Below, piece by piece: positions 1 through 64,000 of a stretch of 64,000 nucleotides of DNA. The translations under genes were made by a program, and so were the position numbers. Within the stretch, counting starts at the first letter, position 1, and the number at the start of each line of letters is the position of its first letter. A model generated the notes under the pieces. It was given only the letters and a program-made list of their open reading frames with translations. It searched no databases and was not told the origin of the DNA. This stretch comes from Myxococcales bacterium (GTDB lineage Bacteria > Myxococcota_C > UBA6777): positions 82,852-146,851 of the forward strand of contig JACKEL010000012.1 in assembly GCA_020632975.1 (NCBI GenBank), written 5' to 3'.

Positions 1-270
1 CGCAAACAACATACCCCTACCCAAGTCGTTGATGCGGAGATCTCACGCGAAAAGACCTCACGCGAAAACAAACCGATCCACAGGTTCACGCTTCGTTATG
101 GCGGATACTGGAAACGTATCGATGTTGAGCAAGCATGGCCTCATCAGATCTTGGGATGGGAAGCCTCTGATGGAGAACGCGCCAAACGTCAAGGCATCAA
201 GCGCTTGCCGTATTGGTCGCTCCACAACCGAGGAGACGGGCGCTACCGCAAAGAAATCGGCCTCAAGTAG
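1..270 (+). CDS. 3' end of an unidentified gene entering from the left edge (partial, no start in window)
   Basis: Frame 1 is open from nt 1 to TAG at 268-270. Translation is ...LRYGGYWKRIDVEQAWPHQILGWEASDGERAKRQGIKRLPYWSLHNRGDGRYRKEIGLK*. Composition and codon choice match neighbouring genes. It is missing from the ORF track, presumably because there is no start codon in the window. Confidence 0.4.
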   Translation, partial: RKQHTPTQVVDAEISREKTSRENKPIHRFTLRYGGYWKRIDVEQAWPHQILGWEASDGERAKRQGIKRLPYWSLHNRGDGRYRKEIGLK

Positions 271-285
271 CCCCTATCATCTCAA

Positions 286-419
286 GGGCGACCCTCCGTG
301 GCCGCCCGCTCTCCCCAAGCGTAGGCCAATCGCGCTCTCAAGGGCGACCACAGAAGGTCGCCCACTCTATCTGGGCAGATCGGATATCCTCTATCTGGGG
401 CGACCACGGAGGGTCGCTC
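286..419. repeat. Cluster of 3 REP-like palindromic elements (GGGCGACC-loop-GGTCGCCC type)
   Basis: Copies lie at 286-307 (gggcgaccctccgtggccgccc, flipped loop), 342-363 (gggcgaccacagaaggtcgccc) and 397-419 (ggggcgaccacggagggtcgctc). They share ctca-agggcg and ctctatctgggg flanks. The cluster sits between two convergent gene ends. Confidence 0.8.
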
Positions 420-439
420 GCTCTATCCCTAGGCCAAGA

Positions 440-3400
440 TCAACGAATCGGGCGGAACAATCGGAGTTTGGGTCGTTTTCCGAAGGGCAAAAGCATCGCA
501 GCGCCTCGGCAAAGATAAGCAGCACAAGTTTGTCGTCCACGGCGGCGCAGTTGAAGGAACCTGAAACCTTTGGGACAACGGCTACGTGCTTTGGTATGTG
601 GGCAGATTTGGGGGACGCACTGCCAACGGAGGCAGTTTCGATTCCCCATGCGCCAAGGGACAACGATGGAGACTTGGTCACGACCGCAACGTCCGCGTGT
701 ATTGGGTCTGGGGCAACCTGCGCTAAGGCGAATGACGGTTTCTTCTGAGCGCATACAGCGGTACATGGGACACGCAGCGCCACGGATGATCCCTGCGGTC
801 AATCGGGAAGATTGGCCACGGCTGCAACGACCTTTTTTGGGGCGTGGGCAACGAGGATCGAAGGTTCCTCTTGGTACAAGGGCGGGACCACGAGGAGGTG
901 GGCAGGACCAGCTGAAACAAGTCTTGCCGAGTCGTTTGTAAGGCTTTTTGATGGGCGCGCCTGTTGTGCAGCGTGGTGGAGTGGTGGGCGGACAAACGTC
1001 TGTGGGGGCCTTGGCACGTTGACAACGGTAGATGGGGCAAGGCTTTCCAGGTCTGGGGAGTGCTGTGAGCTTTTGTCCTCTGGGACAGCGAAGCTTGGGA
1101 GGCGCAGGGCAACGTCTGGAGGAACCTTTGACGCAAACGGTTCTCATGCAGCGCAGTGACCCGATGTTGTAAGCTTGGTTGGAAGGTCGAGAGCCGCGAG
1201 GACAACGCACGGATGGGCTAGGTGGGCAAGTTGCTGCGGGGGCGGGGGTACAGTGGGCTCTTTTGCAGGTGGTTCCTTTGTAAGAGAAAGTCTGATAATC
1301 GATCTGTTGTCCGCTTGGGCATTGGAGTGCTTGGATCGGGGGGCAACTTGTTTTTCGGCAGCGAGGCCGTTGGCATCGCAAGCCTTTGTAAGCATAAGAA
1401 CGCATGACGATACCTTGCCCTTTGGGGCACTTCAGCAGAGGCACGGCGGGACATTCGATCTTGTCGCAAGAAAAACGCTTACACGTTTTTCCTTTGATGA
1501 GAAAAGTATGTTCAGAGAGTTCGGTACCCTGGGGGCATCGTGTTTTGGGAGCGGGAGGGCACTTGATGGGGACGCATCGACTACGAGAACAGCGCAGACC
1601 TTGGTAGTTGTAGAGTTCTGCGACTTCTTCTGTTTGTGCGGGGCATTCGAGCGGTGTGGTTTGTGGGCATCGAAGCTGTTCGCATCGAAAGCGTTTGCAG
1701 GTTTGTCCGCCAACTTTGTACGTTTCCAAGCGGGGTTTTTGTCCGCGGGGGCAGCGTGATGGGCGCACGGGTGGGCAGCTTTGGGCGAGGCAACGGAAGC
1801 GTTTGCAGGTCTTTCCGAGGAAGACAAATGGCTCAACAAGGAGTCGCTGGCCGCGTTTGCAGCGAGGTTTTGTGGTTCGTGGGCATTGAGGTTTCACACA
1901 ACGAAAGCGTTGGCAACGCATACCAAAGTAGGTGTAGGTTTCGGGCTTTGGCATCTGGTTGGGTCGGCACTTGGGCGGCGCTGCGGGGCAAGCTTTGATG
2001 CGTTGGCAACGTGTCCTGCGGCATCGCTTTCCTTGGAAGACATAGTGCTCGACTTGGGGTTGGGTCCCTGGGCGACAGCGTTTTGGCTTCTCAGTGGGGC
2101 AACGAACAGGGACACAGGCGGTTTTTTCGCAACGCATGGAGCCCATGCGATAGGGGGTGCGTTGGAGGCTGAAACCTTCATCGCAGTAAGATGGCCCGAT
2201 CTGCGGACAAACATTGCGTTGGCACACCCAACGTTTGCAGGTGACACCTTGGTAATCGTATTCTTCTTGGCTGGACTGCAAACCTCGGCGGCATCGTGTT
2301 TTTCGAGAGGGTGGGCAAGCAACGCGTTTGCAGGTTGTGCGGTAACAAGTCATGCCTTGGTGACGATAAGGTGCTTTTTGGGCGCGTGTTCCAGGGGGGC
2401 AGTTGGGTTCACGTTCTTTTGGGCAGAGGGCTTGTTCGCAGGTCTCGCGTTCGCAAAGATGACCTTGGTAGCGGTACTGTTCCAAGATGACGCGTGCGCC
2501 AGGGGGACACTGCATGGGTGGGGCTTGTGGGCAGCTAGGTTCACTGCAACGCTTGACTGTGTAGCGCAAGCCTCTCCAACGGCGTTCTTTGATGACGAGT
2601 TGGCGTCCTGGCGGACAATGGATCGTGACGCAACGCAGGCGAACACAGATCTGGCCACGGAACCACTCGCGTTGTTTTTTGAGGGTTTCTTCTTCTCCAT
2701 CGCACGCTGGGATGGGCCACATGGGGCATTGAACGGGGACGCATCTTGTGCGTTGACAGAGTCTTCCAAAGTGCTGGTAGGTCTCTGTTTTTGGCTCAAA
2801 TCCGTACTCGCAGCGTCCTACAGGATCGGATGGGCAGGGCATCTCTGTGCATGTTGTTGTGGTGCAAAGGCTCGTGCCAAGGCGGTAGGTCTTTGTGTTG
2901 GGCTGGCTACCCGGCGGGCAAGATGCGGGACCTGGATCGGCTGGACAGGTCTTTTCAACGCAGATCCTTTTGGTGCATGTGCGGCCTTTGTAGAGGTAAC
3001 GCACTGTTTTGACGTCTTCGTCTTCGTCGCATTGGGCCGCGGCTTGTAGCGGGCAAGATGGCATGTCACAGATGTATCGTGCGCACTGTTGTCCATTGTG
3101 GTTGTATTCTTGGAGTTTGGTATGCGCTCCTGCGGGGCAGTTCGGCATACGAAGGGCGGGGCATTTTTGTCGGACACACCGCAAGCGGATACAACGCAGA
3201 CCTTGGAGATAGTAAGGTTCTTTTTTGACCTGATATCCAGGAGAACAGCCGATGGGATCAGGGGTGGGGCAACGCAAAGGCTTGCAGCGATAGCGACGGC
3301 AGGTTCGGCCGCTTCTGCGGTAACTTTCGAGCGCTGAGTAATACCCTTGTTTGCAGCGTTTTTCTCGTGGAGCGGGGCAGCGTGTGTTTACGCATCTGTA

Positions 3401-3814
3401 GCGTTTGCAACGCAGTTTGCCTTCGCGGTAGCTGAAAGCCCGTAGGACCTGGCCTCTTCGACAAGAAGGTTTGGGTTCCTCTGGACAGCGGGGGCGTTCG
3501 CAGACTGTGCGGTAACAAACTTGGTTGAGGTAAAGATATGACTGGATCGCAGGCTGTTCACCGCGGGAACATGTGGGCGGAGAGTCGACAGGACAAGGGT
3601 CGATCACGGCACCTTGTTGTCCGTTCCCCAACTGTCCGTTGTTTTGCGGGGGCTGTTGTGGAGGTGGGTTGGTATTGTTGGGTTGTTGTGGGGGAAGCGT
3701 TTGCGCGGGTTGCCTAGAGCTTGGGGGAGGAGGGGGTTGTTGGCCTGGTCCAAAGCAGCTCGACTTCTCTGCTGCGAAAAAGAAAAAGAAACACGACAAG
3801 AGTGTCCATCGCAT
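440..3814 (-). CDS. Secreted cysteine-rich tandem-repeat protein (1124 aa), family not recognised
   Basis: ATG at 3812-3814 follows GGAGG about 10 nt upstream. N-terminus MRWTLLSCFFFFFAAEKSSC is signal-peptide-like, followed by a P/Q-rich linker. About 28 units then follow, each about 36 aa with the pattern C-P-x6-7-C-x14-16-C-x4-C-x4. The protein is very Arg/Lys-rich. Confidence 0.85.
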   Translation of the reverse strand: MRWTLLSCFFFFFAAEKSSCFGPGQQPPPPPSSRQPAQTLPPQQPNNTNPPPQQPPQNNGQLGNGQQGAVIDPCPVDSPPTCSRGEQPAIQSYLYLNQVCYRTVCERPRCPEEPKPSCRRGQVLRAFSYREGKLRCKRYRCVNTRCPAPREKRCKQGYYSALESYRRSGRTCRRYRCKPLRCPTPDPIGCSPGYQVKKEPYYLQGLRCIRLRCVRQKCPALRMPNCPAGAHTKLQEYNHNGQQCARYICDMPSCPLQAAAQCDEDEDVKTVRYLYKGRTCTKRICVEKTCPADPGPASCPPGSQPNTKTYRLGTSLCTTTTCTEMPCPSDPVGRCEYGFEPKTETYQHFGRLCQRTRCVPVQCPMWPIPACDGEEETLKKQREWFRGQICVRLRCVTIHCPPGRQLVIKERRWRGLRYTVKRCSEPSCPQAPPMQCPPGARVILEQYRYQGHLCERETCEQALCPKEREPNCPPGTRAQKAPYRHQGMTCYRTTCKRVACPPSRKTRCRRGLQSSQEEYDYQGVTCKRWVCQRNVCPQIGPSYCDEGFSLQRTPYRMGSMRCEKTACVPVRCPTEKPKRCRPGTQPQVEHYVFQGKRCRRTRCQRIKACPAAPPKCRPNQMPKPETYTYFGMRCQRFRCVKPQCPRTTKPRCKRGQRLLVEPFVFLGKTCKRFRCLAQSCPPVRPSRCPRGQKPRLETYKVGGQTCKRFRCEQLRCPQTTPLECPAQTEEVAELYNYQGLRCSRSRCVPIKCPPAPKTRCPQGTELSEHTFLIKGKTCKRFSCDKIECPAVPLLKCPKGQGIVMRSYAYKGLRCQRPRCRKTSCPPIQALQCPSGQQIDYQTFSYKGTTCKRAHCTPAPAATCPPSPSVRCPRGSRPSNQAYNIGSLRCMRTVCVKGSSRRCPAPPKLRCPRGQKLTALPRPGKPCPIYRCQRAKAPTDVCPPTTPPRCTTGAPIKKPYKRLGKTCFSWSCPPPRGPALVPRGTFDPRCPRPKKGRCSRGQSSRLTAGIIRGAACPMYRCMRSEETVIRLSAGCPRPNTRGRCGRDQVSIVVPWRMGNRNCLRWQCVPQICPHTKARSRCPKGFRFLQLRRRGRQTCAAYLCRGAAMLLPFGKRPKLRLFRPIR

Positions 3815-3987
3815 TGTGAGGGGACCTCCTTCAAAGGTGGATAGGTAGATCGAGCCGCAAGAGCGTTGAGTCGATCAACGAACGATAGTTTGAGGTAGCA
3901 TCATGTAGAGATGGGGTTGCGGAGCAGGCTAAGGTTTGGACGTTGATAGAAGGCGTGTCTTCAATACGTCGCAATGATTCTTTAGCG

Positions 3988-5196
3988 CTACTTGCGCAAA
4001 CGCCGTTTGGATGGTCGTTTGCGTCGTCTACGTTTTTTTCTCTTTTTGTATCTCACACGTCTCTTTTTGAGCCTCTTGCGCTTTTTCTTTTGAGAAGGCG
4101 GCACCAACAAAGCGCGGGGCACGACATAACGCGTCCTTGCAGGTGGTTGCAAAGAGCGGACTTGAGGCTCTTTGGGAGGCGTGGGGGGCTGTGTTGCAGT
4201 GGTTGGATGCGGGGGGACGGGCCAGAAAAGCAACCCCACCAAAGCCAACAACATGAAAAAAGCACCCCAACCAAACACGCGTTTGGGCTTTGCATAATCG
4301 ATCAAGATCAGGCTGATATTGTCTTTCCCGCCGCGATCGTTGGCGGTTTCGATCAAACGTTCTGCTGCGAGGGTCGGGTCCCACTGTCGGGCAAGATGTT
4401 CTAGGATCTCTTGATCTTCCATCATCCCCGTGAGGCCGTCAGAACACAACAACAGGCGGTCACCTTCTTGGAGGTGGAGCGGCAAAGGTTGGCACTCGAC
4501 TTCGACTTCTGCTAGGCGGCCAAGGACGCGGGTGATGATATTGGATTTGACCTTTTCTGTGGACTTTCCTTGTTCTTTCATCCGCTCGATCGCTGAGTGA
4601 TCGCGCGTGATTTGCAACAAAGTCCCTTCCCGCAACAGATACAGACGGCTGTCACCCACGTGAGCGATGTAGGCTTGTTCTTCATGGACCAAAAGCGCCA
4701 CGATGGTAGAGCCCATCTGACGGAGTTTTTCGTTTTTTTGCGCCTCAAGATGGATCGCGCGATTGGCGCTTTGGATGGCTTCGCGCAAGGCTTGGAAGGG
4801 CTGCCAACGCGCCTTGGCGGGTGGATGCTCAAAGTAATACCGCACAGCATCGACAGCGAGTTGACTTGCGATATCGCCCCCTTGGTAACCGCCCATCCCA
4901 TCGCAGATCACCCCGAGGAAACCATCTTGAAGCGGCAAAAAGAGAAAGGCATCTTGGTTGCTTTTGCGTCGGATACCGATGTCCGTGCGCGCTGCGATGC
5001 GATAGAACGGAGGAATAACGTGGTGGATATGTTGATAAAAGCGTGTGGGGTCGAAAGAGGTCGCATCTTTGGCGTGGGGAGGATGGGCGACGGACATTGC
5101 TGCGTTAGACTCCACGGGGCACCAATCCATTTCGGGATATTCTTGGTTTGACTGAAGAAGCCACTCTACACGTTCTTTCTGCGCTTGGCTAGCCAC
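3988..5196 (-). CDS. PP2C-family Ser/Thr protein phosphatase with C-terminal TM segment and polybasic tail
   Basis: PP2C motifs: RKSNQDAF, GVICDGMGGYQGGDIAS, AHVGDSRLY, LLLCSDGLTGMM, NDRGGKDNISLILID. These are followed by the hydrophobic stretch GWGAFFMLLALVGLLFW and a K/R-rich tail. The annotated start is GTG; the true start may be an internal ATG (MDWCP or MSVAH). Confidence 0.9.
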   Translation of the reverse strand: MASQAQKERVEWLLQSNQEYPEMDWCPVESNAAMSVAHPPHAKDATSFDPTRFYQHIHHVIPPFYRIAARTDIGIRRKSNQDAFLFLPLQDGFLGVICDGMGGYQGGDIASQLAVDAVRYYFEHPPAKARWQPFQALREAIQSANRAIHLEAQKNEKLRQMGSTIVALLVHEEQAYIAHVGDSRLYLLREGTLLQITRDHSAIERMKEQGKSTEKVKSNIITRVLGRLAEVEVECQPLPLHLQEGDRLLLCSDGLTGMMEDQEILEHLARQWDPTLAAERLIETANDRGGKDNISLILIDYAKPKRVFGWGAFFMLLALVGLLFWPVPPHPTTATQPPTPPKEPQVRSLQPPARTRYVVPRALLVPPSQKKKRKRLKKRRVRYKKRKKRRRRKRPSKRRLRK

Positions 5197-5297
5197 GAGC
5201 GCGGACAGGCGTTGACAGCACGGGGCTTCCTGAATACAACTGAGGGGCTTTGTCCCGCTATTTTTCGATTCCCACGATATAAAGGAGGATCTCGCTC

Positions 5298-6386
5298 ATG
5301 ATGAAGCGAACCCACCAAGCTGTGGTTTTCTTTGGTTTTCTTGCTCTCTCTTTTGCATCTATGGGCTGCAACACAGAGTTGAAGCGCGCTCGTGAGTCTG
5401 TGAAAAAGAAAGACTTTCAACAAGCCGCTGATCTCTATGAAAACGTTTTGAAAAATGATCCTGAAAACGAAGAAGCTCTTCGTGAAGTGTCCCAGCTTTA
5501 CTGCGAGACCATGAAGAACAACTTCAAATGTACGACCAAGATCGAGGACTTGTACAAGAAGTTCCCCGCAGATCCCAAGATCAAAGCGTGGTTCAAAGAG
5601 GCCAAGTTCGGTCGCGCCAAGAGCTTGTACATGCAGATGCAGTTGAAAGCTGCTGCCAGCGAGCTAAAAGACTATGTCAAGCTCGTAAAAGACGATGGCA
5701 CCGCTTATTTCATGTACGGAAACATCAAGTTCCGCTTGAACAAAAATCCTCCTTTTAACAGCACCCAAATGGATGAGCTGAAAAAAGCGATGGATTTCTT
5801 TGCATTGGCCGTCAAAAACTCCAAGCCTACCGACTCGATGGCAATGTTTGATGAAAAAGTGGAAAGCTTGGTCCAGTGGGAGTCTTATGTCCAAACTGGG
5901 ATCATCTGCGAAGCATTCATCACAGAAGACTTCAAAAAGTTCATGAAAGAGCAAGAAGGCAAAAAGCCCGCTGCTGCTCCCGCACCCCGCCGCAGAAAAC
6001 GTCGTCGTCGCAAAAAAGCGGCGGCTCCCGTGGCTGAAGGCCCCAAGTTCAAGCCCAACAAAGAGTACTTTGACAAGGCTATCGCGGCCTTTACTGCGGC
6101 TTCCAAGATCACCCAGCCCAACAAGCACAAGGTCTGGTTGCCTTACTTCAAGATCGGTCAATTCCACGCACAGTTCTTGGGCGAACTCGAAAAAGGTGTG
6201 GAATGGATGAAAAAAGCGTACGATCTCAACCAGATCAACGCTTCCGTGGTCGGAAACTTGAAGATGATCTACGACCAACTTGCGGAAAAAGCTGAGAAAG
6301 CGGAAGAAAAAGACAAGAAAGCTGAGTATGAGAAACTGTCGCAAGAGTTTGCGTCGAAGATGGAATCTCTACAAGGCAAGCGTTAA
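5298..6386 (+). CDS. Lipoprotein, helical TPR-like repeat protein with internal polybasic insert
   Basis: AAGGAGG lies 9 nt upstream of the ATG. The lipobox is LSFASMGC. The protein is helical and K/E/A-rich, with a [11 protein letters not shown] insert. Confidence 0.8.
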
Positions 6387-7429
6387 TCGTTCTTCCGAAC
6401 GAGCGGGGCGAGGGTAAAGGGGTAAGGCGGGGATGCCACTCCATTTTCTGTAATAATCGCAGTCACATAACGAGCTGGCGTTACATCAAAAGCCGCATGT
6501 CTTGCGCGGACGCCCGTGGGAGCGATCACGGTGTTACCCACACGCGTCACTTCTTCGGCTGAACGCTCTTCGATGGGGATACCCGAGCCATGTTCGAGGC
6601 TAAGGTCGATGCTCGAAGTGGGCGCCGCCACGTAAAAAGGAACGTCATTGGCATGTGCAGCAAGCGCGACCATGTAGGTCCCGATCTTGTTGGCCACATC
6701 GCCATTGGCGGCGGTACGGTCGGTCCCTACGATGCATAGATCGACTTCGCCTGCCTTGATAAAGTGCCCCGCCATATTGTCCGTAATTAACTCTACATCG
6801 ATCCCGTCTTGCATCAGTTCCCATGCAGTCAGTCGTGCACCTTGGAGATAGGGACGTGTCTCATCAGCAAGTACGCGGATCTTTTTGCCTTGTTCTTTGG
6901 CGATGCGCATCACAGCCGTAGCCGTACCGTAACCACCCGTGGCAAGGGCGCCTGCGTTGCAGTGGGTCAAGATCGTATCCCCGTCGCGGACGAACTGTGC
7001 GCCATATTCGCCGATGCGTCGGTTGATCTCGATGTCTTCTTGTAGGATGCGCTCTGCTTCTTGGACGAGACGTTCTTTGACGCCCGCGACATCGTGCTCT
7101 TCGAGCAGTCGTAGGGTGAGGCGTTTCATACGGTCAATCGCCCAAAAGAGATTCACTGCGGTGGGGCGCGTTTGGGCCATCACTGCGTTGATCTCTTCGA
7201 GACCTTTGAGAAAGCCCTCGCGTTCGTTGGGAAGCGTAAGAGCGCCTTGGGCGATGCCCATCGCAGCTGCGATCCCGATGGCTGGGGCTCCACGAATGAC
7301 CATCTTGCGGATCGCTTCGGCCACTTGGCGAAAGTCATCATATAGCTCGTAACGGATCTCTGCGGGCAAGAGGAGCTGGTTGAGCATCTTGACCTTGCCA
7401 TCTTGCCAAGCAATCGTTTCAAAAGACAT
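6383..7429 (-). CDS. mtnA: S-methyl-5-thioribose-1-phosphate isomerase
   Basis: [22 protein letters not shown]...[16 protein letters not shown]...[14 protein letters not shown]...[20 protein letters not shown]...[20 protein letters not shown] start at the internal ATG (7427-7429) because the 68 upstream codons in the ORF track look non-coding. Confidence 0.85.
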
Positions 7430-7726
7430 GGTGGACTCTTCCTTTTTCTTTTCTTCGGAGGGACGGTCATCTTTGGGCCTCGGAACCCAAAAGGTGACTG
7501 AGGATATACCGCAAAGTCGCGAGGCTGTAAAGCAAAACGCAACTTCATCACTGTAGGAGATGTGGCTTGGTAGAAGAACGGAACGGTCTATGCATAGAGC
7601 AAGCTTTCGCTGTCTTTTGAAGAAAAAAGACAAATCCTGACCGACAACGAATTTGCATTTGGTAAGGGGGAAACTTAAGATCTCGAAGACTTGGGCCTAT
7701 AAACAACGGCCCGATGGAGTGTTTGG

Positions 7727-8722
7727 ATGGATGGGAAGGAGCTTGTGTTCGAGGTGGATCGTTCATGGATTTTAGATGGCGCGCTTGGAAGTAGTGTCGC
7801 AGCCGTCTCTTTTATGTATGGTTTTGTTCACTTGCCTTGGATGCAGCGCGTGCTGGCTGCGTTCAGCCTAGGAACAGGTCTAACTTTGTTTGCGCATTAC
7901 TTTCTGCGCCGCTTGATGCGCCGTGCTGCGCCTAGCAAAGAGGAGATGGAACACGATCTGGCCGCTCTTGAAGTACAGATCGTCCAAGGACGCTTTTCGA
8001 CACCCGAAGAAGAGATGGGCTTGTTGGAACAAGCTGGTGCGTTGGCTTTGGCCCTAGAACACTGGCCAAAAGCGGCCGCGCACTACCAAAGACTTGTCGC
8101 TTCTATGGAAAACTGGTGTGCTCAACAACCTCCCGCTGTTCAAGAAGAATTTCGTTCCAAGCGTCTGCATTTTCAGTTGGCGATCTCTTTTGCGCTGACG
8201 CAGGGAGGCAAGACCGCCGAAGGGCTTGAAGCGCTGACTTTGCTTCGCGAAGAAAGTCGCGACAGCAAAGAACCCAGCCTGCGTTTGTTGGTGGAACTGT
8301 TTTATGTGCGAGCGTTGCTTGCAGAGTCCCCCGAAGATGCGGAGTCTTTGTTGGGAGATATCTTGGAAGACGCGAGGACTTGGGGAAAAGAGATCGAAGG
8401 TCTTCGTATGGTGGCGTCTGAATGGAATGAGCTTGGACAACCACAGCGTGCACTCGAACTGCTGCAAGAGGCCGAAAGTTTACTTGGCGAAGATGCCGAG
8501 TATGCCACGCGTACAGAACTTTATTGTGAGATGTTGCTCGCCTACAGCGAGGCGGGGAGCCTGAAAGAAGCTGCTCGACTTTATGTGCGCTTGACGCAGT
8601 CCTATTTGCACACTAACCTGCCTCACCCTGCTGTCCTTGAACAGCTCCACAAAACGCTCCAACAGCGCTTTGACCGCGCTGCGTTGAGCAATGCCCTACA
8701 AGACGCACAACGCTCACGCTGA
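7727..8722 (+). CDS. Hypothetical membrane-anchored helical-repeat protein
   Basis: There are two N-terminal hydrophobic segments (AAVSFMYGFVHL, AAFSLGTGLTLFAHYF). A long helical TPR-like region follows. No catalytic motif was recognised. Confidence 0.6.
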   Translation: MDGKELVFEVDRSWILDGALGSSVAAVSFMYGFVHLPWMQRVLAAFSLGTGLTLFAHYFLRRLMRRAAPSKEEMEHDLAALEVQIVQGRFSTPEEEMGLLEQAGALALALEHWPKAAAHYQRLVASMENWCAQQPPAVQEEFRSKRLHFQLAISFALTQGGKTAEGLEALTLLREESRDSKEPSLRLLVELFYVRALLAESPEDAESLLGDILEDARTWGKEIEGLRMVASEWNELGQPQRALELLQEAESLLGEDAEYATRTELYCEMLLAYSEAGSLKEAARLYVRLTQSYLHTNLPHPAVLEQLHKTLQQRFDRAALSNALQDAQRSR

Positions 8723-8732
8723 AAGTTTTCTC

Positions 8733-9452
8733 ATGCCCACCCTCTCGATGCACAAGCTCATCAAAGAATACCCACAAAAGCGTATCTTGCGCGGTGTAGA
8801 TGGTACCCTCGAAGCTGGAACCTATGTGATGCTCGGCCCCAATGGGGCTGGGAAGTCCACTTTGTTGGGGGTCTTGTCGACACAACTCACCCCCACAGAC
8901 GGTCACTTTGTGCTTGATGGTCTTGACTCTCGCCAACAGCTTGCGCAGATCCGCTCGAAAATCGGCATGGTTGGACATCGAAGCTTTCTCTACACCTCGA
9001 TGACACTCACCGAAAACCTCCGATTCTACGCAGAACTTTTCCAAATCGAACACGCAGAAGAAAAGATCCGCTCCTTGGGACAGCGTTTTTCGATGGAAGA
9101 GGCGATGGACCTCTCTGTCCGTGCTTTCTCGCGGGGGATGCTGCAACGGGCCGCTTTTATGCGGGCGCTTCTTTGTGATCCCCCCTGTCTCTTGTTGGAT
9201 GAGCCCTTTACTGGCCTCGATCCACGCGGCGTCGAGATCGTGATGGGACTGCTCTCCCAATGGCAATCAGAAGGGCGCTTGATCCTCCTGACCACACACG
9301 ATCTGCGGCTCGCTGCGCGATGCGCAACACATCTGCTCTTGTTGGTGCGTGGACGCCTTCAAGCTGCGCTCGAAGGGCCTTTCTCCCTCGAACAACTCGA
9401 AGAACTCTACCACCAAAGCTTTCCTGCGCTCTCTTCACCAAGTCTTGTTTGA
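8733..9452 (+). CDS. ABC transporter ATP-binding protein (CcmA-like), no adjacent permease
   Basis: Walker A is GPNGAGKST and Walker B is LLLDEPFTGLD. The signature motif is degenerate (FSRGMLQR). ATG at 8733 lies just after the upstream stop. Confidence 0.85.
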   Translation: MPTLSMHKLIKEYPQKRILRGVDGTLEAGTYVMLGPNGAGKSTLLGVLSTQLTPTDGHFVLDGLDSRQQLAQIRSKIGMVGHRSFLYTSMTLTENLRFYAELFQIEHAEEKIRSLGQRFSMEEAMDLSVRAFSRGMLQRAAFMRALLCDPPCLLLDEPFTGLDPRGVEIVMGLLSQWQSEGRLILLTTHDLRLAARCATHLLLLVRGRLQAALEGPFSLEQLEELYHQSFPALSSPSLV

Positions 9453-9497
9453 TCGTTGTCTTCGACCTGAACTCGACCCAACCAATGAGGCCAAACG

Positions 9498-10124
9498 ATG
9501 GGTGTTTTTTCTGGGAATATCTCTTATCGCCGTTATTTTGTCGAAGGTGAGTTGCCACCTCAGATGCGCGAAACATTCCTTGACCGCGTACAGATGCACA
9601 CTGTACCTGCCTTGGATATCGAAAGTGAAGAAGAACAGGCCCATGGTTGGGCCACCATGCAAAGTGTCCTTGATACCGAGTTCACGATGGAAAAATTGTT
9701 CTTCAACGAATATGTGCTCTTTTCCTTTCGTGTGGACGCATGGAAACTCCCCAATAGCCTCGTGAAAGCCTACGCTATCGAAGAAGAACGCAACCTTCTC
9801 GCAGACGAAGGCCGCGAAGCACTCTCGCGTAAAGAGCGTTCGACACTTCGAGAAGAAGTCCGCCTACGCCTAAAACGCCAACTTCTCCCTACCATCGCTA
9901 CCTACGATATCTGTTGGCACCCTGACCAAGGCATCCTTCGCTTTTGGAATCACTCCAACCGTATCAATGAGATGTTTATTGAGCTCTTTGAAAAGACCTT
10001 TGGCCTGAATCTTGTGCTTCAGTCACCCTTTACACTGGCGCAGCACACAGGACTTGAGGAGGAGGCGCTCCAAAAGATGCTCGCGCTCGAACCCCTACTT
10101 TTCTCGCACAACGTACACGAATAG
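9498..10124 (+). CDS. RdgC-like recombination-associated protein, N-terminal-type portion
   Basis: By-eye resemblance to the RdgC N-terminal two thirds: GNISYRRY..., HGW, KLPNSLVKAY, SRKERSTLREEV...LLP...W....G.L. Not verified by search. Confidence 0.5.
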   Translation: MGVFSGNISYRRYFVEGELPPQMRETFLDRVQMHTVPALDIESEEEQAHGWATMQSVLDTEFTMEKLFFNEYVLFSFRVDAWKLPNSLVKAYAIEEERNLLADEGREALSRKERSTLREEVRLRLKRQLLPTIATYDICWHPDQGILRFWNHSNRINEMFIELFEKTFGLNLVLQSPFTLAQHTGLEEEALQKMLALEPLLFSHNVHE

Positions 10125-10135
10125 GAGCAGACACC

Positions 10136-10666
10136 ATGGATCGCCTCCTTGCTATCGAACAAACCCGTTTCTTGGGCCGCGAGTTCTTGCTTTGGCTGTG
10201 GTTTTCTTCCGAAGAACAAAACAGCACCCTCACGCTCAATGATGGAACAGAGATCGAACTGTTTCTCGACGATCGTATCGTCATGGAACCCGTTCACGGC
10301 GAAGGCAACCGCCACCAACTCAGTGGACAAGATCCCGCCACTTCGCCCGAAGCTGCTGTCGCACTTCGTATGAACAAGATCCCGACCGAAGTGAAGATGA
10401 AGATCGTTCGACAAGCCCAAGCATGGGCCTTTTCGCTGCGTGGCGATGATCTTCAGATCCGTTCTCTGAAGATCCCTGACGTTCTCTCTGATGGTGGAGA
10501 CGAAAAAGTCGCAGAGCGCATCTTCCTGATGGAAGAAGTCGAAACCATGCTCGGCGCACTGTGGCGCTCCTTTCTCCTCGAAAGAACCGGGGAGGATTGG
10601 AGCCAGCGACTCCGAGAGATCCAAGCTTGGATCGACGAAAAGTTCCACGCAACACCCATCTCCTAA
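10136..10666 (+). CDS. Hypothetical protein, possibly an RdgC C-terminal-type portion
   Basis: AGGAG lies 8 nt upstream of the ATG. The gene starts 11 nt after the upstream stop, in a different frame. The pattern FLLWLW...LFLDD...KMKIVRQAQAWAFSLRGDDLQIRSLK...ERIFLMEEVE loosely parallels the RdgC C-terminus. Confidence 0.4.
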   Translation: MDRLLAIEQTRFLGREFLLWLWFSSEEQNSTLTLNDGTEIELFLDDRIVMEPVHGEGNRHQLSGQDPATSPEAAVALRMNKIPTEVKMKIVRQAQAWAFSLRGDDLQIRSLKIPDVLSDGGDEKVAERIFLMEEVETMLGALWRSFLLERTGEDWSQRLREIQAWIDEKFHATPIS

Positions 10667-10880
10667 TCTCCTCCCGTTTCTCCCCCATACCTTTCTTACA
10701 AGATACCCCTCTTTTCTTCCCAAACCCTTTCTTTCGGTCTGATCAGCTTCGGGCTTTTTGAGAAAGACGGCGTACTTTTTCTCTCGATTTCTGTTTGAAT
10801 GTTGATTTTTCAAAAGAAATAGTCTTTTCGTGAGGATATCACGCCTCTCTTCGACGAACTTCTTGTACATTTTTTTTACA

Positions 10881-10946
10881 AGAGTTTACTCGATGTAACG
10901 TAAAGTAAACACCGTGATTACTTTTACGTTACATCGAGTAAACTCT
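10881..10946. repeat. Near-perfect 28/29-bp inverted repeat (long hairpin) in an AT-rich intergenic region
   Basis: Left arm is agagtttactcgatgtaacgtaaagtaa (10881-10908). The loop is 9 nt. Right arm is ttacttttacgttacatcgagtaaactct (10918-10946). There is a single 1-nt bulge and no flanking T-run. Confidence 0.9.
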
Positions 10947-11252
10947 TTGATAAAGAAAGAGAAAACACTCGACAGGGAATTTACATTCTTAGGAGGCTGT
11001 AAGAATAGTTCTTTGGTTGTGGAAAAGAAGAAGAGGTACAGATCTCTCTTGAAGATACGTCTTCGTGGAGGAAAAAAGGAAGGAAAAAAGTCTGATAGCA
11101 CTTTTTTTTTTATCGCTGATCGCCCTCGACTCTTTCTCAAAAAGAGGTTCAGACTTCTCCTTACGAGTGTCAGTCTACTCTCGAAAAGTGAAACAGAGAC
11201 CTTTTTGATGTGAAGATGCCGTCGCAAATTTGATATTCCCTAGGTTTATCGC

Positions 11253-11279
11253 TTGACATGGCATGAAACGTGTTATAAA
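11253..11279 (+). promoter_or_regulatory. Candidate sigma-70 promoter upstream of the response regulator
   Basis: TTGACA (11253-11258), 15-nt spacer, TATAAA (11274-11279). The spacer is short, so this is tentative. Confidence 0.3.
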
Positions 11280-11387
11280 AGTTTTTTTGAGGCTTTCAAG
11301 TGTGTAAGCATACTTCTGATCTGATATAAGAAGAAGAGTCTCTTTATAGATTCGTATCCTCTTGTTGGCATAAGAAAGGAGAACAAC

Positions 11388-12080
11388 ATGGCGGATAAAG
11401 CAGCAAAGAAGAAGTTTCGCGTCGTTCTTGTGGACGACCATACCTTGGTTCGCGAAGCACTGGCGAGCGTTTTGGATAACGAGAAAGATATCCAAGTTGT
11501 CGCGTTGGGTGGTTCGGGTGCAGAAGCGCAAGCATTGGTGGAAAAACACAAGCCAGACGTGTTGGTCATGGATATCGAACTTCCCGATCAAAACGGTTTG
11601 GTGGTGGGTCGCGATCTTCTTCTCGAAAATCCCAAGCTGAATGTGATCTTTTTGACCATGCATCACCACGAAGAGTATGCGCTCCGCGGTTTGCGTGCAG
11701 GTGCGCAGGGTTACTTGCTCAAGAACTCTTCTTCCCAAGAGTTGGTGGATTCGGTTCGCTCGGTTGCTTCGGGCGGTACCTACATCACGCGTGAGATCAG
11801 TGACCGTATCGCACGTCACGTCGCGCGTAACGGTGGTCAGCACGCTTTCACGCAGCTTTCTGAGCGTGAGTTCCAAGTCCTTCGCGGTTTGGCCATGGGC
11901 AAAAGCTGCAAAGAATTGGCAGAAGAGTTCGCTCTTTCGGTCAAGACCATCTACACCTACCGCACGCGTTTGCTTGAGAAGTTGGATCTGAAAAATGACA
12001 TCGATCTGCTTCGCTACGTCTTGCGTCACAACTTGCTTGCTGGCGAAGATGAGCCCATGCCCTTGACTTCTGCTGAATAA
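11388..12080 (+). CDS. NarL/LuxR-family two-component response regulator (REC + LuxR HTH)
   Basis: AAGGAG precedes the ATG. REC motifs: VVLVDDH, DVLVMDIELPDQNG, VIFLTMH. LuxR HTH: LSEREFQVLRGLAMGKSCKELAEEFALSVKTIYTYRTRLLEKL. Confidence 0.9.
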   Translation: MADKAAKKKFRVVLVDDHTLVREALASVLDNEKDIQVVALGGSGAEAQALVEKHKPDVLVMDIELPDQNGLVVGRDLLLENPKLNVIFLTMHHHEEYALRGLRAGAQGYLLKNSSSQELVDSVRSVASGGTYITREISDRIARHVARNGGQHAFTQLSEREFQVLRGLAMGKSCKELAEEFALSVKTIYTYRTRLLEKLDLKNDIDLLRYVLRHNLLAGEDEPMPLTSAE

Positions 12081-12108
12081 TCAAGCAGGGCATCTTGTCA
12101 CGCTGAAG

Positions 12109-12140
12109 AGGCGGCCTTTTTTGGAGGGTCGCCTTTTTTG
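12109..12140 (+). terminator. Intrinsic terminator built from a REP-like stem
   Basis: aggcggcc (12109-12116) pairs with ggtcgcct (12127-12134), including one G-U pair. A tttttgtttt tract follows. It lies 29 nt after the response-regulator stop. Confidence 0.6.
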
Positions 12141-12425
12141 TTTTGGGGGTGGATACCCAGCGTTTCATCAATGTGTAGTTTGGTTGTCGAGAGGGGGGAA
12201 GTGAAACATCGCGAGATGGACGTGTTCTGGAAATGTCTTTCTATATCAAGTTTTTTGTATTTTCTTGGAAAGTTGGCATACTTCGTGATATAAGTGCGAG
12301 CAACCTCACGGAATGAGCAACGTGCAAGGAAGCACGAACGACATAGATAGGATATCGCCGTGGCAAGCCCAGGAAGGGCGACAAAACGGCAAGGAACTGA
12401 AGAATTAGACCACGGATGGTCAAAC

Positions 12426-12463
12426 AAAAAGGTCATCTCTCAGCTTAGAGAGATGGCCTTTTT
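12426..12463 (-). terminator. Bidirectional intrinsic terminator downstream of the SpoIID-domain gene
   Basis: ggtcatctctc (12431-12441) pairs with gagagatggcc (12448-12458). An A-run lies on one side and a T-run on the other. Confidence 0.65.
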
Positions 12464-12531
12464 GCGTTGTTGGGGGTCTTGTCTGGGGATTTGTCAAAGG
12501 CGATGTCGAAAGAAGCGTGGGGGCAGGCGGA

Positions 12532-14913
12532 TTAGGCGTGGCGTCGGCGAAGGAAAAAGAGCAAGGTCAACAGCCAAAACAAAGGCATGGTGGGGGGGAT
12601 CTGCGAAGACTGGCAAGTACAGCCCGCACCCGTAGGGGTGATCTGAGGCTTGCAAGCGGGGTCTTGTTTGCAGTCAGCATCGTTGCATCGTTGGTTGCAT
12701 GGTGTTGCAGATGGTTGCGGCCAGCAAGCGCTGTTTTGGACGCATTGGTAACCACTGGGGCAAGCTGTGTTGTTGGTGCAGTTTTGCGAGCAGCGTGACT
12801 CACTGCCCACTTGTACGCAAAGGTCGCTTTGGCAGTCGCCGTGGTTTTGGCAGGACTCCCCAAGAGCTTTTTTAGAAGCTGAGCAGGGTAGGTCTTTCCC
12901 ATCGCAGTCTTCGTCGATGTTGTTGCCGCAGATCTCTGTGGCGCCAGGGTGGACGTTGGGATCGTTGTCGTTGCAGTCCGGGCCCTTGCAACCGCTGCCT
13001 ACGCCGTATCCATCGCCATCTTTGTCTTCGCAAGTCGCGCTGCAAGGGCGGTCGCCTCCCGCGCAGTCTTCGTCGATGCCATTGCCGCAGATGTCGGGTG
13101 CGCCAGGGTAGATGTCTTTGTTGTTGTCGTCACAATCGAATGGCTCGGGACATCCGGCTTTTTGCGCAAAGTATCCGTCTTGGTCTTTGTCTTCGCAAGC
13201 GGGGGGGCAAGCAAGATCGCCGTCTTTGCAGTCTTCATCGACACCGTTACCACAGATCTCCCGCGCGCCAGGATGGATCTTGGGGTCGTTATCGTTGCAG
13301 TCAGGGCCTTTACAGTCTTTCCCCACACCATACCCATCGCCGTCTTTGTCCACACAGTCGATCTTGGGTTCGACTTTGAGTTCTACGGTCAGTGCGGGAC
13401 CAAAGCGTGTTCCGCTGACTTCGATCTTCCATGTGCTTTTGTAAGTGCCCGCAGTCGCGGGGGCAGTGAAGCTTCCTTGGAAAGCCTTGGTTTGTCCGGG
13501 CTTGATCTGATCTGCGGAACCCAACTCGATGCGAGAAAGGCCGAGGTCATCGCCTCCTGTGCGTACAAGAGCGTAGCCACCCCCGCGAGACCAAGTCGTT
13601 GTTCCTGTATTTTCGAGGGTCCAGGTTTTTTTGGCTGTATCGCCTGTTGCCACGGTGATGGGGTTGGCGGTCTCTTGGGTGAGTTTTGCGTCATCGACGG
13701 GAGCGGCCGCAAGGTTCGCGATATCCGAACCTGTGTAATAGTGTTTGACGATCTGGATGTAGGTCTTTCCACACTTGCCCATGGCTTGGGCGCCTCGCTG
13801 ACAAAGACCGACGCGGTGACCATAGACACCCCAACAGGTACTGTTGCTTGGCTGTCCTTTGCAGATTACGCTACACGAATCGACCTTGTTCTCGATGCAA
13901 TCGACCGATTGGAGATAAGGAAGGGCCGTGGAAGACCAACCCGCGTCTTTGTTGCTGCGGGTGCTTCCTCCGCAACTTGCGGCGAAGTAACCGCCCACCA
14001 AAGATGTCCCATACACCGCGACTTGCGAACGTGTTTCATCGACCGCCCGTGTGGTGGATGTGTACTGTGTGGTTCCCCAGACTTGGCACTTGGTGGTGAT
14101 GCAGATGGATCTTTTTCCGCCTTGGGTGTAGTTGACGGTGTAGCTTCTGGCCGCGATGGCTTGGGCTTTTTGGGCCTCCAAAGGAAAAGAGGAGCCGATC
14201 TCTTTGGGCAACACGCCTCTTAGGTACTCTTCGAGCGCAAGCTTCATCTTGCCGTTGGGAGGGAGCGATGTGCCGCCGACTTGGTAGGTCGTGGTCGTGT
14301 TGTTTTCGATCTCAATCGTTGCAGGGACGGGGTATGTGGGCGCAAAAGGGATCGGGTCACCTTCGCGGGGGATCTCCATGGGAGGAGGTTGTTCTTGGTG
14401 CCGATGCTGGAGGGTTTCAGGCGCCCGAATCAGACGATCCGCTTCCACTAGGCGAGCCATCGGGGGCATCGCGACGAGCACTTGATGGTGATGCTTCGGG
14501 GAGAGATAAGCCTGTGTTGTCCCCATATAACCGGGAGCTTCCACGCGGATGGAGTAGCTTGTTCGGTTGGGTGGTGTCAGAAGAAAGCGGCCTGTTTGGT
14601 CGGTCAGACCGATGCGGGCGACGCCTTCGATGAAAAGGCGCGCCCCTGCGATGGGTTGGCGCGTAAGGATATCGATGACTTGTACGCTCGTGGCTATGGG
14701 AGAAAGCGACGATTGGGGGAGCGTTTCTAAGGGGGGTGAGGGTTGGAACTGTGGCGTCCCAGCGCTCAGGAGGAGCGCAAAACAAGCGCCCGCCAACCAA
14801 AGAAGGCGGTTTATCTGACGAGATCTTTTGTGCATCGCGATACTTCCTTTTATCTCGGGAGGTTTGATCCTCACCATCCTATCGAGATGATGCTTCTCTT
14901 TGAGGGAGGACAT
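12532..14913 (-). CDS. Exported multidomain protein: CarboxypepD_reg-like + SpoIID/LytB + Ig/NBR1-like + 3 MopE-like metal-binding repeats + MYXO-CTERM-like tail
   Basis: Signal/TM segment LLWLAGACFALLL. SpoIID motifs AQAIAARSYTVNY and CITTKCQVWG. Three repeats of D(K)DGDGYG..DC.GPDCNDNDP.IHPGA.EICGNG.DEDC. The C-terminus is GAGCTCQSS + hydrophobic helix + RRRHA. Confidence 0.85.
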   Translation of the reverse strand: MSSLKEKHHLDRMVRIKPPEIKGSIAMHKRSRQINRLLWLAGACFALLLSAGTPQFQPSPPLETLPQSSLSPIATSVQVIDILTRQPIAGARLFIEGVARIGLTDQTGRFLLTPPNRTSYSIRVEAPGYMGTTQAYLSPKHHHQVLVAMPPMARLVEADRLIRAPETLQHRHQEQPPPMEIPREGDPIPFAPTYPVPATIEIENNTTTTYQVGGTSLPPNGKMKLALEEYLRGVLPKEIGSSFPLEAQKAQAIAARSYTVNYTQGGKRSICITTKCQVWGTTQYTSTTRAVDETRSQVAVYGTSLVGGYFAASCGGSTRSNKDAGWSSTALPYLQSVDCIENKVDSCSVICKGQPSNSTCWGVYGHRVGLCQRGAQAMGKCGKTYIQIVKHYYTGSDIANLAAAPVDDAKLTQETANPITVATGDTAKKTWTLENTGTTTWSRGGGYALVRTGGDDLGLSRIELGSADQIKPGQTKAFQGSFTAPATAGTYKSTWKIEVSGTRFGPALTVELKVEPKIDCVDKDGDGYGVGKDCKGPDCNDNDPKIHPGAREICGNGVDEDCKDGDLACPPACEDKDQDGYFAQKAGCPEPFDCDDNNKDIYPGAPDICGNGIDEDCAGGDRPCSATCEDKDGDGYGVGSGCKGPDCNDNDPNVHPGATEICGNNIDEDCDGKDLPCSASKKALGESCQNHGDCQSDLCVQVGSESRCSQNCTNNTACPSGYQCVQNSACWPQPSATPCNQRCNDADCKQDPACKPQITPTGAGCTCQSSQIPPTMPLFWLLTLLFFLRRRHA

Positions 14914-15221
14914 CTAAAGATGCAACCTCCCAAGATTTCTTTCTTTTTTGTGTTATACCACGATCTCCTCCGCGGATGGGTAGCTTTTTCTTGGAAGCAC
15001 GTTGTTTGAAGAAAGCGACCTTGCGAGGGAACATTTGTTTTGGGAGGGTGACTGTTTCCGCGAAGAAGCCGCTTGGGGGAACGGGTATTTTTTAGAAAAA
15101 AAAGAAAAAATAGATCCGAAAAAAACTCTATTCGTTGAAGAAAAAACCTTTCTATTTAAAGAATAGCGTTCCTTGTCCATTGATTTTTTCATAGACAAAA
15201 GATTTACGATGGGGTTTTACG

Positions 15222-15911
15222 ATGAAAAAAAGGTCATTGGTTTTTTTGTTTTTGTGGATAGGATTCCTCTTGCCGCATGGGTGGGCAGAAGCTTTCGACC
15301 TAGATTCCAAGTGGCCAAAAGATCCGAACCATCGAGTCCTTTCTTTTTCAGATACCGCTGCGATGTCGAGCTGTCCGGGCGAATCGCTTCTTTTTTTGGG
15401 GGACGGTCGTGTGCTTGTTTCTGACAATCGGAGTTGGTGCCAGCGCACGAATCACAAAGTAATGTCCGCGACCTACGAGCTTCGGTTTCCTGTGGCTCTA
15501 TTGAAAAAGCTTGTTCACAAGATCCTGGTTGAAAAAAGTTTTTTCTCTATCACTTCACAGGATATCCGCAAAGCGGTCTCTCATCGCGTCGCAGACGGTC
15601 ACGCGAGGCGGTTGGCCATCTCTTTGGTTGGTGTGAAACACAATGTCTACACAAACAACCTCTCACCGAGGGCTTATAAGAGGACGCCTAAAGTGTTGGA
15701 TATGTTGGTGATTTATAAAGTGCTGGAAAGGCTTCATCAGCATGTCGTTCGTGCGTGTCGCCGAGGAGAAAGAGCTTGCCAGCGCTGTCTTTATCGACGA
15801 ACAAACAAAGATAACGCGTCTCTCTTTGATCGAAAAAGCTGGAAGAAGCGTTGTTCTCGGGTGGGGCGTCAGAGAGACAATGCGAGACGCTATAAAAAGC
15901 GAGGTCTCTGA
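15222..15911 (+). CDS. Hypothetical secreted protein with basic C-terminus
   Basis: The signal peptide is MKKRSLVFLFLWIGFLLPHGWAEA. No domain was recognised. Confidence 0.55.
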   Translation: MKKRSLVFLFLWIGFLLPHGWAEAFDLDSKWPKDPNHRVLSFSDTAAMSSCPGESLLFLGDGRVLVSDNRSWCQRTNHKVMSATYELRFPVALLKKLVHKILVEKSFFSITSQDIRKAVSHRVADGHARRLAISLVGVKHNVYTNNLSPRAYKRTPKVLDMLVIYKVLERLHQHVVRACRRGERACQRCLYRRTNKDNASLFDRKSWKKRCSRVGRQRDNARRYKKRGL

Positions 15912-15914
15912 GGA

Positions 15915-16550
15915 TCAGTGATTGCGTAAGAAGAGAGCTTGTTGGTGGTGGGCAGGGCGTTCGAGTTCTTGGAGAAGCCACGTCGCGATGGCATGGCGAG
16001 AGATTTGAGAGAGCAATCCCACCCGTATATCGGGCCCTACCGTGATCTGTGAAGGGGACTTGTCTGTGAGTCGTGGGGGCTTTAGCAAGAGCCAGTCGAG
16101 GGAGCTTTGTCGGATGCGTTCTTCTTGTTGCAGTCGATCTTGTGCAGCTTCGGGGGCTGAGCGCTTCCACATCTTTTCCATCCACCGCATGGGTAGGGTA
16201 CGATTGGCGTTGTAGCGGGGTCCTCCAATCATGGCACCAGTCTGACAGTAAAAACGCGAGACGCCTTTTCGTTGTGCTGCGGCGATGATCTGCGCGGTGG
16301 CTTGGGCACAAAAGGCTTCTTTGTAGGGTGGGCGAGGTCCAAGAAAGCAGAGGATCGCATCGGTCCCATCGACGACTTGGTCGATGGCTTGGGCATCTTG
16401 AAAGTCACCATGGATGACTTTGAGATGGGGATGCGCCATGGAAAAAGAGCTTTGGGGGCGCACAAAAGCGTGGATGGTATGTTGTTGTAAAGCGTGTTGG
16501 AGGAAGCACATCCCAGTTGCACCACTTGCGCCGAAAACCGCGAGTTTCAT
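15915..16550 (-). CDS. NAD(P)H-binding, NmrA/atypical-SDR-like oxidoreductase
   Basis: MKLAVFGASGATGMCFLQHAL is a Rossmann GxxGxxG motif. I start at the internal ATG (16548-16550). Confidence 0.8.
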   Translation of the reverse strand: MKLAVFGASGATGMCFLQHALQQHTIHAFVRPQSSFSMAHPHLKVIHGDFQDAQAIDQVVDGTDAILCFLGPRPPYKEAFCAQATAQIIAAAQRKGVSRFYCQTGAMIGGPRYNANRTLPMRWMEKMWKRSAPEAAQDRLQQEERIRQSSLDWLLLKPPRLTDKSPSQITVGPDIRVGLLSQISRHAIATWLLQELERPAHHQQALFLRNH

Positions 16551-16697
16551 CGAGTTCTCTCCATACGAAGATCGCATCCCACCAAAGAAGATGGAACACG
16601 GGTATCTTGGAAAAGGCGTGCGGAAAGACCCCCGTGTATCGGGGATCTTGCGTCTTATGTGTGGGGATGATGTAGAGAAGAGAGATGAGGGGAAAGA

Positions 16698-18971
16698 TTA
16701 GGAAGCAGCGTTGGCTTTGCGGAGGATGTTGAGTGCGGAGCCAGCTTTGAACCACTCGATTTGCTCAGCATCCATGGAGTGCTTGAGTTCGACTTCGTCT
16801 GTGGAGCCATCGGGATGGGTGATGGTCGCTTTCACAGTGCTGCCGGGAGCGAGTGTATCGAGACCGTGGATGCTCACGCGATCTTTGACATCCGTGATCT
16901 TTTCGTAGTCGCTGGAGTTTACGAAGGTCAAGGGAAGAACGCCTTGCTTCTTGAGGTTGGTTTCAGCGATACGAGCGAACGAACGAGCGATCGCTGCGCT
17001 GATACCGAGGAAGCGGGGGGAGAGAGCAGCGTGCTCACGGGAAGAACCTTCACCGTAGTTTTCGTCGCCGATCATCACCCAACCTTGGCCGCGTGCTTTG
17101 TAGTCACGAGCGATGGTTGCGAGGGTTGCTTCTTCGCCAGTGAAGACGTTGATACCGTGTCCAACTTTCTCAGAGAAGACGTTGGTTGCACCAAGGCAGA
17201 AGTTATCGCTGATCTTGTCGAGGTGACCGCGATATTTGAGCCAGGGACCAGCGGGGGAGATGTGGTCGGTGGTGAGTTTGCCTTTGGCTTTGAGGATCAC
17301 AACTTGATCAACAAAGTCTTTGCCATCCCACTCGTTGAAGGGAGCGAGGAGTTGGAGGCGTTCGCTGGTGGGGGAAACCGCGACAGTGACGGCGCTTCCG
17401 TCAGCTGCGGGTGCTTCGTAACCAGCGTCTTCGGTGGTGAAACCTTGTGCGGGAAGTTCTTCACCAACGGGGGGTTGGAATTTGAATTCTGTCCCGGGGA
17501 TGTTGTCTGTCACAGGGTTGAAGGTCATGGAGCCAGCAAACGCCATCGCGGTGACGAGTTCGGGGCTACCGATGAATGCGTAAGTTTGGGGGTTACCGTC
17601 GTTACGCGCGCTGAAGTTACGGTTGAAGGAAGTGATGATCGAGTTGCGATCACCTTTCTTCACATCTTGGCGATCCCACTGGCCGATACAGGGACCACAA
17701 GCGTTGGCGAGAACCTTACCACCGACAGCGGTGAGGGTTTCGAGCTGGCCATCGCGCTTGATGGTGTCATGGACTTGGTTGGAGCCGGGGGTGATCAAGA
17801 AGAAGCTCTTGACTTGGAGTCCAGCTTCTTGTGCTTGTTTCGCCAAGTGTGCGGAGCGGCTGATGTCTTCGTAAGAAGAGTTGGTGCAGCTACCGATGAG
17901 TGCGGCTTTCAAGTCTGTGGGGTAGTCTTCTTTGGCGACGTCTGCAGCCATCTGGGAGATGGGGCGTGCAAGGTCGGGAGTGAAGGGGCCTACCACGTAG
18001 GGCTCAAGTTCAGAGAGGTTGATGTCGATGATGCGGTCGAAGTATTTGTCGGGATCTGCTTCGACTTCAGCGTCAGCAACGAGAAGTTCTTGGTACTGAT
18101 CAGCAAGATCAGCGAGATCAGCACGGCTGGTCGCACGGAGGTAACCAGCACTGCGATCGTCGTAGGGGAAGATCGAGGTGGTTGCGCCAACTTCAGCACC
18201 CATGTTGGTGATGGTGGCTTTACCCGTTCCGCTGATGGACTTGGTGCCAGGGCCGAAGTATTCGACGATGTGGTTGGTTCCACCCTTAACGGTGAGGATA
18301 CCAGCGAGTTTGAGGATGACATCTTTGGGAGATGCCCAGCCATTGAGTTCGCCAGTCAAACGCACGCCGATCAATTTGGGCATACGGACGGTCCAGTCGA
18401 GGCCAGACATGACTTCGGATGCATCCGCGCCACCGACACCGATCGCGATCATACCCATACCACCCGCGTTGGGAGTGTGGGAGTCGGTACCGATCATCAT
18501 ACCGCCGGGGAATGCGTAGTTTTCGAGCACAACTTGGTGGATGATCCCTGCGCCGGGTTTCCAGAAGCCCATGCCGTATTTGTTCGAGGTCGAACGAAGG
18601 AAGTCATACACTTCTTTGTTGACGTCTTTTGCGCTTGCGAGGTCGAGGTCCACGCCTTCACGAGCACGGATCAAGTGATCGCAGTGAACGGTGGTGGGGA
18701 CGGCGACTTGGGGGCGTCCTGCGAGCATGAATTGAAGGATAGCCATCTGCGCGGTGGCGTCTTGGAGAGCAACGCGGTCTGGGTTGAGCAGAACGGTAGC
18801 TTTTCCGCGGGTCAGGTCTTGGTTTTCGGGGTCCGCCATGTGGCTGAAAAGGATCTTTTCAGCGAGCGTCAAACCACGGCCAAGACGGCGACGACCGATC
18901 TCAGTGGTTTGCTTCATTTTGTCATAGAGTTTTTTGACGCTAGCGGCTTGGCTTTCAATCTTCTGGCTCAT
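16698..18971 (-). CDS. Aconitate hydratase (about 757 aa, mitochondrial-type length)
   Basis: Motifs: [51 protein letters not shown], and [14 protein letters not shown] at the C-terminal end. GGAG precedes the ATG. Confidence 0.95.
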
Positions 18972-19191
18972 GCTCTCTCCTTCAAATTCTAGATGCAGTG
19001 GCCATATGCTCGCCCATAGTCTAATGAGCGCGTTCCTATTCTTTTTCTCGCCTTGTCGTGGGATAGGCGGGAGAAGTCTCTATTGAGCGCGAAAACTCTT
19101 ACCGAATATGGGGGCACACGTCAAGGTCTCTTTTCAAGTTGTGCTACCACACAAGCTCTGAAAAGGCATCTTTGGGGCGGATGTTGTGAGG

Positions 19192-20148
19192 TTATTGGAT
19201 TTGTTCCATGGGGATCTTGTGTTTCTTGAGATCTTTTTGCAGGACACGCACAACGATCGGATAGCGCTTAGAGTAACGTTGGTAAAGCGAGCGATACACC
19301 ATGGCTGCGCGAGTGGGCTCGCCCGACTCGGCAAGACGGCGTGCGCGTTCGAGCGATGGATAGATATTGCGGAAGATCTTCATGTGTTTGCGTGCGCGTT
19401 CTTGCATGGGGCTGTCTGGGTTGGCTTTGATCCAACCTTTAAGAAGCCACCACTTGCCGCTCAACTCATAGCTTTCATAACGCAACAACAAGATCTTCTG
19501 ACGCGCATCTGCGACATGTAGTCCTTCTTGAAAACGTCGAACGAAGTTTTCGTAGCCTCGGATGGTGGGGTTCTTTTGCAGACGTGTCCACCAGATATCG
19601 CGGTGCTTGTCGATGGCTTGTTGGCGATAACGTCCCTTGGGGAAGTGCTTGAGGTAAGCCTCCAAGCCTCGGACGCTCGCGTAGCGAATCGCCTTACGAA
19701 AGAACTGATCTTCCACACGTTCTTTGGCTTCGCGAGCAAATTGCCCCTGTGGGAAACGCTGTAGAAAAGCGCGATAAGACTCCAATGTGTCGCGGTCTCG
19801 TGCACGTTGGTAGGCTTTGACCTCGATTTGGGTGCGCGCTTGGCGTCGAAACAGACCTTGAGGAAACTCACGCAGATAATTGCCGTAGCTTTCCTCGCTG
19901 TTGTCTTCTGATGCACGGCGGAAGGACAAGGTATCGAGGCGTTCTTCGGCTGCTTTTCGATCAGGGCTTTGGGGATTTTGCCGAATGAAGTCTTTGTAAG
20001 CGTCGATGTTGTCTTTGCGTCGGACTTCTGTGAAGGGGGAGGTGCAAGCAAACAAAGTGGTCAGGCTAAACAGCGCCCCCCACAACACACCTCGGCGCAA
20101 AAAAGATGACTTGGAGTTGCCAGGGCGGCAGATCTCATCACAATACAT
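19192..20148 (-). CDS. Lipoprotein with about 5 degenerate helical repeats (Y..FL..FP.G...A pattern)
   Basis: The lipobox is TTLFAC. The repeats are YKDFIRQNPQSPDRKAAEERL, YGNYLREFPQGLFRRQARTQIE, YRAFLQRFPQGQFAREAKERVE, LEAYLKHFPKGRYRQQAIDKH and YENFVRRFQEGLHVADARQKI. ATG at 20148 is preferred over the TTG at 20160. Confidence 0.7.
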   Translation of the reverse strand: MYCDEICRPGNSKSSFLRRGVLWGALFSLTTLFACTSPFTEVRRKDNIDAYKDFIRQNPQSPDRKAAEERLDTLSFRRASEDNSEESYGNYLREFPQGLFRRQARTQIEVKAYQRARDRDTLESYRAFLQRFPQGQFAREAKERVEDQFFRKAIRYASVRGLEAYLKHFPKGRYRQQAIDKHRDIWWTRLQKNPTIRGYENFVRRFQEGLHVADARQKILLLRYESYELSGKWWLLKGWIKANPDSPMQERARKHMKIFRNIYPSLERARRLAESGEPTRAAMVYRSLYQRYSKRYPIVVRVLQKDLKKHKIPMEQIQ

Positions 20149-20547
20149 GCTCTTGCTCAACCTTTTATGTTCTCAAAGATCCACTCGTCACCGCAAGACC
20201 GATGTTCTTACTCTGGGTGCGAAGTTCTCTTCTTCTCTCCAAGGCTTTAACAGATTTTGTGCCCCGACGCAAGCAAAGTGTCTTGTTGTGACACACGACC
20301 CTTCTATGAGTGTACGCCGTGGATAGGGAGAGCGTGGGGTTGACCTCAGATCCGCCCTGCGTAAAAACATATCAAAGATGCGCGTTAGGACCTTTTTTGC
20401 TGTCCGAATGTTGAGGTGTTCAAACGAGTTGCTGCATATATGCAAATCAAGGAAATGCTTTTTCTTTTTCCTTTGTTAAGTTTGTATTTTATATCTGTGA
20501 CATAGGAAAAAGACAGAAAGTCCTTGTTAGATGCGGTCAAATTAGTG

Positions 20548-20576
20548 TTGACACCCTTTACAATCCAGACTATACA
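20548..20576 (+). promoter_or_regulatory. Near-consensus sigma-70 promoter, about 220 nt upstream of the HU gene
   Basis: TTGACA (20548-20553), 17-nt spacer, TATACA (20571-20576). Confidence 0.5.
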
Positions 20577-20804
20577 CCGAGATGTCTTTGACACGGGGCT
20601 GGTTTGAGGCTTGTGGCTCTGTGAAAAGCACAAGAAGGTTGGCGAAAAAGTAGTCTGCGATCTTCTGATCTTTGCGTTGTTTTGGTTTGTATTCTCCCAT
20701 ACAACAAGACAGAAGTTTTGATTTGGTCGAGACCATCGCATATCCCGATGGAGGGATACTGCTTGATGGGTCTTTATTCTTATATCGCGAGAGGAGAGAG
20801 TCTG

Positions 20805-21086
20805 ATGACGAAAGCTGAGTTGATCGACAAAGTGATCGGTGATGTGGGTTCTGACAAGCTGACCAAAAAACTGACCGAAGAGTTGATCGAAGCAACCTTC
20901 GAAGCGATGAAAGATGCACTTCTCAAAGAAGGTCGTTTTTCTTACCCCAGCTTCGGCACCTTCACTGTGAAAGAGCGCGCAACTCGTAAAGGCCGTAACC
21001 CCCAAACTGGCCAAGAAATCGAGATCCCTGCATCGAAAACAGTGTCTTTCAAGCCTGCTCCCAAGTTCAAAGAAAGCCTCAAGTAA
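20805..21086 (+). CDS. hup: HU-family nucleoid-associated DNA-binding protein
   Basis: MTKAELIDKV...SFGTFTVKERATRKGRNPQTGQEIEIPASKTVSFKPAPKFKESL. GAGGAGAG precedes the ATG at 20805. The upstream 41 codons in the ORF track are rejected. Confidence 0.9.
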   Translation: MTKAELIDKVIGDVGSDKLTKKLTEELIEATFEAMKDALLKEGRFSYPSFGTFTVKERATRKGRNPQTGQEIEIPASKTVSFKPAPKFKESLK

Positions 21087-21546
21087 GCCTTTCTGGAACT
21101 CCCTTCTTTTTTCTGCCCTTCCTTCCCTACCAAAAGATCACACAAATCCTCCTCCTTTGTCTTGTTTCGGATGCCTTTTCTCAAAAGGTTTTTTCTTTGA
21201 GAGAAAGCCTTGCTTTTCTAGGCGTTTGTCTACCCCAAACACGATAGATGTTCTTTCTTGGGAGATCTCTTCTCCAATATCTATTCCTGATATGCGAAAA
21301 ATGCCTTTGCTATGGATGATTTATGCCTTTTGTGATGACTCCTGAAAGAGATTTCACACGGATTTCATGGGTTGTTCTGTGGCTGCTCACGGTTTGGTGC
21401 GAGATCGTATTGCGGAAACGAGGGAGCGTTGCGCATCAGGAGGAGAAGGCATCGCAGAAAAATAGACGCCCCTTTTTGGCTCTGGCACAACAAGACATGT
21501 GAGGCAGGGATGCCTCGGCGGTATGTATGTCGAGAAGGAGGCGGAT

Positions 21547-22125
21547 ATGTTTGACGCACGTCTTGGTGGTTGGTTGGTTTTGGGGATCTTGTTGATGGCA
21601 GCGCAGGGACCTTGTTCGCCCATCTGTCCAGAGGGAGCGGTGGCAACACAAGCTGGTTTGTGCATGGTGGAGTTGCGTCCTAGTCGTGGATGGCGAATCC
21701 TTCAAAATGGCGATGTTTCGGTTCGTTTGGCAGAGAAAGCCAATACAGACAGTCGCGGTTTGTACGGATTTTGGTTGGTGGAGATGCCTGAGGAGCTTCG
21801 GGCTGAGTCGGGTGTCCAAGCCCAGTTGGGTGGGTGGAAGCTGGTGATCCGCCGCGATGGGGAGCAAAAACTTTTGGGGCAGATGATGTTGCGTTGGCGA
21901 CTTCCCTATGGAGCGCGCCGCGTCTCGCGACAAGAAACCGTGGCTGTTGTGGCGCGTTGGATCAGCGGAAACCAGCGTCGTAGCAAGCAAATCTTTGGTC
22001 AATATGACCAACAAGCAGGCATTCTTCAAATAAAGTTGGATAAATGGGCACCTGACATGCATCAAGTTGAATTAATCCCAGTACGACGGGATAAAAGAGC
22101 GGGCCGCGAGGTGGCAAGCCTTTAA
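21547..22125 (+). CDS. Hypothetical secreted protein
   Basis: GAAGGAGG precedes the ATG at 21547. The signal peptide is MFDARLGGWLVLGILLMAAQG. No domain was recognised. Confidence 0.55.
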   Translation: MFDARLGGWLVLGILLMAAQGPCSPICPEGAVATQAGLCMVELRPSRGWRILQNGDVSVRLAEKANTDSRGLYGFWLVEMPEELRAESGVQAQLGGWKLVIRRDGEQKLLGQMMLRWRLPYGARRVSRQETVAVVARWISGNQRRSKQIFGQYDQQAGILQIKLDKWAPDMHQVELIPVRRDKRAGREVASL

Positions 22126-22350
22126 GGTGACAAATTTGACTTGTTTTTCTTGAAATGATGAATAATATCTTGTCGGCACATCGACGGCTGTTCAAAGATT
22201 GCACAAGAAGACGTTGTTTTGTGAACGAGATGTAAACCAAAACGTGAAACGTTGAATCAAAAGCGAATAAGGCCGTCCAAGCCCACATATGTTGTCATCC
22301 ACCCGTATCTGAGCGGGTGAGTCTTGAAAAGCGTGAGAAGGAGAAAAGTA

Positions 22351-22509
22351 ATGAAGAAGCTTGCTATGGTATTTGGTTTGTTGTTTGCTGTTGGTTTCGC
22401 TTCGGTTGCAGTGACTGGTTGCCCCGCACCCACCACTACTGAAAAAGCTGCTGAAGCTACTGCTGAACAAGCTGCTGAAACCGTTGCAGATGGTGGCGCA
22501 ACTGAGTAA
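22351..22509 (+). CDS. Small (52 aa) Ala/Glu/Thr-rich lipoprotein
   Basis: AAGGAGAA precedes the ATG at 22351. MKKLAMVFGLLFAVGFASVAVTGC contains a lipobox. A terminator follows directly. Confidence 0.55.
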   Translation: MKKLAMVFGLLFAVGFASVAVTGCPAPTTTEKAAEATAEQAAETVADGGATE

Positions 22510-22535
22510 TCAGTTCGTTCCTCTCGGTTTCTCAA

Positions 22536-22561
22536 AGGTCCCTTCGGGGGCCTTTTTTTTT
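22536..22561 (+). terminator. Intrinsic terminator with UUCG tetraloop
   Basis: aggtccc-ttcg-ggggcct followed by a run of 9 T. Confidence 0.6.
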
Positions 22562-22658
22562 GCCTTTTTGCGAGAAAAGCGTGTTTGGGAAGGGGGATGT
22601 TGCAGGTTGCTTTGATTTTGTGAGAGCAGCGAGATGTCCCAAATATCGAGCGGGTGGG

Positions 22659-23327
22659 TCAGCGTTCGAAGCGTCTGGGTTCGAGATGTAGGGCTTCTGC
22701 GATGGCGAGAGCGATGGGGGCTGCGGCTTCTTGTGGGGAAGGGGCTTGGGGGAAGGTTTGGTGAAGTGACGCCACGCCTTTTCCTACCAAACCGCAAGGG
22801 ACGAGCAATTGGAAGAGATCGAGATCGGTTTGCAGATTCAGCGCGAAGCCGTGCATGGTCACATCTCGATGGATGTGGAGGCCAAAGGCTGTGATCTTTT
22901 GATCTTTGATCCAGATTCCTGGGTATTTTTCGTCGTAACGTGCGTCAAGATCGAAGCCTTGGAGATAAGAGATGATCGCACCTGCGATCTTCTCAACGAA
23001 CGGGTACAGCGAGAGTTTCCTGTCTTTTAAGTTGACGATCAGGTAACCCACAAGTTGTCCTGGGGCGTGCAAGGTCGCGTCTCCACCACGATCTGAGCGG
23101 ATCAGTTCAACACCTTTTTGCTCAAGGAGCTGGGGAGAAAGCAGCAGGCTTTGTTCACCGCGCAGACGCCCAAGCGTGATGGTTGGGGGATGTTCGAGCA
23201 AGAGTAGCGTGTCAGGGATTTGTTGTTGGATGCGTTGTTGGCGCAGTTCTTTTTGCCATGCCCACGCCTCTTGGTAAGGGACAAGGCCAGGGGTGGTCCA
23301 CTGAAGGATGTCTTTTGGGTGTTCCAT
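22659..23327 (-). CDS. lipB: Octanoyltransferase (lipoyl/octanoyl transferase)
   Basis: GLVPYQEAWAWQ...LLLLEHPPTITLGR...RSDRGGDATLHAPGQLVGY...KITAFGLHI...HGFALN. Confidence 0.9.
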   Translation of the reverse strand: MEHPKDILQWTTPGLVPYQEAWAWQKELRQQRIQQQIPDTLLLLEHPPTITLGRLRGEQSLLLSPQLLEQKGVELIRSDRGGDATLHAPGQLVGYLIVNLKDRKLSLYPFVEKIAGAIISYLQGFDLDARYDEKYPGIWIKDQKITAFGLHIHRDVTMHGFALNLQTDLDLFQLLVPCGLVGKGVASLHQTFPQAPSPQEAAAPIALAIAEALHLEPRRFER

Positions 23328-23393
23328 GAAGACTACCTATGATGCCCGAGTATCGGGGATGATGAGGGGAAGGCAGGATAGGGTGTCGAGGTG

Positions 23394-26300
23394 TTAGTGC
23401 TTGCCTTGGAGGATATTGGCGACTTCGCTTTTGACGACTTCGTTGGGGTCGTTGACGAGGCGCGCAAGAAGCTCGTGAGCTTCGGGTGTATTGATCTTAT
23501 GGAGTGCTTTGACCGCGCGGAGACGGATGAGCCAGTTTTTGTTTTTGACTTCGCGTTCTAGCAGAGGGATCGCGGCTTCGCCGATGCGTGCGAGTGCTTC
23601 GGCTGCGATCTCCCACTCATCACCGCTGCGAAGTCGTTTGATGATGGCCTCGATCGCGTGCTCTGAGCGCATGTTGCCCAAAGCGAGGATGGCGGCAGAG
23701 CGTTGATCTGGACGTGGCAGGTGGAGCCACGAAAGCAAAAGGGGCTCTGCTTCTTTGCCAAACTGTGTGAAGGCTTCGGCAAAATCGCGGGCTTCTTGTT
23801 CGTCGAGTTGGGGGAAGAAGGACGCGACTTGGTCGATGTATTCGACATTTTCGGGGCGACAAAGCGCGGTCGCTGCTTCCTGCCGATTTTGGGGATTGTT
23901 AAGGAGTTGCAACAGATCCGCGGGAGTCATCTCTTGGAAATCTTCGAAGACCTCGAAGTCATCGACTTCTTCGACATCGATCTCTTGTTGGCTTTGCTCT
24001 TGTGCGAGACGTTCTGCGTGTGCTGCAAGTTCTTCGATATCGCTGTCGATCTCGATGCTGTAACGGTCACAATCGTCGATCAAGTGTTGCCAGTTTTCGA
24101 GGTTGTCGAGTGCTGAGAGGTCGTTGGGCTGGCGGATTTGCAGGTTTGTCTCAGCAAAGTTGCTGAGGAGTTTGCGCAGAAGATCAGGGCGTGAGCTTCC
24201 AAATTGGAATTGGATCGCGAGATCAAGCATGTGATCGCGTAGTGCGATACCAAAGTCGATACAAGCGCGGAGTACGCGTTTTTGGATCTCGCGGAAGTAG
24301 GTCAGCGCGAAAGACTTGATCGAGATAAGATAGTCAAATTGCTCACGTTCTGACCAGTAAGAGACGATCCCAATCGCGAGGCGCGCCATCGCAGGAGAAG
24401 AGATCTCCACAAAAGAGTCTTGTTGGAAGTTGTGACTCATCTTGCCGAGGCGATCGTAGTTTTCTTCTTGGAACTCGTCGATCGAAGCGTCGAAGTCGAG
24501 TTGGTTGGCGGGGAGGGCGGACTGCCAACGACGGGCTTCTTCGAGGACGTATTCGACGTTTTGTTCGAGAGGTAGGTACACTTGGAGATCGCGGTAGACA
24601 AGGTGTTGTTCATTGCAAAGGTTGATTTGCAACGTGAACTCTTGGCTAAGAAGATCGAAGAACATCACAGCTTGCGTGTCTGCGAGATCCACGGGGCAAG
24701 CGAGGATGTGTTGGAGGACACCTTCAGCATCTTCAAAAGCCAAAAGACACATGATTAGCGGGTAAGAACGAACACGATGAAGTTGCAGATAGAAGTGTGC
24801 GCGTCCGCCGCGATCGAGGATGCGAGACTGGCTCAGTGGGCAAAGGAAGTGGAGCGAGGCGATCTGTTGGGCAGGATCGATGCTGTACCAAAAAGACTGG
24901 CCACTTTGTTGCCATGCTTTTTTGTCCGCAGGGGCTGCTTTGGGCGGATGAACTTCGGCGGATGCGCTGATGCCTTCGCCTACAGTCGTGCGGATGGCCG
25001 TGGCGGTGCGTTGTTTGTTTTGTCGCATATCGGCCAAAGATGAAAGTGCAGGGCGCGCAACCGTCGGAACATCGGGGATAAAGTCTTCTCGCGTTTGTGC
25101 CACAGGGTTTACACCGCGAAGGGCGGGGCGTGTCATGGCTTCGGAAGGATCTTTGGTGATGGGTGTGTCTTCGCCAAGTCCGAGAAGGGCGGAGAGTCGG
25201 TCTTGTTCGCGTTTGGGATCGAACTGGCTCTCTACGTTGGGAAGTGCGCCAATCCCCATCAGTCCATCAAGATTGGTTTCATCGCCTTGGAGGGAGGATA
25301 GAAGATTGGTGGCTTCTTCGGATAGACGGGAGATTTGTGTTGCTGGCTCAGACTCGACATCATCCAAGATCGAGACTTCTTCGATATCTCCAGCGTCGAC
25401 TTCTTGGACATCATCGACCTCAACGCCCAAGACAGCGCGTGCTTTGCGCTGATCTTCCTCAGATACAGGCATCATCAGCGTGGGGGGAGCCTCGTCAAGC
25501 TCGTCCTCTTGCGCTGCTTTGTTGGGGTCGAGTTTTCCAAGGGGTGCTCCAGGGAGGCTCGAAAGAGAAGGCGTCGAAGCTGCGGGCGCAGCGATGGCGC
25601 TGGGAGGTGCAGGAGCCATCGCTGGTTTGAGCGATGTATTGGTGATCTTGGGCAAAGCTGGCGCAGCGGGGATTCCTGCTCGCGATGGACTTGCAGGGGG
25701 TTCCGTTCTTGGCGGTTTGTTCGAGGTTTCCAAGGCTGCCAGCGTGCTTGATGATGCATTTTGGGGCGTCATCGCATCCGAAGAGGGAGTGATGCGTTTT
25801 GAAGGAGCCATCGCGCCAAGATCCCCAAGGGATGGAGCTTCTGGGAAGGGAAGTCGCGCATTACTCGGTGAAGTGGGCGCTGGCTTAGACGGCGCAGGGC
25901 TCACTGCGGGAAGAGAGGGCGTGCTTGGGATATGGGGCCCTGCTTGTAGCATCTCGCGGCTGGCCTGTTGGACTTGGGGGCCAGGTGCGAACTCGATGTG
26001 CGGTTGCATCGCATAAGCGGGGACGATCGTGCGCGGTGTGACGCTCAAGTATTCAAACCACCATCGCATCACCAAGGGAACGCGATTGCGAAAAGCTTCA
26101 GGGACGCGAAGGACAACGCGTTTTTTGAACTCATCGTGGATCAACAAGGGACGAACAAGAGGCATCTCTTGGCCTGAAACGGGGCAGATTACCCATTCGG
26201 TTTTTTGAAGCGAAGGGTAAGAGCGTTCGTCTTGGACGCGCAAAGAACAATGGACTTGGTGGGTTGAGACCACACCTGCATCGCTGATCATGCGTAACTG

Positions 26301-26435
26301 AGCTTGTTGTGTTTCAAAGAGGTCGGGGATGGAGCTTGCGGGTTGGGCAAAAAACGTTGGCCCTGGGAGTGCTTGAGGCCCTGTGGTGGGGAGACCGTAG
26401 GTCGGACAAAATGTAAGCATCGCTTTTTCCATCAT
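23394..26435 (-). CDS. Large (1013 aa) protein: unrecognised N-terminal domain, Pro/Ala/Ser-rich linker, acidic region, C-terminal HEAT/PBS-lyase-like repeats
   Basis: The C-terminus is RSAAILALGNMRSEHAIEAIIKRLRSGDEWEIAAEALARIGEAAIPLL...NWLIRLRAVKALHKINTPEAHELLARLVNDPNEVV. There is a long low-complexity centre. Confidence 0.8.
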   Translation of the reverse strand: MMEKAMLTFCPTYGLPTTGPQALPGPTFFAQPASSIPDLFETQQAQLRMISDAGVVSTHQVHCSLRVQDERSYPSLQKTEWVICPVSGQEMPLVRPLLIHDEFKKRVVLRVPEAFRNRVPLVMRWWFEYLSVTPRTIVPAYAMQPHIEFAPGPQVQQASREMLQAGPHIPSTPSLPAVSPAPSKPAPTSPSNARLPFPEAPSLGDLGAMAPSKRITPSSDAMTPQNASSSTLAALETSNKPPRTEPPASPSRAGIPAAPALPKITNTSLKPAMAPAPPSAIAAPAASTPSLSSLPGAPLGKLDPNKAAQEDELDEAPPTLMMPVSEEDQRKARAVLGVEVDDVQEVDAGDIEEVSILDDVESEPATQISRLSEEATNLLSSLQGDETNLDGLMGIGALPNVESQFDPKREQDRLSALLGLGEDTPITKDPSEAMTRPALRGVNPVAQTREDFIPDVPTVARPALSSLADMRQNKQRTATAIRTTVGEGISASAEVHPPKAAPADKKAWQQSGQSFWYSIDPAQQIASLHFLCPLSQSRILDRGGRAHFYLQLHRVRSYPLIMCLLAFEDAEGVLQHILACPVDLADTQAVMFFDLLSQEFTLQINLCNEQHLVYRDLQVYLPLEQNVEYVLEEARRWQSALPANQLDFDASIDEFQEENYDRLGKMSHNFQQDSFVEISSPAMARLAIGIVSYWSEREQFDYLISIKSFALTYFREIQKRVLRACIDFGIALRDHMLDLAIQFQFGSSRPDLLRKLLSNFAETNLQIRQPNDLSALDNLENWQHLIDDCDRYSIEIDSDIEELAAHAERLAQEQSQQEIDVEEVDDFEVFEDFQEMTPADLLQLLNNPQNRQEAATALCRPENVEYIDQVASFFPQLDEQEARDFAEAFTQFGKEAEPLLLSWLHLPRPDQRSAAILALGNMRSEHAIEAIIKRLRSGDEWEIAAEALARIGEAAIPLLEREVKNKNWLIRLRAVKALHKINTPEAHELLARLVNDPNEVVKSEVANILQGKH

Positions 26436-26671
26436 CTCAAGTAGCTTGACGCGCTTCGAGCAGGCACCAAGGTTTCGTTGGCTGTAGGGCTTTCAACTGC
26501 ACGCTTTGCATTGTGTTGCGGGAAGATAGGCAGAATTGAGCGGGCGAAAGAGTTAACATAGGGAACCCCTGCTGTCAAGCAGGGAAGAGGCTGAAAAGGG
26601 CCTTGCTTGTGGCGTGTTTGGTTGGCTGTCATTGGACTTCTGTGGGACCAAACACGATGGAAAGAGGCTGA

Positions 26672-26710
26672 TAGACAAAACCCCGTTTGCATGGGGCACA
26701 AGCGGGGTTT
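26672..26710 (-). terminator. Intrinsic terminator (minus strand) ending the candidate ncRNA unit
   Basis: The minus strand reads AAACCCCGCTTG-TGCCCCATG-CAAACGGGGTTT followed by TTTTGTCT. There is no T-run in the plus orientation. Confidence 0.6.
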
Positions 26711-27258
26711 GGGGAAAAGGTAGCGTTAACTGATCTCAAAGGGTGTTGGAAAACCTCTCATGGGGGTTCTTTCGCAGTGTGGCCGGCTCGTTTTTACGGC
26801 GGAGTGGTTCGTGGGGTTTTGAGGATTCTCTTTTGATAACGGGAGGTTAGGTTTTTGGGCGTGGCCCGATTCGCTGTCGTCCGCCTGTTCTTGGATGATC
26901 CAGAGGCGGTGGCGGTGGGCGATTTGTGATCACGGTGGGGTTGGATGTCCTCGGTAGTGCGCAACGTGCTAGATAGCATCGCGCATCGACTATGTGGGGG
27001 GGATTACCCTTTTTATCTTCGCGCTTTGTAGCGCTTCCCCACAGTGCGGGATGCGTTCTTACCGCTTTTCTTCCCTGGCTCGTATGACGGCCTGGCCTTC
27101 TGCTTCTTAAGGGCTTCCTTAGCACTCTTGAGTAACCTGTCTCCTAGGTGTTCGTATCTCAAACACTTAAGCGGAGAAACCCTTGCGGGAACAACCGCTT
27201 ACCGAAGTAAGCACACGTTGTCAGGTAGCCTACCTTGTTTTCCTTTTTCAAAGAGCGA
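26672..27258 (-). ncRNA. Candidate structured non-coding RNA of about 590 nt, class unknown
   Basis: The unit is bounded by a near-consensus promoter (27265-27292) and a terminator (26672-26710). It has no credible ORF. Minus-strand hairpins: GCUUAC-UUCG-GUAAGC (27197-27212), CCC-GCAA-GGG (27180-27189), GUGUU..AACAC (27148-27166), GCGCU-ACAA-AGCGC (27021-27034), and a long imperfect stem at 26881-26909. Confidence 0.35.
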
Positions 27259-27264
27259 GTTTGT

Positions 27265-27292
27265 TTTATACCATACAAAAAAACAGTTTCAA
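27265..27292 (-). promoter_or_regulatory. Candidate sigma-70 promoter (extended -10) for the ncRNA unit
   Basis: The minus strand reads TTGAAA (27287-27292), 16-nt spacer ending in TGG, TATAAA (27265-27270). Confidence 0.45.
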
Positions 27293-27552
27293 TGTTTTCT
27301 TTTGTTTCGTTAGGTAGATGCGGGCAAGCGGAGCATCTTGAGGTGTGAGGGGGGTCGTTTTGAAGAGGGCTGTGGTTTCGTTTGCGCTTGTGGGGTTCAA
27401 GTTGTATGCTTGCGCGATGTGAAGAGATCGTGTGGGCGATTTGGCCGTGTATCTCTTCACTTTGGGTGTTTTGTCGTCTCGAAAAAGCAAGACCTTTTGG
27501 GTTGCGGTGTGGGTTCTTTGGATTGTTGCGCCAAAAGTTGCGGTCTTGATGG

Positions 27553-28965
27553 ATGTGGGAGGCTTTTGTGAAGGACGCATCGCGGATGATGTCGGATTTC
27601 CCTGAAAGTTGGATCGCCGAAGTTCACGAACGGCCCTTGTGCCGCTATCTACAGATACAACTGCGCCATCACAAACAAGGCGCAGCATCCGCTCGGATGC
27701 GCTTGGGTCCTCATGTGGCCGAAGACGATGGTGTGGTCTCGGAAGGTGCGTTGACCACATTGGGAGGATGGACTGCGCAACTTGCGATCTTGAGTCTCGT
27801 GGGACAAGGGAGGGCGATCGTTCCCCTCGAACATCGGATAAGTTTGCTACAACCTGCGCGTTCTGGCGAAGTGATCGCGAAAGCGCGGGTCGAACACATG
27901 CGGGCACGGCTTGCGCATTGTAGTTATCGCATCGTCGATCAAGACGGCGAACTTGTCGCTGTGGGCGGCTTTTTGGCTGATGTGTTGCCAAGAGAGCAAG
28001 TCACAAGTCCGCGAGAACAGTTTGCCCGAGATACGGTGTCGCAAACGGAAGATGCTGCTTGGGCGGAAGATGGGGATGCTTCGTCGTTGGATATCTCGTC
28101 TGTTGCGGGCGAAAGAGAGCGCAAAGATACCTATGAGATCCCCAAGGTTGTTGCGCGTAAGAGCCCCACACTGGATGGCGACGCGACACTTCATCTTGCG
28201 GATGCTTCGATGGTACATGACGAACCCACCCACGCGGATCTTTCTCGCCTTCGCGATCGTGCCCTCAACAAGACGCTTGAGAGAAGTTCTCCGCTGTCTT
28301 CTCGTCCAGTCGAAGCAGGACTTCCTGATCTTGAAGAAGACGATGATTCCTTGGATGAAACAGTGCTTTCCTCTGTGGAGGCTTTCACAAAAAGCGCATC
28401 CTCTGGGCACAAACTCTCTTCTTCGCGTGTGCCTACGCTTGAGTGGAGCGCACCCAACAATCCCAATGCTTCTCACTCTGCTTCAAGTCTTCGTCAGACT
28501 GGGGCTTACGGTGCTCTTGAAGAAGATGACCTTCCTTCGATATCGACGCACGAGGCCGAAGACACAGAGAAGTTCGTACGACCTTTGAGCGTTAGCGAGG
28601 ATTACAACCCCCTCGATGATCACCAAGACACGGGGGAATTTGACGTTCCTCAACACCAAGATACAGATAAGTTTGTGTTGGGTTTTGTGGCAGAGGATAC
28701 AGAACAGTTTCCGCGCTCGGGGAGTCCCGATGATACGCAAAAGATGGTCGTTGAAGAAAAGCCTTTGGAGACAGAACGTCAACCACCTCCCGCATGGCTT
28801 CAAGGTGAATTGGGGCGTCTACCCAAAAAGTCCATCTCTCGGCCTTTACGCGACCATACGATGATCTCAAGGGTCGAAACCACGCGTCCCAAAGAACCAC
28901 CTGCCAGTCTTCCCATCGAAGCTGACTTTTTCGATGATGATCCCAAGCTCCCGGGGAAACGGTGA
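27553..28965 (+). CDS. Hotdog-fold (PaaI-thioesterase-like) N-terminal domain fused to a disordered acidic tail of about 320 aa
   Basis: The N-terminal approx. 150 aa read ...GVVSEGALTTLGGWTAQLAILS...EHRISLLQPARSGEVIAKARVEHMRARLAHCSYRIVDQDGELVAVG. The rest is D/E/S/P-rich with a recurring DT(x)(x)F motif. Confidence 0.7.
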   Translation: MWEAFVKDASRMMSDFPESWIAEVHERPLCRYLQIQLRHHKQGAASARMRLGPHVAEDDGVVSEGALTTLGGWTAQLAILSLVGQGRAIVPLEHRISLLQPARSGEVIAKARVEHMRARLAHCSYRIVDQDGELVAVGGFLADVLPREQVTSPREQFARDTVSQTEDAAWAEDGDASSLDISSVAGERERKDTYEIPKVVARKSPTLDGDATLHLADASMVHDEPTHADLSRLRDRALNKTLERSSPLSSRPVEAGLPDLEEDDDSLDETVLSSVEAFTKSASSGHKLSSSRVPTLEWSAPNNPNASHSASSLRQTGAYGALEEDDLPSISTHEAEDTEKFVRPLSVSEDYNPLDDHQDTGEFDVPQHQDTDKFVLGFVAEDTEQFPRSGSPDDTQKMVVEEKPLETERQPPPAWLQGELGRLPKKSISRPLRDHTMISRVETTRPKEPPASLPIEADFFDDDPKLPGKR

Positions 28966-29753
28966 TGTTGGAGCGAGAGGACTTGGTTGCGATTGCACGG
29001 GAAGCAGGGGCGTTGTTGCGAGGCTTCTTTGGTCGTGTGGTTGCGATTCAAAAAGCGGACAAGACGCTCGTTTCGGAGGCTGATCGCGCCACAGAGGAAC
29101 TGATCCTCTCTCGTGTTCGAGCGCTTGCTCCTGAACTTCCCATCATGGCTGAAGAGTCTTTTGCAAAAGGCTCTCGTCCCAAACAGACGGACTCTCCTTG
29201 GTTGTTTGCGATCGATCCGCTCGATGGAACGAATGCCTTTCTTTCTGGACTGCCGATCTGGGGGATATCACTGGGACTTTTGTTTCATGGTGAGCCGTTT
29301 CGCGGTGTGCTGTACTTTCCGATGGTCGACGAACTCTACGAAGCCGATGAGACGGGGGCTTGGTGGCAAGGAAAAGCTTTGTCAGATCAGCCCTTCGTTT
29401 CTCCTGGGAGTCTGGCTCATGCTTCGATGTGTATGCCTTCAAGTTTGCATCGTCTCTTTTCTGTGGATTTTGTAGGAAAAAATCGCAACTTTGGTTCGAC
29501 CGCGTATCACCTTGGTTTGGTGGCGCGTGGTGCTGTGGTGGGGACCTTGTTGGAAGGCGTGCGGCTGTGGGATCTTGTGGGTGGGATGGCCCTTTGCAAA
29601 CAAACCAAGCGGATCGCTCAAAGCCTCGATGGGAAGGACTTTTCGATGGAGCCCTTGTTGGATGGCTCTGTGCTTTCTGCACCTCTCCTGATCGCAGATG
29701 CATCGTCGATGTCTGCGTTGCTCTCGACGATTTCTTCTCGTTCGTGCGACTAG
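28962..29753 (+). CDS. Inositol monophosphatase family protein
   Basis: SEADRATEELI, WLFAIDPLDGTNAF, GSTAYHLGLVARG. The start overlaps the upstream stop (GTGATG). Confidence 0.85.
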   Translation: MMLEREDLVAIAREAGALLRGFFGRVVAIQKADKTLVSEADRATEELILSRVRALAPELPIMAEESFAKGSRPKQTDSPWLFAIDPLDGTNAFLSGLPIWGISLGLLFHGEPFRGVLYFPMVDELYEADETGAWWQGKALSDQPFVSPGSLAHASMCMPSSLHRLFSVDFVGKNRNFGSTAYHLGLVARGAVVGTLLEGVRLWDLVGGMALCKQTKRIAQSLDGKDFSMEPLLDGSVLSAPLLIADASSMSALLSTISSRSCD

Positions 29754-29793
29754 GTTACGTTGAGGTGTGGTTGGGGTGTGTTGAGAAGAGAGA

Positions 29794-30696
29794 CTAAGCT
29801 TTGGGAAAAGCGCAGGCTTGGGTCTCTTTGAAGGGATTGGGGAGATTGGAAAGAGAGAGCGGAGCGCTCTTTTGGCCATCTTGTTGGATGGTATGGAGCG
29901 TGTAGCCGAAGCCTTCGATGTACGAAAGCAAGTCGTGGGCTGACATCTTCATCGCTTTGAGGTCGTTGGGGGAGATCTCAAAGACGAGGATGGGACGATG
30001 TTTGCGCAGTGTGTTCTCTCCGCCCCGTAGGAAGGCTGCTTCCGCACCTTGGATGTCGAGTTTAATAAAGTCCACGCGCGTCAGGTTGTTGGCCTCGACA
30101 AAGTGGTCCAGTGTCTCCGCTTCGACCGTGAGTTTTTGGGATAGATGATCGTTGTGATCGTGGATCGAGGCCATCCCTTGGTTGTGGACAGACTCTTGGG
30201 CGGCATGGATCGTCAAGGTACCGTTGTAGTCTGAAAAGGCCTTCTCTACGATGGTACAGTTGGATTCGAGTTTGTTTGCTTGGATGTGTCTGCGCAGGCG
30301 TTGGATGATGTAAGGCACGGGCTCGATGGCGTACACGTGACCGTTGGGGCCTACGCATTTTCCGAGGTGTACGCTGAAGAATCCGATGTTTGCGCCCGCA
30401 TCAAAGCAAACCATATCAGGTCCGATGTAACGCTCGATAAAACGGTGAAAGTTTGCTTCATATCCACCAAACGCGATCACCACGAGGTCGAGAAAGTAGT
30501 AAGGGTGGAGCAAAAAGTCGTTTCCCCACGTGTCTCGATACCACTGAAAGTCCTCTGGATGAGGGGGCGGACCTTGTTGGTAGATCTTTTGTGCCGCCTA
30601 GTAGATCAGGCGTTTGGGATAGACGATCGATGTTTTTCTGTTGACCAAAGCGAGCACATCAAAAGCTGTCTCAAAAAACTTGTGAGCAGGAAGCAT
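29794..30696 (-). pseudogene. FkbM-family methyltransferase interrupted by one in-frame TAG (30598-30600)
   Basis: Downstream part: CFDAGANIGFFSVHL...YAIEPVP...DFIKLDIQGAEAAFLRG...PILVFEISP. The same frame continues upstream through TAG to ATG at 30694-30696: MLPAHKFFETAFDVLALVNRKTSIVYPKRLIY*AAQKIYQQGPPPHPEDFQWYRDTWGNDFLLHPYYF. Confidence 0.6.
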
Positions 30697-30744
30697 CAGT
30701 GGGTTCCTTTTCTATAAAACGCGCAAAGCTTTCGTGAGCGCAGA

Positions 30745-31887
30745 CTACGTATCGATGCCAAGTGTGCGCACGACCGCCCAATAAAGAGCGAGCGCCAACA
30801 CCACCGCATTCAGAAAGCGCTGCCAACGCTTCCCATCTTGGCTCTGTAGCAGGATCTGCAAAAGAGGATAAGCGACCAAAACGATGGCCAGTTGGCCAAG
30901 TTCGACGCCAACGTTGAATGAAAAAAGCGCTGGTAACAAACCTGAAGTTTGTGGTGTAACTTTATCGCGCAAGAGATAAGAAAAACCGAATCCATGGACC
31001 AAGCCAAAGAAGCCCGCAAGCCCCGCTCGGTATCCCATGAGAGGCTTTTCTTTCCAGATGTTTTCGGATGCGACGATGGCGATGGATAGGGCGATCGCGA
31101 CCTCGACGGGACGTGGTGGAAGCGTGACGATATCCAAGACGCTCAACATCAACGTCACGGTGTGCCCTAGCGTGAAAGCTGTCACGATCCACAAGAGTTG
31201 GCGCAAACTCACGATCGTAAATAACAACACCACCAAAAACAAAACATGATCAAAGCCCGTCCAGATGTGCCAGATCCCTTCCCATAAGAAGGCTACGATC
31301 AGTGCCCGACCTTGCGGAAGGATAGGGCGACTCACTGGCTGGCTGGTACTTTTTGTCGCACGCGTTGTCGGACTTTTGAACGTCAATGTGTAAGAAGGAA
31401 AAAATTGCGAGATGATCGTGCGGCGTGAAGGCTTGCCATCGACCTCGATTCGCACGTGGTGACGGTGGCTTCCTTCATCTTCCAAGAGGATCTTGTTTTC
31501 GATCACAAGCTCGCCGATGGGCTTTCCACAGCGTCGTTTCTGGAAAAGCAGGGCGCGTCGTCCTCCCTGTCCCCACCGCATCTTTTGTTCAAAGGCATGA
31601 CACAACTTGCCATTGTTGCTGATCAACAATCGACTGGCCATGTAGTCTTCGATGCTCTTTCGTCCCGCATCCAACACAGGGAAGGGTATTTTCTTGTTTT
31701 CGTTCCCACCTAACTTGAGGTAGTTGCCCAAGTCTCGGGAGCTTACAGATATCGCGACCCGCAAATCGCCTGTCTTTGTATCGATCTTGACGCGCATCTC
31801 CCCCGGTAAAGATGTCATATGCGCCCAAGCAGCCGTTGGTTTCAGGAGCAGCATCCCAAAGAAGATGCCCCAAAACCAACATACCAT
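30745..31887 (-). CDS. HupE/UreJ-family membrane protein with N-terminal periplasmic domain
   Basis: The signal is MVCWFWGIFFGMLLLKPTAAWA. The C-terminal TM core reads HVLFLVVLL...AFTLGHTVTL...GLVHGFGFS...FNVGVELGQL. The 85 N-terminal codons in the ORF track are translated REP elements and are rejected. Confidence 0.75.
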   Translation of the reverse strand: MVCWFWGIFFGMLLLKPTAAWAHMTSLPGEMRVKIDTKTGDLRVAISVSSRDLGNYLKLGGNENKKIPFPVLDAGRKSIEDYMASRLLISNNGKLCHAFEQKMRWGQGGRRALLFQKRRCGKPIGELVIENKILLEDEGSHRHHVRIEVDGKPSRRTIISQFFPSYTLTFKSPTTRATKSTSQPVSRPILPQGRALIVAFLWEGIWHIWTGFDHVLFLVVLLFTIVSLRQLLWIVTAFTLGHTVTLMLSVLDIVTLPPRPVEVAIALSIAIVASENIWKEKPLMGYRAGLAGFFGLVHGFGFSYLLRDKVTPQTSGLLPALFSFNVGVELGQLAIVLVAYPLLQILLQSQDGKRWQRFLNAVVLALALYWAVVRTLGIDT

Positions 31888-31900
31888 CCATATCAATGCA

Positions 31901-32110
31901 GGGGCGGCCACGGAGGGCCGCCCGAAATGGGGGATAAATGCATGGGTGGCCACGGAGGGCCGCCCGAAATTGGGGATATGCAGGGGAGATTTAGGGGCGG
32001 CCACGGAGGGTCGCCCGAAATGCGGGAGAGATTTAGGGGCGGCCACGGAGGGCCGCCCGTGATGCGGGGGATGCGGGGTAGATTTAGGGGCGGCCACGGA
32101 GGGCCGCCCG
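31901..32110. repeat. Tandem array of 5 REP-like palindromes (GGGGCGGCCACGGAGGGCCGCCC + GAAATG)
   Basis: Copies lie at 31901-31923, 31944-31965, 31994-32016, 32036-32058 and 32087-32109. All are in the same orientation with a 42-51 bp period. Each has 8-bp GC stems (GGGCGGCC/GGCCGCCC). Confidence 0.85.
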
Positions 32111-32138
32111 AAATGCGGGATATTCGGGATAAATGGGA

Positions 32139-33224
32139 TCATGGGTGCTTTCGTGGTAGATAAGGTCGTGGATTGATGGGATGTTTGTGGAGGAAGAGTC
32201 CAAAGTGAAGGTGGGGGCCCGTGGAGCGGCCTGTGGAGCCGATTCGTCCGATGTATTGTCCCGAAGTGACGGCATCATTGGGGCCGATCAAGATCTGTGA
32301 AAGATGGCAATAGAGAGTGCGAAATCCGCGTGCATGTTGGATAAGGATCCCAAGTCCGCAAGAGCCCATCCAGCCCGTGTGACGGACTGTTCCATGCGAG
32401 GCTGCGTACACGGGACTACCAAAAGGAGCGGCGATGTCGAGACCTTGGTGGAATCTACGCTTTTTTTGGAAGGGGTCTGTGCGTAGTCCAAAGCCGCTGC
32501 TGAGCGCTCCGCGTGCGGGCCAACGCAGAAAAGTCGTGGGTTCGCGGAAGCGTTCGATGTCGCGGTCGGTAAAGACCAGTGCGGGGCGTGAATCAGTTTC
32601 TGATGCGTCCCCTTTGGCTTGGGCGTTGTTTACGTCGGAGTATAGGACAGGAACGAACTTGGATGTCTTTGCAGACTTGGGTTTTTGCGCCAAGTGTGGG
32701 GCTTGTCGTTGCAGGTCGAGTTTGACGATGGCTTGGATGATCTTGTGAGACAGGCCCGTCGGAAAACGCGGGTGGTGGTTGCGATCATGGTCGCTTTTGA
32801 CTTCGAGAAGATGCCGATAGGCTGAAAGGGCGGTGGGAGAGAGGCAAGAGGAAGCTTCTTTGAGGTGTACGAGTAGGACTTGCCACTGTTGGATGCGATG
32901 AGGAAGTTGGGTCGCAGGTTGAAGAAATTGCTGTGTGTGTCGTTGTAGTCGTTGCCATGGGGGTTTACAAGCAAGGTCTGGAGTAGGACATTGCTGACAA
33001 AAGTGCGCAGAGTTGGAAGATGCAGGGCGCACGGTCTTTTTGGCGATGGGGGTTGTTTTTGTCAGTTCTTTGCGTTGTAAGTTGGCGTGCTTGCAGCCAG
33101 AGGACGCCCACAAAAAGAAAGCGTAGACGAAAAAGGTGATCTGCCAAAGTCCCCGAGAGACGGGCTTCTTTGTGGTGGCTGGATTGCGATGTGAGGGATA
33201 TGACACAAACATGATGTATCTCAT
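32139..33224 (-). CDS. M23-family (LytM-type) metallopeptidase lipoprotein
   Basis: The lipobox is LWASSGC. The C-terminal region reads HQGLDIAAPFGSPVYAASHGTV...YCHLSQI...GRIGSTGRSTGPHLHF. Confidence 0.85.
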   Translation of the reverse strand: MRYIMFVSYPSHRNPATTKKPVSRGLWQITFFVYAFFLWASSGCKHANLQRKELTKTTPIAKKTVRPASSNSAHFCQQCPTPDLACKPPWQRLQRHTQQFLQPATQLPHRIQQWQVLLVHLKEASSCLSPTALSAYRHLLEVKSDHDRNHHPRFPTGLSHKIIQAIVKLDLQRQAPHLAQKPKSAKTSKFVPVLYSDVNNAQAKGDASETDSRPALVFTDRDIERFREPTTFLRWPARGALSSGFGLRTDPFQKKRRFHQGLDIAAPFGSPVYAASHGTVRHTGWMGSCGLGILIQHARGFRTLYCHLSQILIGPNDAVTSGQYIGRIGSTGRSTGPHLHFGLFLHKHPINPRPYLPRKHP

Positions 33225-33291
33225 GTGATTTGTAAGATGCGAATTGAGGGCAGTGTAACTTGGGCAGCAAAGGAAGACAAGAGAGGCTTGG

Positions 33292-34722
33292 ATGCAGGAA
33301 AAAACAAGGCAGTCAGTATGGAAGCTGCTTTTTGATGGTGGGACAATTGTCTTAGAAGCGCCTCAAGACCTTGGTGGTGCGACACCTCCCCCAGAGCTAA
33401 AGTGGGACGAACGGATCGGATTCCATCGTGCGCGGGCCGTGGATTATCGGCGGATTCGGACATGGGTACATCGTCTTGGTGTCGAATATGTCGATGAAGC
33501 CGAACTGTACAATCGTTTGGAGCTGCATTCTCACTTTAAGCGAGAGCCACGCCCTTACCAAGAAGAGGGGATCGCGGCTTGGAAGGCTGCTGGCAAGCGT
33601 GGTTTGATCTTGTTGCCCACAGGGACGGGGAAATCCTTTGTGGCGGAGTTGGCGATGATGGAGACCCAACGTTCGACTTTGATCGTGGCGCCCACCATCG
33701 ACTTGATGAACCAGTGGTATGAGATCTTGTCTTCGTCTTTTCAGTGCGCTGTCGGCCTTTTGGGAGGGGGATATCACGAGATCGAAGATCTCACGGTGAG
33801 CACATACGACTCGGCTTACTTGCATATGGAGCGGTTGGGCAGTCGTTTTGGTTTGATTATCTTTGACGAGGTGCACCATCTTCCAGGTCCCAGTTATATG
33901 TACGCTGCGGAGTGTTGTATCGCGCCTTTTCGTTTGGGTCTGACTGCGACGTTGGAACGTCCAGATGGACGTCATCAACTGCTCGATGATGTGGTGGGTC
34001 CTGTCGTGTACCATCGGTCGATTCGGGAGTTGGCGGGGCAATACCTCGCAGAGTATGACGTCGAAAAGATCACCATCGAGTTGGACCCCGAGGAGTTTGC
34101 GGAATACACGGAAGCACGGGAGATTTATCGAAGCTTTGTGCGAGAAAAAGGGATTCGATTTGGGGGCCCGCAGGGATGGGGGCAGTTTGTGTCTGTGAGC
34201 AGTCGCAGTGCAGCGGGGCGGCGTGCGATGAAAGCTTACCAAGCTGCGCGACGCTTGGCTTTGTCTGCACCCTCCAAACTACGGGACCTTGAGGGCTTGT
34301 TGCGTCAACACAAAAAGGATCGCGTGATCATCTTTACGAATGATAATGACTCTGTGTACCGCATCAGTCAGCGTTTTTTGATTCCAGCGATCACGCATCA
34401 GACCGATGCCAAGGAGCGAAAAGAGATCCTGAGTCGCTTCAATGAAGGCACCTACCCATGTCTGGTGACGTCGCGCGTACTCAACGAAGGCGTGAACGTG
34501 CCCGATGTCAACGTGGGGATCATCCTCAGTGGGACGGGGAGCGTGCGAGAACACGTGCAGCGACTTGGACGGATCTTGCGGAAACAGCCCGAAAAACGAG
34601 CGATCTTGTACGAGGTCGTCACAGCCAATACCGTGGAACAGTACGTCAGCGAGCGACGTCGTGAGCACGACGCATATCGTTTGGATGAAGAACCCGAGCC
34701 AGAACCCGATATGGAGGACTAA
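33292..34722 (+). CDS. XPB/Rad25(ERCC3)-type SF2 DNA helicase
   Basis: PRPYQEEGIAAW, LLPTGTGKSFVA (motif I), IIFDEVHHLPG (motif II), GLTATLERPDG (motif III), LVTSRVLNEGVNVPDVNV, HVQRLGRILR (motif VI). The N-terminal approx. 75 aa form an extra domain. Confidence 0.8.
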   Translation: MQEKTRQSVWKLLFDGGTIVLEAPQDLGGATPPPELKWDERIGFHRARAVDYRRIRTWVHRLGVEYVDEAELYNRLELHSHFKREPRPYQEEGIAAWKAAGKRGLILLPTGTGKSFVAELAMMETQRSTLIVAPTIDLMNQWYEILSSSFQCAVGLLGGGYHEIEDLTVSTYDSAYLHMERLGSRFGLIIFDEVHHLPGPSYMYAAECCIAPFRLGLTATLERPDGRHQLLDDVVGPVVYHRSIRELAGQYLAEYDVEKITIELDPEEFAEYTEAREIYRSFVREKGIRFGGPQGWGQFVSVSSRSAAGRRAMKAYQAARRLALSAPSKLRDLEGLLRQHKKDRVIIFTNDNDSVYRISQRFLIPAITHQTDAKERKEILSRFNEGTYPCLVTSRVLNEGVNVPDVNVGIILSGTGSVREHVQRLGRILRKQPEKRAILYEVVTANTVEQYVSERRREHDAYRLDEEPEPEPDMED

Positions 34723-34727
34723 GTCGC

Positions 34728-35948
34728 ATGTTGACGACGGACCTAATCCGAGTGAGTCAAAAGGGAGAATCGATCGAGCCGCGTTATATCAAGCTGGACA
34801 AGCCAAAGCTGTTGGCCAAGGCTGAGCGCTTGATCGAGGCGTATCGATCGCATGTGGGGAACCCTCGTGGCGTCTTGGAAGAAGAATTAAAAGACATTAT
34901 CGGCGATGGGACGGACTTTTTGGTACAGCGAGGGCTTGCGAAGCTGTTGGCGGATCGTTCCAACTTTGTGGTGATATCGCCGCTTTCGCCTGTGGAGCTT
35001 CGTCGCAAAGTCTTCGAAGCGACCGCACAAGTTCATCCTGTTGCGCAGATCCCAGATCTGCATCACCAAACAACACGCGAAGATGTTTTGCGGGGGGTCG
35101 CGGAGGAGCTTGGTGTCACCTTTGAAGCGGTGGAAGCCTCGTTGTATGCGGACTTACAGGATGCTTACATCTTGGAGACTTTTGAGGAGATCGAGCCCGA
35201 AGCTTTGTTGCATCGTTACAATCTCGCGTTGGCCCAAGCCGTGTTGTTTCGGGCCTCTCGGATGCAGGTTTGGTTGCGTAATCCAGATGCCAAGAGACTG
35301 AAGCAGTTGATGCGGTACGTGAAGTTTTTCCGCTTGATCGCTGCGGCAGAGTACGAAGGGGACGATGTCTTAATCACCATTGATGGCCCCATGTCGATGT
35401 TTCGTTTCGGCCAGAAGTACGGGCTTCAGATGGCGAGCTTTTTGCCGGCGTTGTTGCTTTGTGAGTCGTGGACGATGCGCGCGGAGCTTTTGTGGGATGA
35501 GCGGCGCGAGCCACGTGTCTTTTACCTCGATAGCGACTGCGCTTTGAAAAGCCACTACCCAGACAAGGGTGTGTACCTGACAGACGAAGAGGAACATCTC
35601 AGAAAGCGTTGGGGGCAACTAAAGCTAGAGTGGGATCTTGTTCCATCCAGTCGGATGTTACGGATGGGAAGTCGCGATGTCGCGGTCGTCGATTATCGTT
35701 TGGTACATCCTGACGGCCGCGAGGCGTGGTTGGAGTTGCTAGGATTTTGGCATCGAGAGTCACTGCTTCGACGTATCGAACAGATCCGCGAGTACGGCCC
35801 ATCGCATCTTATTGTAGCTTTGTCGAGCAAGATGCGGGTTTCTGAGGATGATTTTTCCGATATCTCTGATCAAGTGTATCTCTACAAAGACGTGATGCAC
35901 CCCAAACGCTTGGCAGAACGAGCAGAGGAGGTTGCCCAAAAATTGTGA
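34728..35948 (+). CDS. DUF790 / Bax1-like nuclease partner of XPB
   Basis: It starts 5 nt after the XPB stop. The N-terminus MLTTDLIRVSQKGESIEPRYI and the C-terminal LELLGFWHRESLLRRIEQIRE match my recollection of DUF790 hallmarks. Not verified by search. Confidence 0.65.
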   Translation: MLTTDLIRVSQKGESIEPRYIKLDKPKLLAKAERLIEAYRSHVGNPRGVLEEELKDIIGDGTDFLVQRGLAKLLADRSNFVVISPLSPVELRRKVFEATAQVHPVAQIPDLHHQTTREDVLRGVAEELGVTFEAVEASLYADLQDAYILETFEEIEPEALLHRYNLALAQAVLFRASRMQVWLRNPDAKRLKQLMRYVKFFRLIAAAEYEGDDVLITIDGPMSMFRFGQKYGLQMASFLPALLLCESWTMRAELLWDERREPRVFYLDSDCALKSHYPDKGVYLTDEEEHLRKRWGQLKLEWDLVPSSRMLRMGSRDVAVVDYRLVHPDGREAWLELLGFWHRESLLRRIEQIREYGPSHLIVALSSKMRVSEDDFSDISDQVYLYKDVMHPKRLAERAEEVAQKL

Positions 35949-36203
35949 GTGGGGTCCTTTCTCAATGGGGGAGGTGTAAATGTGGGCGGGTGGCTTTTTG
36001 GCTGCTTTGGACGTGTTTTGGTTCGATAGGTGTTAGGTAGAATGACGCTTGGGTGGATCTCTTGGGGACACGAGATATTGACATTTCTCTGGCTTCGGGG
36101 TGTGATACGGCGACAGGTTTAGATGTGCATGCAAAGTGGTTCACGCAGAAAGAAGTTGGCGGCGAGTCTGTCACGAGCATAGCAACGAGGAGCCGAGGTG
36201 AGG

Positions 36204-36977
36204 ATGGATCTGCATATCTTGGGTGCAGAAGGTGGAGAACTTTTCGGATACAAACCGGCAAGTTTTCTCTTTCAAGATGATCTTTTGATCGATGCGGGCT
36301 CCATATGCTCAACATTAAAGCTCGATGCGCTCTTGCAAATTGAGCATGTTTTTTTGAGTCATACCCATCTCGATCACATCAAAGACTTGGGACTACTCGC
36401 GGATCTGTTGACGGGGCTTCACTCCAAGCCCCTCAAGATCTACGGAACCGCAGATGTCTTGCGCACACTGCGCGAACATTACTTCAACAACAAGATTTGG
36501 CCAGACTTTACACAAATCCCACCGCCTCCCATGATGCCTGTGTTGGAGTTGGTCGAGCTGACCCCGATGACGCCCGTCTATCTCCCAGGGGAACGCAGTG
36601 TCTTGCCGATTCCTGTTCATCACACTGTCCCAACATGCGCTTTTTTGGTGATGTGGCCTGGCCATAGTTTCTTGTACAGCGCAGACACGGGCCCTACAGA
36701 TATCTTGTGGGATGTGGCGAACCAACGGGACGATCTACGTGGTTTGATCCTCGATGTTGCTTTCCCCATCCGTATGCAGTGGATCGCTGACGCTGCAAAA
36801 CACCTCACCCCCAAGACTGCACAAAGCGAATTGCTCAAGCTCAAACGCGATATCCCGATCTACTTTTTCCACCTAAAGCCCGCCTTTTACGAAGAGATGG
36901 TCGATGAACTCGGAAAGACGTTACCCGATGTGGGGACGATCCTGCGTTCAGGGCAAGAATTGTTGCTGGGTGGTTGA
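36204..36977 (+). CDS. MBL-fold metallo-hydrolase (class-II cyclic-nucleotide phosphodiesterase-like)
   Basis: LIDAGS...VFLSHTHLDHIKDL contains the HxHxDH motif. ATG at 36204 is preferred over the GTG at 36198. Confidence 0.7.
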   Translation: MDLHILGAEGGELFGYKPASFLFQDDLLIDAGSICSTLKLDALLQIEHVFLSHTHLDHIKDLGLLADLLTGLHSKPLKIYGTADVLRTLREHYFNNKIWPDFTQIPPPPMMPVLELVELTPMTPVYLPGERSVLPIPVHHTVPTCAFLVMWPGHSFLYSADTGPTDILWDVANQRDDLRGLILDVAFPIRMQWIADAAKHLTPKTAQSELLKLKRDIPIYFFHLKPAFYEEMVDELGKTLPDVGTILRSGQELLLGG

Positions 36978-38287
36978 ATCTCTTGAGTCAAACACATCTC
37001 TGGGATGACGCGGCTTACCAAACACAATTGAATGAACTTTTTCGTCTTCGTCGGGGGGCAGAAGGACGAGGACTCGATGGGATGCGGGCTTTGTGGGACA
37101 AGCTCGGTCGTCCTGGCGAAGGGATCCCTTGTATCCAAGTCGCGGGCACCAATGGCAAAGGTTCGGTTTGTGCGTGGTTATCCTCGATGTTGCGGGCTTG
37201 TGGTCAACATGTCGGACTTTTTACGAGCCCGCATTTGCTGCACTTTCGAGAACGCTTTCGTGTCGATGAGCAGGATGTCTCAGATGAAGCGATTGCGCGT
37301 TGGTTGCCCAAGATCCTCGAAGCCGCCAAACAAACGGGATACCCTCCTTTGTTTTTTGAGATCGTGACGGCGTTGGGACTTTGTCTTTTTGCGGAAGCTG
37401 GGGTGGATTGGATGATCTTGGAGGTTGGTCTAGGTGGCCGACTTGATCCTACTACCGTGATTCCTTCGGTGGCTTCGGTTGTTACGTCGATTGGTCTCGA
37501 CCACTGTGCTTGGTTGGGGAACTCTTTGGCCCAGATCGCCTCGGAAAAAGCGGGCATCTTTCGTTCGGGGGTGCCTGCTTGGGTGGGCTTTGTACCTGAA
37601 GAAGCGGAGAAAGTCATCGCAGATGTCGCCGAAGAAAAGGGCGTATCCTCGATGTCTTGGGCTGGACGGGACTTTTTGATCAAGGTTGATGGAGACAAAG
37701 CGCGCTTTTTGGGAAGCGATGGGAGCGTGGAAGGTTTGTCTTTGCCTTTGCATGGGGTGCATCAACCCAGCAATCTTGCGTTGGCTTTGGCCGTTCTCAT
37801 GGGACAAAAGGACCGTGGCGTCTCGTGGGATGAAGATACTTTGCGACGCGGGGTTGCAAGTGTTCGGTGGGACGGTCGTTTGCAGCGCATCGAACAAGCT
37901 GGACAGGTCTTTCTCCTGGATGGTGCTCATAATCCCGAAGCAGCCGAGGTCTTGGCTCGCTCTTTGGAGGGAGCGTCTGTCGCAACGCTGATCTTTGGGG
38001 CGATGGAAGACAAAGATGTTCGTGGAACGCTGGTGCCTTTGTTGAAGCTGGTGCCCAAGGTTGTTTTTTGTACTGTGCAGTCACCGAGGGCATGTTCGGC
38101 CTCTTCGCTTCGTGCGATCGCAACGGAGCTTGCGCCTGATGGAGATTACCAAGTCGCGGACGATCTGACGGACGCAATAGAGATGGCTCGCCAAGATGCC
38201 CAAGGTACGGTGTTGATCGCGGGATCTTTGTATCTGGTGGGAGAGGCTTTGGCGGCTTTTCGTGGGAAGGGGACGAACGAAGCTTAA
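36974..38287 (+). CDS. folC: Folylpolyglutamate synthase / dihydrofolate synthase
   Basis: IQVAGTNGKGSVCAW, SPHLLHFRERF, ILEVGLGGRLD, TSIGLDH, LDGAHNPEA. The TTG start overlaps the upstream stop (TTGA), so the exact start is uncertain. Confidence 0.85.
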   Translation: MNLLSQTHLWDDAAYQTQLNELFRLRRGAEGRGLDGMRALWDKLGRPGEGIPCIQVAGTNGKGSVCAWLSSMLRACGQHVGLFTSPHLLHFRERFRVDEQDVSDEAIARWLPKILEAAKQTGYPPLFFEIVTALGLCLFAEAGVDWMILEVGLGGRLDPTTVIPSVASVVTSIGLDHCAWLGNSLAQIASEKAGIFRSGVPAWVGFVPEEAEKVIADVAEEKGVSSMSWAGRDFLIKVDGDKARFLGSDGSVEGLSLPLHGVHQPSNLALALAVLMGQKDRGVSWDEDTLRRGVASVRWDGRLQRIEQAGQVFLLDGAHNPEAAEVLARSLEGASVATLIFGAMEDKDVRGTLVPLLKLVPKVVFCTVQSPRACSASSLRAIATELAPDGDYQVADDLTDAIEMARQDAQGTVLIAGSLYLVGEALAAFRGKGTNEA

Positions 38288-38434
38288 AGGAGTACTTTTG
38301 CGGTGGGATGGTGGTTGCAAGAAGGCCGCGGGAGTGGTAGATTCGGGAGCTTATTGGGCGAAAGACTAAGTCGATGAGATATCCTTTGTCCTTCGTGGAG
38401 ATAGCGATATCTGAAGACGCGGAAGCTGGGTTGG

Positions 38435-40987
38435 ATGACAGAGCGAGATTGGTTAATTGGCAGAGTACTCGGAAAGTACCGTTTGGAGAAGCAGATAGGC
38501 GCAGGTGCTTTTGCGAGTATCTATGAAGCTGTGCATATCCATTTGCATGTGCCATTTGCCATCAAGATCTTGCACCCTGCTTTTGCCAACGAAGAAGAGG
38601 TGTTACGCCGCTTTTTTCGTGAGGCTCGTGCAGCAAGCCAACTTCAACATGAGAATGTTGTTTTTATCGCAGACTTCGATGTCGAAGAAGGGGTGGGGCC
38701 TTATATCGTCATGGAGTATCTCGAAGGAGATACGCTGAAAAAGTTCTTGAGCCAGCGCGTCCAGCCTCCCTTGGAACTTGTGGGAGAGATCGCGCGTCAG
38801 ATCTGCCTCGCTTTGGGACAAGCCCACCGCAAAAACATCGTCCACCGCGATCTTAAACCCGAAAATATCTTCCTTGTGCAACGAGAGATGGGGCGGGTGT
38901 TGGTGAAGATCTTGGACTTTGGGATCGCGCACCTTGGAAAGCTCACAGACTCGATCACAGGGTCGCGATTGATCGGGACGCCCGTGTATATGGCGCCCGA
39001 ACAGTTTCGCGGTGTGGCGCATTCTCCAAGCATCGATATCTATTCTTTTGGCGTTATCCTTTACGAGATGCTGACAGGACAAACCCCTTTTATCGGGCAC
39101 AATGTGCAGCAACTTGGCATCGAACACTTGTTGATGCCTGCACCCGAACTGCCCGAGAACTTTCCTGCTGGACTTCGACAGTTGCAGGCTCGCTTGTTGG
39201 GAAAAACCCCCGAAGAGCGTCCTTCGAGTATGGAAGAAGTCTGGATGTTGATGGCGCCTGCTTTGGACCCCGAAGGGCGTTTTCCCCATTGGCATCGGCA
39301 AGATCAACATATCTTTACAGGCGCGTTGATGCCAGGTGTGTTGTCCGCGGATAGTATCAACTACCCTAGCGTGGATCAAACACCGCGCACTGCGATGCCA
39401 CCGCCCTCTGTGACCGATACGCATGATCATTCTTCCCGTTCTTCGGTCAATGACACGCACGATGGGCCCGAACAACAGCTGCCCGATGCGATCTCTTTTC
39501 ACGATGATATCCGTCCCACCGCGATCGGCCCGTTGCCTTCGGGCTCTGCAAGTGATCTGCTCGCTTCGCTGCGTCCTCTCGAAGATGAAGAAGATATCTT
39601 TGAAGGGGCCGAGACGATGGTCGGGCCTGTGCGAAATCCCCTTCTTGAGGGGGCCAAGTCGGGCCAAGTGTACCAAACCTTGCGGATGCCCAGCTACAAC
39701 GACGAAGATGAGTTGGTCCCTGACCATCCTACGGATATCAATCTTCCCGTTTTTGGCGGAGCTGCGGGCGAAGACGATGTCAGCCTAGTCAACGCCCTTG
39801 AGAGTCCTTCCAAGGGAGGCTCAGACTTTTTTCAAGGCGATACCAAAGACGAGATGGCTGCCCCTTTGCATGGACGCGGCCCCCAAGAACGGGAACAAGC
39901 CCTTTCTGCGGAAGATCTCGTCGAAGAACTCGGTGAACAGGACTCTTTGCTCGGTCAGTCCTCTTTGTTGGATCAAGCGGACTCGTTTTCTTTGGAAGAG
40001 GGAGGCTTGGTGATCGATGAGTCTAAGCCTCCGCCAAGCCCGCCGCGTATCGGGGCTTCCCAAGAAGAACAAGAGCTTGACCTTGTGATCCACGACATGG
40101 GCGATCAACTGTGGGACGAACACGAAGAGTCCGCAGGACCCGAACTTGCCATTAAACGCGCGCCACAGATGGTCGGCAGCGCGGACGATATCGATCAGGT
40201 GACGGAGATCTCCACAGCCCCGAAAAATGGGCCGAGTGAAGTGGACGAAGACAGTTTGCAGATCACGGAGATCTCGATGTCTTCGGATCATGGCTTTGAT
40301 GGATTTGGTCAACCTGTCGCTGCGGTCGCTCTTTCGGGCGGGATGGGAAGTTCGATGACCTCGCGTGTCTCGTCGGACTTTTCGCAACTCTCGACCGTTC
40401 GTACCCGCAATCCCATGACGGTCGCTGGCGATCGCGATACCATGGGCGATCAAGATGTCTTGTCCAAGCCAGGTCGCAATATCCCTCAGCCAAAAACACC
40501 CCCCCCGATCCTTGGTGGTGCTGCTGCACTTCGACACGATGGTGGCTGGTCTCGTGAGAGATTTCCTGCCCCCCTTCGGCCGATTTGGGACATGTACCAG
40601 CGTATGAGCCCCTTGGAACGGCGTCTTTTGATGATGGTGTGGGTCGGCGCGATCTTGGTGGTCGCGAGTGTTCTATGGTTGTTGTGGCCCGAAGTCTCGA
40701 CAAAGTCGAAAGTTCCGTCACCTCGTGCAGGGATCGTCAAACAAGGCGAAGAGATCGAGATCCGTTTGCTTTCAGGAAGCATCAATGCGGAGCCGATCAA
40801 TGTCTACGACGAAGGTGGCCGATACTTGGGGAAAACGCCGATGTCAGTCCGTGGCCGTTCGCAAAAAGTTGTACGTTATCGCCTTGAACCATCAGGGCGC
40901 GGACGTGGCCGCTACCGCACGACCTTCCGCGATATCCTCTTCGATCCAAACAAAGCACAGATCACCCTCGAACTCGATCCCCGCTAG
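38435..40987 (+). CDS. Ser/Thr protein kinase with long disordered linker, TM helix and C-terminal PEGA-like domain
   Basis: GAGAFASIYEA, FAIKIL, HRDLKPENIF, KILDFGIA, GTPVYMAPE. The TM segment is LLMMVWVGAILVVASVLWLLW. The C-terminus reads INAEPINVYDEGGRYLGKTPM. Confidence 0.9.
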   Translation: MTERDWLIGRVLGKYRLEKQIGAGAFASIYEAVHIHLHVPFAIKILHPAFANEEEVLRRFFREARAASQLQHENVVFIADFDVEEGVGPYIVMEYLEGDTLKKFLSQRVQPPLELVGEIARQICLALGQAHRKNIVHRDLKPENIFLVQREMGRVLVKILDFGIAHLGKLTDSITGSRLIGTPVYMAPEQFRGVAHSPSIDIYSFGVILYEMLTGQTPFIGHNVQQLGIEHLLMPAPELPENFPAGLRQLQARLLGKTPEERPSSMEEVWMLMAPALDPEGRFPHWHRQDQHIFTGALMPGVLSADSINYPSVDQTPRTAMPPPSVTDTHDHSSRSSVNDTHDGPEQQLPDAISFHDDIRPTAIGPLPSGSASDLLASLRPLEDEEDIFEGAETMVGPVRNPLLEGAKSGQVYQTLRMPSYNDEDELVPDHPTDINLPVFGGAAGEDDVSLVNALESPSKGGSDFFQGDTKDEMAAPLHGRGPQEREQALSAEDLVEELGEQDSLLGQSSLLDQADSFSLEEGGLVIDESKPPPSPPRIGASQEEQELDLVIHDMGDQLWDEHEESAGPELAIKRAPQMVGSADDIDQVTEISTAPKNGPSEVDEDSLQITEISMSSDHGFDGFGQPVAAVALSGGMGSSMTSRVSSDFSQLSTVRTRNPMTVAGDRDTMGDQDVLSKPGRNIPQPKTPPPILGGAAALRHDGGWSRERFPAPLRPIWDMYQRMSPLERRLLMMVWVGAILVVASVLWLLWPEVSTKSKVPSPRAGIVKQGEEIEIRLLSGSINAEPINVYDEGGRYLGKTPMSVRGRSQKVVRYRLEPSGRGRGRYRTTFRDILFDPNKAQITLELDPR

Positions 40988-41040
40988 TCTTCTCGATCTC
41001 TCTTTCTTTAGAATTTGTACGAAAGCTTGGAGCGACTTTT

Positions 41041-41625
41041 CTACTCGTCTTCTTTGGCGCCTTTGGCGATCACGACTTCGAGTTTTTGAACGCGGATCCC
41101 TCGGCTGTGTAGGTGATCTTTGAGGTAGGGAAGTCGTTGTTTTAGGATGTGGCGCACACCTGCGTTGGGGGCGAGCAGTGTCGCAGAGAGGACTTTGTTT
41201 TGGAGGGAGATGCGGATCTGAAGTCCGCCAAGGATCTCTTGTTTGAGTTCGATCCAAAACTCGTGTGCATCTTCTGCGCCTTGCCCTACAAGGACCTGTC
41301 CACCGAGCTTTTCGAGCATCTCTAGGGTGTTGGGTTGGGGCGAGGGAAGGCTTTGGATCGAGTTCCCTTGGGGGTCCAAGAGATCGACATCTTGGATACC
41401 ACCTGGAGCATAGGGATCGGAATAGCCCGTAGGAAGGCCATGATGGTGTCGTGAGCCGACTCTTACGAGGGCATTGGGAGGGCGCTGGACTTCTGGGGGT
41501 TTGCGCAGTGTTGGATTCCCTGTGACGAACGGGTCGATCGCCTCTTTTTCAGTGTCGAGGGCGCGTTGTTCTTGGTGTTTTTTCTGAAGAGAGCGGGATA
41601 TCCGCCCACTAGCTTTGCGCGCCAT
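41041..41625 (-). CDS. Hypothetical protein with FliK-C-terminal-like (hook-length control) domain
   Basis: EFWIELKQEILGGLQIRISLQNKVLSATLLAPNAGVRHILKQRLPYLKDHLHSRGIRVQKLEV resembles the Flg_hook domain pattern by eye. Confidence 0.45.
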   Translation of the reverse strand: MARKASGRISRSLQKKHQEQRALDTEKEAIDPFVTGNPTLRKPPEVQRPPNALVRVGSRHHHGLPTGYSDPYAPGGIQDVDLLDPQGNSIQSLPSPQPNTLEMLEKLGGQVLVGQGAEDAHEFWIELKQEILGGLQIRISLQNKVLSATLLAPNAGVRHILKQRLPYLKDHLHSRGIRVQKLEVVIAKGAKEDE

Positions 41626-41725
41626 CTTGACCTCGTGGGGAAGGGGATTGAGCAGAGGTTTCTTTTGTCCGATGGGATGGGCGTTTTGTTTGTCCTCCCA
41701 AAGAGACTCTGCTGGGAACTTAGGC

Positions 41726-42853
41726 TCAAGCGCGCATCAAAGAACGTGCGATCACGATGCGTTGGACTTCGCTGGTGCCTTCGTAAATGGTGGTGACTTT
41801 GCAGTCGCGCAGCAAGCGTTCGATGGGGTAAAGCTGGGTGCAACCTTCTTCGCCGAGCAAGGTGACGGCTTGTTGGCAGACGCGGTTGGCGGTCTCTGTG
41901 GCGTATGCCTTGGCCATCGCAGCTTGCGAAGAGAAGGGCTTTTTGTGATCTTTGAGCCATGCAGCGCGCAAGATCAGTCCGTATGCTGCTTGAAGCTCTG
42001 TTTCCATCTGGGCGATCATGGCGCGTTCTTCGCCGATCAGGGAGCCGCGTTGTTCTTGAAGCCCTTGACGCAAAGCCGTCATCGCAGCTTTGGCGATCCC
42101 CCAAGCTTGGGAAGAAACGCCGATCCGTCCACCATCAAGGGCCGTCATCGCGATACGAAAGCCACCACCTTGCTGACTGAGACGTCGTTCGTTTACGGGG
42201 ATACGGCAGTCGCCAAAGTGCAGCGAGACCGTGGATGAAGCGCGAAGACCCATCTTGTCTTCTTTACGGCCGACAGAAAAGCCTGGATCTTCGGGGCTTA
42301 CAAGCACAGTACTGATCCCACGGCTGCCTTCGCCATTGTCGCGAACCCACACCACAAACACGCCTGCATGGGTTCCTGAGGAGATCCACGTTTTTTCTCC
42401 GTTGATGATCCCCGTGTCTCCGTCGATTTGCATACTTGTGCGCAAAGACGCTGCATCAGAGCCCGCCCCAGGCTCAGAAAGCGCGAAGGAGCCCGCGAAG
42501 AAGTCTCCTTTGAGAAGCGGAGAAAGAAAACGTTGATGTTGCTCGGGGGTCGCAAAACGCGAGAGGACTTCGGCGACCATGCTGCTGACCGCAACGGTTA
42601 CCGCGGTAGCACTACAGGCTTGGGCAAGTTCCATGATGCTCAACGCGTAAGCGACAGTGCTTGCTCCTGGCCCGCCGAGTTCTTTGGGGACGGTCAAACC
42701 TACGAGACCTTCTTGGGCATAAGCTCGAAGCGTTTCGGCTGGGAAGTGTTCTTCGCGCTCCCACTGCGCGGCGTGTGGGGCGATGTGTTCGCGGGCAAAG
42801 CGCCGTGCGCGCGTTTGGATATCTTGTTCTGCAGGGGAGATCCGAAAGTCCAT
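41726..42853 (-). CDS. Acyl-CoA dehydrogenase
   Basis: GSFALSEPGAGSDA, DGDTGIINGEKTWISSG, YEGTSEVQRIVIAR. ATG at 42853 has GGAG upstream and is preferred over the TTG at 42874. Confidence 0.9.
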   Translation of the reverse strand: MDFRISPAEQDIQTRARRFAREHIAPHAAQWEREEHFPAETLRAYAQEGLVGLTVPKELGGPGASTVAYALSIMELAQACSATAVTVAVSSMVAEVLSRFATPEQHQRFLSPLLKGDFFAGSFALSEPGAGSDAASLRTSMQIDGDTGIINGEKTWISSGTHAGVFVVWVRDNGEGSRGISTVLVSPEDPGFSVGRKEDKMGLRASSTVSLHFGDCRIPVNERRLSQQGGGFRIAMTALDGGRIGVSSQAWGIAKAAMTALRQGLQEQRGSLIGEERAMIAQMETELQAAYGLILRAAWLKDHKKPFSSQAAMAKAYATETANRVCQQAVTLLGEEGCTQLYPIERLLRDCKVTTIYEGTSEVQRIVIARSLMRA

Positions 42854-42933
42854 CTTGTCTGCTCCATTCGGCAAATACGGGCTTTTGTGCAGCGCTTTGC
42901 CTTGGTCTCGAAAAAAGAATGGAAGTACTATAC

Positions 42934-43833
42934 CTATCGTGTGTTGGGTTGAAAAGATGGGCGTTTAAGACGCGCTTGCACCAAGACGATCCCCAAAAGG
43001 ATCAGTGCCCCACCCAACAACAAACGTGTGTCGATCAGTTCTTTGAGGAAGATGGCCCCCAGCGTGATGCCCACAGGAGGCATCGCATAAGTCACCAAAG
43101 AAGCCCGCGGCCCCCAAGACGCCACCAAACTATAAAAGAGGAAGTACGCGATCACTGTATGGATCACGCTCAAGGTAAGCGTCATGCCCCAAGCAAAAGA
43201 GTCCGCGTGGGTGAGTACTTTCCAAGGCGATGCTGCAAGCAACATCACAGGCGTGATCGCGATCGCGCCGATCAATAGGGTCGCTCCAGCGATCACGATC
43301 GGTTCGATGTGCTTGAGCGAGCGACGAATCACGATCAAACATGACGCATAACACGCTGAGGCCGCCAAGATCGAAAACTGTCCAAGCAAGGCTTGTCCGC
43401 CTGTCTTGACTTGGCCCAAGGCCCGAAAGCTCAGCAAGACCACGCCGCCAAAGCCCAAAAGCAGTCCAAAGATCTTTTGGGCAGTCAGACGTTCGTCTTC
43501 CACCAAAAAGTGGGCGAGCAACAAACTAAAAAAAGGTGTTGTGGAAGTGAGGATGGTCCCTAAACTGCTATCGATGTGAGCTTGTCCCCATGACACCAGA
43601 AAAAAGGGCAAGGCTGTGTTCATGATACCAACGTAGATCAAGGCACCACGGCCTTTTTCGGGCCAGATGACGCGACCTGTCATGCGCAAGTACACGATGA
43701 AAAGGGAAGCTGCGATGGTCAGGCGGATCCATACCAAGGTGAGTGGATCGATCTGGCGGATGACCAGTTTGATCAAAAGATAAGAGGAGCCCCAGATCAG
43801 GGCCAAGCCAACGAAACGAAACCATGCTTGCAT
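42934..43833 (-). CDS. EamA/DMT-family transporter
   Basis: There are ten hydrophobic helices and the motif LIWGSSYLLIK. It starts at the internal ATG (43831-43833). Confidence 0.8.
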   Translation of the reverse strand: MQAWFRFVGLALIWGSSYLLIKLVIRQIDPLTLVWIRLTIAASLFIVYLRMTGRVIWPEKGRGALIYVGIMNTALPFFLVSWGQAHIDSSLGTILTSTTPFFSLLLAHFLVEDERLTAQKIFGLLLGFGGVVLLSFRALGQVKTGGQALLGQFSILAASACYASCLIVIRRSLKHIEPIVIAGATLLIGAIAITPVMLLAASPWKVLTHADSFAWGMTLTLSVIHTVIAYFLFYSLVASWGPRASLVTYAMPPVGITLGAIFLKELIDTRLLLGGALILLGIVLVQARLKRPSFQPNTR

Positions 43834-43984
43834 GTGCTCTTTTATCCATCTTCTTTGCGGGTGGCCGACATGGCCTGGACCCTCTGTGGACACCGTGCGA
43901 AAAGGCCATCCACAAGGGCGCATCTGTACCACTGATCTGTTGAAAAGGAAATCATAAAGGCCAACCCCACGAGGCTCGAAGTCG

Positions 43985-44827
43985 ATGACCCACGAAGCGT
44001 CACTTTTGCGATCCAATCCTCATCTGTTGATCACTCGAACTCGTTCAAAGTGTGAGGCTTTTTGTTCCACGCTTGAACAAGCTGGCCTCCAAGTGAGCGC
44101 CATCCCGATCCAACAAACGCGTGCTACGCTTTCCCAAGAAGAGATGAACTTACACCTCAAAGGTCTCGCTTCGTGGGATGGTTTGTTGTTGACCAGCGCT
44201 GCATCCGTTCGATTTTTCTTACAACCGCTCTTGCAGATGCTCGATACATACGATGCTTCCGAGAGATCTGCTGTGTTGGCGTGGCTTTCTTCGCATCTCT
44301 TCTGTGTGGGACAAGCCACCGCCCAAGCTTGCGAGGCCTTGGGCTTCTCACCCAGTTTGATCCCCGAAAAGCAAGATGCTTTGGGCCTGATCGCTGCCCT
44401 CCAACAACGCGGATCGCAACAAGGCAAGCGTTATCTTTTCCCTTGCTCGACAGAAGCGCGTCCCACCCTGTCGCAAGGACTGGAGGCGCTTGGGGCCACC
44501 GTTTTTCGCTTGCATGTCTACACGGTTGTCTCTATGTCTTTGCCTGAGTCTGTTCGGGCGTTGCTCTTGGCGGGCGATATCGATATGGTGGCCGTCAACA
44601 GCCCGTCTCAGTTTGCGGCGCTCTGTGCTGCGATGGAGATGGCCCCCTCGACGTGGCGAGCTTCGCTGCGTTGGGCGGCGATTGGCCCGACCACCGCAGA
44701 AGCATTGCGGCAGGCAGGCTTAGAGCCTTGGTTGGTCTCCCCCAAGCCTTCGATGCAGGCTTTTGCAGAGGCCATTCGAGAGGCGCTTTATCCTCAGACT
44801 TTTTCTAATCAAAAGGAGAATCCATAG
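43985..44827 (+). CDS. hemD: Uroporphyrinogen-III synthase
   Basis: LLITRTRSK...LLLTSAASVRFF...FCVGQATAQA...AAIGPTTAEAL. It lies directly upstream of hemL. Confidence 0.7.
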   Translation: MTHEASLLRSNPHLLITRTRSKCEAFCSTLEQAGLQVSAIPIQQTRATLSQEEMNLHLKGLASWDGLLLTSAASVRFFLQPLLQMLDTYDASERSAVLAWLSSHLFCVGQATAQACEALGFSPSLIPEKQDALGLIAALQQRGSQQGKRYLFPCSTEARPTLSQGLEALGATVFRLHVYTVVSMSLPESVRALLLAGDIDMVAVNSPSQFAALCAAMEMAPSTWRASLRWAAIGPTTAEALRQAGLEPWLVSPKPSMQAFAEAIREALYPQTFSNQKENP

Positions 44828-46126
44828 ATGTCGATCTCTCTCAAACAAAGCCAAGCTTGGATGGAGCGTGCGCGTCACGTGATGCCTGGTGGTGTAAACT
44901 CTCCTGTTCGTGCGTTTCGTGCGGTAGGTGGGGACCCGCCGATGATCCGTCGTGCCAAAGGTGCGTATCTTTGGGACGAAGATGGTAACCAGTATATCGA
45001 CTATGTGGGTTCGTGGGGACCGATGATCCTTGGCCATGCGCATCCTGATGTCGTGGCGGTGATCCAGGCCGCAGCAGAAGAGGGGACCAGCTATGGAGCC
45101 CCCACTGTTCGAGAAGTCCTGATGGCCGAGAAGATCCGTGAGTTCTTTCCTGTGATGGAGATGACGCGCCTCGTCAACTCAGGAACAGAAGCGACGATGA
45201 GCGCGATTCGTTTGGCGCGTGCTGCGACCCAACGCGATCGTGTGATCAAGTTTTCTGGGTGCTATCATGGCCATGGTGACGCCTTTTTGATCGCCGCAGG
45301 TTCTGGGGCGACGACCTTTGGGGTTCCCAATAGCCCGGGTGTGACCGCAGCAACCGCAGCGTATACCCTGCTTGCTGAGTACAACGACCTTGGAGGCGTG
45401 GAAAAGCTTTTCCAAGAGTATCCCGACTCTATCGCAGCGATCATTGTCGAGCCTGTCCCTGGAAACATGGGCTTGATCAAGCCCGAAGCAGGATTCCTTG
45501 AAGGCCTGCGCTCGCTTTCGACACAACATGGGGCGTTGTTGATCTTTGATGAGGTGATGACAGGCTTTCGCGTCGCTCCTGGCGGAGTGACCGAGCTGAT
45601 GGGCGTGACCCCCGACTTGGTGACGCTCGGTAAGATCATCGGTGGTGGCCTTCCTGTGGGCGCTTACGGCGGTCGTGCAGATCTGATGAAGATGGTTGCT
45701 CCCAGTGGACCCGTGTACCAAGCAGGTACACTCTCAGGGAATCCCTTGGCCACAGCTGCGGGTCTTGCGACACTTGAGCGCCTTACGCCCGCGATGTACG
45801 CCAGTCTCGAAGAGTCTTGCAAACAACTCGAAGCAGGGATGCGCGCGGGACTTCAGGAACTTGGCCGCGACCTTTATATGACCCGCTATGGCTCGATGAT
45901 CTGCATGTTCTTCTCTGACACGCCCGTCAAGAATTACACGGACGCTCGTGCTTGTGATCTCCCCGCATTCAATCGTTACTTCCATGCGATGCTTGAGCGC
46001 GGTATCTACCTTCCTGCCGCGCAGTTCGAAGCACTGTTCGTCTCTGCTGCACACAGCCACGACGATATCGAACGCACGATCCAAGCCCACAAAGAGTCCC
46101 TTGCGATCGCCCTCCAGCCTGCCTAA
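44828..46126 (+). CDS. hemL: Glutamate-1-semialdehyde 2,1-aminomutase
   Basis: MPGGVNSPVRAF, DYVGSWGP, NSGTEATMSAIRLAR, FDEVMTGFR, LGKIIGGGLPVGAYGG. Confidence 0.95.
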   Translation: MSISLKQSQAWMERARHVMPGGVNSPVRAFRAVGGDPPMIRRAKGAYLWDEDGNQYIDYVGSWGPMILGHAHPDVVAVIQAAAEEGTSYGAPTVREVLMAEKIREFFPVMEMTRLVNSGTEATMSAIRLARAATQRDRVIKFSGCYHGHGDAFLIAAGSGATTFGVPNSPGVTAATAAYTLLAEYNDLGGVEKLFQEYPDSIAAIIVEPVPGNMGLIKPEAGFLEGLRSLSTQHGALLIFDEVMTGFRVAPGGVTELMGVTPDLVTLGKIIGGGLPVGAYGGRADLMKMVAPSGPVYQAGTLSGNPLATAAGLATLERLTPAMYASLEESCKQLEAGMRAGLQELGRDLYMTRYGSMICMFFSDTPVKNYTDARACDLPAFNRYFHAMLERGIYLPAAQFEALFVSAAHSHDDIERTIQAHKESLAIALQPA

Positions 46127-46275
46127 TCCTCTCGATACGCGCCTTTTTCGCGGCCAAGATCGCCTTCCTTTGTCCTTTCCTCTCTTTTCGCTTTTAACCC
46201 CAGAAGATCTCCTTGACAGTCTCTCTTGGCGTCTTTATATCTAAATTTATGTAGTGGGCTACGGAAATCTAGATA

Positions 46276-47322
46276 GTGAAAGAGATCAGGGAGTTTGCTT
46301 GCATGGATGAGAGAGAAGGGCGTTGGAGTCTGGGCGAGGAAGAGGACTTTATTGCGGAGTTGGGGCCTTTGGCTTTGGCCAATCGCCTGAAGCGTCTGAG
46401 TGATGTGATGATCACGTCTGGGCGAAAGATGTACAAAAGTCTGGGGATGGATATCGAGCCCAGTTGGTACCTGATCTTTTTGTTGTTAAAGCGCGATGGG
46501 GCGTTGGGGATCACAGAGATCGCGCAAAAGCTTCGTTATGCCCATCCATCCGTGGTGACGCTGGTTTCCAAGATGCTAAAGAAGCGATATCTCGAAGCGC
46601 ACAAAGACGAGCAAGACGGCAGAAAGCAGCTTGTGAGTCTGAGCGACAAAGCCAAAGCAGCTTTGCCCGCTTTCGAGCGTTTGTGGGCAGCGGGGGCCAA
46701 GGGGATCGAGGACGTCTTCGATCAAGGCGATGCAGCGCGCTTTATGGCATACTTGGGGCAGTTGGATCAGCGCTTTCAGAGAAAGGACTTTCACCAACGC
46801 ACGGTGGAGGCTTTGAAAGCGGAGGAGGATGCTCAAACAAGTCTCCCTCGCCTCGCCAAAAAATCCGATGAAGACGCCATCTGGGAGATCTTTTCGCAAG
46901 TGATCTCTACAGGTGAAACCTATGCCTTTTCCCCTCGTACCCCAAAGACGGCTCTTTCTGCGCTTTGGCTCGCCGCTTCGATGCGGACTTATGTGTACGA
47001 ACGCGAGGGCAAGATCGCGGGAACATACATCCTCAAACCCAACCAGCCCGATGCTGGGGGGCATATCGCAAATGCAGCTTACATGGTGCACCCAGCTTTT
47101 CAGGGCCAAGGGATCGGTCGTATGCTTTGTGAGCACTCTCTCCAAGAAGCCCGCTCTTGTGGTTACAGGGCCATGCAATTCAATCTTGTGGTAAGCACCA
47201 ACCTTGCGGCCGTTGCGCTGTGGCAACGTTGCGGCTTTCGCATCATCGGGACCACGCCTGACGGGTTCCAACACCCCACGCTTGGGCTTGTCGATACCTA
47301 CATCATGCACAGAAAACTATAG
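46276..47322 (+). CDS. MarR-type HTH fused to a GNAT acetyltransferase domain
   Basis: MarR part: LGITEIAQKLRYAHPSVVTLVSKMLKKRYLEAHKDEQDGRKQLVSLS. GNAT part: HPAFQGQGIGRMLCEHSL...NLAAVALWQRCGF. The start is GTG at 46276 or ATG at 46303. Confidence 0.75.
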   Translation: MKEIREFACMDEREGRWSLGEEEDFIAELGPLALANRLKRLSDVMITSGRKMYKSLGMDIEPSWYLIFLLLKRDGALGITEIAQKLRYAHPSVVTLVSKMLKKRYLEAHKDEQDGRKQLVSLSDKAKAALPAFERLWAAGAKGIEDVFDQGDAARFMAYLGQLDQRFQRKDFHQRTVEALKAEEDAQTSLPRLAKKSDEDAIWEIFSQVISTGETYAFSPRTPKTALSALWLAASMRTYVYEREGKIAGTYILKPNQPDAGGHIANAAYMVHPAFQGQGIGRMLCEHSLQEARSCGYRAMQFNLVVSTNLAAVALWQRCGFRIIGTTPDGFQHPTLGLVDTYIMHRKL

Positions 47323-47455
47323 CCTTGTCCCTCTGGATATCTTTGTTTCTTCGAGAGGATCGTCGTGGCATCCCTCTTTGTGCTGCAACGATTCGATGGT
47401 TTCTCTTTTTTCTATGTAGCTGACTACGTAAATGCAAAGAGAAGGAGTCTTGCGG

Positions 47456-47920
47456 ATGACATCACAGATCGAGATTACGACGTTTCTTCCCGAGTATGCG
47501 GACGGATTTGCACATCTGAACTACCAATGGATCGAGAAGCACTTTGAGGTCGAACCCTACGACCGGAAGGTCTTGGATGCGCCCGAGGAGCAGATCCTTG
47601 CGAAAGGAGGAGAGATCTTTTTCGCGGTACATGAAGGAAAGCCTGTTGGGACGGTGGCTTTGCTTCCTCTCGACGATGACTCTTTTGAGCTTACCAAGAT
47701 GGCCGTTGCACCAAGCTTTCGTGGTAAGCAGCTTGGAAAGCGCTTGATGTTACGTGCCATCGAGCACGCCACCAAGGTTGGAAAAAAACACCTGATCATC
47801 CTCTCCAACACGCTTCTTGTTCCTGCGATCAACCTGTATATCGACTTTGGGTTTCGACCTGTGGTGATGGAAAATGAAGCTTACAGCAGAGCCAATATCA
47901 AGATGGCAAAGAAATTATGA
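47456..47920 (+). CDS. GNAT-family N-acetyltransferase
   Basis: AAGGAG precedes the ATG at 47456. Motifs: VAPSFRGKQLGKRLMLRAIEHA and AINLYIDFGF. Confidence 0.8.
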   Translation: MTSQIEITTFLPEYADGFAHLNYQWIEKHFEVEPYDRKVLDAPEEQILAKGGEIFFAVHEGKPVGTVALLPLDDDSFELTKMAVAPSFRGKQLGKRLMLRAIEHATKVGKKHLIILSNTLLVPAINLYIDFGFRPVVMENEAYSRANIKMAKKL

Positions 47921-47984
47921 TGTAAAATATGATCTTATTTCTGTACTATTGTTAAGATTGAAAAAAATATAAAATAGAAAAAGT

Positions 47985-48029
47985 ATGTAAGAAAAACCTA
48001 TGGAGAGATTTTTATAATTTTTCTTACAT
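47985..48029. repeat. 12-bp inverted repeat in the AT-rich left border of the low-GC island
   Basis: atgtaagaaaaa (47985-47996) pairs with tttttcttacat (48018-48029), with a 21-nt loop. Confidence 0.7.
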
Positions 48030-48199
48030 CAAAATGTTTGCATGGGTCGACAGATTCAAGTGGTTGATTTTCTTTGCAAACCCCCGCCTGCGCGATTGAG
48101 CCATCTTTCAGTGCACTCGATCTTGCTTCTTTCTTGGAGGATAGCAAGTTATGTTTGGGTGTGTTGCTTGGGTTCTCAGGATGGTTTGGGGTGGAGTAG

Positions 48200-48604
48200 A
48201 TGGATCGTTTGGCGTTAGGAATTCAGCTTTTGTCTGCGTGTCAACAAGGAGAGCTTGAGGAGGTCAAAAAGCTTCTTCAAACGGGGGCAGACGTCAACTT
48301 CACAGACGTCTTGCATGGTTATCATCCTCTTGATCATGCTATTCGTATCCGCTCTCTGGCGTTGGTGATGTTGCTTGTCGAATCTGGGGCGGACGTCAAT
48401 CGAGCTTCATCGCGGGTGGGTGGGCTTTTTCCCCTTCAGTTTGCAGTGTATCTTGGCGAAATTAGGATTGTAGACTTTCTCTTACGGAAAGGTGCTACGC
48501 TGTGTGATGATCTGTTTTCTTTTGTGGAGGAGGGATTTCGAGATGGGGCTTTCGAAAATCCTGAAGATGTCGAGACAATGGAACAATTGATTCGAAATTT
48601 ATAA
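48200..48604 (+). CDS. Ankyrin-repeat protein (134 aa, about 3 repeats)
   Basis: GGAG precedes the ATG. Repeat motifs: LLSACQQGELEEVKKLLQTGADVN, HPLDHAIRIRSLALVMLLVESGADVN, FPLQFAVYLGEIRIVDFLLRKGA. Confidence 0.75.
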   Translation: MDRLALGIQLLSACQQGELEEVKKLLQTGADVNFTDVLHGYHPLDHAIRIRSLALVMLLVESGADVNRASSRVGGLFPLQFAVYLGEIRIVDFLLRKGATLCDDLFSFVEEGFRDGAFENPEDVETMEQLIRNL

Positions 48605-49060
48605 CCTGTTCTCCCTCTCTTTTTCCACCATCACCAGCGTCTTTCTGCGAAAGATTGCCTTTCGGAGAGATCTTGAGAAGTGCAAAGGAGTGCATCTCCA
48701 GCCCTGAGGCTGATTTTCGTCTACATCGTGCGTGTTGCCTTATCGATAGCCTTGGAAACATGCCGTCTTCTACTGACAGAATTTTTCGAGTTGGCAATCA
48801 GGATATGTCAGAAAGCGATCGGAAGTTTCGTTTGTGTTTGGGAAGTCGCAACAAAGATACCCATCTTGATGCCTTTGTTGAGGTTGGCTTGGAATTGCGC
48901 TTTCTACCATATTGCAAGCTGGAAATACGATCTTTGGATATTCGTGGAGGTTCTGTATTTCTTGTAAGAGTTTGTCTTTTTAGTGAGATTGTCTTCGCGA
49001 CTTGGATTTACGCGATGGAGTTTTGCTGCAGCATCTGCCCTTTGGTGTATGGAGATCATC

Positions 49061-49789
49061 ATGAGTCTACACACGGTATTTCAGATCTTGAAGCAATTTG
49101 TTCTTTCTGGAGAGGTTGAGCATCAAGGTGTTATTGCGCGAGCGACGAAGGTCATCCTCCAAGAGATCGAGCGTGCAGTTCGTTTTGTTCGAAGAGGGCT
49201 CTCTCCTGACGAGATCTCGGAGGCAACATCAGAGATCTTTGTGATCTTGTATAGAAGGTGTGTCTTTTTTGATTTTTCGGAAGACATGGCTGTGAAGTCT
49301 TATATTCGTTTGACGGTGCGAGGATTTTTTGCAGATCAAGCACGCAAGGGGTCATTGGTTTATTATGTTGAGTTTCGCTCAGAAGATCATCTTTGGAAAG
49401 AGCTTGATTATCCAGATACAGAACAGCTTTCAGCTGAAGAGTTACTTTCGAGAGAAGAGTCTTTAAAGATTTTTGAGAAAAAGAAGAGGGAATTTATCTC
49501 TTTGTATCTTCGTTTAAATTCTGTAAAGTCTCCCTTGTTGGTAAAACAAGAGATCAAAGACATGGAGTCTTTGCATCTAACGAAAAAGTTAAATACAGAC
49601 GATCTGTGCGCTTGTTATGGAGAAGAAAAAAACACACTTCACAAACGTCATAGCCGACGAAGACAATCGTTGCATCGATTTTTAAAAGAGCAAAGAGGGC
49701 AGATGTCCGAAGAAGCTTTCTATTTGTTAGATTGTTGGTTATTGGCTTTGTACGGGAAACGCAAGGAGCAATTATCCGCTAAAAAGTGA
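49061..49789 (+). CDS. Hypothetical protein, possibly a highly divergent ECF-type sigma-70 family factor
   Basis: GGAG precedes the ATG at 49061. EATSEIFVILYRRCVFFDFSEDMAVKSYIRLTVRGFFADQARK resembles region 2. NTLHKRHSRRRQSLHRFLKE resembles the end of region 4. This is by-eye recognition only. Confidence 0.45.
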   Translation: MSLHTVFQILKQFVLSGEVEHQGVIARATKVILQEIERAVRFVRRGLSPDEISEATSEIFVILYRRCVFFDFSEDMAVKSYIRLTVRGFFADQARKGSLVYYVEFRSEDHLWKELDYPDTEQLSAEELLSREESLKIFEKKKREFISLYLRLNSVKSPLLVKQEIKDMESLHLTKKLNTDDLCACYGEEKNTLHKRHSRRRQSLHRFLKEQRGQMSEEAFYLLDCWLLALYGKRKEQLSAKK

Positions 49790-49909
49790 TGTGTCAGCAT
49801 GTCTACTTTTTTTACGTTTACTATTTCGTGGATGGCGACGGGCAAAGGCGAATACTTTTTCGTTGTCTGTTCGGGACGGGTTTTCATTGCGTTTAAAAAG
49901 GATAAAATC

Positions 49910-51028
49910 ATGTTTACAGCTCAAGCTTTTTTTCCCTCTTTGGATCTAGAAGTCATACACGCTCCTGTTCTTTTTCAAACGCTGATTTGTTTGCCCCAAT
50001 CACAGGTGTTTTTCGAAGATTTACAGGCAGAGGGATGGAGTGATTTTAAGTTGTCTTCATGGCTTGATGTATTGAATCGTTCTGATAAAAAACAAGAATA
50101 TTTTCGAAACGAAATGGAAAGGATATCTGGCCTCTCACTTTTTGTCGATCGCACAACACAGGGGTGGTTATTTTTCGCGGTTTCGATAAGTCAAAAGCCT
50201 ATCTTTTTCTCGGCACCAGAGGAGGAAAGAGCTGTTCCTCTTCTGGCTTTACATCATGATAAAAAAGACGCTTTTTTGTTTTTTCTTAAAGAAGGTCAAG
50301 CCGTTTATCTTCATGATCAAGATGGTATGGGCCTCGTTTGTTTTGTGGATACTGGTGTCTTTGCTTGTTTTTGTGTTTCGTCAAAAACAAGTTCTTTCGG
50401 GGATGTCGAGCCTTTGTTTTGCAATGAGCTTGATGGATATCTCGCAGAACTTCGCGAGGAAGATCCCGACTTGGTGGAGTGGTTAGAAGAAGATCTTTCT
50501 GTTGGTGGGGATTGGTCGCTTGTTACTGTTTTGGGAGCCGCGATGCGTTTACGTTTCCCAGAAAAAGGCGGTGCCGCGAAGGCTTTGGTACAAAGACTGT
50601 TAAAAGAGACGCCGATCAAGCCGCATCTTTCTGTGTGTTGGGCGAAAACATGGAGTCCTGCGCAACGTAAAAACATCGAAGGACTTTTTCTCGTAAAATT
50701 AGGGATTCTTTACAGTGAGTTTAAGGACTATGCCTTGCACATCAGTGAGGACTTCGCAGAGGACAAGTTTTCCGTGCGGGTTGTGTACAAGCTTTTGTTA
50801 CGGCGTGATGAATTAGATAGCGTTGCATTGTTGTTGCGGGTTCACGGCGATTTAAAGGATGAATTGGTAAAGAAACTTAGGCTCATTGATGAGTTAGGAA
50901 AAAGTATGGTGTACGACTTTCCTCAGTCCACGTTTCTTACGAACTCTGCCCGCTTGAAACGAATCCTTTCATCTCATCCGCGTGCTTGGTGGGCTTTTCC
51001 AGCAGCAGAACAGATCTTGTGTTCATGA
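49910..51028 (+). CDS. Hypothetical protein (372 aa from ATG 49910; 409 aa if ATG 49799), no recognisable domain
   Basis: A long ORF in the low-GC island. AAGGA lies 9 nt upstream of 49910. It is F/L/K/D-rich with no signal peptide. Confidence 0.55.
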   Translation: MFTAQAFFPSLDLEVIHAPVLFQTLICLPQSQVFFEDLQAEGWSDFKLSSWLDVLNRSDKKQEYFRNEMERISGLSLFVDRTTQGWLFFAVSISQKPIFFSAPEEERAVPLLALHHDKKDAFLFFLKEGQAVYLHDQDGMGLVCFVDTGVFACFCVSSKTSSFGDVEPLFCNELDGYLAELREEDPDLVEWLEEDLSVGGDWSLVTVLGAAMRLRFPEKGGAAKALVQRLLKETPIKPHLSVCWAKTWSPAQRKNIEGLFLVKLGILYSEFKDYALHISEDFAEDKFSVRVVYKLLLRRDELDSVALLLRVHGDLKDELVKKLRLIDELGKSMVYDFPQSTFLTNSARLKRILSSHPRAWWAFPAAEQILCS

Positions 51029-51366
51029 GAGGGAGGGATGAATACGGCCTTCTTTTGTCGGGGCTGTTTGCTTGGGGTCTAGGAGGGCGGTAGGCTTTGT
51101 CTTTTTGCTGAACTCTGGGATATCGAGTTCGACGTTCCTTGTGGAGTTCGAGGTTGCTGCTGTGTCGGGTCTCTTTCGCGATGTTTGGGTCTGGATGGAT
51201 TTTCGCGAATTTTTTGCGGGGAGGCATGGGCTGCGCTAGAGTGCGGGATATCGAGCCGATCTGTTGTTTGCGCCGCATCTTCGGAGTCTAGCTGATTGCG
51301 CTGAAGATGTCGCTGAGCGGTGGCGGCGTGTATTTCTACCTACTCTGTGTCTTGGAGGAGAGTCCG

Positions 51367-52398
51367 ATGATTCGCAAGAATCGTTCAATGATGCGTCGTG
51401 CAACCCCTAGTCCTATGGTTATTATGGCCGGTGGTGCTTTGTTTATGGCTCTTGTTGCTCTGGTCTTTTGGCCCCGCAACACGCGTCCCAAAGCACTTCA
51501 AGGTAGTCTGAACTTACAACGGGCTTCTGTGGCTGCGCCCTCGCAACCTGTTCACGCTCCCTCACAAGCCCAAGAGCCCGCTGCTGCCGAGCCCGTCTCT
51601 GCGAATGGTCTGAAGACTTTTCAGACGAAGATCAACGGTCCTTTGTCCCGCAGTTTCCAACGCGGTGGACTTGAGCGAAAGCAAGCGACTTTTCTCAGCG
51701 CGTTGGCTGCTCGCTTGTTGATCTGGCGCCTCGATCTTCGCCGTGAACTTCGTCGTGGCGACAAGATCGAGTTGCTTTATCGCCCCGTTGATTCGCAAAG
51801 TATGTTTGAGATCATCGCGATGCGCTACACCAGCACCAAACACAACCGCAGCTACGCTTTCTATCGTTACCAAGAGCCCGGTCGTCGCTTTGCTGCTTAC
51901 TATGACGCAGAAGGCCGTGAGATCGAACAAAAGCTACGCAACTCGCCCCTTCGTGAGTATGAGCAAGTGACCTCGATCCTCAAGATGCGACCCAAGCATA
52001 AAGGCGTGGACTTTAAAGCGCCCGTGGGTACGAAGCTTTACCTTCCTTTCCGCGCTCGCGTTCTCCGTACCACTTGGAACTTCCGTTACAATGGTAACTG
52101 TCTTGAGGTGGTTCCTCTCCACAAACCCAACGCTCGGATCATGTTCCTTCACTTGCAAAAGTTGTCCTCGAAGGTGAAAGCTGGCCGCGTTCTTCCCGCA
52201 GGAACGATCCTCGGTTATGTCGGAAACACCGGACGTTCAACAGCTCCTCACCTGCATTACCAGATCATGACGCGCCGTGGAAAAGTGATCGATCCTTTCC
52301 GCTTCCACGAGACTTATATGCGTACCCTTCCTGAAGGGCAGTTGGCTTCTTTCCAACAACATCGCCGTCAACTGGATCTTCAGTTCCCCAATCGCTGA
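51367..52398 (+). CDS. M23-family metallopeptidase, membrane anchored
   Basis: GGAGGAG precedes the ATG at 51367. The TM segment is MVIMAGGALFMALVALVFW. Motifs: HKGVDFKAPVGTKLY...FLHLQK...GYVGNTGRSTAPHLHYQI. Confidence 0.85.
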   Translation: MIRKNRSMMRRATPSPMVIMAGGALFMALVALVFWPRNTRPKALQGSLNLQRASVAAPSQPVHAPSQAQEPAAAEPVSANGLKTFQTKINGPLSRSFQRGGLERKQATFLSALAARLLIWRLDLRRELRRGDKIELLYRPVDSQSMFEIIAMRYTSTKHNRSYAFYRYQEPGRRFAAYYDAEGREIEQKLRNSPLREYEQVTSILKMRPKHKGVDFKAPVGTKLYLPFRARVLRTTWNFRYNGNCLEVVPLHKPNARIMFLHLQKLSSKVKAGRVLPAGTILGYVGNTGRSTAPHLHYQIMTRRGKVIDPFRFHETYMRTLPEGQLASFQQHRRQLDLQFPNR

Positions 52399-52433
52399 TA
52401 CTCTGCGTAGAGCAAGCATTGTTGTCCTTAGAA

Positions 52434-52462
52434 GGGCGGGCATTTTTTGTCCGCCCTTTTTC
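52434..52462 (+). terminator. Intrinsic terminator after the M23 peptidase gene
   Basis: gggcggg ... ccgccc stem followed by tttttc. Confidence 0.6.
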
Positions 52463-52500
52463 TTTGGATTATGCAGGGGATGGATGGAGGGGGGAGGTCT

Positions 52501-52598
52501 GATCTACCGAGGATATCCTGTTCTCTGGGGCGATCTTCCGTGGTCGCCCGATCTACCGAGGATATTCTGTCTTTGGGGGCGACCACGGAAGGTCGCCC
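52501..52598. repeat. Two tandem 49-bp units, each ending in a REP-like palindrome, with the loop inverted between copies
   Basis: Unit 1 is gatctaccgaggatatcctgttctctggggcgatcttccgtggtcgccc. Unit 2 is gatctaccgaggatattctgtctttgggggcgaccacggaaggtcgccc. They lie between the convergent M23 and dnaB gene ends. Confidence 0.85.
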
Positions 52599-52609
52599 GA
52601 TCGATAGGA

Positions 52610-53998
52610 TCAAGCTTGGTCGGGGTAGAGGTTATCGAAGCGTGTGTATTCGTGGAAGAAGCGGACGCGGGCGGTACCGATTGGACCGTTCCGTTGTTTT
52701 CCGATGATGATCTCAGCGACGCCGCGATCTTCGGTTTCGGGGTTGTAGACTTCGTCGCGATAGACGAAGACGATCATGTCGGCGTCTTGCTCGATCGCTC
52801 CTGATTCACGAAGGTCCGAAGGCATGGGGCGTTTGTCGGGGCGACGTTCGAGCGAGCGGTTGAGCTGGGAGAGGGCAAGGATAGGGACGTGGAGTTCTTT
52901 GGCGAGGGCTTTGAGGCCGCGCGAGATGTCAGAGATCTCGCGTTCACGGGAGTCTCCGCCTTTTCCGTCACCTTTCATAAGCTGAAGGTAGTCAATCATG
53001 ATCATGCCAAGGCCGTGTTCCATCTTGAGCCTTCGGCATTTGGAACGCATCTCGAGGAGGCTGGAGTTGGCGCCATCGTCGATGAAGATCTTGGACTTTG
53101 CGAGATCGGTGGCGGCTTGCATGAGGCGTGGGATGTCGCCGTCTTTCATGTTCCCCGTACGAAGGCGCGAAGCGTCGACGCGGCCTTGAGAACAGAGCAG
53201 ACGCATAACGAGCTGTTCTTTACTCATCTCCAAGGAGAAGACGACGACGGGCACGCCGTGCATGACAGCGGCGTTGGCGACCATGTTCATCGCGAGACTT
53301 GTCTTGCCCATGGAGGGGCGTCCCGCGAGGATCACGAGGTCGGATGGTTGGAGTCCTGAAGACATCTTGTCGAACTCTTCGAAGCCCGTGGGGACGCCTG
53401 TAACGAGTTCTTTGCGCTCGTAGAGTTTTTCGATGGTCTTGAAGGCGTCTTTCACGATCTCGCTAACGGGCGCCATATCTTTGTTTTTTTCGCCTGTTTC
53501 GCGTATCTCGAAGAAACGTTTTTCTGCGCTATCGAGGAATTGCGCGACGTTTTCTTGTTCTTCGTAGGCTTCGCTGGCGATCTCCGTACTGACGCCGATG
53601 ATCTGGCGAAGGACAGACTTCTCTTTGATGATCTGCCCATAGTGCTCGATGTGTGCGGCGGAAGGGATCATATCGACAAGTTCACCGAGGTAGGCGATAC
53701 CACCGGCCTTATCGAGTTGTCCTTTGACTTTGAGTTTGTTTGCGACGGAGATGATATCGAGAGGGTTGCTTTCGGCCTCTTGTTCAGTGATGGCTTCAAA
53801 GATCCACTGATGTCGTTCGAGGTAGAAGTCCTTGGGTTTGAGGATCCCAACGACACTGTGGATGAGTTCACTAAAGAGCATGATCGAGCCGAGAACAGCG
53901 CGTTCTGCTTCGATATTTTGTGGGGGGACTCGGCGTTGCAGTTCGAAGACTGTATTTTCTTTTTCGCGAGAGTCGGTGGCATTGCCGCGTCTTTGCAT
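52610..53998 (-). CDS. dnaB: Replicative DNA helicase
   Basis: PPQNIEAERAVLGSIML, LAGRPSMGKTSLAMN (Walker A), MIMIDYLQLM, ISRGLKALAKELHVPILALSQLNRSLE, IIGKQRNGP. Confidence 0.95.
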   Translation of the reverse strand: MQRRGNATDSREKENTVFELQRRVPPQNIEAERAVLGSIMLFSELIHSVVGILKPKDFYLERHQWIFEAITEQEAESNPLDIISVANKLKVKGQLDKAGGIAYLGELVDMIPSAAHIEHYGQIIKEKSVLRQIIGVSTEIASEAYEEQENVAQFLDSAEKRFFEIRETGEKNKDMAPVSEIVKDAFKTIEKLYERKELVTGVPTGFEEFDKMSSGLQPSDLVILAGRPSMGKTSLAMNMVANAAVMHGVPVVVFSLEMSKEQLVMRLLCSQGRVDASRLRTGNMKDGDIPRLMQAATDLAKSKIFIDDGANSSLLEMRSKCRRLKMEHGLGMIMIDYLQLMKGDGKGGDSREREISDISRGLKALAKELHVPILALSQLNRSLERRPDKRPMPSDLRESGAIEQDADMIVFVYRDEVYNPETEDRGVAEIIIGKQRNGPIGTARVRFFHEYTRFDNLYPDQA

Positions 53999-54202
53999 CA
54001 GAAACTCCTCAACAGAAAAGCAGGGGCGAGCACTTGATCATGCGCGCAGCGATCCACGAAGGCAAGCTGTGGCAGAGACCAAAGTGCATCGCGAGCCGAT
54101 CTGACGGCACGATAGGAGATAACCCCCTAGTCATGGGGGGATGGAAGCAGAGAAATGGGAGAGGTTCATAAGAAAAGGGGGAGAGGCGAGGGGGCGTGTG
54201 GA

Positions 54203-54652
54203 CTACTCTTTGACAACCCACACTTTGAGGGGGACGCTGACGTCGCTGTGCAACTTGATGCTGCACTCGTACGTACCGAGGGTACGGACGTTTTCGTCGA
54301 AGCGGATTTGACGACGGCTGATCTTAAAGCCGTTTTGTCGAAGTGCTTCAGCGATGTCGCGGGTGGTGACGGAGCCGAAGATACGCTCTTCTTCTTCATC
54401 ACCCACTTGGCGATAAAGTGTCACAGAGTGATCTTTGAGCTTGTCTGCGAGCGAGTTTGCTTCGCGACGTGCTTTTTCTTGGCGTTGCGCGATCAAGCGA
54501 CGCTCGTGTTCGAGGCGATGCAAGTTATTTTCAGTTGCAAGCGCAGCGAGGTCGCGGGGCAACAAGTAGTTGCGCGCATAACCAGGGGTAACTTTAACGA
54601 TCTGACCAGCTTTGCCGAGGCCGCTGAGTTCTTCTTTCAAGATGACTTTCAC
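54203..54652 (-). CDS. rplI: 50S ribosomal protein L9
   Basis: (V)KVILKEELSGLGKAGQIVKVTPGYARNYLLP. The GTG start at 54650-54652 has GGAGGG 8 nt upstream. Confidence 0.9.
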   Translation of the reverse strand: MKVILKEELSGLGKAGQIVKVTPGYARNYLLPRDLAALATENNLHRLEHERRLIAQRQEKARREANSLADKLKDHSVTLYRQVGDEEEERIFGSVTTRDIAEALRQNGFKISRRQIRFDENVRTLGTYECSIKLHSDVSVPLKVWVVKE

Positions 54653-54731
54653 GGGAGATCCCTCCAAATCAAGCGACTACGCGAGGACGAGAAGGTCCTA
54701 GCCTTTATGAGGCGGCGTAGCGTTGTAGTTT

Positions 54732-55250
54732 TTATTCGTCCATATCATCTTCGCGACCACGACGGCCACGACCACCGCGATCACCACGATCTCCACCGCG
54801 ATCACCACGATCTCCGCGATCACCACGGTCTCCGCGATCGCCACGGCCACCATCACGATCACCACGACGTCCACGGCCTTGGCCACGTTCGCCTTCGTCA
54901 CGGTTGGTGGTTTTGAACTCAACGTCTTTGCTCATCTCTTCTTCAGTGATGAGATCAGCAACTTTGACGCTGTGGTATTTCATGACGTCTTCAGAGATAC
55001 GGCACTGGTGTTCAACTTCACCGACGAGGCCGGGAAGTCCTGCAAAGGTCACATGGAAGAAGAAACCTTTGTGTTGTTTTTGTACGGGATAAGCGGTCTT
55101 GCGCAGACCCCAGTTATCAACAACAAGGACTTTGCCTTTGTTGTTGATAAGTTCGAAGAGACGATCGTTGGTTTTTTTGATCACATCTTCGGTGAGGTTG
55201 GGGCGCAGCAAATAGATAGTTTCATACTTACGGTATTTCGGCGTTTCCAA
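54732..55250 (-). CDS. rpsF: 30S ribosomal protein S6 with an RGD/RGG-repeat C-terminal extension of about 60 aa
   Basis: RKYETIYLLRPNLTEDV...VDNWGLRKTAYPVQK...GFFFHVTF. The TTG start (55248-55250) lies 5 nt after GAAGGAGG. The tail reads GRRGDRDGGRGDRGDRGDRGDRGDRGGDRGDRGGRGRRGREDDMDE. Confidence 0.85.
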   Translation of the reverse strand: METPKYRKYETIYLLRPNLTEDVIKKTNDRLFELINNKGKVLVVDNWGLRKTAYPVQKQHKGFFFHVTFAGLPGLVGEVEHQCRISEDVMKYHSVKVADLITEEEMSKDVEFKTTNRDEGERGQGRGRRGDRDGGRGDRGDRGDRGDRGDRGGDRGDRGGRGRRGREDDMDE

Positions 55251-55443
55251 AGGAGCCTCCTTCTGGACTGAGCGGCCCGCGCTTCTGTGGGCGGGCAAGG
55301 AGTGAGTGCGTGCATCGTGAAAAGCAACGCATGTAATGTTTCGCCTGCGTTGTGCGGGCGAGAAAGCGAAGAGACAAAAAGAAGCCCTGCTAGGAAACAT
55401 CCCAGCAGGACTTGGGAGATCTCAAAGAGATCAAAAAGGGAGC

Positions 55444-57777
55444 TTAGCGGCTCGCGGGCTTGCTCGCGGGAGCAGCAGCGGGCTTGCTTACGGGAGCAGC
55501 GGGTTTCACTTCACGACGGGGAGCAGGTTTCGCTGCTTCACGGCGAGGCGCGGGCTTGTGGGTGCGCATGGCGGGCTTGGCTGCCTCACGACGGGGCGCG
55601 GGAGCAGCGGGGCGCGCAGCAGGCGTTGCAGTACGTGCAGCAGGTGCTTTTGCTTTGGGCTGACCTTTTGCAGAGTAGTGCATTTTTGCGAGCGCGGGAG
55701 CCGAAACCAAGGCGATAACGGTGATCAACTTGATCAAGATGTTGAGTGCGGGACCTGCGGTATCTTTGAAGGGGTCACCAACGGTGTCACCAGTGACAGC
55801 GGCTTTGTGGGGATCAGAGCCTTTTCCGCCGTGGTGACCTTTTTCGATGTACTTCTTCGCGTTGTCCCAAGCGCCACCAGCGTTGGACATGAAGAGTGCA
55901 ACGAGAACACCCGAAACGGTGACGCCTGCGAGGAGACCACCAAGAGCTTCCATGCTCCACACACCAACGATAACGGGTGCGAGAACAGCGAGAAGACCAG
56001 GAGCAACCATCTTGCGGATAGAAGCTTGGGTGGAGATGTCAACGCACTTTGCGTATTCAGCGACAGCACCGGGCTTACCCTCTTTGAGGCCGGGGATCTC
56101 ACGGAATTGGCGGCGAACTTCTTCGATCATGGCTTGTGCAGCTTCACCAACAGCGTCCATCGCGAGCGAGGAGAAGAGGAAGGGCAACATACCACCGATC
56201 AAGAGACCTGCCATGACGGAGGTGTCTGCGATGTTGAGGTCGAGGGGAGCGCCAGTGATCTTTTGGGTCACGGTACGGAAAGCCGCGAAGAGTGCGAGTG
56301 CGGTAAGTGCCGCAGAGCCGATCGCGAAACCTTTACCAATCGCCGCAGTGGTGTTACCGACAGCGTCGAGTTTGTCAGTACGTTCACGGACGTGTGCACC
56401 AAGTTCTGCCATCTCAGCAATACCACCAGCGTTGTCAGCGATGGGACCGTAAGCGTCAACCGCAAGTTGGATACCTGTAGTGGAAAGCATACCAAGAGCA
56501 GCGATCGCGATACCGTAGAGGCCAGCAGCGTTGTAGGACACGATGATCGCGATAACGATCACGAGGATGGGTGCTGCGGTGGACTGCATACCAACAGAAA
56601 GACCAGAGATGATGTTGGTTGCGGGGCCAGTTTCACTTTGCTTTGCGATCTTTTTGACGAAACCGTAGTCAAAAGAGGTGTAAAGCTCAGAGAGGAAGCC
56701 GATCGCGGTACCAGCCACAAGACCTGTGATCACGGAGAAGAAGACACCCCAGCGGGTGAAGTCAAAGCCCATGAGGTTGAGTTTTGCGGGGAGGAAGGTA
56801 CAGAGGACGAGTGTCGCAACACCCGTGCTCACCGCAGCAACCAAGGTTCCGAGGGTCAACGCCCATTGGGGGTTACCATCTTCAGTGGTTTTCACGAAGC
56901 GGGTTCCGCCGATCGACATCAAGATGCCGACGCCAGCGATGGCCAAGGGAAGAAGAACGGGGTAGAGCAACACGCGGTCGCTTTTTTGACCGGGGATGGT
57001 GATCGACGCAGCGAGAACCATCGCACCGATGATCGAACCAACATAAGATTCGAAGAGGTCCGCACCCATACCAGCAACGTCACCAACGTTGTCACCAACG
57101 TTATCAGCGATGGTTGCGGGGTTACGTGGGTCGTCTTCGGGGATGCCAGCTTCGACTTTACCGACGAGGTCAGCACCAACGTCAGCGGCTTTGGTATAGA
57201 TACCACCACCAACGCGAGCAAACAGAGCGATCGACGATGCACCGAGCGAGAAGCCGGAAACGACGGAAAGAAGGAGTTGCATACCGTTTGCGCTTTGGTA
57301 GTCGAAGACGACAGCAAAGAGACCGGTGAGCAAGCTGATTCCGACGAGACCCAAACCAGCCACGGACATACCCATGACGGTTCCACCTGCAAACGCAACT
57401 TCGAGTGCGTTGTTGAGGCTGTCGCGAGCGCGGGCAGCGGTACGGACGTTGGCTTTGGTTGCCACGGTCATCCCTGCATAGCCTGCACCAAAGGAGCAGA
57501 GTGCGCCAAACAAGAAAGAGACGGAGACCCAAGCGCTGGTATCGCCGCCGCCAAAGTTGGCCCACAAAAGGATCAAGAAGACTGCAAGGACGAACACGAG
57601 CAGAACTTGTGCTTCACGGCGGAGGAAGGCTTTCGCACCGTTCGAGATGTGTTCAGCGATCTCTTTCATGCGATCCGTTCCAGCGTCTTGTTGCTCAATC
57701 CACTGGCTACGGCCCCATGCAAAATAAAGGGCGGCAAACCCCAGCACAATACAGGCCAATATCAAAATCCAAAACAT
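55444..57777 (-). CDS. hppA: Membrane-bound proton/sodium-translocating pyrophosphatase with a Pro/Ala/Lys-rich tail of about 79 aa
   Basis: [68 protein letters not shown]. The tail is [17 protein letters not shown]...[11 protein letters not shown](x2)...SKPASR. Confidence 0.95.
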
Positions 57778-57943
57778 CGATCACTCCTGTTGATTGTTTG
57801 TTTCCATGCTCGTCGCTGGTTTCCCAGGCACGCCCTTCGGTGGGGAAGGGCGTCGTGTGAGTTTGTGACGCTACATTGGTATCTGTTTGGTGGAGAGTCC
57901 GGGAGGTTCGGACATCCGCCCAAGGGAAGCGAGATTTGGTCGC

Positions 57944-58519
57944 TTAGGGGGCTTTTTTTCGGTTCCACAGGTTCATGGCCTTGAGCAAACCTTCTCGCAG
58001 ACAACTTTCGAGCATCTCGGCGCTTTGTTCGATCAGCGCGGGGAGTTCGGTTTTTTGTTCTGTAGAGAAGGGGCTGAGCACAAAGTCCGCAACGGCGAGA
58101 TCTTCGTGATCAGGGCGCCCAATGCCAAAGCGCAGGCGAGTGTACTTGGGTGAGCCGAGTTCTGCGCTGATCGAGCGCAACCCACGGTGCCCACCGTCGC
58201 CTCCGCCTTGTTTGAGTCGGAGTTGGCCGAAGGGCAAGTCCAGCTCATCGTGGACCACCAGTACATGTTCTGGTGTGACCTGATAAAAAGAACAGATAGC
58301 AGCGACCGCTTGACCGCTCAGGTTCATGTAGGTTTGGGGTTGTACGAGCAGGGCGGGTTCGTTGTCAAGCGTTGTTTGTGAAATCAGTGCTTGAAAGCGA
58401 GACTTGGCTGCAGGAGCATGCCAACGTTGCCCCAATGCTTCGACCACTTGAAAGCCGATATTGTGGCGATCATTGGCGTAGCGTGTTCCTGGATTGCCCA
58501 ATCCGACGATCACCCACAT
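57944..58519 (-). CDS. pth: Peptidyl-tRNA hydrolase
   Basis: MWVIVGLGNPGTRYANDRHNIGF...VVHDELDLPFGQLRLK.GGG.GGHRGLRSI. It starts at the internal ATG (58517-58519). Confidence 0.9.
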   Translation of the reverse strand: MWVIVGLGNPGTRYANDRHNIGFQVVEALGQRWHAPAAKSRFQALISQTTLDNEPALLVQPQTYMNLSGQAVAAICSFYQVTPEHVLVVHDELDLPFGQLRLKQGGGDGGHRGLRSISAELGSPKYTRLRFGIGRPDHEDLAVADFVLSPFSTEQKTELPALIEQSAEMLESCLREGLLKAMNLWNRKKAP

Positions 58520-58562
58520 GAACGAGAGCCCTCTTTTACGAGCAGGGCGCACAAAGCGCGAC

Positions 58563-59120
58563 TTAGCCTTCGCTAACAGTGACGAGGGCGAGATCGTTTC
58601 CACCCACCACAGAAACGCCTTCTGCGAAGCCGAGATCTGCAACGGTGAATTTGGAAGCGAGGCCCAAGCCCGAGATGTCAACGGTGCTGTCTGTGGGGAT
58701 CAATGCGGGCAAACATTCCACGGTCAGTTTGGTGTGGAGGATCTCAACCACACCACCAAGCGCTGCACCAGCAGGCTTACCTGTGAAGGTTACCTTGATG
58801 GTTGCTTGGACGGGTTTGTTTTGATCCACGATCGCAAAGTCTGCGTGGATGGGGCTGCGGTTCAGCGCGTTACGCTGCATCTCACGAAGCATCACGGTTT
58901 GCTCATGGAGGGGGCCGTGTTCGCTCTGAAGCGTCAAAAGCGTGTTTTTGCCTTTGTTGCGGAGCTGCTTGAGCAGTTCAACAGGATCGACAGAGAAGTG
59001 GATGGGAGCGTTTCCACCTGCATACGCAAGAGCGGGGATCTGCCCTTGCTTGCGGATGTTACGTGCGGCACTTTTGCCAGTTTCGGTACGATGTGTGACG
59101 GACAAGATCACCTGTTCCAT
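58563..59120 (-). CDS. rplY: 50S ribosomal protein L25 / general stress protein Ctc (long form)
   Basis: RTETGKSAARNIRKQGQIPALAYAGG...P.HF. It lies immediately upstream of pth, which is the canonical ctc-pth order. Confidence 0.9.
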   Translation of the reverse strand: MEQVILSVTHRTETGKSAARNIRKQGQIPALAYAGGNAPIHFSVDPVELLKQLRNKGKNTLLTLQSEHGPLHEQTVMLREMQRNALNRSPIHADFAIVDQNKPVQATIKVTFTGKPAGAALGGVVEILHTKLTVECLPALIPTDSTVDISGLGLASKFTVADLGFAEGVSVVGGNDLALVTVSEG

Positions 59121-59410
59121 GACTCGATGGTCTCCTTACAAGATTCGCAACTTACAAGCCTGTGAGACTTTCCGCACCCTAGAGAGGCGTTTGTCGGCGA
59201 ATCTCGCCGTACCAAGGGAGAGTGTGGAGACCCATACAGGCGGGTTATCTTGGATGATGGCTCACTCAGGCAAGTAACTCGACCGAGGAAGCACAGTGAG
59301 AGGGGCGAGAGGATAGTGAATTTTTTATTGGATTGCAAGTATATTTTCGCAAGGTTGGATCTTTTCCAGTGCGGGCTGGGTTTCTGGCTAGATCCGCCAG
59401 AAAAAAGGCA

Positions 59411-59446
59411 AAAAAAAACCTGACAAGGGATTTGTCAGGTTTTTTT
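59411..59446 (-). terminator. Bidirectional intrinsic terminator 3' of tRNA-Gln
   Basis: A perfect 9-bp stem, acctgacaa (59418-59426) with ttgtcaggt (59432-59440), and a 5-nt loop. An A8 run and a T7 run flank it. Confidence 0.7.
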
Positions 59447-59463
59447 GGGGGGGGATTGTTTTT

Positions 59464-59535
59464 CTGAGGCGCTAGGATTCGAACCTAGGAATACCGGAAC
59501 CAAAACCCGGTGGCTTACCACTTGCCGACGCCCCA
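59464..59535 (-). tRNA. tRNA-Gln (anticodon UUG), no encoded CCA
   Basis: The minus strand folds as UGGGGCG UC GGC AAGUGGUAA GCC A CCGGG UUUUGGU UCCGG UAUUC CUAGG UUCGAAU CCUAG CGCCUCA G. It is a full cloverleaf with U1-A72, as in E. coli tRNA-Gln. It aligns position by position with my recollection of E. coli tRNA-Gln. Confidence 0.9.
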
Positions 59536-59573
59536 ACGCGCCACAACTTGTTCAGTTGCGATCACGGTGTGTG

Positions 59574-59602
59574 TATATAATCTACAGTTTTCTAGTTGTC
59601 AA
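59574..59602 (-). promoter_or_regulatory. Near-consensus sigma-70 promoter about 40 nt upstream of tRNA-Gln, inside the last codons of spoVG
   Basis: The minus strand reads TTGACA (59597-59602), 17-nt spacer, TATATA (59574-59579). Confidence 0.55.
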
Positions 59603-59897
59603 CATCAAGTTGTGATGTATTTGAGTCTGAAGGGATTTTTCCTGCTGCGGCCTCTTTTTCATAGGCATCGAGGATGGTTTGTTCCATCTGTTGACGTGTG
59701 TCGCTGTTGAGGGGGTGAGCGATATCTTTGAAGGTGCCGTCTTTGGTCTTTTTGCTCGGCATCGCAACAAACATACCTGTTTTCCCTTGGATGATCTTGA
59801 GATCGCGCACAATAAAGCAGTCATCCAATGTGATCGTGACGTATGCTTTGAGCTTGTCTTCTTGGACGGGGAAGATTTTAACTTCAGTGATCTCCAT
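59592..59897 (-). CDS. spoVG: SpoVG-family protein
   Basis: MEITEVKIFPVQEDKLKAYVTITLDDCFIVRDLKIIQGKTGMFVAMPSKKTKDGTFKDIAHP. Confidence 0.9.
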   Translation of the reverse strand: MEITEVKIFPVQEDKLKAYVTITLDDCFIVRDLKIIQGKTGMFVAMPSKKTKDGTFKDIAHPLNSDTRQQMEQTILDAYEKEAAAGKIPSDSNTSQLDVDN

Positions 59898-60174
59898 CTG
59901 CGTTCCTTTCTACGCTCCGCCAGAGCTGCTTTCCCACGATCACATTCGTGGCCCGAGTTGTGGGCTTCAAGGGAGAGGCTTCAGGGTACGCGCTGGGCGG
60001 TATTGACTGTGATACAGTTCAGTTGCAAGCGCAAGGGTCTAGCACAAAGTCAGCGCTTTGGCAACATCTACTTTTTGCGCAATAAGCCAACGTTTTGAAA
60101 CATAAGATGTCGAGAAAAGGCAAGCACAATTTTTGGTGCTTGAACAGTGGGGGACAAGCACAAGTCACTTATGT

Positions 60175-61548
60175 CTAGATGCTGTCGTCTTTCTCTTGAG
60201 AAGGGGAGGTACGTAAGAGTCCATGTAATTTTTGGATGAGGATCTCTTGTTCATGGTCGTTTTGGAGCGCCTCACGCAAGAGATTTTCTTTCAAGTTGGA
60301 GGTGAAACGCGCGAGTTCTTGGGACTGATCGCTGTAGCGAGTGTCTGCATGGATCAGGTTTTGAAACACCCTTGCTTCGAGCGCATCGCGGTCTAGGTGC
60401 CCGGACTCATCGCGTGGGTACTCTTCGTCTGGGGTGTACTCAAGGGGCTGTGTGTCATTGGAAAATCGCACATATTCGAGGGACAACATCTCTGAAAGTT
60501 GGGACTCTAGATCTGAGATCGAGATGCTTGAAAAAGGAAAGCTCAAGATCCCTGTGAGATACACATGAAGAACGGGGGCGGGCATGTCGATATCGCTCGG
60601 CCAGTTCTCTTTTTCGTGACGGATCTTGGCAGCGCCTTCTTGTTGGGCGATCTGAAGCACGCCTTCCAAAAGCATCTCGGGGGTCATGTAGCGTTCGCAG
60701 TCGCAAAACAACGTAATGAAGGGACGTTTGAGGTAGTCTTGGTGATGTGTGACATGCAAACTCATGTCTTCCAAATGGATCTCGCCAATGTACGCTCCAT
60801 GGGGCTCATCGTACTCGCGAGACTTGCTGACTTCGAGGCTGCCTGGGTTAAAGAGCCAGTTTTGCATACTGTACTGTTTGTGGATGTGCCCCAAAGCGAG
60901 GTACTGCACGCAAGGCCGCAGGGCCAACATCACTTCGTAATCAACGCCTCCTGAGAGCTCGTTGACATGGGTGCTGAGACCGCCATGGAACATCATGATA
61001 TTGAATGGCTTGGGGGGGAGGGCTTCGATGGCTTCGCGGAATCGGTCGATCACGACGTGAGAAGATGCACCATACCAATGTGATCCGATCACGCGTACAT
61101 GTTCGTTGACGTCGTAGTATCCGCCTCTTCGCTCGTCTTCGTCCCAAGGGGATAAATGGATCGCGCGATCTCGAAGATCATCGCGCAAAAAGATCATCAT
61201 GCCTTCGCCACACAAAAAGTCGTACCAACAAGGGCTTTGATCGCGCTTTCGTGCATCGTGGTTGCCCTCGATGGCAAAGACGGGGATGCCTTCGTCGCGG
61301 AGGAGCGCAAGGACCGCTGTAGCACGTGACAAGGTCACAGGTTCGATCTGGCGACTGTCGAAGAGATCACCCGCGATCAAGACAAAGTCCACTTGAGGTG
61401 GGTCGCCTTCTTCGAGGGGCAGTGCGTAGCGACAGATCGCATCTTCAAAAGAGAGGAAGAAATCGCGCTCGCGCTGGGTTAGGTTGTATTGGCGGTAACC
61501 AAGATGGACGTCGGCGATATGGAGAAAACGGATCGTTTGGCCCGACAA
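60175..61548 (-). CDS. SbcD/Mre11-like metallophosphoesterase nuclease with an unrecognised C-terminal half
   Basis: IRFLHIADVHLG, FVLIAGDLFD, FAIEGNHD, MFHGG, LGHIH. The TTG start (61546-61548) lies about 6 nt after AAGGAGG. Confidence 0.8.
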   Translation of the reverse strand: MSGQTIRFLHIADVHLGYRQYNLTQRERDFFLSFEDAICRYALPLEEGDPPQVDFVLIAGDLFDSRQIEPVTLSRATAVLALLRDEGIPVFAIEGNHDARKRDQSPCWYDFLCGEGMMIFLRDDLRDRAIHLSPWDEDERRGGYYDVNEHVRVIGSHWYGASSHVVIDRFREAIEALPPKPFNIMMFHGGLSTHVNELSGGVDYEVMLALRPCVQYLALGHIHKQYSMQNWLFNPGSLEVSKSREYDEPHGAYIGEIHLEDMSLHVTHHQDYLKRPFITLFCDCERYMTPEMLLEGVLQIAQQEGAAKIRHEKENWPSDIDMPAPVLHVYLTGILSFPFSSISISDLESQLSEMLSLEYVRFSNDTQPLEYTPDEEYPRDESGHLDRDALEARVFQNLIHADTRYSDQSQELARFTSNLKENLLREALQNDHEQEILIQKLHGLLRTSPSQEKDDSI

Positions 61549-61719
61549 GGATATCCTCCTTTGTGTAAGTGGCTAGGCGAGGGCGGCTCTGGCTTGACGT
61601 GTGGTGCAAATCCGTGCATCTTGCCTGCCATCTTTACGGCTTGTACAGCGGTGCTTCTTGTCTTTGAGCGTGTGCCGCGATGCTTTGCTTTCCTCTTTTT
61701 TGGATGGAGGTCTTGTTTG

Positions 61720-64000
61720 ATGCGTCTGCGTTGGTTTGTCTTCGTCACCCTATTTATGATGGGTTGTAAAGACCCTTACTCCCTTGAAGGTGCGCCCAAA
61801 AGCGCTCCTAGCCAGACTTATGGCTCCCTTCAAGATGTGTACAAAGAGAAGAAGTTTAGTCTCAAGACCAAAGCACCCGAGGTCTGGAAAATACCGCTTG
61901 GAAAGGCACCTCGCAAGGGCGATAACAACGCGCTTGTGACCGTCGTCGAGTTTTCGGACTTTGAGTGTCCTTTCTGTTCTCGTGGGGCCAACACCCTTGC
62001 CAAGCTTGAAAAGCAGTACAAAGGCAAGGTGCGTTACGTGTTTAAGCACTTCCCCTTGAGCTTCCACCAAAATGCACACCTCGCTTCGCAGGCTTCTATC
62101 GAAGCGCAGCGCCAAGGTAAGTTTTGGGAGTACCACGATAAGCTCTTCGCCAACCAACGCAAGCTCAAACGACGCGACCTGCTTCGTTATGCCCGTGAGA
62201 TCGGCCTGGATATGAAGCGCTTTGAAGCTGCGTTGAAAAAGAAAACGCATGCGGCTGAAGTTGATGAAGACATGAAACTTGGCGCATCCGTTGGGGTTCA
62301 AGGAACACCCACCGCGTTCGTCAACGGTCGTCAAGCCAGCGCGCTGACCGAAAATGATGTAAAGACCCTCATCGACGATGAGTTGGAGCGTGTCAAAGAG
62401 CAGGTCAAAAAAGGACTTCGCGGTGATGCCCTCTACAACGCCTTGATCGAAAAAGGTAAGCAAAAAGACGCGGCACCCCCACCACGCGCCAAAGAAGCCG
62501 AAGAAGAAAAGCCCAAAGTGATCGCCGTTGGCGAGGCACCTACCCTCGGACCCGACGATGCGCCCGTGACCATCGTTGAGTTTTCGGACTTTGAGTGTCC
62601 CTACTGTGTGCGTGGTGCCCAAGCTGTGAAGAAAGTCGCACGCGCTTACAAAAACAAAGTGCGCTTGGTGTTTAAACACTATCCTTTGAGCTTCCACTTT
62701 GCCGCAAAAGGCGCAGCGATCGCAGCGATGGCTGCCCACCAGCAAGGCAAGTTTTGGGAGTTCCACGACATGCTTTTCGCTGGACAAAAGAACCTTTCTC
62801 GTCCTTCTTTGCTCTCGTATGCTCGGGCGCTTGAGTTGGATATGGACAGCTTTACAAGCGCGCTCGACTCCACTTCGCTCAAAGTCTATGTGGACGAGGA
62901 TATGCGCCAAGGTAACAACGTTGGCGTTCGCGGTACGCCCACCTTCTTTATCAACGGCATCAAGCTCAGCAGTGGCTTGTCTTTCTCTGCGTTCAAAGAA
63001 GCGATCGATCCGATCTTGTTGAAGAAGGGCTTCAAACAGTCCGATCTGCCCGACGAGCCCGGCGAAGAGATCGCGATCGAAAGCTCACCCTCAAAAGGTG
63101 CAGAGCAACCCCTCGCTACGGTCGTGGAGTACTCGGACTTTGAGTGTCCTTTCTGCTCTCGTGCAGCAAGCACCCTTTCTGCTTTGGCCGCGGACTACAA
63201 AAAATATGTGAAGTTTGTGTTCAAGCACTACCCCTTGAGCTTCCACAAAAATGCACACCTTGCTTCGCAAGCGGCCATCGCTGCGCAAGAACAAGGCAAG
63301 TTTTGGCCTTACCACGACAAACTCTTTGCCAACCAACGCAATCTCAAACGACCTGATCTCGAACGCTACGCCCAAGAGCTTGGTCTCGATATGGACAAGT
63401 TCAAAAAAGCCCTTGATACGGGAATCTACAAAGCTCGCGTCGATCTTGAGATGGCTTCAGGATCGCGCGTGGGTGTAAGCGGTACGCCTACCTTCTTTAT
63501 CAATGGCAAAAAGGCCGAAGGCGCGGACTACAAAGCACTTTCCAAGTCGCTGAATGCGATCTTGCTCAAAAAAGGCGTTGCAGCGGGCGACTTGCCTTCT
63601 TCGACAGAGATCCCCCTCAAAGGAACACCTTGGAAGGGCGCAGCCAAACCCCTTGCGACTGTCGTCGAGTTTTCGGACTTCCAATGTCCTTTCTGTTCGA
63701 GAGCTGCCAATACCCTGAAAAAACTCGAAAAGACCTATGGTCGCTACGTGAAGTTTGCGTTTAAGCACTACCCCTTGAGCTTTCACAAAGATGCGCATCT
63801 TGCGTCGCAAGCGGCCATGGCTGCACAAGCACAAGGCAAGTTCTGGCCCTACCACGACAAACTCTTCGCGAACCAACGCAATCTCAAACGACCCGATCTC
63901 GATCGCTACGCCCAAGAGCTTGGCCTTGATATGGACAAGTTCAAAAAAGCCCTTGATTCGGGCGAATACAAAGACGACGTCGATGTCGATATGAATGTGG
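61720..64000 (+). CDS. Lipoprotein with at least 4 tandem DsbA-like thioredoxin-fold domains (partial, runs off the right edge)
   Basis: GGAGG precedes the ATG at 61720. MRLRWFVFVTLFMMGC contains a lipobox. The frame is open to nt 64000. CxxC motifs: CPFC 61966-61977, CPYC 62596-62607, CPFC 63145-63156, CPFC 63685-63696. Each sits in (V)EFSDF(E/Q)CP(F/Y)C...KH(F/Y)PLSFH...QGKFW..HD.LF...G(V/T)PTFF(I/V)NG. It is absent from the ORF track because there is no stop in the window. Confidence 0.85.
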   Translation, partial: MRLRWFVFVTLFMMGCKDPYSLEGAPKSAPSQTYGSLQDVYKEKKFSLKTKAPEVWKIPLGKAPRKGDNNALVTVVEFSDFECPFCSRGANTLAKLEKQYKGKVRYVFKHFPLSFHQNAHLASQASIEAQRQGKFWEYHDKLFANQRKLKRRDLLRYAREIGLDMKRFEAALKKKTHAAEVDEDMKLGASVGVQGTPTAFVNGRQASALTENDVKTLIDDELERVKEQVKKGLRGDALYNALIEKGKQKDAAPPPRAKEAEEEKPKVIAVGEAPTLGPDDAPVTIVEFSDFECPYCVRGAQAVKKVARAYKNKVRLVFKHYPLSFHFAAKGAAIAAMAAHQQGKFWEFHDMLFAGQKNLSRPSLLSYARALELDMDSFTSALDSTSLKVYVDEDMRQGNNVGVRGTPTFFINGIKLSSGLSFSAFKEAIDPILLKKGFKQSDLPDEPGEEIAIESSPSKGAEQPLATVVEYSDFECPFCSRAASTLSALAADYKKYVKFVFKHYPLSFHKNAHLASQAAIAAQEQGKFWPYHDKLFANQRNLKRPDLERYAQELGLDMDKFKKALDTGIYKARVDLEMASGSRVGVSGTPTFFINGKKAEGADYKALSKSLNAILLKKGVAAGDLPSSTEIPLKGTPWKGAAKPLATVVEFSDFQCPFCSRAANTLKKLEKTYGRYVKFAFKHYPLSFHKDAHLASQAAMAAQAQGKFWPYHDKLFANQRNLKRPDLDRYAQELGLDMDKFKKALDSGEYKDDVDVDMNV

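Follow-up and report, generated by a model that had tools for sequence, protein, structure and literature searches.

Gene, start site and layout of the repeat protein

The analysed DNA (the window) comprises 64,000 nucleotides. It contains a gene, named crp here, that encodes a cysteine-rich repeat protein, and a phosphatase gene that ends 173 nt upstream of the crp start on the same strand. The features of this locus are as follows:

3988..5196 (-): the upstream neighbour, a membrane PP2C phosphatase whose C-terminal tail is hyper-basic (Pfam PP2C match; the gene caller gives 3988-5097)
3825..3832 (-): Shine-Dalgarno-like GAAGGAGG, read from the sequence, with the ATG 10 nt downstream
440..3814 (-): crp, 1124 aa plus stop codon (ORF listing, ATG start)
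3755..3814 (-): signal-peptide-like N-terminus, aa 1-20, MRWTLLSCFFFFFAAEKSSC (sequence and orthologue N-termini)
3596..3754 (-): low-complexity spacer rich in Pro, Gln and Asn, aa 21-73 (translation)
2618..3595 (-): units 1-9, aa 74-399, repeating strictly every 36 aa, with almost no charge in units 5-9
2534..2617 (-): degenerate unit and linker, aa 400-427, the unit itself being aa 400-423 (direct sequence reading)
1238..2533 (-): units 10-21, aa 428-859, again repeating regularly every 36 aa, most of them strongly basic (as high as +9 each)
497..1237 (-): units 22-27, aa 860-1106, where the period loosens, linkers span 7-17 aa and each unit carries +6 to +10
440..496 (-): C-terminal tail, short and basic, aa 1107-1124, MLLPFGKRPKLRLFRPIR, followed by the stop codon

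An identical 1124-aa gene call was found in the NCBI assembly GCA_020633035.1 (contig JACKEK010000003.1). Between this strain variant and the window, 16 codons differ synonymously and 2 non-synonymously (dN/dS ~0.04), and the ratio of 16 to 2 fits the crp reading frame. In the orthologue L066, a GGAGTCCCC core likewise lies 5' of the ATG. When a six-frame translation of the window was compared with an HMM of the repeat unit, the crp ORF gave E = 6.7e-288 and everything else E >= 0.18, so the repeat array is not a chance pattern. Promoter and terminator scans gave nothing better than shuffled sequences. The gene call in the second assembly, the codon differences and the orthologues show that crp is a real gene under purifying selection. 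Long ORFs on the opposite strand (e.g., 1781-3049, plus strand) and the lack of any match in exact look-ups of crp in the protein collection could mean that the ORF arose by chance, is a shadow ORF or reflects an artefact of the assembly. However, the look-ups were empty because the window carries a strain variant whose protein departs from the NCBI copy at two residues, and the codon differences, the collinear orthologues in independent metagenomes and the Shine-Dalgarno site all speak for the gene. The artefact explanation is effectively refuted and its probability is negligible.

The protein contains 112 Cys (10.0%), 144 Arg, 144 Pro, 68 Lys, 65 Asp and Glu together and 10 His, which gives a net charge of +147 and a pI of 9.9, in agreement with the strongly basic protein of about 110 cysteines described previously. 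Cys-to-Cys distances follow an almost unbroken 8-18-5-5 rhythm, and the array comprises 27 complete four-Cys units and one degenerate two-Cys unit, close to the approximately 28 modules counted earlier. The junctions between complete units are exactly 4 aa long in 20 of 26 cases, which sets the 36-aa period. The unit pattern in crp is C-P-x6-C-x2-G-x7-Y-x-Y-x-G-x2-C-x-R-[YW]-x-C-x4. The general four-Cys plan of the skeleton proposed in the earlier note therefore stands, but its x9-12 stretch after the Gly does not, since x7 leads to Y20 and is followed by x-[YF]22-x-G24. The two units quoted there as examples are unit 2 (aa 110-145) and unit 16 (aa 644-679), and the quoted spacer is aa 25-61. 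Charge is unevenly distributed, with a per-unit range of -1 to +10 and approximately neutral units 5-10.

The first residues of crp are MR and a hydrophobic stretch of 13 residues, which is kept in orthologues (N-termini MKWILFSCVVLFSTATSRC in L066 and MRFTLSLFSSMGLPFLATTC in P0001), as is a Cys at position 19-20. The equivalent spacers in L066 and P0001 are P/Q- or Q/S/N-rich. By our own count, 11 of the 14 other relatives that start with Met have an N-terminal hydrophobic segment, and one of these carries a canonical lipobox, LAAC. In one relative (P0010/P0022), three units come after a Ser/Thr kinase domain and a transmembrane segment. The signal-like N-terminus common to orthologues and the position of these units beyond the membrane agree with the secretion proposed earlier, and we infer from sequence that crp is exported, with signal cleavage or lipidation. 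The four Cys per unit, the high Arg content and the extreme pI could also be those of a cytoplasmic Zn- or metal-binding protein that binds nucleic acid in a protamine-like or zinc-ribbon-like manner. This is very improbable in view of the signal-like N-termini that are common in the family, the extracytoplasmic units of the kinase fusion, the small number of His (10 in 1124 aa), the lack of a CxxC pair in the units and the lack of a match to zinc-finger families in Pfam. Zinc ribbons and knuckles are built on paired CxxC (or C/H) knuckles in a cytoplasmic protein, whereas crp has C-x7-C and C-x4-C in an extracytoplasmic context.

A small family of relatives

Scans of the whole crp protein against Pfam and NCBIfam returned zero families even at E<=10. 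No crp match was found in PHROG, PADLOC, plasmids or phages, and a profile search of PDB sequences gave no significant match. Together with the Foldseek results given below, these searches support the view that the module is of an unrecognised type and is not a Myxococcus Cys-rich, EGF or furin repeat.

A unit profile search of 1.84 billion (1.84e9) representatives revealed only 15 true relatives. One further candidate, P0005, was a low-complexity false positive, and the phage 37-mer P0017 was a spurious cluster member. All labelled relatives belong to Myxococcota; crp is a member of a very small family and not an orphan. Most relatives are small, basic and signal-bearing, and many consist of 2-9 units only. 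The family consensus, derived from 86 complete units of 18 proteins, is C1-P2-x6-C9-x2-G12-x7-Y20-x-[YF]22-x-G24-x2-C27-x-[RK]29-[YW]30-x-C32; the units are usually in tandem with 4-aa linkers, and crp has the same organization. Of these units, 84% have Arg or Lys at position 29, and an aromatic residue occupies positions 20, 22 and 30 in 85%, 59% and 71%, respectively. The pI is 9.0-11.7 in 16 of the 17 other relatives and orthologue fragments, the exception being the acidic P0016 (pI 5.9). Because P0016 is acidic and units 5-10 of crp are about neutral, the module is typically, but not inherently, cationic.

In orthologue fragments recovered from other metagenomes, the units stay in register one by one, with 47-66% identity between units in register versus ~20-45% out of register. 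The C-termini of P0004 and L123 likewise comprise a spacer and two terminal units and end in basic tails (...KSLRRR and ...RRRRRSRRRRKSHRRRSRRRR, respectively). Within crp, mean identity between units is 32% at the amino-acid and 43% at the nucleotide level, and Tandem Repeats Finder detected in the ORF no DNA repeat with a 108-nt period, only two trivial 6-nt arrays. This confirms the divergence of the units at the nucleotide level noted before, and the lack of a unit-period repeat, the in-register conservation and the low dN/dS are in line with the proposal that the array is old and under selection.

A word-index homology search with the whole protein and with a 38-row alignment missed the family; these were false negatives, as demonstrated by the exhaustive profile search and by a local phmmer comparison of crp with P0001 (E = 1.4e-47). 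A scan for crp-specific peptides in the contigs of GTDB species representatives found no close relative. A degenerate Cys/Pro DNA pattern matched at least 120 loci in metagenomes, of which three were true among the matches listed (L066, L123 and L133). Most of the other loci listed either gave low-complexity translations rich in Cys and Pro or matched once by chance, and the single viral-contig match was also due to chance.

Exported Myxococcota proteins with tandem Cys-rich modules and presumed disulfides are already represented by the TraA repeats (TIGR04201) and the Myxococcus cysteine-rich repeat (TIGR02232). Compared with these, crp differs in Cys pattern and period, is far more basic, and has neither a PA14 domain nor a MYXO-CTERM tag. 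TIGRFAM models are included in NCBIfam, and at E<=10 crp was not matched there by TIGR04201, which has three invariant Cys with a spacing of its own; TIGR02232 (CGDG...EECDDGN type) was unmatched in both Pfam and NCBIfam. Surface proteins sorted by MYXO-CTERM (TIGR03901) end in a Cys-containing motif, a hydrophobic segment long enough to span the membrane and a basic tail. This family gave no NCBIfam match, and in the crp C-terminus, ...CRGAAMLLPFGKRPKLRLFRPIR, the hydrophobic stretch is limited to 9 residues; L123 has none. The MopE-type putative metal-binding motif (PF11617) was absent from crp in the Pfam scan, which detected it in another protein of the window (12532-14913, E = 1.4e-25) as a positive control.

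Predicted fold and disulfide pairing

Units 16-18 were modelled with AlphaFold2 from a paralogue alignment (pLDDT 91.6) and units 1-2 from the 38-row family alignment (pLDDT 94.1). The two independent runs agreed in placing strands at approximately residues 13-22 and 25-34 of every unit. Thus, each unit is confidently predicted to consist of a 12-residue loop and a long beta-hairpin, and C27 and C32 both lie on strand 2 of the models. With a pTM of 0.49-0.56, the relative orientation of units was not predicted confidently. The earlier note had proposed modelling two or three consecutive units for the disulfide topology; the modelling gave the hairpin, and the proposed topology came from the degenerate unit. 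In this unit the C1 segment is gone and Tyr replaces C3, while C2 and C4 are kept at the canonical 23-residue spacing. The joint loss of C1 and C3 with retention of C2 and C4 suggests disulfides C1-C3 and C2-C4. The conserved Tyr20, Tyr22 and Tyr/Trp30 probably pack against them.

A Foldseek search of the models against PDB and BFVD gave no significant match. In PDB, TM-scores were at most 0.31 with E >= 1.3, and a VWF C4 domain and TGF-beta appeared only within noise. For EGF-like, furin-like, TNFR and laminin-EGF repeats, no Pfam family was found at E<=10, and no Foldseek match to PDB had E<1 or a TM-score above 0.31. Thrombospondin type-1 repeats, EGF and VWC resemble the crp module as small elongated disulfide-stapled beta modules, and thrombospondin repeats contain layers of Arg and aromatic residues and are binders of glycosaminoglycans; however, they were not matched in Pfam, and no Foldseek TM-score against PDB exceeded 0.31.

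In being Arg- and aromatic-rich hairpins with two disulfides, the units are similar to tachyplesin and protegrin, free peptides of ~17-18 residues with cross-strand Cys ladders. Such cationic stapled hairpins, the existence of secreted relatives of 2-3 units and the predatory habit of many Myxococcota, among which predators are numerous, would fit a polyprotein precursor that is cleaved into ~28 antimicrobial or predatory peptides. We consider this distinctly improbable. The units are fused in a conserved array whose 4-residue linkers are variable and have no conserved processing site, and unit charge ranges from -1 to +10. In addition, the individual conservation of units between orthologues suits one folded array better, and both hairpin cysteines of crp share strand 2, where they would be bonded to the N-terminal loop, unlike the cross-strand ladder.

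The class of secreted cysteine-rich repeat proteins (SCREPs) occurs in bacteria and eukaryotes (PMC6262176). Its members have a signal peptide followed by at least two tandem disulfide-rich domains, and crp has a signal-like N-terminus and 27 complete units and one degenerate unit. SCREP is a descriptive class and not a homologous family, and the crp module matches no catalogued domain. As many as 28 copies are unusual for SCREP-like proteins. We class the crp module as a new domain family within this known class. It extends the bacterial extracellular repertoire by a family for which the libraries searched contain no relative recognisable by sequence or structure, although its fold is predicted with high confidence. 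The 36-residue, two-disulfide unit is small enough for synthesis and structure solution and could serve as a stable modular cationic scaffold.

Proposed role and genomic context

We propose, at somewhat less than an even chance, that crp is exported and forms a polycationic rod, stapled by disulfides, which binds anionic polymers of the envelope or matrix multivalently as a structural or adhesive protein. A Sec-type signal would be followed by a flexible Pro/Gln spacer and ~28 modules, each with a proline-rich 12-residue loop and a 10+10-residue beta-hairpin whose second strand would be pinned to the loop by two disulfides. Invariant 4-residue linkers would set the modules head to tail, and the resulting filament would be stiff, resistant to proteases, strongly cationic and tens of nanometres in length. 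Rod shape and length are themselves inferred. Outside the cytoplasm, the filament would make multivalent contacts, both electrostatic and aromatic, with a polyanionic polymer. This polymer could belong to the producing cell (its exopolysaccharide, LPS or eDNA matrix) or to the envelope of a different cell. Polyanion binding, also suggested in the earlier note, is a reasonable putative activity.

Several observations were weighed with respect to this proposal. For rigidity, the linkers of exactly 4 aa (20/26) and the unit identities kept individually between orthologues were counted in favour, as were, for a cationic binding surface, the charge of +147, Arg/Lys29, the aromatic positions 20, 22 and 30 and the basic relatives. 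For an extracellular binding context, the tail-like modules of P0009 and the location of P0006 beside PKD/TIG and VIT/VWA proteins were counted in favour. The uneven charge along crp, the acidic P0016, the low pTM of the models, the lack of a functional operon beyond the PP2C gene and the chance that the conserved aromatic and Arg residues are purely structural were counted against.

A working analogy for the proposed mechanism is the Blastomyces surface adhesin BAD-1, which, like crp, consists almost entirely of short tandem repeats. It contains 41 copies of 25 aa, each with a disulfide and basic and aromatic motifs, and binds the polyanion heparan sulfate; repeat number adds to avidity, and binding requires disulfide reduction (PMC4600121). 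Unlike crp, BAD-1 is fungal, has one disulfide per repeat and a Trp-based thrombospondin-like motif, and is unrelated in sequence.

In P0009, two units connect two triplets of tail-fibre-like modules, which match phage minor-tail-protein families (phrog_3285, E = 4.8e-36). The gene of P0006 directly follows that of a PKD/TIG protein of 1261 aa and has a VIT/VWA protein nearby; nothing informative emerged from the genomic contexts of P0003, P0009 and P0022. The arrangement in P0009, the strict linker length and the rigid-stalk role proposed for the unrelated TraA Cys-rich repeats (PMC3325183) would suit a passive stalk, spacer or envelope scaffold that provides only length and stiffness or cross-linked material, with the charge being incidental or serving outer-membrane anchoring. 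This appears rather unlikely, since crp has no other recognisable domain to present, 2-9 units are the whole protein in many relatives, and the basic character extends to 16 of the 17 other relatives and orthologue fragments.

No functional operon was found around crp beyond the upstream PP2C gene. In the L066 and L182 contigs, an upstream ORF on the same strand with a poly-Arg/Lys tail lies ~170-200 nt 5' of the crp start, only the tails being visible, and the PP2C is possibly a conserved partner of crp. The membrane PP2C 173 nt upstream, the hyper-basic tails in these two contigs and the kinase with three C-terminal units would also fit a signalling module, in which the units recognise or mimic ligands in a Ser/Thr kinase-PP2C network and crp or small secreted relatives contact kinase ectodomains built of the same units. 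This has a low probability: the kinase fusion is a single case, the other proteins from the kinase search have no units, and the orthologous contigs show only the tail of the upstream ORF. Because Myxococcota possess kinases and phosphatases in great numbers, adjacency to PP2C is weak evidence.

An extended and speculative version of the polycationic rod, which we consider doubtful, would make the module a new fold class whose units polymerise in cis into a filament (very roughly 60-90 nm if collinear). In a small, rare marine and wastewater Myxococcota lineage, this filament would serve as a polycationic organelle on the surface with which cells adhere to anionic cell envelopes or attack them. 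It would be genetically paired with the membrane PP2C, and the same units would form a kinase ectodomain through which contact with a surface is coupled to Ser/Thr phospho-signalling. The lifestyle of Myxococcota centres on cell-cell contact, matrix and predation, and crp hints at a surface or matrix component of uncultured members that has not been studied. If either the polyanion-binding or the signalling explanation is true, crp would be a handle on surface recognition by these organisms.

The gene for a multi-DsbA lipoprotein, reported previously at 61720, proved to be real and to encode at least 4 DsbA domains on the plus strand; ORF 61750-62910 on the minus strand was rejected as a shadow ORF. 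The multi-DsbA gene is located 58 kb from crp, and its link to crp is only circumstantial. With ~56 disulfides, crp would be a natural substrate for studying this unusual multi-DsbA machinery of the same genome.

Organization of the crp gene and its repeat array

The gene of the cysteine-rich repeat protein, crp, is a single ORF of 1124 codons on the minus strand (window positions 440–3814). It begins with an ATG codon, and the sequence GAAGGAGG is located 10 nt 5' of this start. The product contains 112 cysteine (10%), 144 arginine, 144 proline and 68 lysine residues versus 65 acidic residues, with a pI of 9.9 and a net charge of +147. Most of it is a nearly unbroken array with Cys-to-Cys distances of 8-18-5-5, in which 27 units are complete (C-x6-8-C-x15-18-C-x4-C). 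Units 5–9 are nearly charge-neutral. Inter-unit junctions are exactly four residues long in 20 of 26 cases, which results in a 36-aa period; the cysteines at unit residues 1, 9, 27 and 32 are designated C1–C4.

Features of the crp protein
N-terminus: signal-like, MRWTLLSCFFFFFAAEKSSC
aa 21–73: spacer rich in Pro, Gln and Asn
aa 400–423: one degenerate unit, with two cysteine residues
aa 863–1102: last six units, with longer linkers
C-terminal end: short basic tail

A (TTTTTC)n-like hexamer repeat (window 3776–3791, minus strand; Tandem Repeats Finder, period 6, 2.7 copies) codes for the FFFFF run of the signal-like N-terminus. The hexamer is in frame, so a change in copy number would alter the length of the hydrophobic core without a frameshift.

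Novelty of the module and its relatives

The TIGRFAM models for TraA-type and Myxococcus Cys-rich repeats and for MYXO-CTERM are included in NCBIfam. The module had been described as unrecognised from the sequence, and the searches agree with this: crp matched no Pfam or NCBIfam family even at E ≤ 10 and nothing in PHROG or PADLOC, a family profile found nothing below E = 0.39 among all PDB sequences, and a tblastn search of plasmid and phage collections gave no matches to crp. A Foldseek search with unit models revealed nothing comparable in the PDB (best E 1.3, TM ≤ 0.31) or BFVD (best E 0.44). By all libraries searched, the crp module is a new domain family, and it belongs to the broad, already described class of secreted cysteine-rich repeat proteins (PMC6262176).

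An indexed homology search misses this family, and in a metagenome pattern scan for the unit the matches listed were swamped by low-complexity ones. An exhaustive search with a profile of the 27 crp units against 1.84 billion representative proteins returned 16 proteins at E ≤ 0.001, 15 of which were genuine. The relatives originate from metagenome assemblies, fall into clusters of one to three sequences and carry only the taxonomic labels 'Myxococcota bacterium' and 'Myxococcales bacterium'. By our count, an N-terminal hydrophobic segment was present in 11 of the 14 other relatives with a Met start. For the other relatives taken together with the orthologue fragments, the pI was 9.0–11.7 in 16 of 17 cases. 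The consensus of 86 complete units is C1-P2-..-P7-R8-C9-..-G12-...-Y20-x-Y22-x-G24-..-C27-x-[RK]29-[YW]30-x-C32. The two example units of the earlier note are crp units 2 and 16; the skeleton that it derived is correct except after G12, where the spacing is x7-Y20-x-[YF]22-x-G24.

Some relatives are small proteins of 2–9 units, predicted to be secreted. In P0010/P0022, a Ser/Thr kinase is followed by a transmembrane segment and three units at the C-terminus; this is the only such case, and no units were found in the remaining proteins returned by the kinase search. The protein P0009 (1132 aa) contains two units flanked by modules matching phage minor-tail-protein families, and P0006 is encoded directly downstream of a 1261-aa PKD/TIG protein, with a VIT/VWA protein nearby. 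A convergent acyltransferase gene (~290 aa, PF01553/PF03982) lies directly downstream of both P0009, with its tail-fibre-like modules (L180, 2105–5503), and the kinase fusion P0022 (L173, 10001–11932); related genomes may share a syntenic slot at this position.

Divergence of the units and selection on the gene

Within the crp ORF, Tandem Repeats Finder detected two trivial 6-nt arrays only and no 108-nt repeat corresponding to the unit period. Mean identity between units is 32% for protein and 43% for DNA, in line with the earlier reading that they have diverged at the nucleotide level. The unit was not found in other ORFs of the window.

The window and contig JACKEK010000003.1 (GCA_020633035.1) are strain variants with 99.6% identity, and a 1124-residue gene is called at the corresponding position of the contig. 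Sequencing runs SRR12358675 and SRR12358676 from the source samples contain identical neighbour contigs. The two crp alleles differ by 19 nt, with 16 synonymous and two non-synonymous codons (Q727H, V748A), and dN/dS is ~0.04. Fragments of orthologues were also found in independent metagenomes. One (L066) covers the N-terminus and units 1–5 and is 58% identical to crp (pN 0.30; pS 0.73, saturated); another, from a marine metagenome (P0001/L182), runs on into units 6–8 past an assembly frameshift; P0004 and L123 contain C-terminal units and the basic tail. The crp units are 47–66% identical to their positional orthologues and ~20–45% identical to any other unit. The array therefore existed before these lineages diverged, and every unit position is conserved in its own right. 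Judged from these comparisons, crp is a genuine gene under selection, and the proposed old age of the array holds. The same position-specific conservation, together with the absence of processing sites from crp, disfavours a polyprotein of antimicrobial hairpins.

Thirteen of the 19 allele differences, nearly all synonymous, fall within ~210 nt (window 1463–1673, codons 714–784, units 17–19), and crp has roughly double the SNP density of the flanking 12.7 kb. This cluster may represent a recombination tract, or it may reflect a strain-mixture consensus.

Predicted structure, possible role and gene neighbourhood

Modeling of units 16–18 (alignment of 10 paralogous triples) and units 1–2 (38 rows from the whole family) using AlphaFold2 gave pLDDT values of 91.6 and 94.1 and pTM values of 0.49 and 0.56, respectively; such moderate pTM values do not fix how the units are oriented relative to one another. 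In both models, unit residues 1–12 are non-regular, while residues 13–22 and 25–34 form one long hairpin with a turn at G24. C27 and C32 are both located on strand 2, and C1 and C9 are in the loop. Models of two or three consecutive units had been put forward as a route to the disulfide topology; they provided a confident hairpin, and the topology was inferred from the loss of cysteines in the degenerate unit. There the C1 segment is gone and Tyr occupies the C3 position, with C2 and C4 kept at the canonical distance of 23 residues, which argues for C1–C3 and C2–C4 pairing. With this pairing the loop must span from the hairpin tip to the open end, so that successive units would be arranged head to tail. 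At a rise of very roughly 2.5–3 nm per unit, we infer a filament of ~60–90 nm.

The ~56 potential disulfides, the strictly conserved linker length and the persistently basic, aromatic-rich surface point to a stiff, protease-resistant, cationic filament. Its location outside the cytoplasm is suggested by the export signals across the family and by the extracytoplasmic units of the kinase fusion; this topology and the Cys spacing are both contrary to a zinc protein of the cytoplasm, which is disfavoured. Most plausibly, such a filament would bind an anionic polymer multivalently, and candidate targets are the exopolysaccharide, LPS or eDNA matrix of the producing cell itself, or the envelope of another cell. 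A working precedent for this avidity mechanism is BAD-1 of Blastomyces, which binds a polyanion via many small disulfide-containing basic/aromatic repeats (PMC4600121). Alternatively, crp could be a passive stalk or scaffold, for which the repeat 'stalk' of the TraA Cys-rich region (PMC3325183) is a precedent from the same phylum.

A rival signalling role would link crp to the membrane phosphatase encoded upstream.

Other genes of the window
3988–5196 (−): PP2C membrane phosphatase
5298–6386 (+): TPR protein, lipoprotein-like N-terminus, internal Arg/Lys run
12532–14913 (−): 793-aa protein with CarboxypepD_reg, SpoIID, N_BRCA1_IG and three MopE-type putative metal-binding motifs
61720–64000 (+), continuing past the window end: lipoprotein (MRLRWFVFVTLFMMGC) with at least four tandem DsbA/thioredoxin domains

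In favour of the signalling role, the ORF that precedes crp on the same strand terminates with a hyper-basic tail at three orthologous loci (the window, L066 and L182). The PP2C ORF ends 173 nt from the crp start, and the corresponding distance is ~170–200 nt in L066 and L182 (read from translations), which suggests that PP2C and crp are a conserved gene pair. The window tail is ...KKKRKRLKKRRVRYKKRKKRRRRKRPSKRRLRK; the equivalent ORFs with poly-Arg/Lys tails, on the same strand as the crp orthologue, occupy positions 1–150 of L066 and 1–260 of L182. The PP2C topology is odd, with a single transmembrane segment followed by the strongly basic tail. Extreme basic stretches thus occur in three adjacent genes, namely those of the TPR protein, PP2C and crp.

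The call of a multi-DsbA gene at 61720 was correct: each domain carries a CPFC or CPYC active site, and Pfam DSBA matches in four stretches (2.8e-86). A minus-strand ORF at 61750–62910 was rejected as a mere shadow of this gene. The 793-aa protein is an unusual exported multidomain protein, and elsewhere the window holds ordinary chromosomal genes (DnaB, HemL, Ser/Thr kinases). The window aconitase shares 87–88% identity with its counterparts in two MAGs labelled 'Myxococcota bacterium'; the genomes that rank next reach ≤70% over short segments and 52–65% over the full length. A 544-nt contig (L043, JAGQZL010000465.1) binned in the 'Allomuricauda sp.' MAG HKST-UBA90 shows 99% protein identity to this aconitase and probably represents contamination of that bin by the Myxococcota species of the window.

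Follow-up and report, generated by a model that had tools for sequence, protein, structure and literature searches.

A horizontally acquired low-G+C islet in a Myxococcales bacterium carries a predicted solo CalpS/CalpT-type sigma/anti-sigma pair

In this study, we have analysed a 64-kb stretch of DNA from a Myxococcales bacterium (hereafter the window) and identified in it a low-G+C islet of horizontally acquired DNA, which forms part of an insertion of about 5 kb between hemL and an M23 peptidase gene. From distant homologues, gene neighbourhoods and a shared promoter-like motif, we consider it probable that the islet holds a solo CalpS/CalpT-type sigma/anti-sigma switch, in which a predicted ECF-like sigma factor and its predicted partner have been separated from the protease CalpL that accompanies the homologous pair in a relative.

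The insertion is directly visible from gene order. In three relatives (loci L001, L002 and the outgroup L003) the order is hemD-hemL-M23 peptidase-dnaB, with only about 190 bp and no gene between hemL and M23, and the window therefore carries a segment (about 46127-51170) which is absent from that junction in all three; tblastn with the five inserted genes against 49 related loci gave no match. On the left, the host flank is hemL (glutamate-1-semialdehyde aminomutase; 44828-46126, plus strand), with 83% amino-acid identity to L001/L002 and 65% to L003, and DNA homology to the relatives ends at 46111-46114. The right end can be placed only within 51030-51190, and is followed by the retained host spacer (51171-51366), which aligns with that of L001/L002 (e.g., GATTTTCGCGAATTTTTTGCGGGG...TAGAGTGCG), and by the M23 peptidase gene (51367-52398, plus strand; Pfam Peptidase_M23 4.9e-18; 79-80% identity to L001/L002). 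An earlier, sequence-only reading had proposed a three-gene island at 47921-51366 inserted between housekeeping-type genes. The comparison with relatives upholds the insertion and the three low-G+C genes, but foreign DNA stops at about 51030-51170, short of the proposed right end, and the inserted segment is larger, also holding a MarR-GNAT and a GNAT gene. That reading was correct in reporting no integrase, tRNA or direct repeats: none was found at the insertion, nor was a transposase or other mobility mark, and the sole tRNA gene (59463) leaves none within 8 kb. Likewise, the sigma/partner pair had no homologue among phages or plasmids. An independently assembled Logan contig (L050; 5,255 bp) covers 46205-51459, which means that its assembly is interrupted close to either border of the insertion. 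It differs from the window at 14 positions in all, and the low-G+C part is the same save three intergenic differences; a second genome shows a single residue change in the partner protein.

The base composition of the islet is distinctive. G+C is 42.6% over 47921-51028, against 53.4% in the rest of the window, making this its lowest stretch; the 1-kb values for 48-51 kb are 0.452, 0.409 and 0.437 (most of the window lies at about 0.52-0.57), and the 3-kb interval 47501-50500, with a G+C of 0.429 where the mean is 0.527 (sd 0.026; z about -3.8), is the minimum of the 64 kb. The sharp drop in G+C noticed by eye is thus real (0.426 versus 0.534); among the 60-nt lines then sampled, three recount as given (23/60, 23/60 and 39/60), while the line at 47101 has 34/60 and not 33/60. 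The described shift towards A/T-ending codons also holds, as GC3 is 0.42, 0.40 and 0.39 in the ankyrin, sigma and partner genes versus about 0.50-0.66 in host genes (about 0.40 in the islet versus about 0.58 in the host). Both G+C and GC3 therefore show the atypical composition of a genomic island and support a foreign origin; the dinucleotide signature of the islet is host-like. Several other, weaker low-G+C patches with family-less ORFs are found in the window.

The leftmost inserted genes encode a MarR-GNAT fusion of 348 aa (46276-47322, plus strand; Pfam MarR_2 1.2e-7, Acetyltransf_1 1.4e-18; G+C 0.54, GC3 0.62) and a GNAT acetyltransferase of 162 aa (47432-47920, plus strand; Acetyltransf_1 1.5e-16; GC3 0.58). 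Because both have host-like G+C, the insertion history is at least two-layered. Just 5' of the fusion gene, after TTGACA-N17-TATATC, lies a palindrome (46241-46272) that varies between assemblies and is likely to be a MarR operator; L050 has here a perfect 14-bp inverted repeat, and nine of its 14 differences from the window are located at 46244-46267. The low-G+C part starts with an AT-rich spacer (47921-48199), and its previously described features are real: G+C is 20% over 47921-48040, and the 12-bp inverted repeat is perfect (47985-47996 and 48019-48030). The spacer also contains a TATAAT hexamer (48012-48017). Its hairpin, which is AU-rich and has a fold z-score of -1.3, is no canonical terminator. 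The left arm of the repeat, TGTAAGAA, is the fourth-best match in the window to the sigma-type motif described below, but lacks the CGT.

The first low-G+C gene (48200-48604, plus strand) does encode an ankyrin-repeat protein, as had been recognised, of 134 aa and about three repeats, well above Pfam thresholds (Ank 6.4e-13, 48.6 bits with a cut-off of 21.1; Ank_2 1.2e-10, 42.3 bits with a cut-off of 27.3). Its GC1/2/3 values are 0.64/0.33/0.42, and the protein is a singleton at 90% identity clustering. The supposed trio holds in part: sigma and partner genes occur together in five other loci, with an ankyrin gene beside them in none, so that the three would be joined into one module by shared composition and orientation only, and the ankyrin protein might possibly have a role in the switch. 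A gap of 457 bp without a convincing gene follows; orf154, within this gap, has no homologue and contains the P1 motif (see below).

The middle gene (49061-49789, plus strand) encodes a protein of 242 aa which, at the profile-profile level, is a divergent ECF-like sigma factor, in agreement with the earlier suspicion, and which is CalpS-like by context. The family is known from six loci, the five homologues being distant (22-29% identity to the window protein) and full-length. Aligned with an ECF profile by hhalign (Prob 87%, P 3.7e-6), it gives 140 collinear columns over sigma2 and sigma4 and a score of 45.1, versus at most 25.2 in 400 shuffle controls. Residues 49 to about 100 fall on ECF sigma2 (regions 2.1-2.4), and l..eEl.....NTlqkRHsRlR..l aligns on ls..Ei......gTV.sRi.RgR.al of the sigma4.2 helix-turn-helix, which places the most conserved segment of the family, NT[LI][QH]KRHSRLR, on the sigma4.2 helix. 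The Pfam Sigma70_r2 match of the window protein, the only family member to match this model at all, reaches 14.5 bits (E 0.03) against a cut-off of 24, and the sigma2 assignment is therefore one of profile-profile comparison and not of a curated HMM threshold. Neither Pfam Sigma70_r4 nor NCBIfam matched the protein, PDB profile searches found no sigma factor and no CalpT, and both single-sequence AlphaFold models have pLDDT values of only 36 and 44. In every locus, the sigma gene is the lowest-G+C gene of its neighbourhood. The 242- and 372-codon frames are real genes, given their length (stop codons in such DNA are estimated at about 6% per codon), their common GC1>GC3>GC2 pattern, and their distant full-length homologues with conserved motifs. 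We predict that the 242-aa protein binds core RNA polymerase and initiates at cognate -35/-10 promoters, with indirect support from the motif found beside its gene in six loci.

The gene following sigma (49910-51028, plus strand) encodes a conserved partner of 372 aa, a putative anti-sigma factor in the CalpT position, and a homologue occupies this place in 6/6 loci (the window protein and the 570-aa product of L051 share 29% identity across 415 aligned positions, E 1e-41). Of the 372-409 aa first allowed for this protein, 372 aa from 49910 is most likely, because homologues align from that Met and 49799-49909 looks non-coding (GC1<GC2<GC3), which speaks against a longer start. Anti-sigma activity is the most likely, predicted function. 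The family ranges from 361 to 570 aa with an optional N-terminal beta-rich domain. In the window partner there is no conserved transmembrane segment, and neither it nor the 242-aa protein resembles in sequence any PDB entry or the N-terminal fragment (108 residues) of Sulfurihydrogenibium CalpT, so that we use "CalpT-like" in a positional and architectural sense only. The partners of L051 and L054 run on past the core into a linker followed by a ~85-aa domain; the window protein, which stops two codons past the conserved AWWA[YF]PAA..IL motif, has neither. Its end looks clean and not eroded, because no tail remnant is detectable downstream, and both ORFs of the pair are intact and keep every family-invariant residue. 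The two proteins described as having no confident homology are thus not unrelated orphans, but a conserved sigma and partner pair.

The surroundings of this pair in the relatives include CRISPR-associated genes. In L051, the partner gene shares a 4-bp overlap with the gene after it, which encodes a 515-aa SAVED-Lon protein, a CalpL homologue (PADLOC SAVED4-LON 1e-93, CRISPR-Lon 7e-77, PDB 7QDA CalpL 1.3e-47), and a CARF-RelE protein (2.8e-117) and Cas3c (1e-182) are encoded nearby. This adjacency to CalpL was seen directly in one independent locus, as L055 and L060 stop at contig ends and L054 ends 80 bp past the partner. In the MAGs behind L001 and L002, the family pair lies beside cas3c in a canonical locus, which in one of the two also contains CalpL. 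As the pair recurs in five other loci, once in an operon with a CalpL homologue, the module is not wholly "of unknown function", as it had been called. In the published description of CalpT, an N-terminal part binds the sigma factor, cleavage takes place in an unstructured region, and a 10-11 kDa C-terminal fragment contacts CalpL (10.1101/2024.05.08.593097; PMC11229360; 10.1101/2025.07.01.662501), and the core, linker and ~85-aa domain of the L051 and L054 partners match this architecture. Of the CalpL-CalpT-CalpS system, the window has the ECF-like protein (by profile-profile comparison), and lacks the SAVED-Lon protein, the cleavable linker with its C-terminal fragment, and the association with a cA4-producing type III CRISPR-Cas system: a tblastn search of the whole window with the L051 CalpL found nothing, and none of the 64 kb encodes cas, CARF or SAVED genes. 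A profile search of 5.8 billion proteins found no second family member attributable to the organism of the window.

We also found a promoter-like motif, TGTCAGAA-N15-CGTT, which follows the sigma stop codon in 6/6 loci and occurs twice in the islet. A position weight matrix (PWM) built from the five other loci only, and scored at about 128,000 window positions, has its top match at P1 (TGTCAGAAAGCGATCGGAAGTTTCGT; 48806-48831, plus strand), in the 457-bp gap 5' of the sigma gene, and its third-best at P2 (TGTCAGCATGTCTACTTTTTTTACGT; 49792-49817, plus strand), 3 nt past the sigma stop and 93 nt before the partner start. The exact pattern occurs three times in the window versus 0.54 expected, and no match of at least 15 was found in 1.36 million background positions; the relatives' loci have further matches of 17.7-21 in front of the cas3c and CARF-RelE operons. 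The CGT is kept at fixed spacing in 10/11 sites, and every site points to a downstream gene whose start codon is about 85-255 nt away, P1, at 255 nt from the sigma start, having a longer leader than the other sites. We infer that P1 and P2 are candidate promoters, and P1 is the predicted autoregulatory promoter of the sigma gene. Alternatively, the motif could serve as an operator, and a TGTC-N8-GAC(A) palindrome is present in four P2 sites, one half of which is not kept outside one clade.

In the mechanism that we propose, the 242-aa sigma factor would direct RNA polymerase to TGTCAGAA-N15-CGTT promoters, and the 372-aa protein would be its cognate binding partner, most likely an anti-sigma factor sequestering it. 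P1 would then provide positive autoregulation, and P2 negative feedback via the partner. In the relatives, where the partner would be co-transcribed with CalpL, the tail would be the part docked on and cut by the protease, by analogy with CalpT. With this tail missing and no CalpL nearby, the switch of the window would be uncoupled from cyclic-oligoadenylate signalling, and would either respond to another input, be it general proteolysis or possibly the co-acquired ankyrin protein, or stay fixed in one state.

Four other explanations have to be weighed against this one. The islet may be a decaying remnant: a piece of a defence island from which CalpL and the 3' part of the partner gene disappeared during transfer or later, leaving non-functional genes that drift. 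The missing CalpL, SAVED, CARF and cas genes, the truncation of the partner exactly before the linker, the 457-bp gap with its homologue-less orf154 and the loss of any mobility gene would all fit; however, intact ORFs with all family-invariant residues, two intact promoter-like motifs, a low-G+C part nearly identical between assemblies (with one partner residue changed in the second genome) and the clean partner end make decay unlikely. That the pair acts in trans, as a second and divergent output channel of a Calp/type III CRISPR system elsewhere in the genome, is suggested by the canonical loci of the L001 and L002 source MAGs and by a motif common to the whole family. We find this improbable, as the window partner lacks the tail that by analogy contacts the protease, no second family member could be attributed to the organism, and the window proteins are just 22-29% identical to the relatives' copies.

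Very improbable, in our estimation, is that the pair is no sigma/anti-sigma pair, the 242-aa protein being for example a helix-turn-helix repressor that has the motif as its operator, next to an unrelated effector of 372 aa. Pfam and PDB recognise no sigma factor, and four P2 sites have palindromic character; yet the collinear sigma2 and sigma4 match is far outside the shuffle controls, the CGT spacing outlasts the palindrome half outside one clade, and all sites face a downstream gene at distances of about 85-255 nt from its start codon. Finally, the locus could be ancestral and merely AT-rich, and the other low-G+C patches of the window, the low G+C of the sigma gene in every locus and the host-like dinucleotide signature would be in line with this. 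We give it hardly any credence: the site is empty in three relatives including the outgroup, and an ancestral segment would have had to be lost precisely and independently twice. The solo sigma/anti-sigma switch thus remains our preferred reading.

This predicted switch resembles several known systems. Like CalpL-CalpT-CalpS, the islet encodes an ECF-like sigma factor beside a soluble partner, and in L051 the resemblance extends further, as the operon there includes a true CalpL homologue and has a CARF-RelE (Cami1-type) effector next to it; unlike this system, the window is devoid of CalpL and of type III CRISPR genes, its partner is without linker and C-terminal domain, and the partner family (361-570 aa, with its optional beta-rich domain) differs from the CalpT of about 30 kDa. 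In the type III-E Craspase system, compared here by description, a sigma factor (CASP-sigma, RpoE) is likewise freed when a CRISPR-linked protease cuts its inhibitor, Csx30, and the protease is a TPR-CHAT protein bound to the effector complex, with no cyclic-nucleotide step, unlike Calp (PMC10028731). DdvS of Myxococcus xanthus is likewise a myxobacterial ECF sigma factor, with sigma-dependent promoters before defence operons and a defence island (CBASS and type III-B CRISPR) as its regulon, but DdvA is a transmembrane anti-sigma factor with a periplasmic TPR-CHAT, whereas the window partner has no conserved transmembrane segment (PMC11506125); a PDB profile search gave no DdvS or DdvA match. 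With classical RpoE-RseA-type pairs the islet shares sigma2 and sigma4, a partner gene directly 3', a CGT in the -10-like element and presumed autoregulation, and differs in a sigma factor below Pfam thresholds, a large soluble partner without recognisable anti-sigma domain, and an internal candidate promoter. In the MZA anti-phage system, the sigma-70 family protein MzaA (NCBIfam NF041931) carries N-terminal ankyrin repeats, the same ankyrin-sigma association in a defence setting, but here ankyrin and sigma are separate genes, 457 bp apart. We rejected an MZA system proper, given an E of 0.12 for the ankyrin gene (which any ankyrin would give), no match for sigma and no MzaB-E neighbours.

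A bolder and tentative extension, which we hold to be possible though doubtful, is that the sigma/partner family, which is rare and myxobacterial, is the transcriptional output arm of a Calp-type CRISPR pathway with a regulon legible in the DNA, and that the window has a "pre-cleaved" variant, rewired to a new input and not broken. The anti-sigma factor would end at the would-be protease cut, the sigma gene would have gained its autoregulatory promoter, and the ankyrin protein would have been co-acquired. In relatives, TGTCAGAA-N15-CGTT also precedes three operons, those of partner-calpL, type I-C cas3 and CARF-RelE; if this extension is true, type III signalling would activate type I interference together with a second effector. 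To our knowledge, there is no report to date of the targets of CalpS-type sigma factors. The genes that such a sigma factor switches on are not named in the Calp papers (10.1101/2024.05.08.593097; PMC11229360; 10.1101/2025.07.01.662501). The partner-calpL operon, cas3c and the CARF-RelE effector, joined by a short conserved candidate promoter, offer a candidate regulon, and what CRISPR-protease signalling turns on becomes directly testable in Myxococcota. The window copy, as a naturally uncoupled pair, may illustrate how a switch of this kind can move from its CRISPR context to an ordinary chromosomal site. Word-indexed searches of 5.8 billion sequences had made its two proteins look like absolute orphans; one exhaustive HMMER search combined with gene-neighbourhood comparison placed them.

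The low-GC islet of the window (47921-51028) encodes an ankyrin protein and two further proteins which the sequence-only reading had taken for an ECF-like sigma candidate and an orphan, without confident homology for either. Our comparisons replace this orphan status with a conserved sigma/partner pair (genes at 49061-49789 and 49910-51028) that is found in five other loci. Searches of both proteins against Pfam, NCBIfam, PADLOC and PHROGs gave a single match, Sigma70_r2 at a sub-threshold E of 0.03, and word-indexed searches of 5.8 billion proteins gave self-matches only; the first searches overlooked the pair, since too few exact words are common to the sequences. With the 242-aa product of the first gene as query, exhaustive HMMER over 1.84 billion representatives returned four distant full-length relatives (241-248 aa, 26-29% identical, E 1e-16 to 2.5e-5), to which a profile search added a fifth. 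Their alignment has conserved segments at the N-terminus (MPLHLALQIL), at NT[LI][QH]KRHSRLR and near the C-terminus (WL..LDGKPG.KYD), and on these alignments we place the 242-aa protein in a genuine, rare protein family.

The sigma assignment comes from profile comparison. A first ECF profile drawn only from the retrieved loci was too shallow, with two ECF sigma factors only, and was replaced by one of six sequences: E. coli RpoE, B. subtilis SigW, M. tuberculosis SigE, a SigH chimera and two myxobacterial ECF sigma factors, with SigW, SigE and the SigH chimera verified against PDB alignments. Using hhalign, the six-member family matched this profile with a probability of 87% (P 3.7e-6, score 45.1) over 140 collinear columns, from region 2.1 to the helix-turn-helix of region 4.2, and the most conserved segment of the family aligns with the -35-recognition helix. 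As controls, the reversed alignment scored 11.5, and 200 column and 200 block shuffles all scored at most 25.2. Sequence and profile searches of the PDB for the sigma family gave nothing meaningful, the profile search matching no sigma factor, Pfam thresholds were not reached, and single-sequence AlphaFold2 models of both proteins (pLDDT 36 and 44) were unusable. Altogether, the profile match and its shuffle controls uphold the ECF-like candidate, and the 242-aa protein is very probably a highly divergent sigma factor of the ECF type. We also observed that the sigma gene lies some 3-10 G+C points below its measured neighbours at all six sigma loci, even where the partner gene is host-like (window 49061-49789; L051 4630-5373; L054 10001-10747; L055 3429-4169; L060 3715-4446).

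In all five other loci, the gene directly downstream of the sigma gene encodes a homologue of the third islet protein: 570 aa in L051 (29% identity over 415 aligned positions, E 1e-41), 361 aa in L054 (35% over the C-terminal half of the window protein), and products incomplete at contig ends in L055 (32%), L059 (31%) and L060 (31%, E 4e-39). Because a partner homologue adjoins the sigma gene in every locus, the two proteins form a conserved two-gene unit. The alignments begin at Met-38 of the longest reading frame (MFTAQAFFPSL in the window, MFTLPSLFPDL in the homologue), and 49799-49909 has a non-coding codon-position pattern; the partner therefore most likely starts at 49910 and has 372 aa, and starts giving 409 or 398 aa were rejected. 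In the family alignment, the window, L051, L059 and L060 share an N-terminal domain of about 175 residues that L054 lacks, and a conserved helical core of about 200 residues is common to all (...LLLRRDEL.SV.LLLR...RLQRIL...P.AWWA[YF]PAA..IL). In L051 and L054 the partner goes on through a proline-rich linker to a conserved domain of about 85 residues at its C-terminus, with LRVEW as the last residues; the window partner ends two codons past the core.

The surroundings of the pair in related genomes offer insights into its possible function. Two of the relatives' sigma genes are in the MAGs that also supplied L001 and L002, two syntenic counterparts of the window, on other contigs. The order in L051 is Cas3c (minus strand; PADLOC 1e-182), a 100-aa gene (minus strand), a 396-aa gene, sigma, the 570-aa partner and a 515-aa gene, the last with a 4-bp overlap at the partner's stop codon. 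The 515-aa product is a homologue of the SAVED-Lon protease CalpL (PADLOC SAVED4-SAVED_LON_TM 1.2e-93, CRISPR-Lon 7e-77; PDB 7QDA CalpL 1.3e-47), and a Cami1-type CARF-RelE protein (2.8e-117) follows on the opposite strand. L055 and L060 keep the order Cas3c, 100-aa, 390-aa, sigma, partner, and are cut off by contig ends. The protein of about 100 aa, always just upstream of cas3c, is 83-99% identical between loci (L051 2820-3122, L055 2744-3046, L060 1903-2178, all minus strand), and the 390-396-aa gene, with a faint DUF3800 match in L051 as in the others, is always immediately 5' of the sigma gene in these three loci.

In the characterized Calp system, cA4 made by a type III CRISPR complex activates CalpL, which cleaves the anti-sigma CalpT where it has little structure; the ECF-like sigma CalpS stays bound to the N-terminal fragment of about 24 kDa until degradation of this fragment releases it, and the C-terminal fragment of 10-11 kDa contacts CalpL (bioRxiv 10.1101/2024.05.08.593097; PMC11229360; 10.1101/2025.07.01.662501). 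By position and architecture, the myxobacterial pair would be the equivalent of the CalpS/CalpT part. The partner shows no similarity to the truncated 108-residue CalpT fragment of Sulfurihydrogenibium, and sequence and profile searches of the PDB with the partner family and with its C-terminal region gave nothing meaningful; for lack of sequence similarity, "CalpT-like" is used here for position and layout and claims no membership. We consider a Calp-type cassette the probable ancestor of the pair and, with somewhat less assurance, favor the partner as the anti-sigma factor of the 242-aa protein. Across the whole 64-kb window, neither the partner tail nor CalpL nor a CARF protein left a detectable trace. 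No second family member that could be assigned to the source organism came up in the profile search, a weak indication that this organism is without a canonical locus.

A candidate promoter for the pair can also be read. TGTCAG[AC]A occurs 3-31 nt after the sigma stop codon in 6/6 loci, with CGT exactly 17 nt past TGTCAG in five of them (TGT in L054). The window has the exact pattern three times (0.54 expected), and two of these sites are in the islet: P2, at 49792, is the positional equivalent of the relatives' motif, and P1, at 48806, lies 5' of the sigma gene in an otherwise empty gap of 457 bp. With a PWM from the five other loci only, the best-scoring of about 128,000 window positions is 48806 and the third-best is 49792; rank 4, at 47986, is a site without the CGT in the left arm of an inverted repeat 5' of the ankyrin gene. 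A seven-site matrix reached at most 14.0, with nothing at 15, over 1.36 million background positions from 49 loci (L001-L049), which are mostly GC-richer and so favor this result. In the relatives' CRISPR loci, extra sites (TGTCAGAA-N15-CGTT; L051 3260 and 11491, L055 3184, L060 1857, all minus strand) face their gene from about 100-130 nt; those upstream of the 100-aa/cas3c operon in L051 and L055, and directly upstream of cas3c in L060, score 18.7-21.0, and the one upstream of a 234-aa/CARF-RelE operon in L051 scores 17.7. These sites suggest a regulon that would join CalpL signalling to the type I-C Cas3 and the Cami1-type effector.

In the usual ECF promoter, a -10-like element containing CGT lies at a fixed spacing from a -35-like element (PMC11506125). 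We infer that the motif is the cognate promoter of the sigma family; reading it as a palindromic operator fits four P2 sites and not the others, and the promoter reading fits better. The sigma-70 promoter and terminator scan gave no more than shuffled sequence is expected to give, and Rfam matched nothing over the islet. An open reading frame at 48655-49119 (orf154) was rejected as a gene, as it is without homologues, shows a weak and flat pattern of G+C across codon positions, and encloses P1.

Regarding its origin, the module had been proposed to be horizontally acquired between housekeeping genes. Scanning species-representative genomes with the flanking M23 peptidase gave 49 loci, of which three (L001, L002 and the more distant L003; about 80-85%, 80-85% and 50-65% amino-acid identity to the window) keep the complete neighborhood hemD-hemL-M23-dnaB(-)-rplI(-). 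In these three, hemL and M23 are separated by about 190-370 bp, and the five intervening window genes have zero tblastn matches in all 49 loci. DNA homology with L001 and L002 ends at 46111-46114 and restarts at about 51352; closer alignment identifies 51170-51366 as the relatives' hemL-M23 spacer. On these alignments, the window carries an insertion of about 5 kb (~46127-51170), and because the outgroup also is without it, one gain is a simpler history than two precise losses would be. The main reading proposed earlier, an acquired module with one sigma gene, holds, at revised borders in place of the extent of 47921-51366.

The insertion is compositionally two-part, with host-like MarR-GNAT and GNAT genes (G+C 0.54 and 0.49; GC3 about 0.6) followed by the low-GC part (47921-51028, G+C 0.426). 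Against a window G+C of about 53%, 1-kb steps over 48001-51000 have 0.452, 0.409 and 0.437, the 3-kb segment 47501-50500 is the minimum across 64 kb (0.429; mean 0.527, sd 0.026), and GC3 is 0.42, 0.40 and 0.39 in the three islet genes compared with 0.50-0.66 in host genes; the dinucleotide signature is ordinary. The sharp GC drop that had been described is thus borne out by both sliding windows and GC3, the base counts given for four sampled 60-nt lines being correct to within one base, and so are the AT-rich left border (20% G+C at 47921-48040) and its perfect 12-bp inverted repeat.

L050, a contig of 5,255 bp from an independent read set, is 99.7% identical to 46205-51459, and its assembly ends close to both insertion borders. 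The three low-GC genes have no substitution in a second assembly and one amino-acid difference in another genome. As had been noted by eye, neither an integrase, nor a flanking repeat, nor a tRNA within 8 kb of the islet was found; direct or inverted repeats at the borders were just short matches at chance level, and no mobility gene is left in the islet. Neither protein had a tblastn match among plasmids or phages, and the two family alignments retrieved no loci from JGI metagenome contigs or IMG/VR.

Of the 14 differences that separate the window from L050, nine cluster at 46241-46272, a palindrome just 5' of the MarR-GNAT gene with TTGACA-N17-TATATC ahead of it; it is a perfect 14-bp inverted repeat in L050 and degraded in the window, and is probably a fast-evolving MarR operator.

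The window pair is only 22-29% identical to every other member, the closest relatives' included, and its G+C is 0.41-0.43 vs 0.50-0.57 in L051 and L055. Because of this low identity and much lower G+C, the pair was not recently copied from the relatives' locus; it is deep-branching, and its donor was presumably of lower G+C. The first islet gene (48200-48604) does encode an ankyrin protein, with three repeats (Pfam Ank, E 6e-13). It shares the composition and orientation of the pair and may have arrived together with it. The trio proposed as a unit is thus recovered in part, as sigma and partner genes are paired in other loci and the ankyrin gene accompanies them nowhere else, which makes an adaptor role speculative.

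What these results add is that two unknown proteins are a conserved sigma/partner pair, linked to a CRISPR-Lon protease in related genomes, with a readable candidate promoter, and that the window holds an uncoupled variant without the tail. Every functional step of the following model is drawn from sequence. The sigma factor would bind P1 and P2; P1 would provide positive autoregulation, and P2 would make partner synthesis dependent on free sigma, hence negative feedback. The conserved core of the partner would hold the sigma factor and, in the relatives, CalpL acting on the partner tail would release it. The window partner, having no tail and no protease, resembles the post-cleavage fragment. 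Its level could be set by general proteases, another input could stand in CalpL's place, or the pair could be locked or decaying; the chances that it still functions in the window are about even.

Elsewhere the window reads as ordinary chromosome, with genes for aconitase, a Ser/Thr kinase, an XPB-like helicase and a SpoIID-like protein. Large ORFs without a Pfam family at E 1e-5 are at 440-3814 (minus, 1124 aa), 55336-57984 (plus, 882 aa) and 27553-28965 (plus, 470 aa). Other patches of lower G+C (0.44-0.51) hold ORFs of 209-284 aa without a Pfam family at 20385-21014, 10019-10870 and 11175-12029 (all minus) and 15222-15911 (plus); the first has atypical codon-position G+C (0.41/0.43/0.48) and may not be coding. 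DnaB carries an intein in both close relatives, a homing-endonuclease-sized insert in L001 (3975-6629, 884 aa) and a mini-intein in L002 (3796-5667, 623 aa), and the window DnaB (52610-53998, 462 aa) has none at that site. Finally, a ribosomal protein S6-like ORF at 54732-55400 (minus) ends C-terminally in a long tail of (G/D/R) repeats (…GDRGDRGDRGDRGG…), which L002 has as well.
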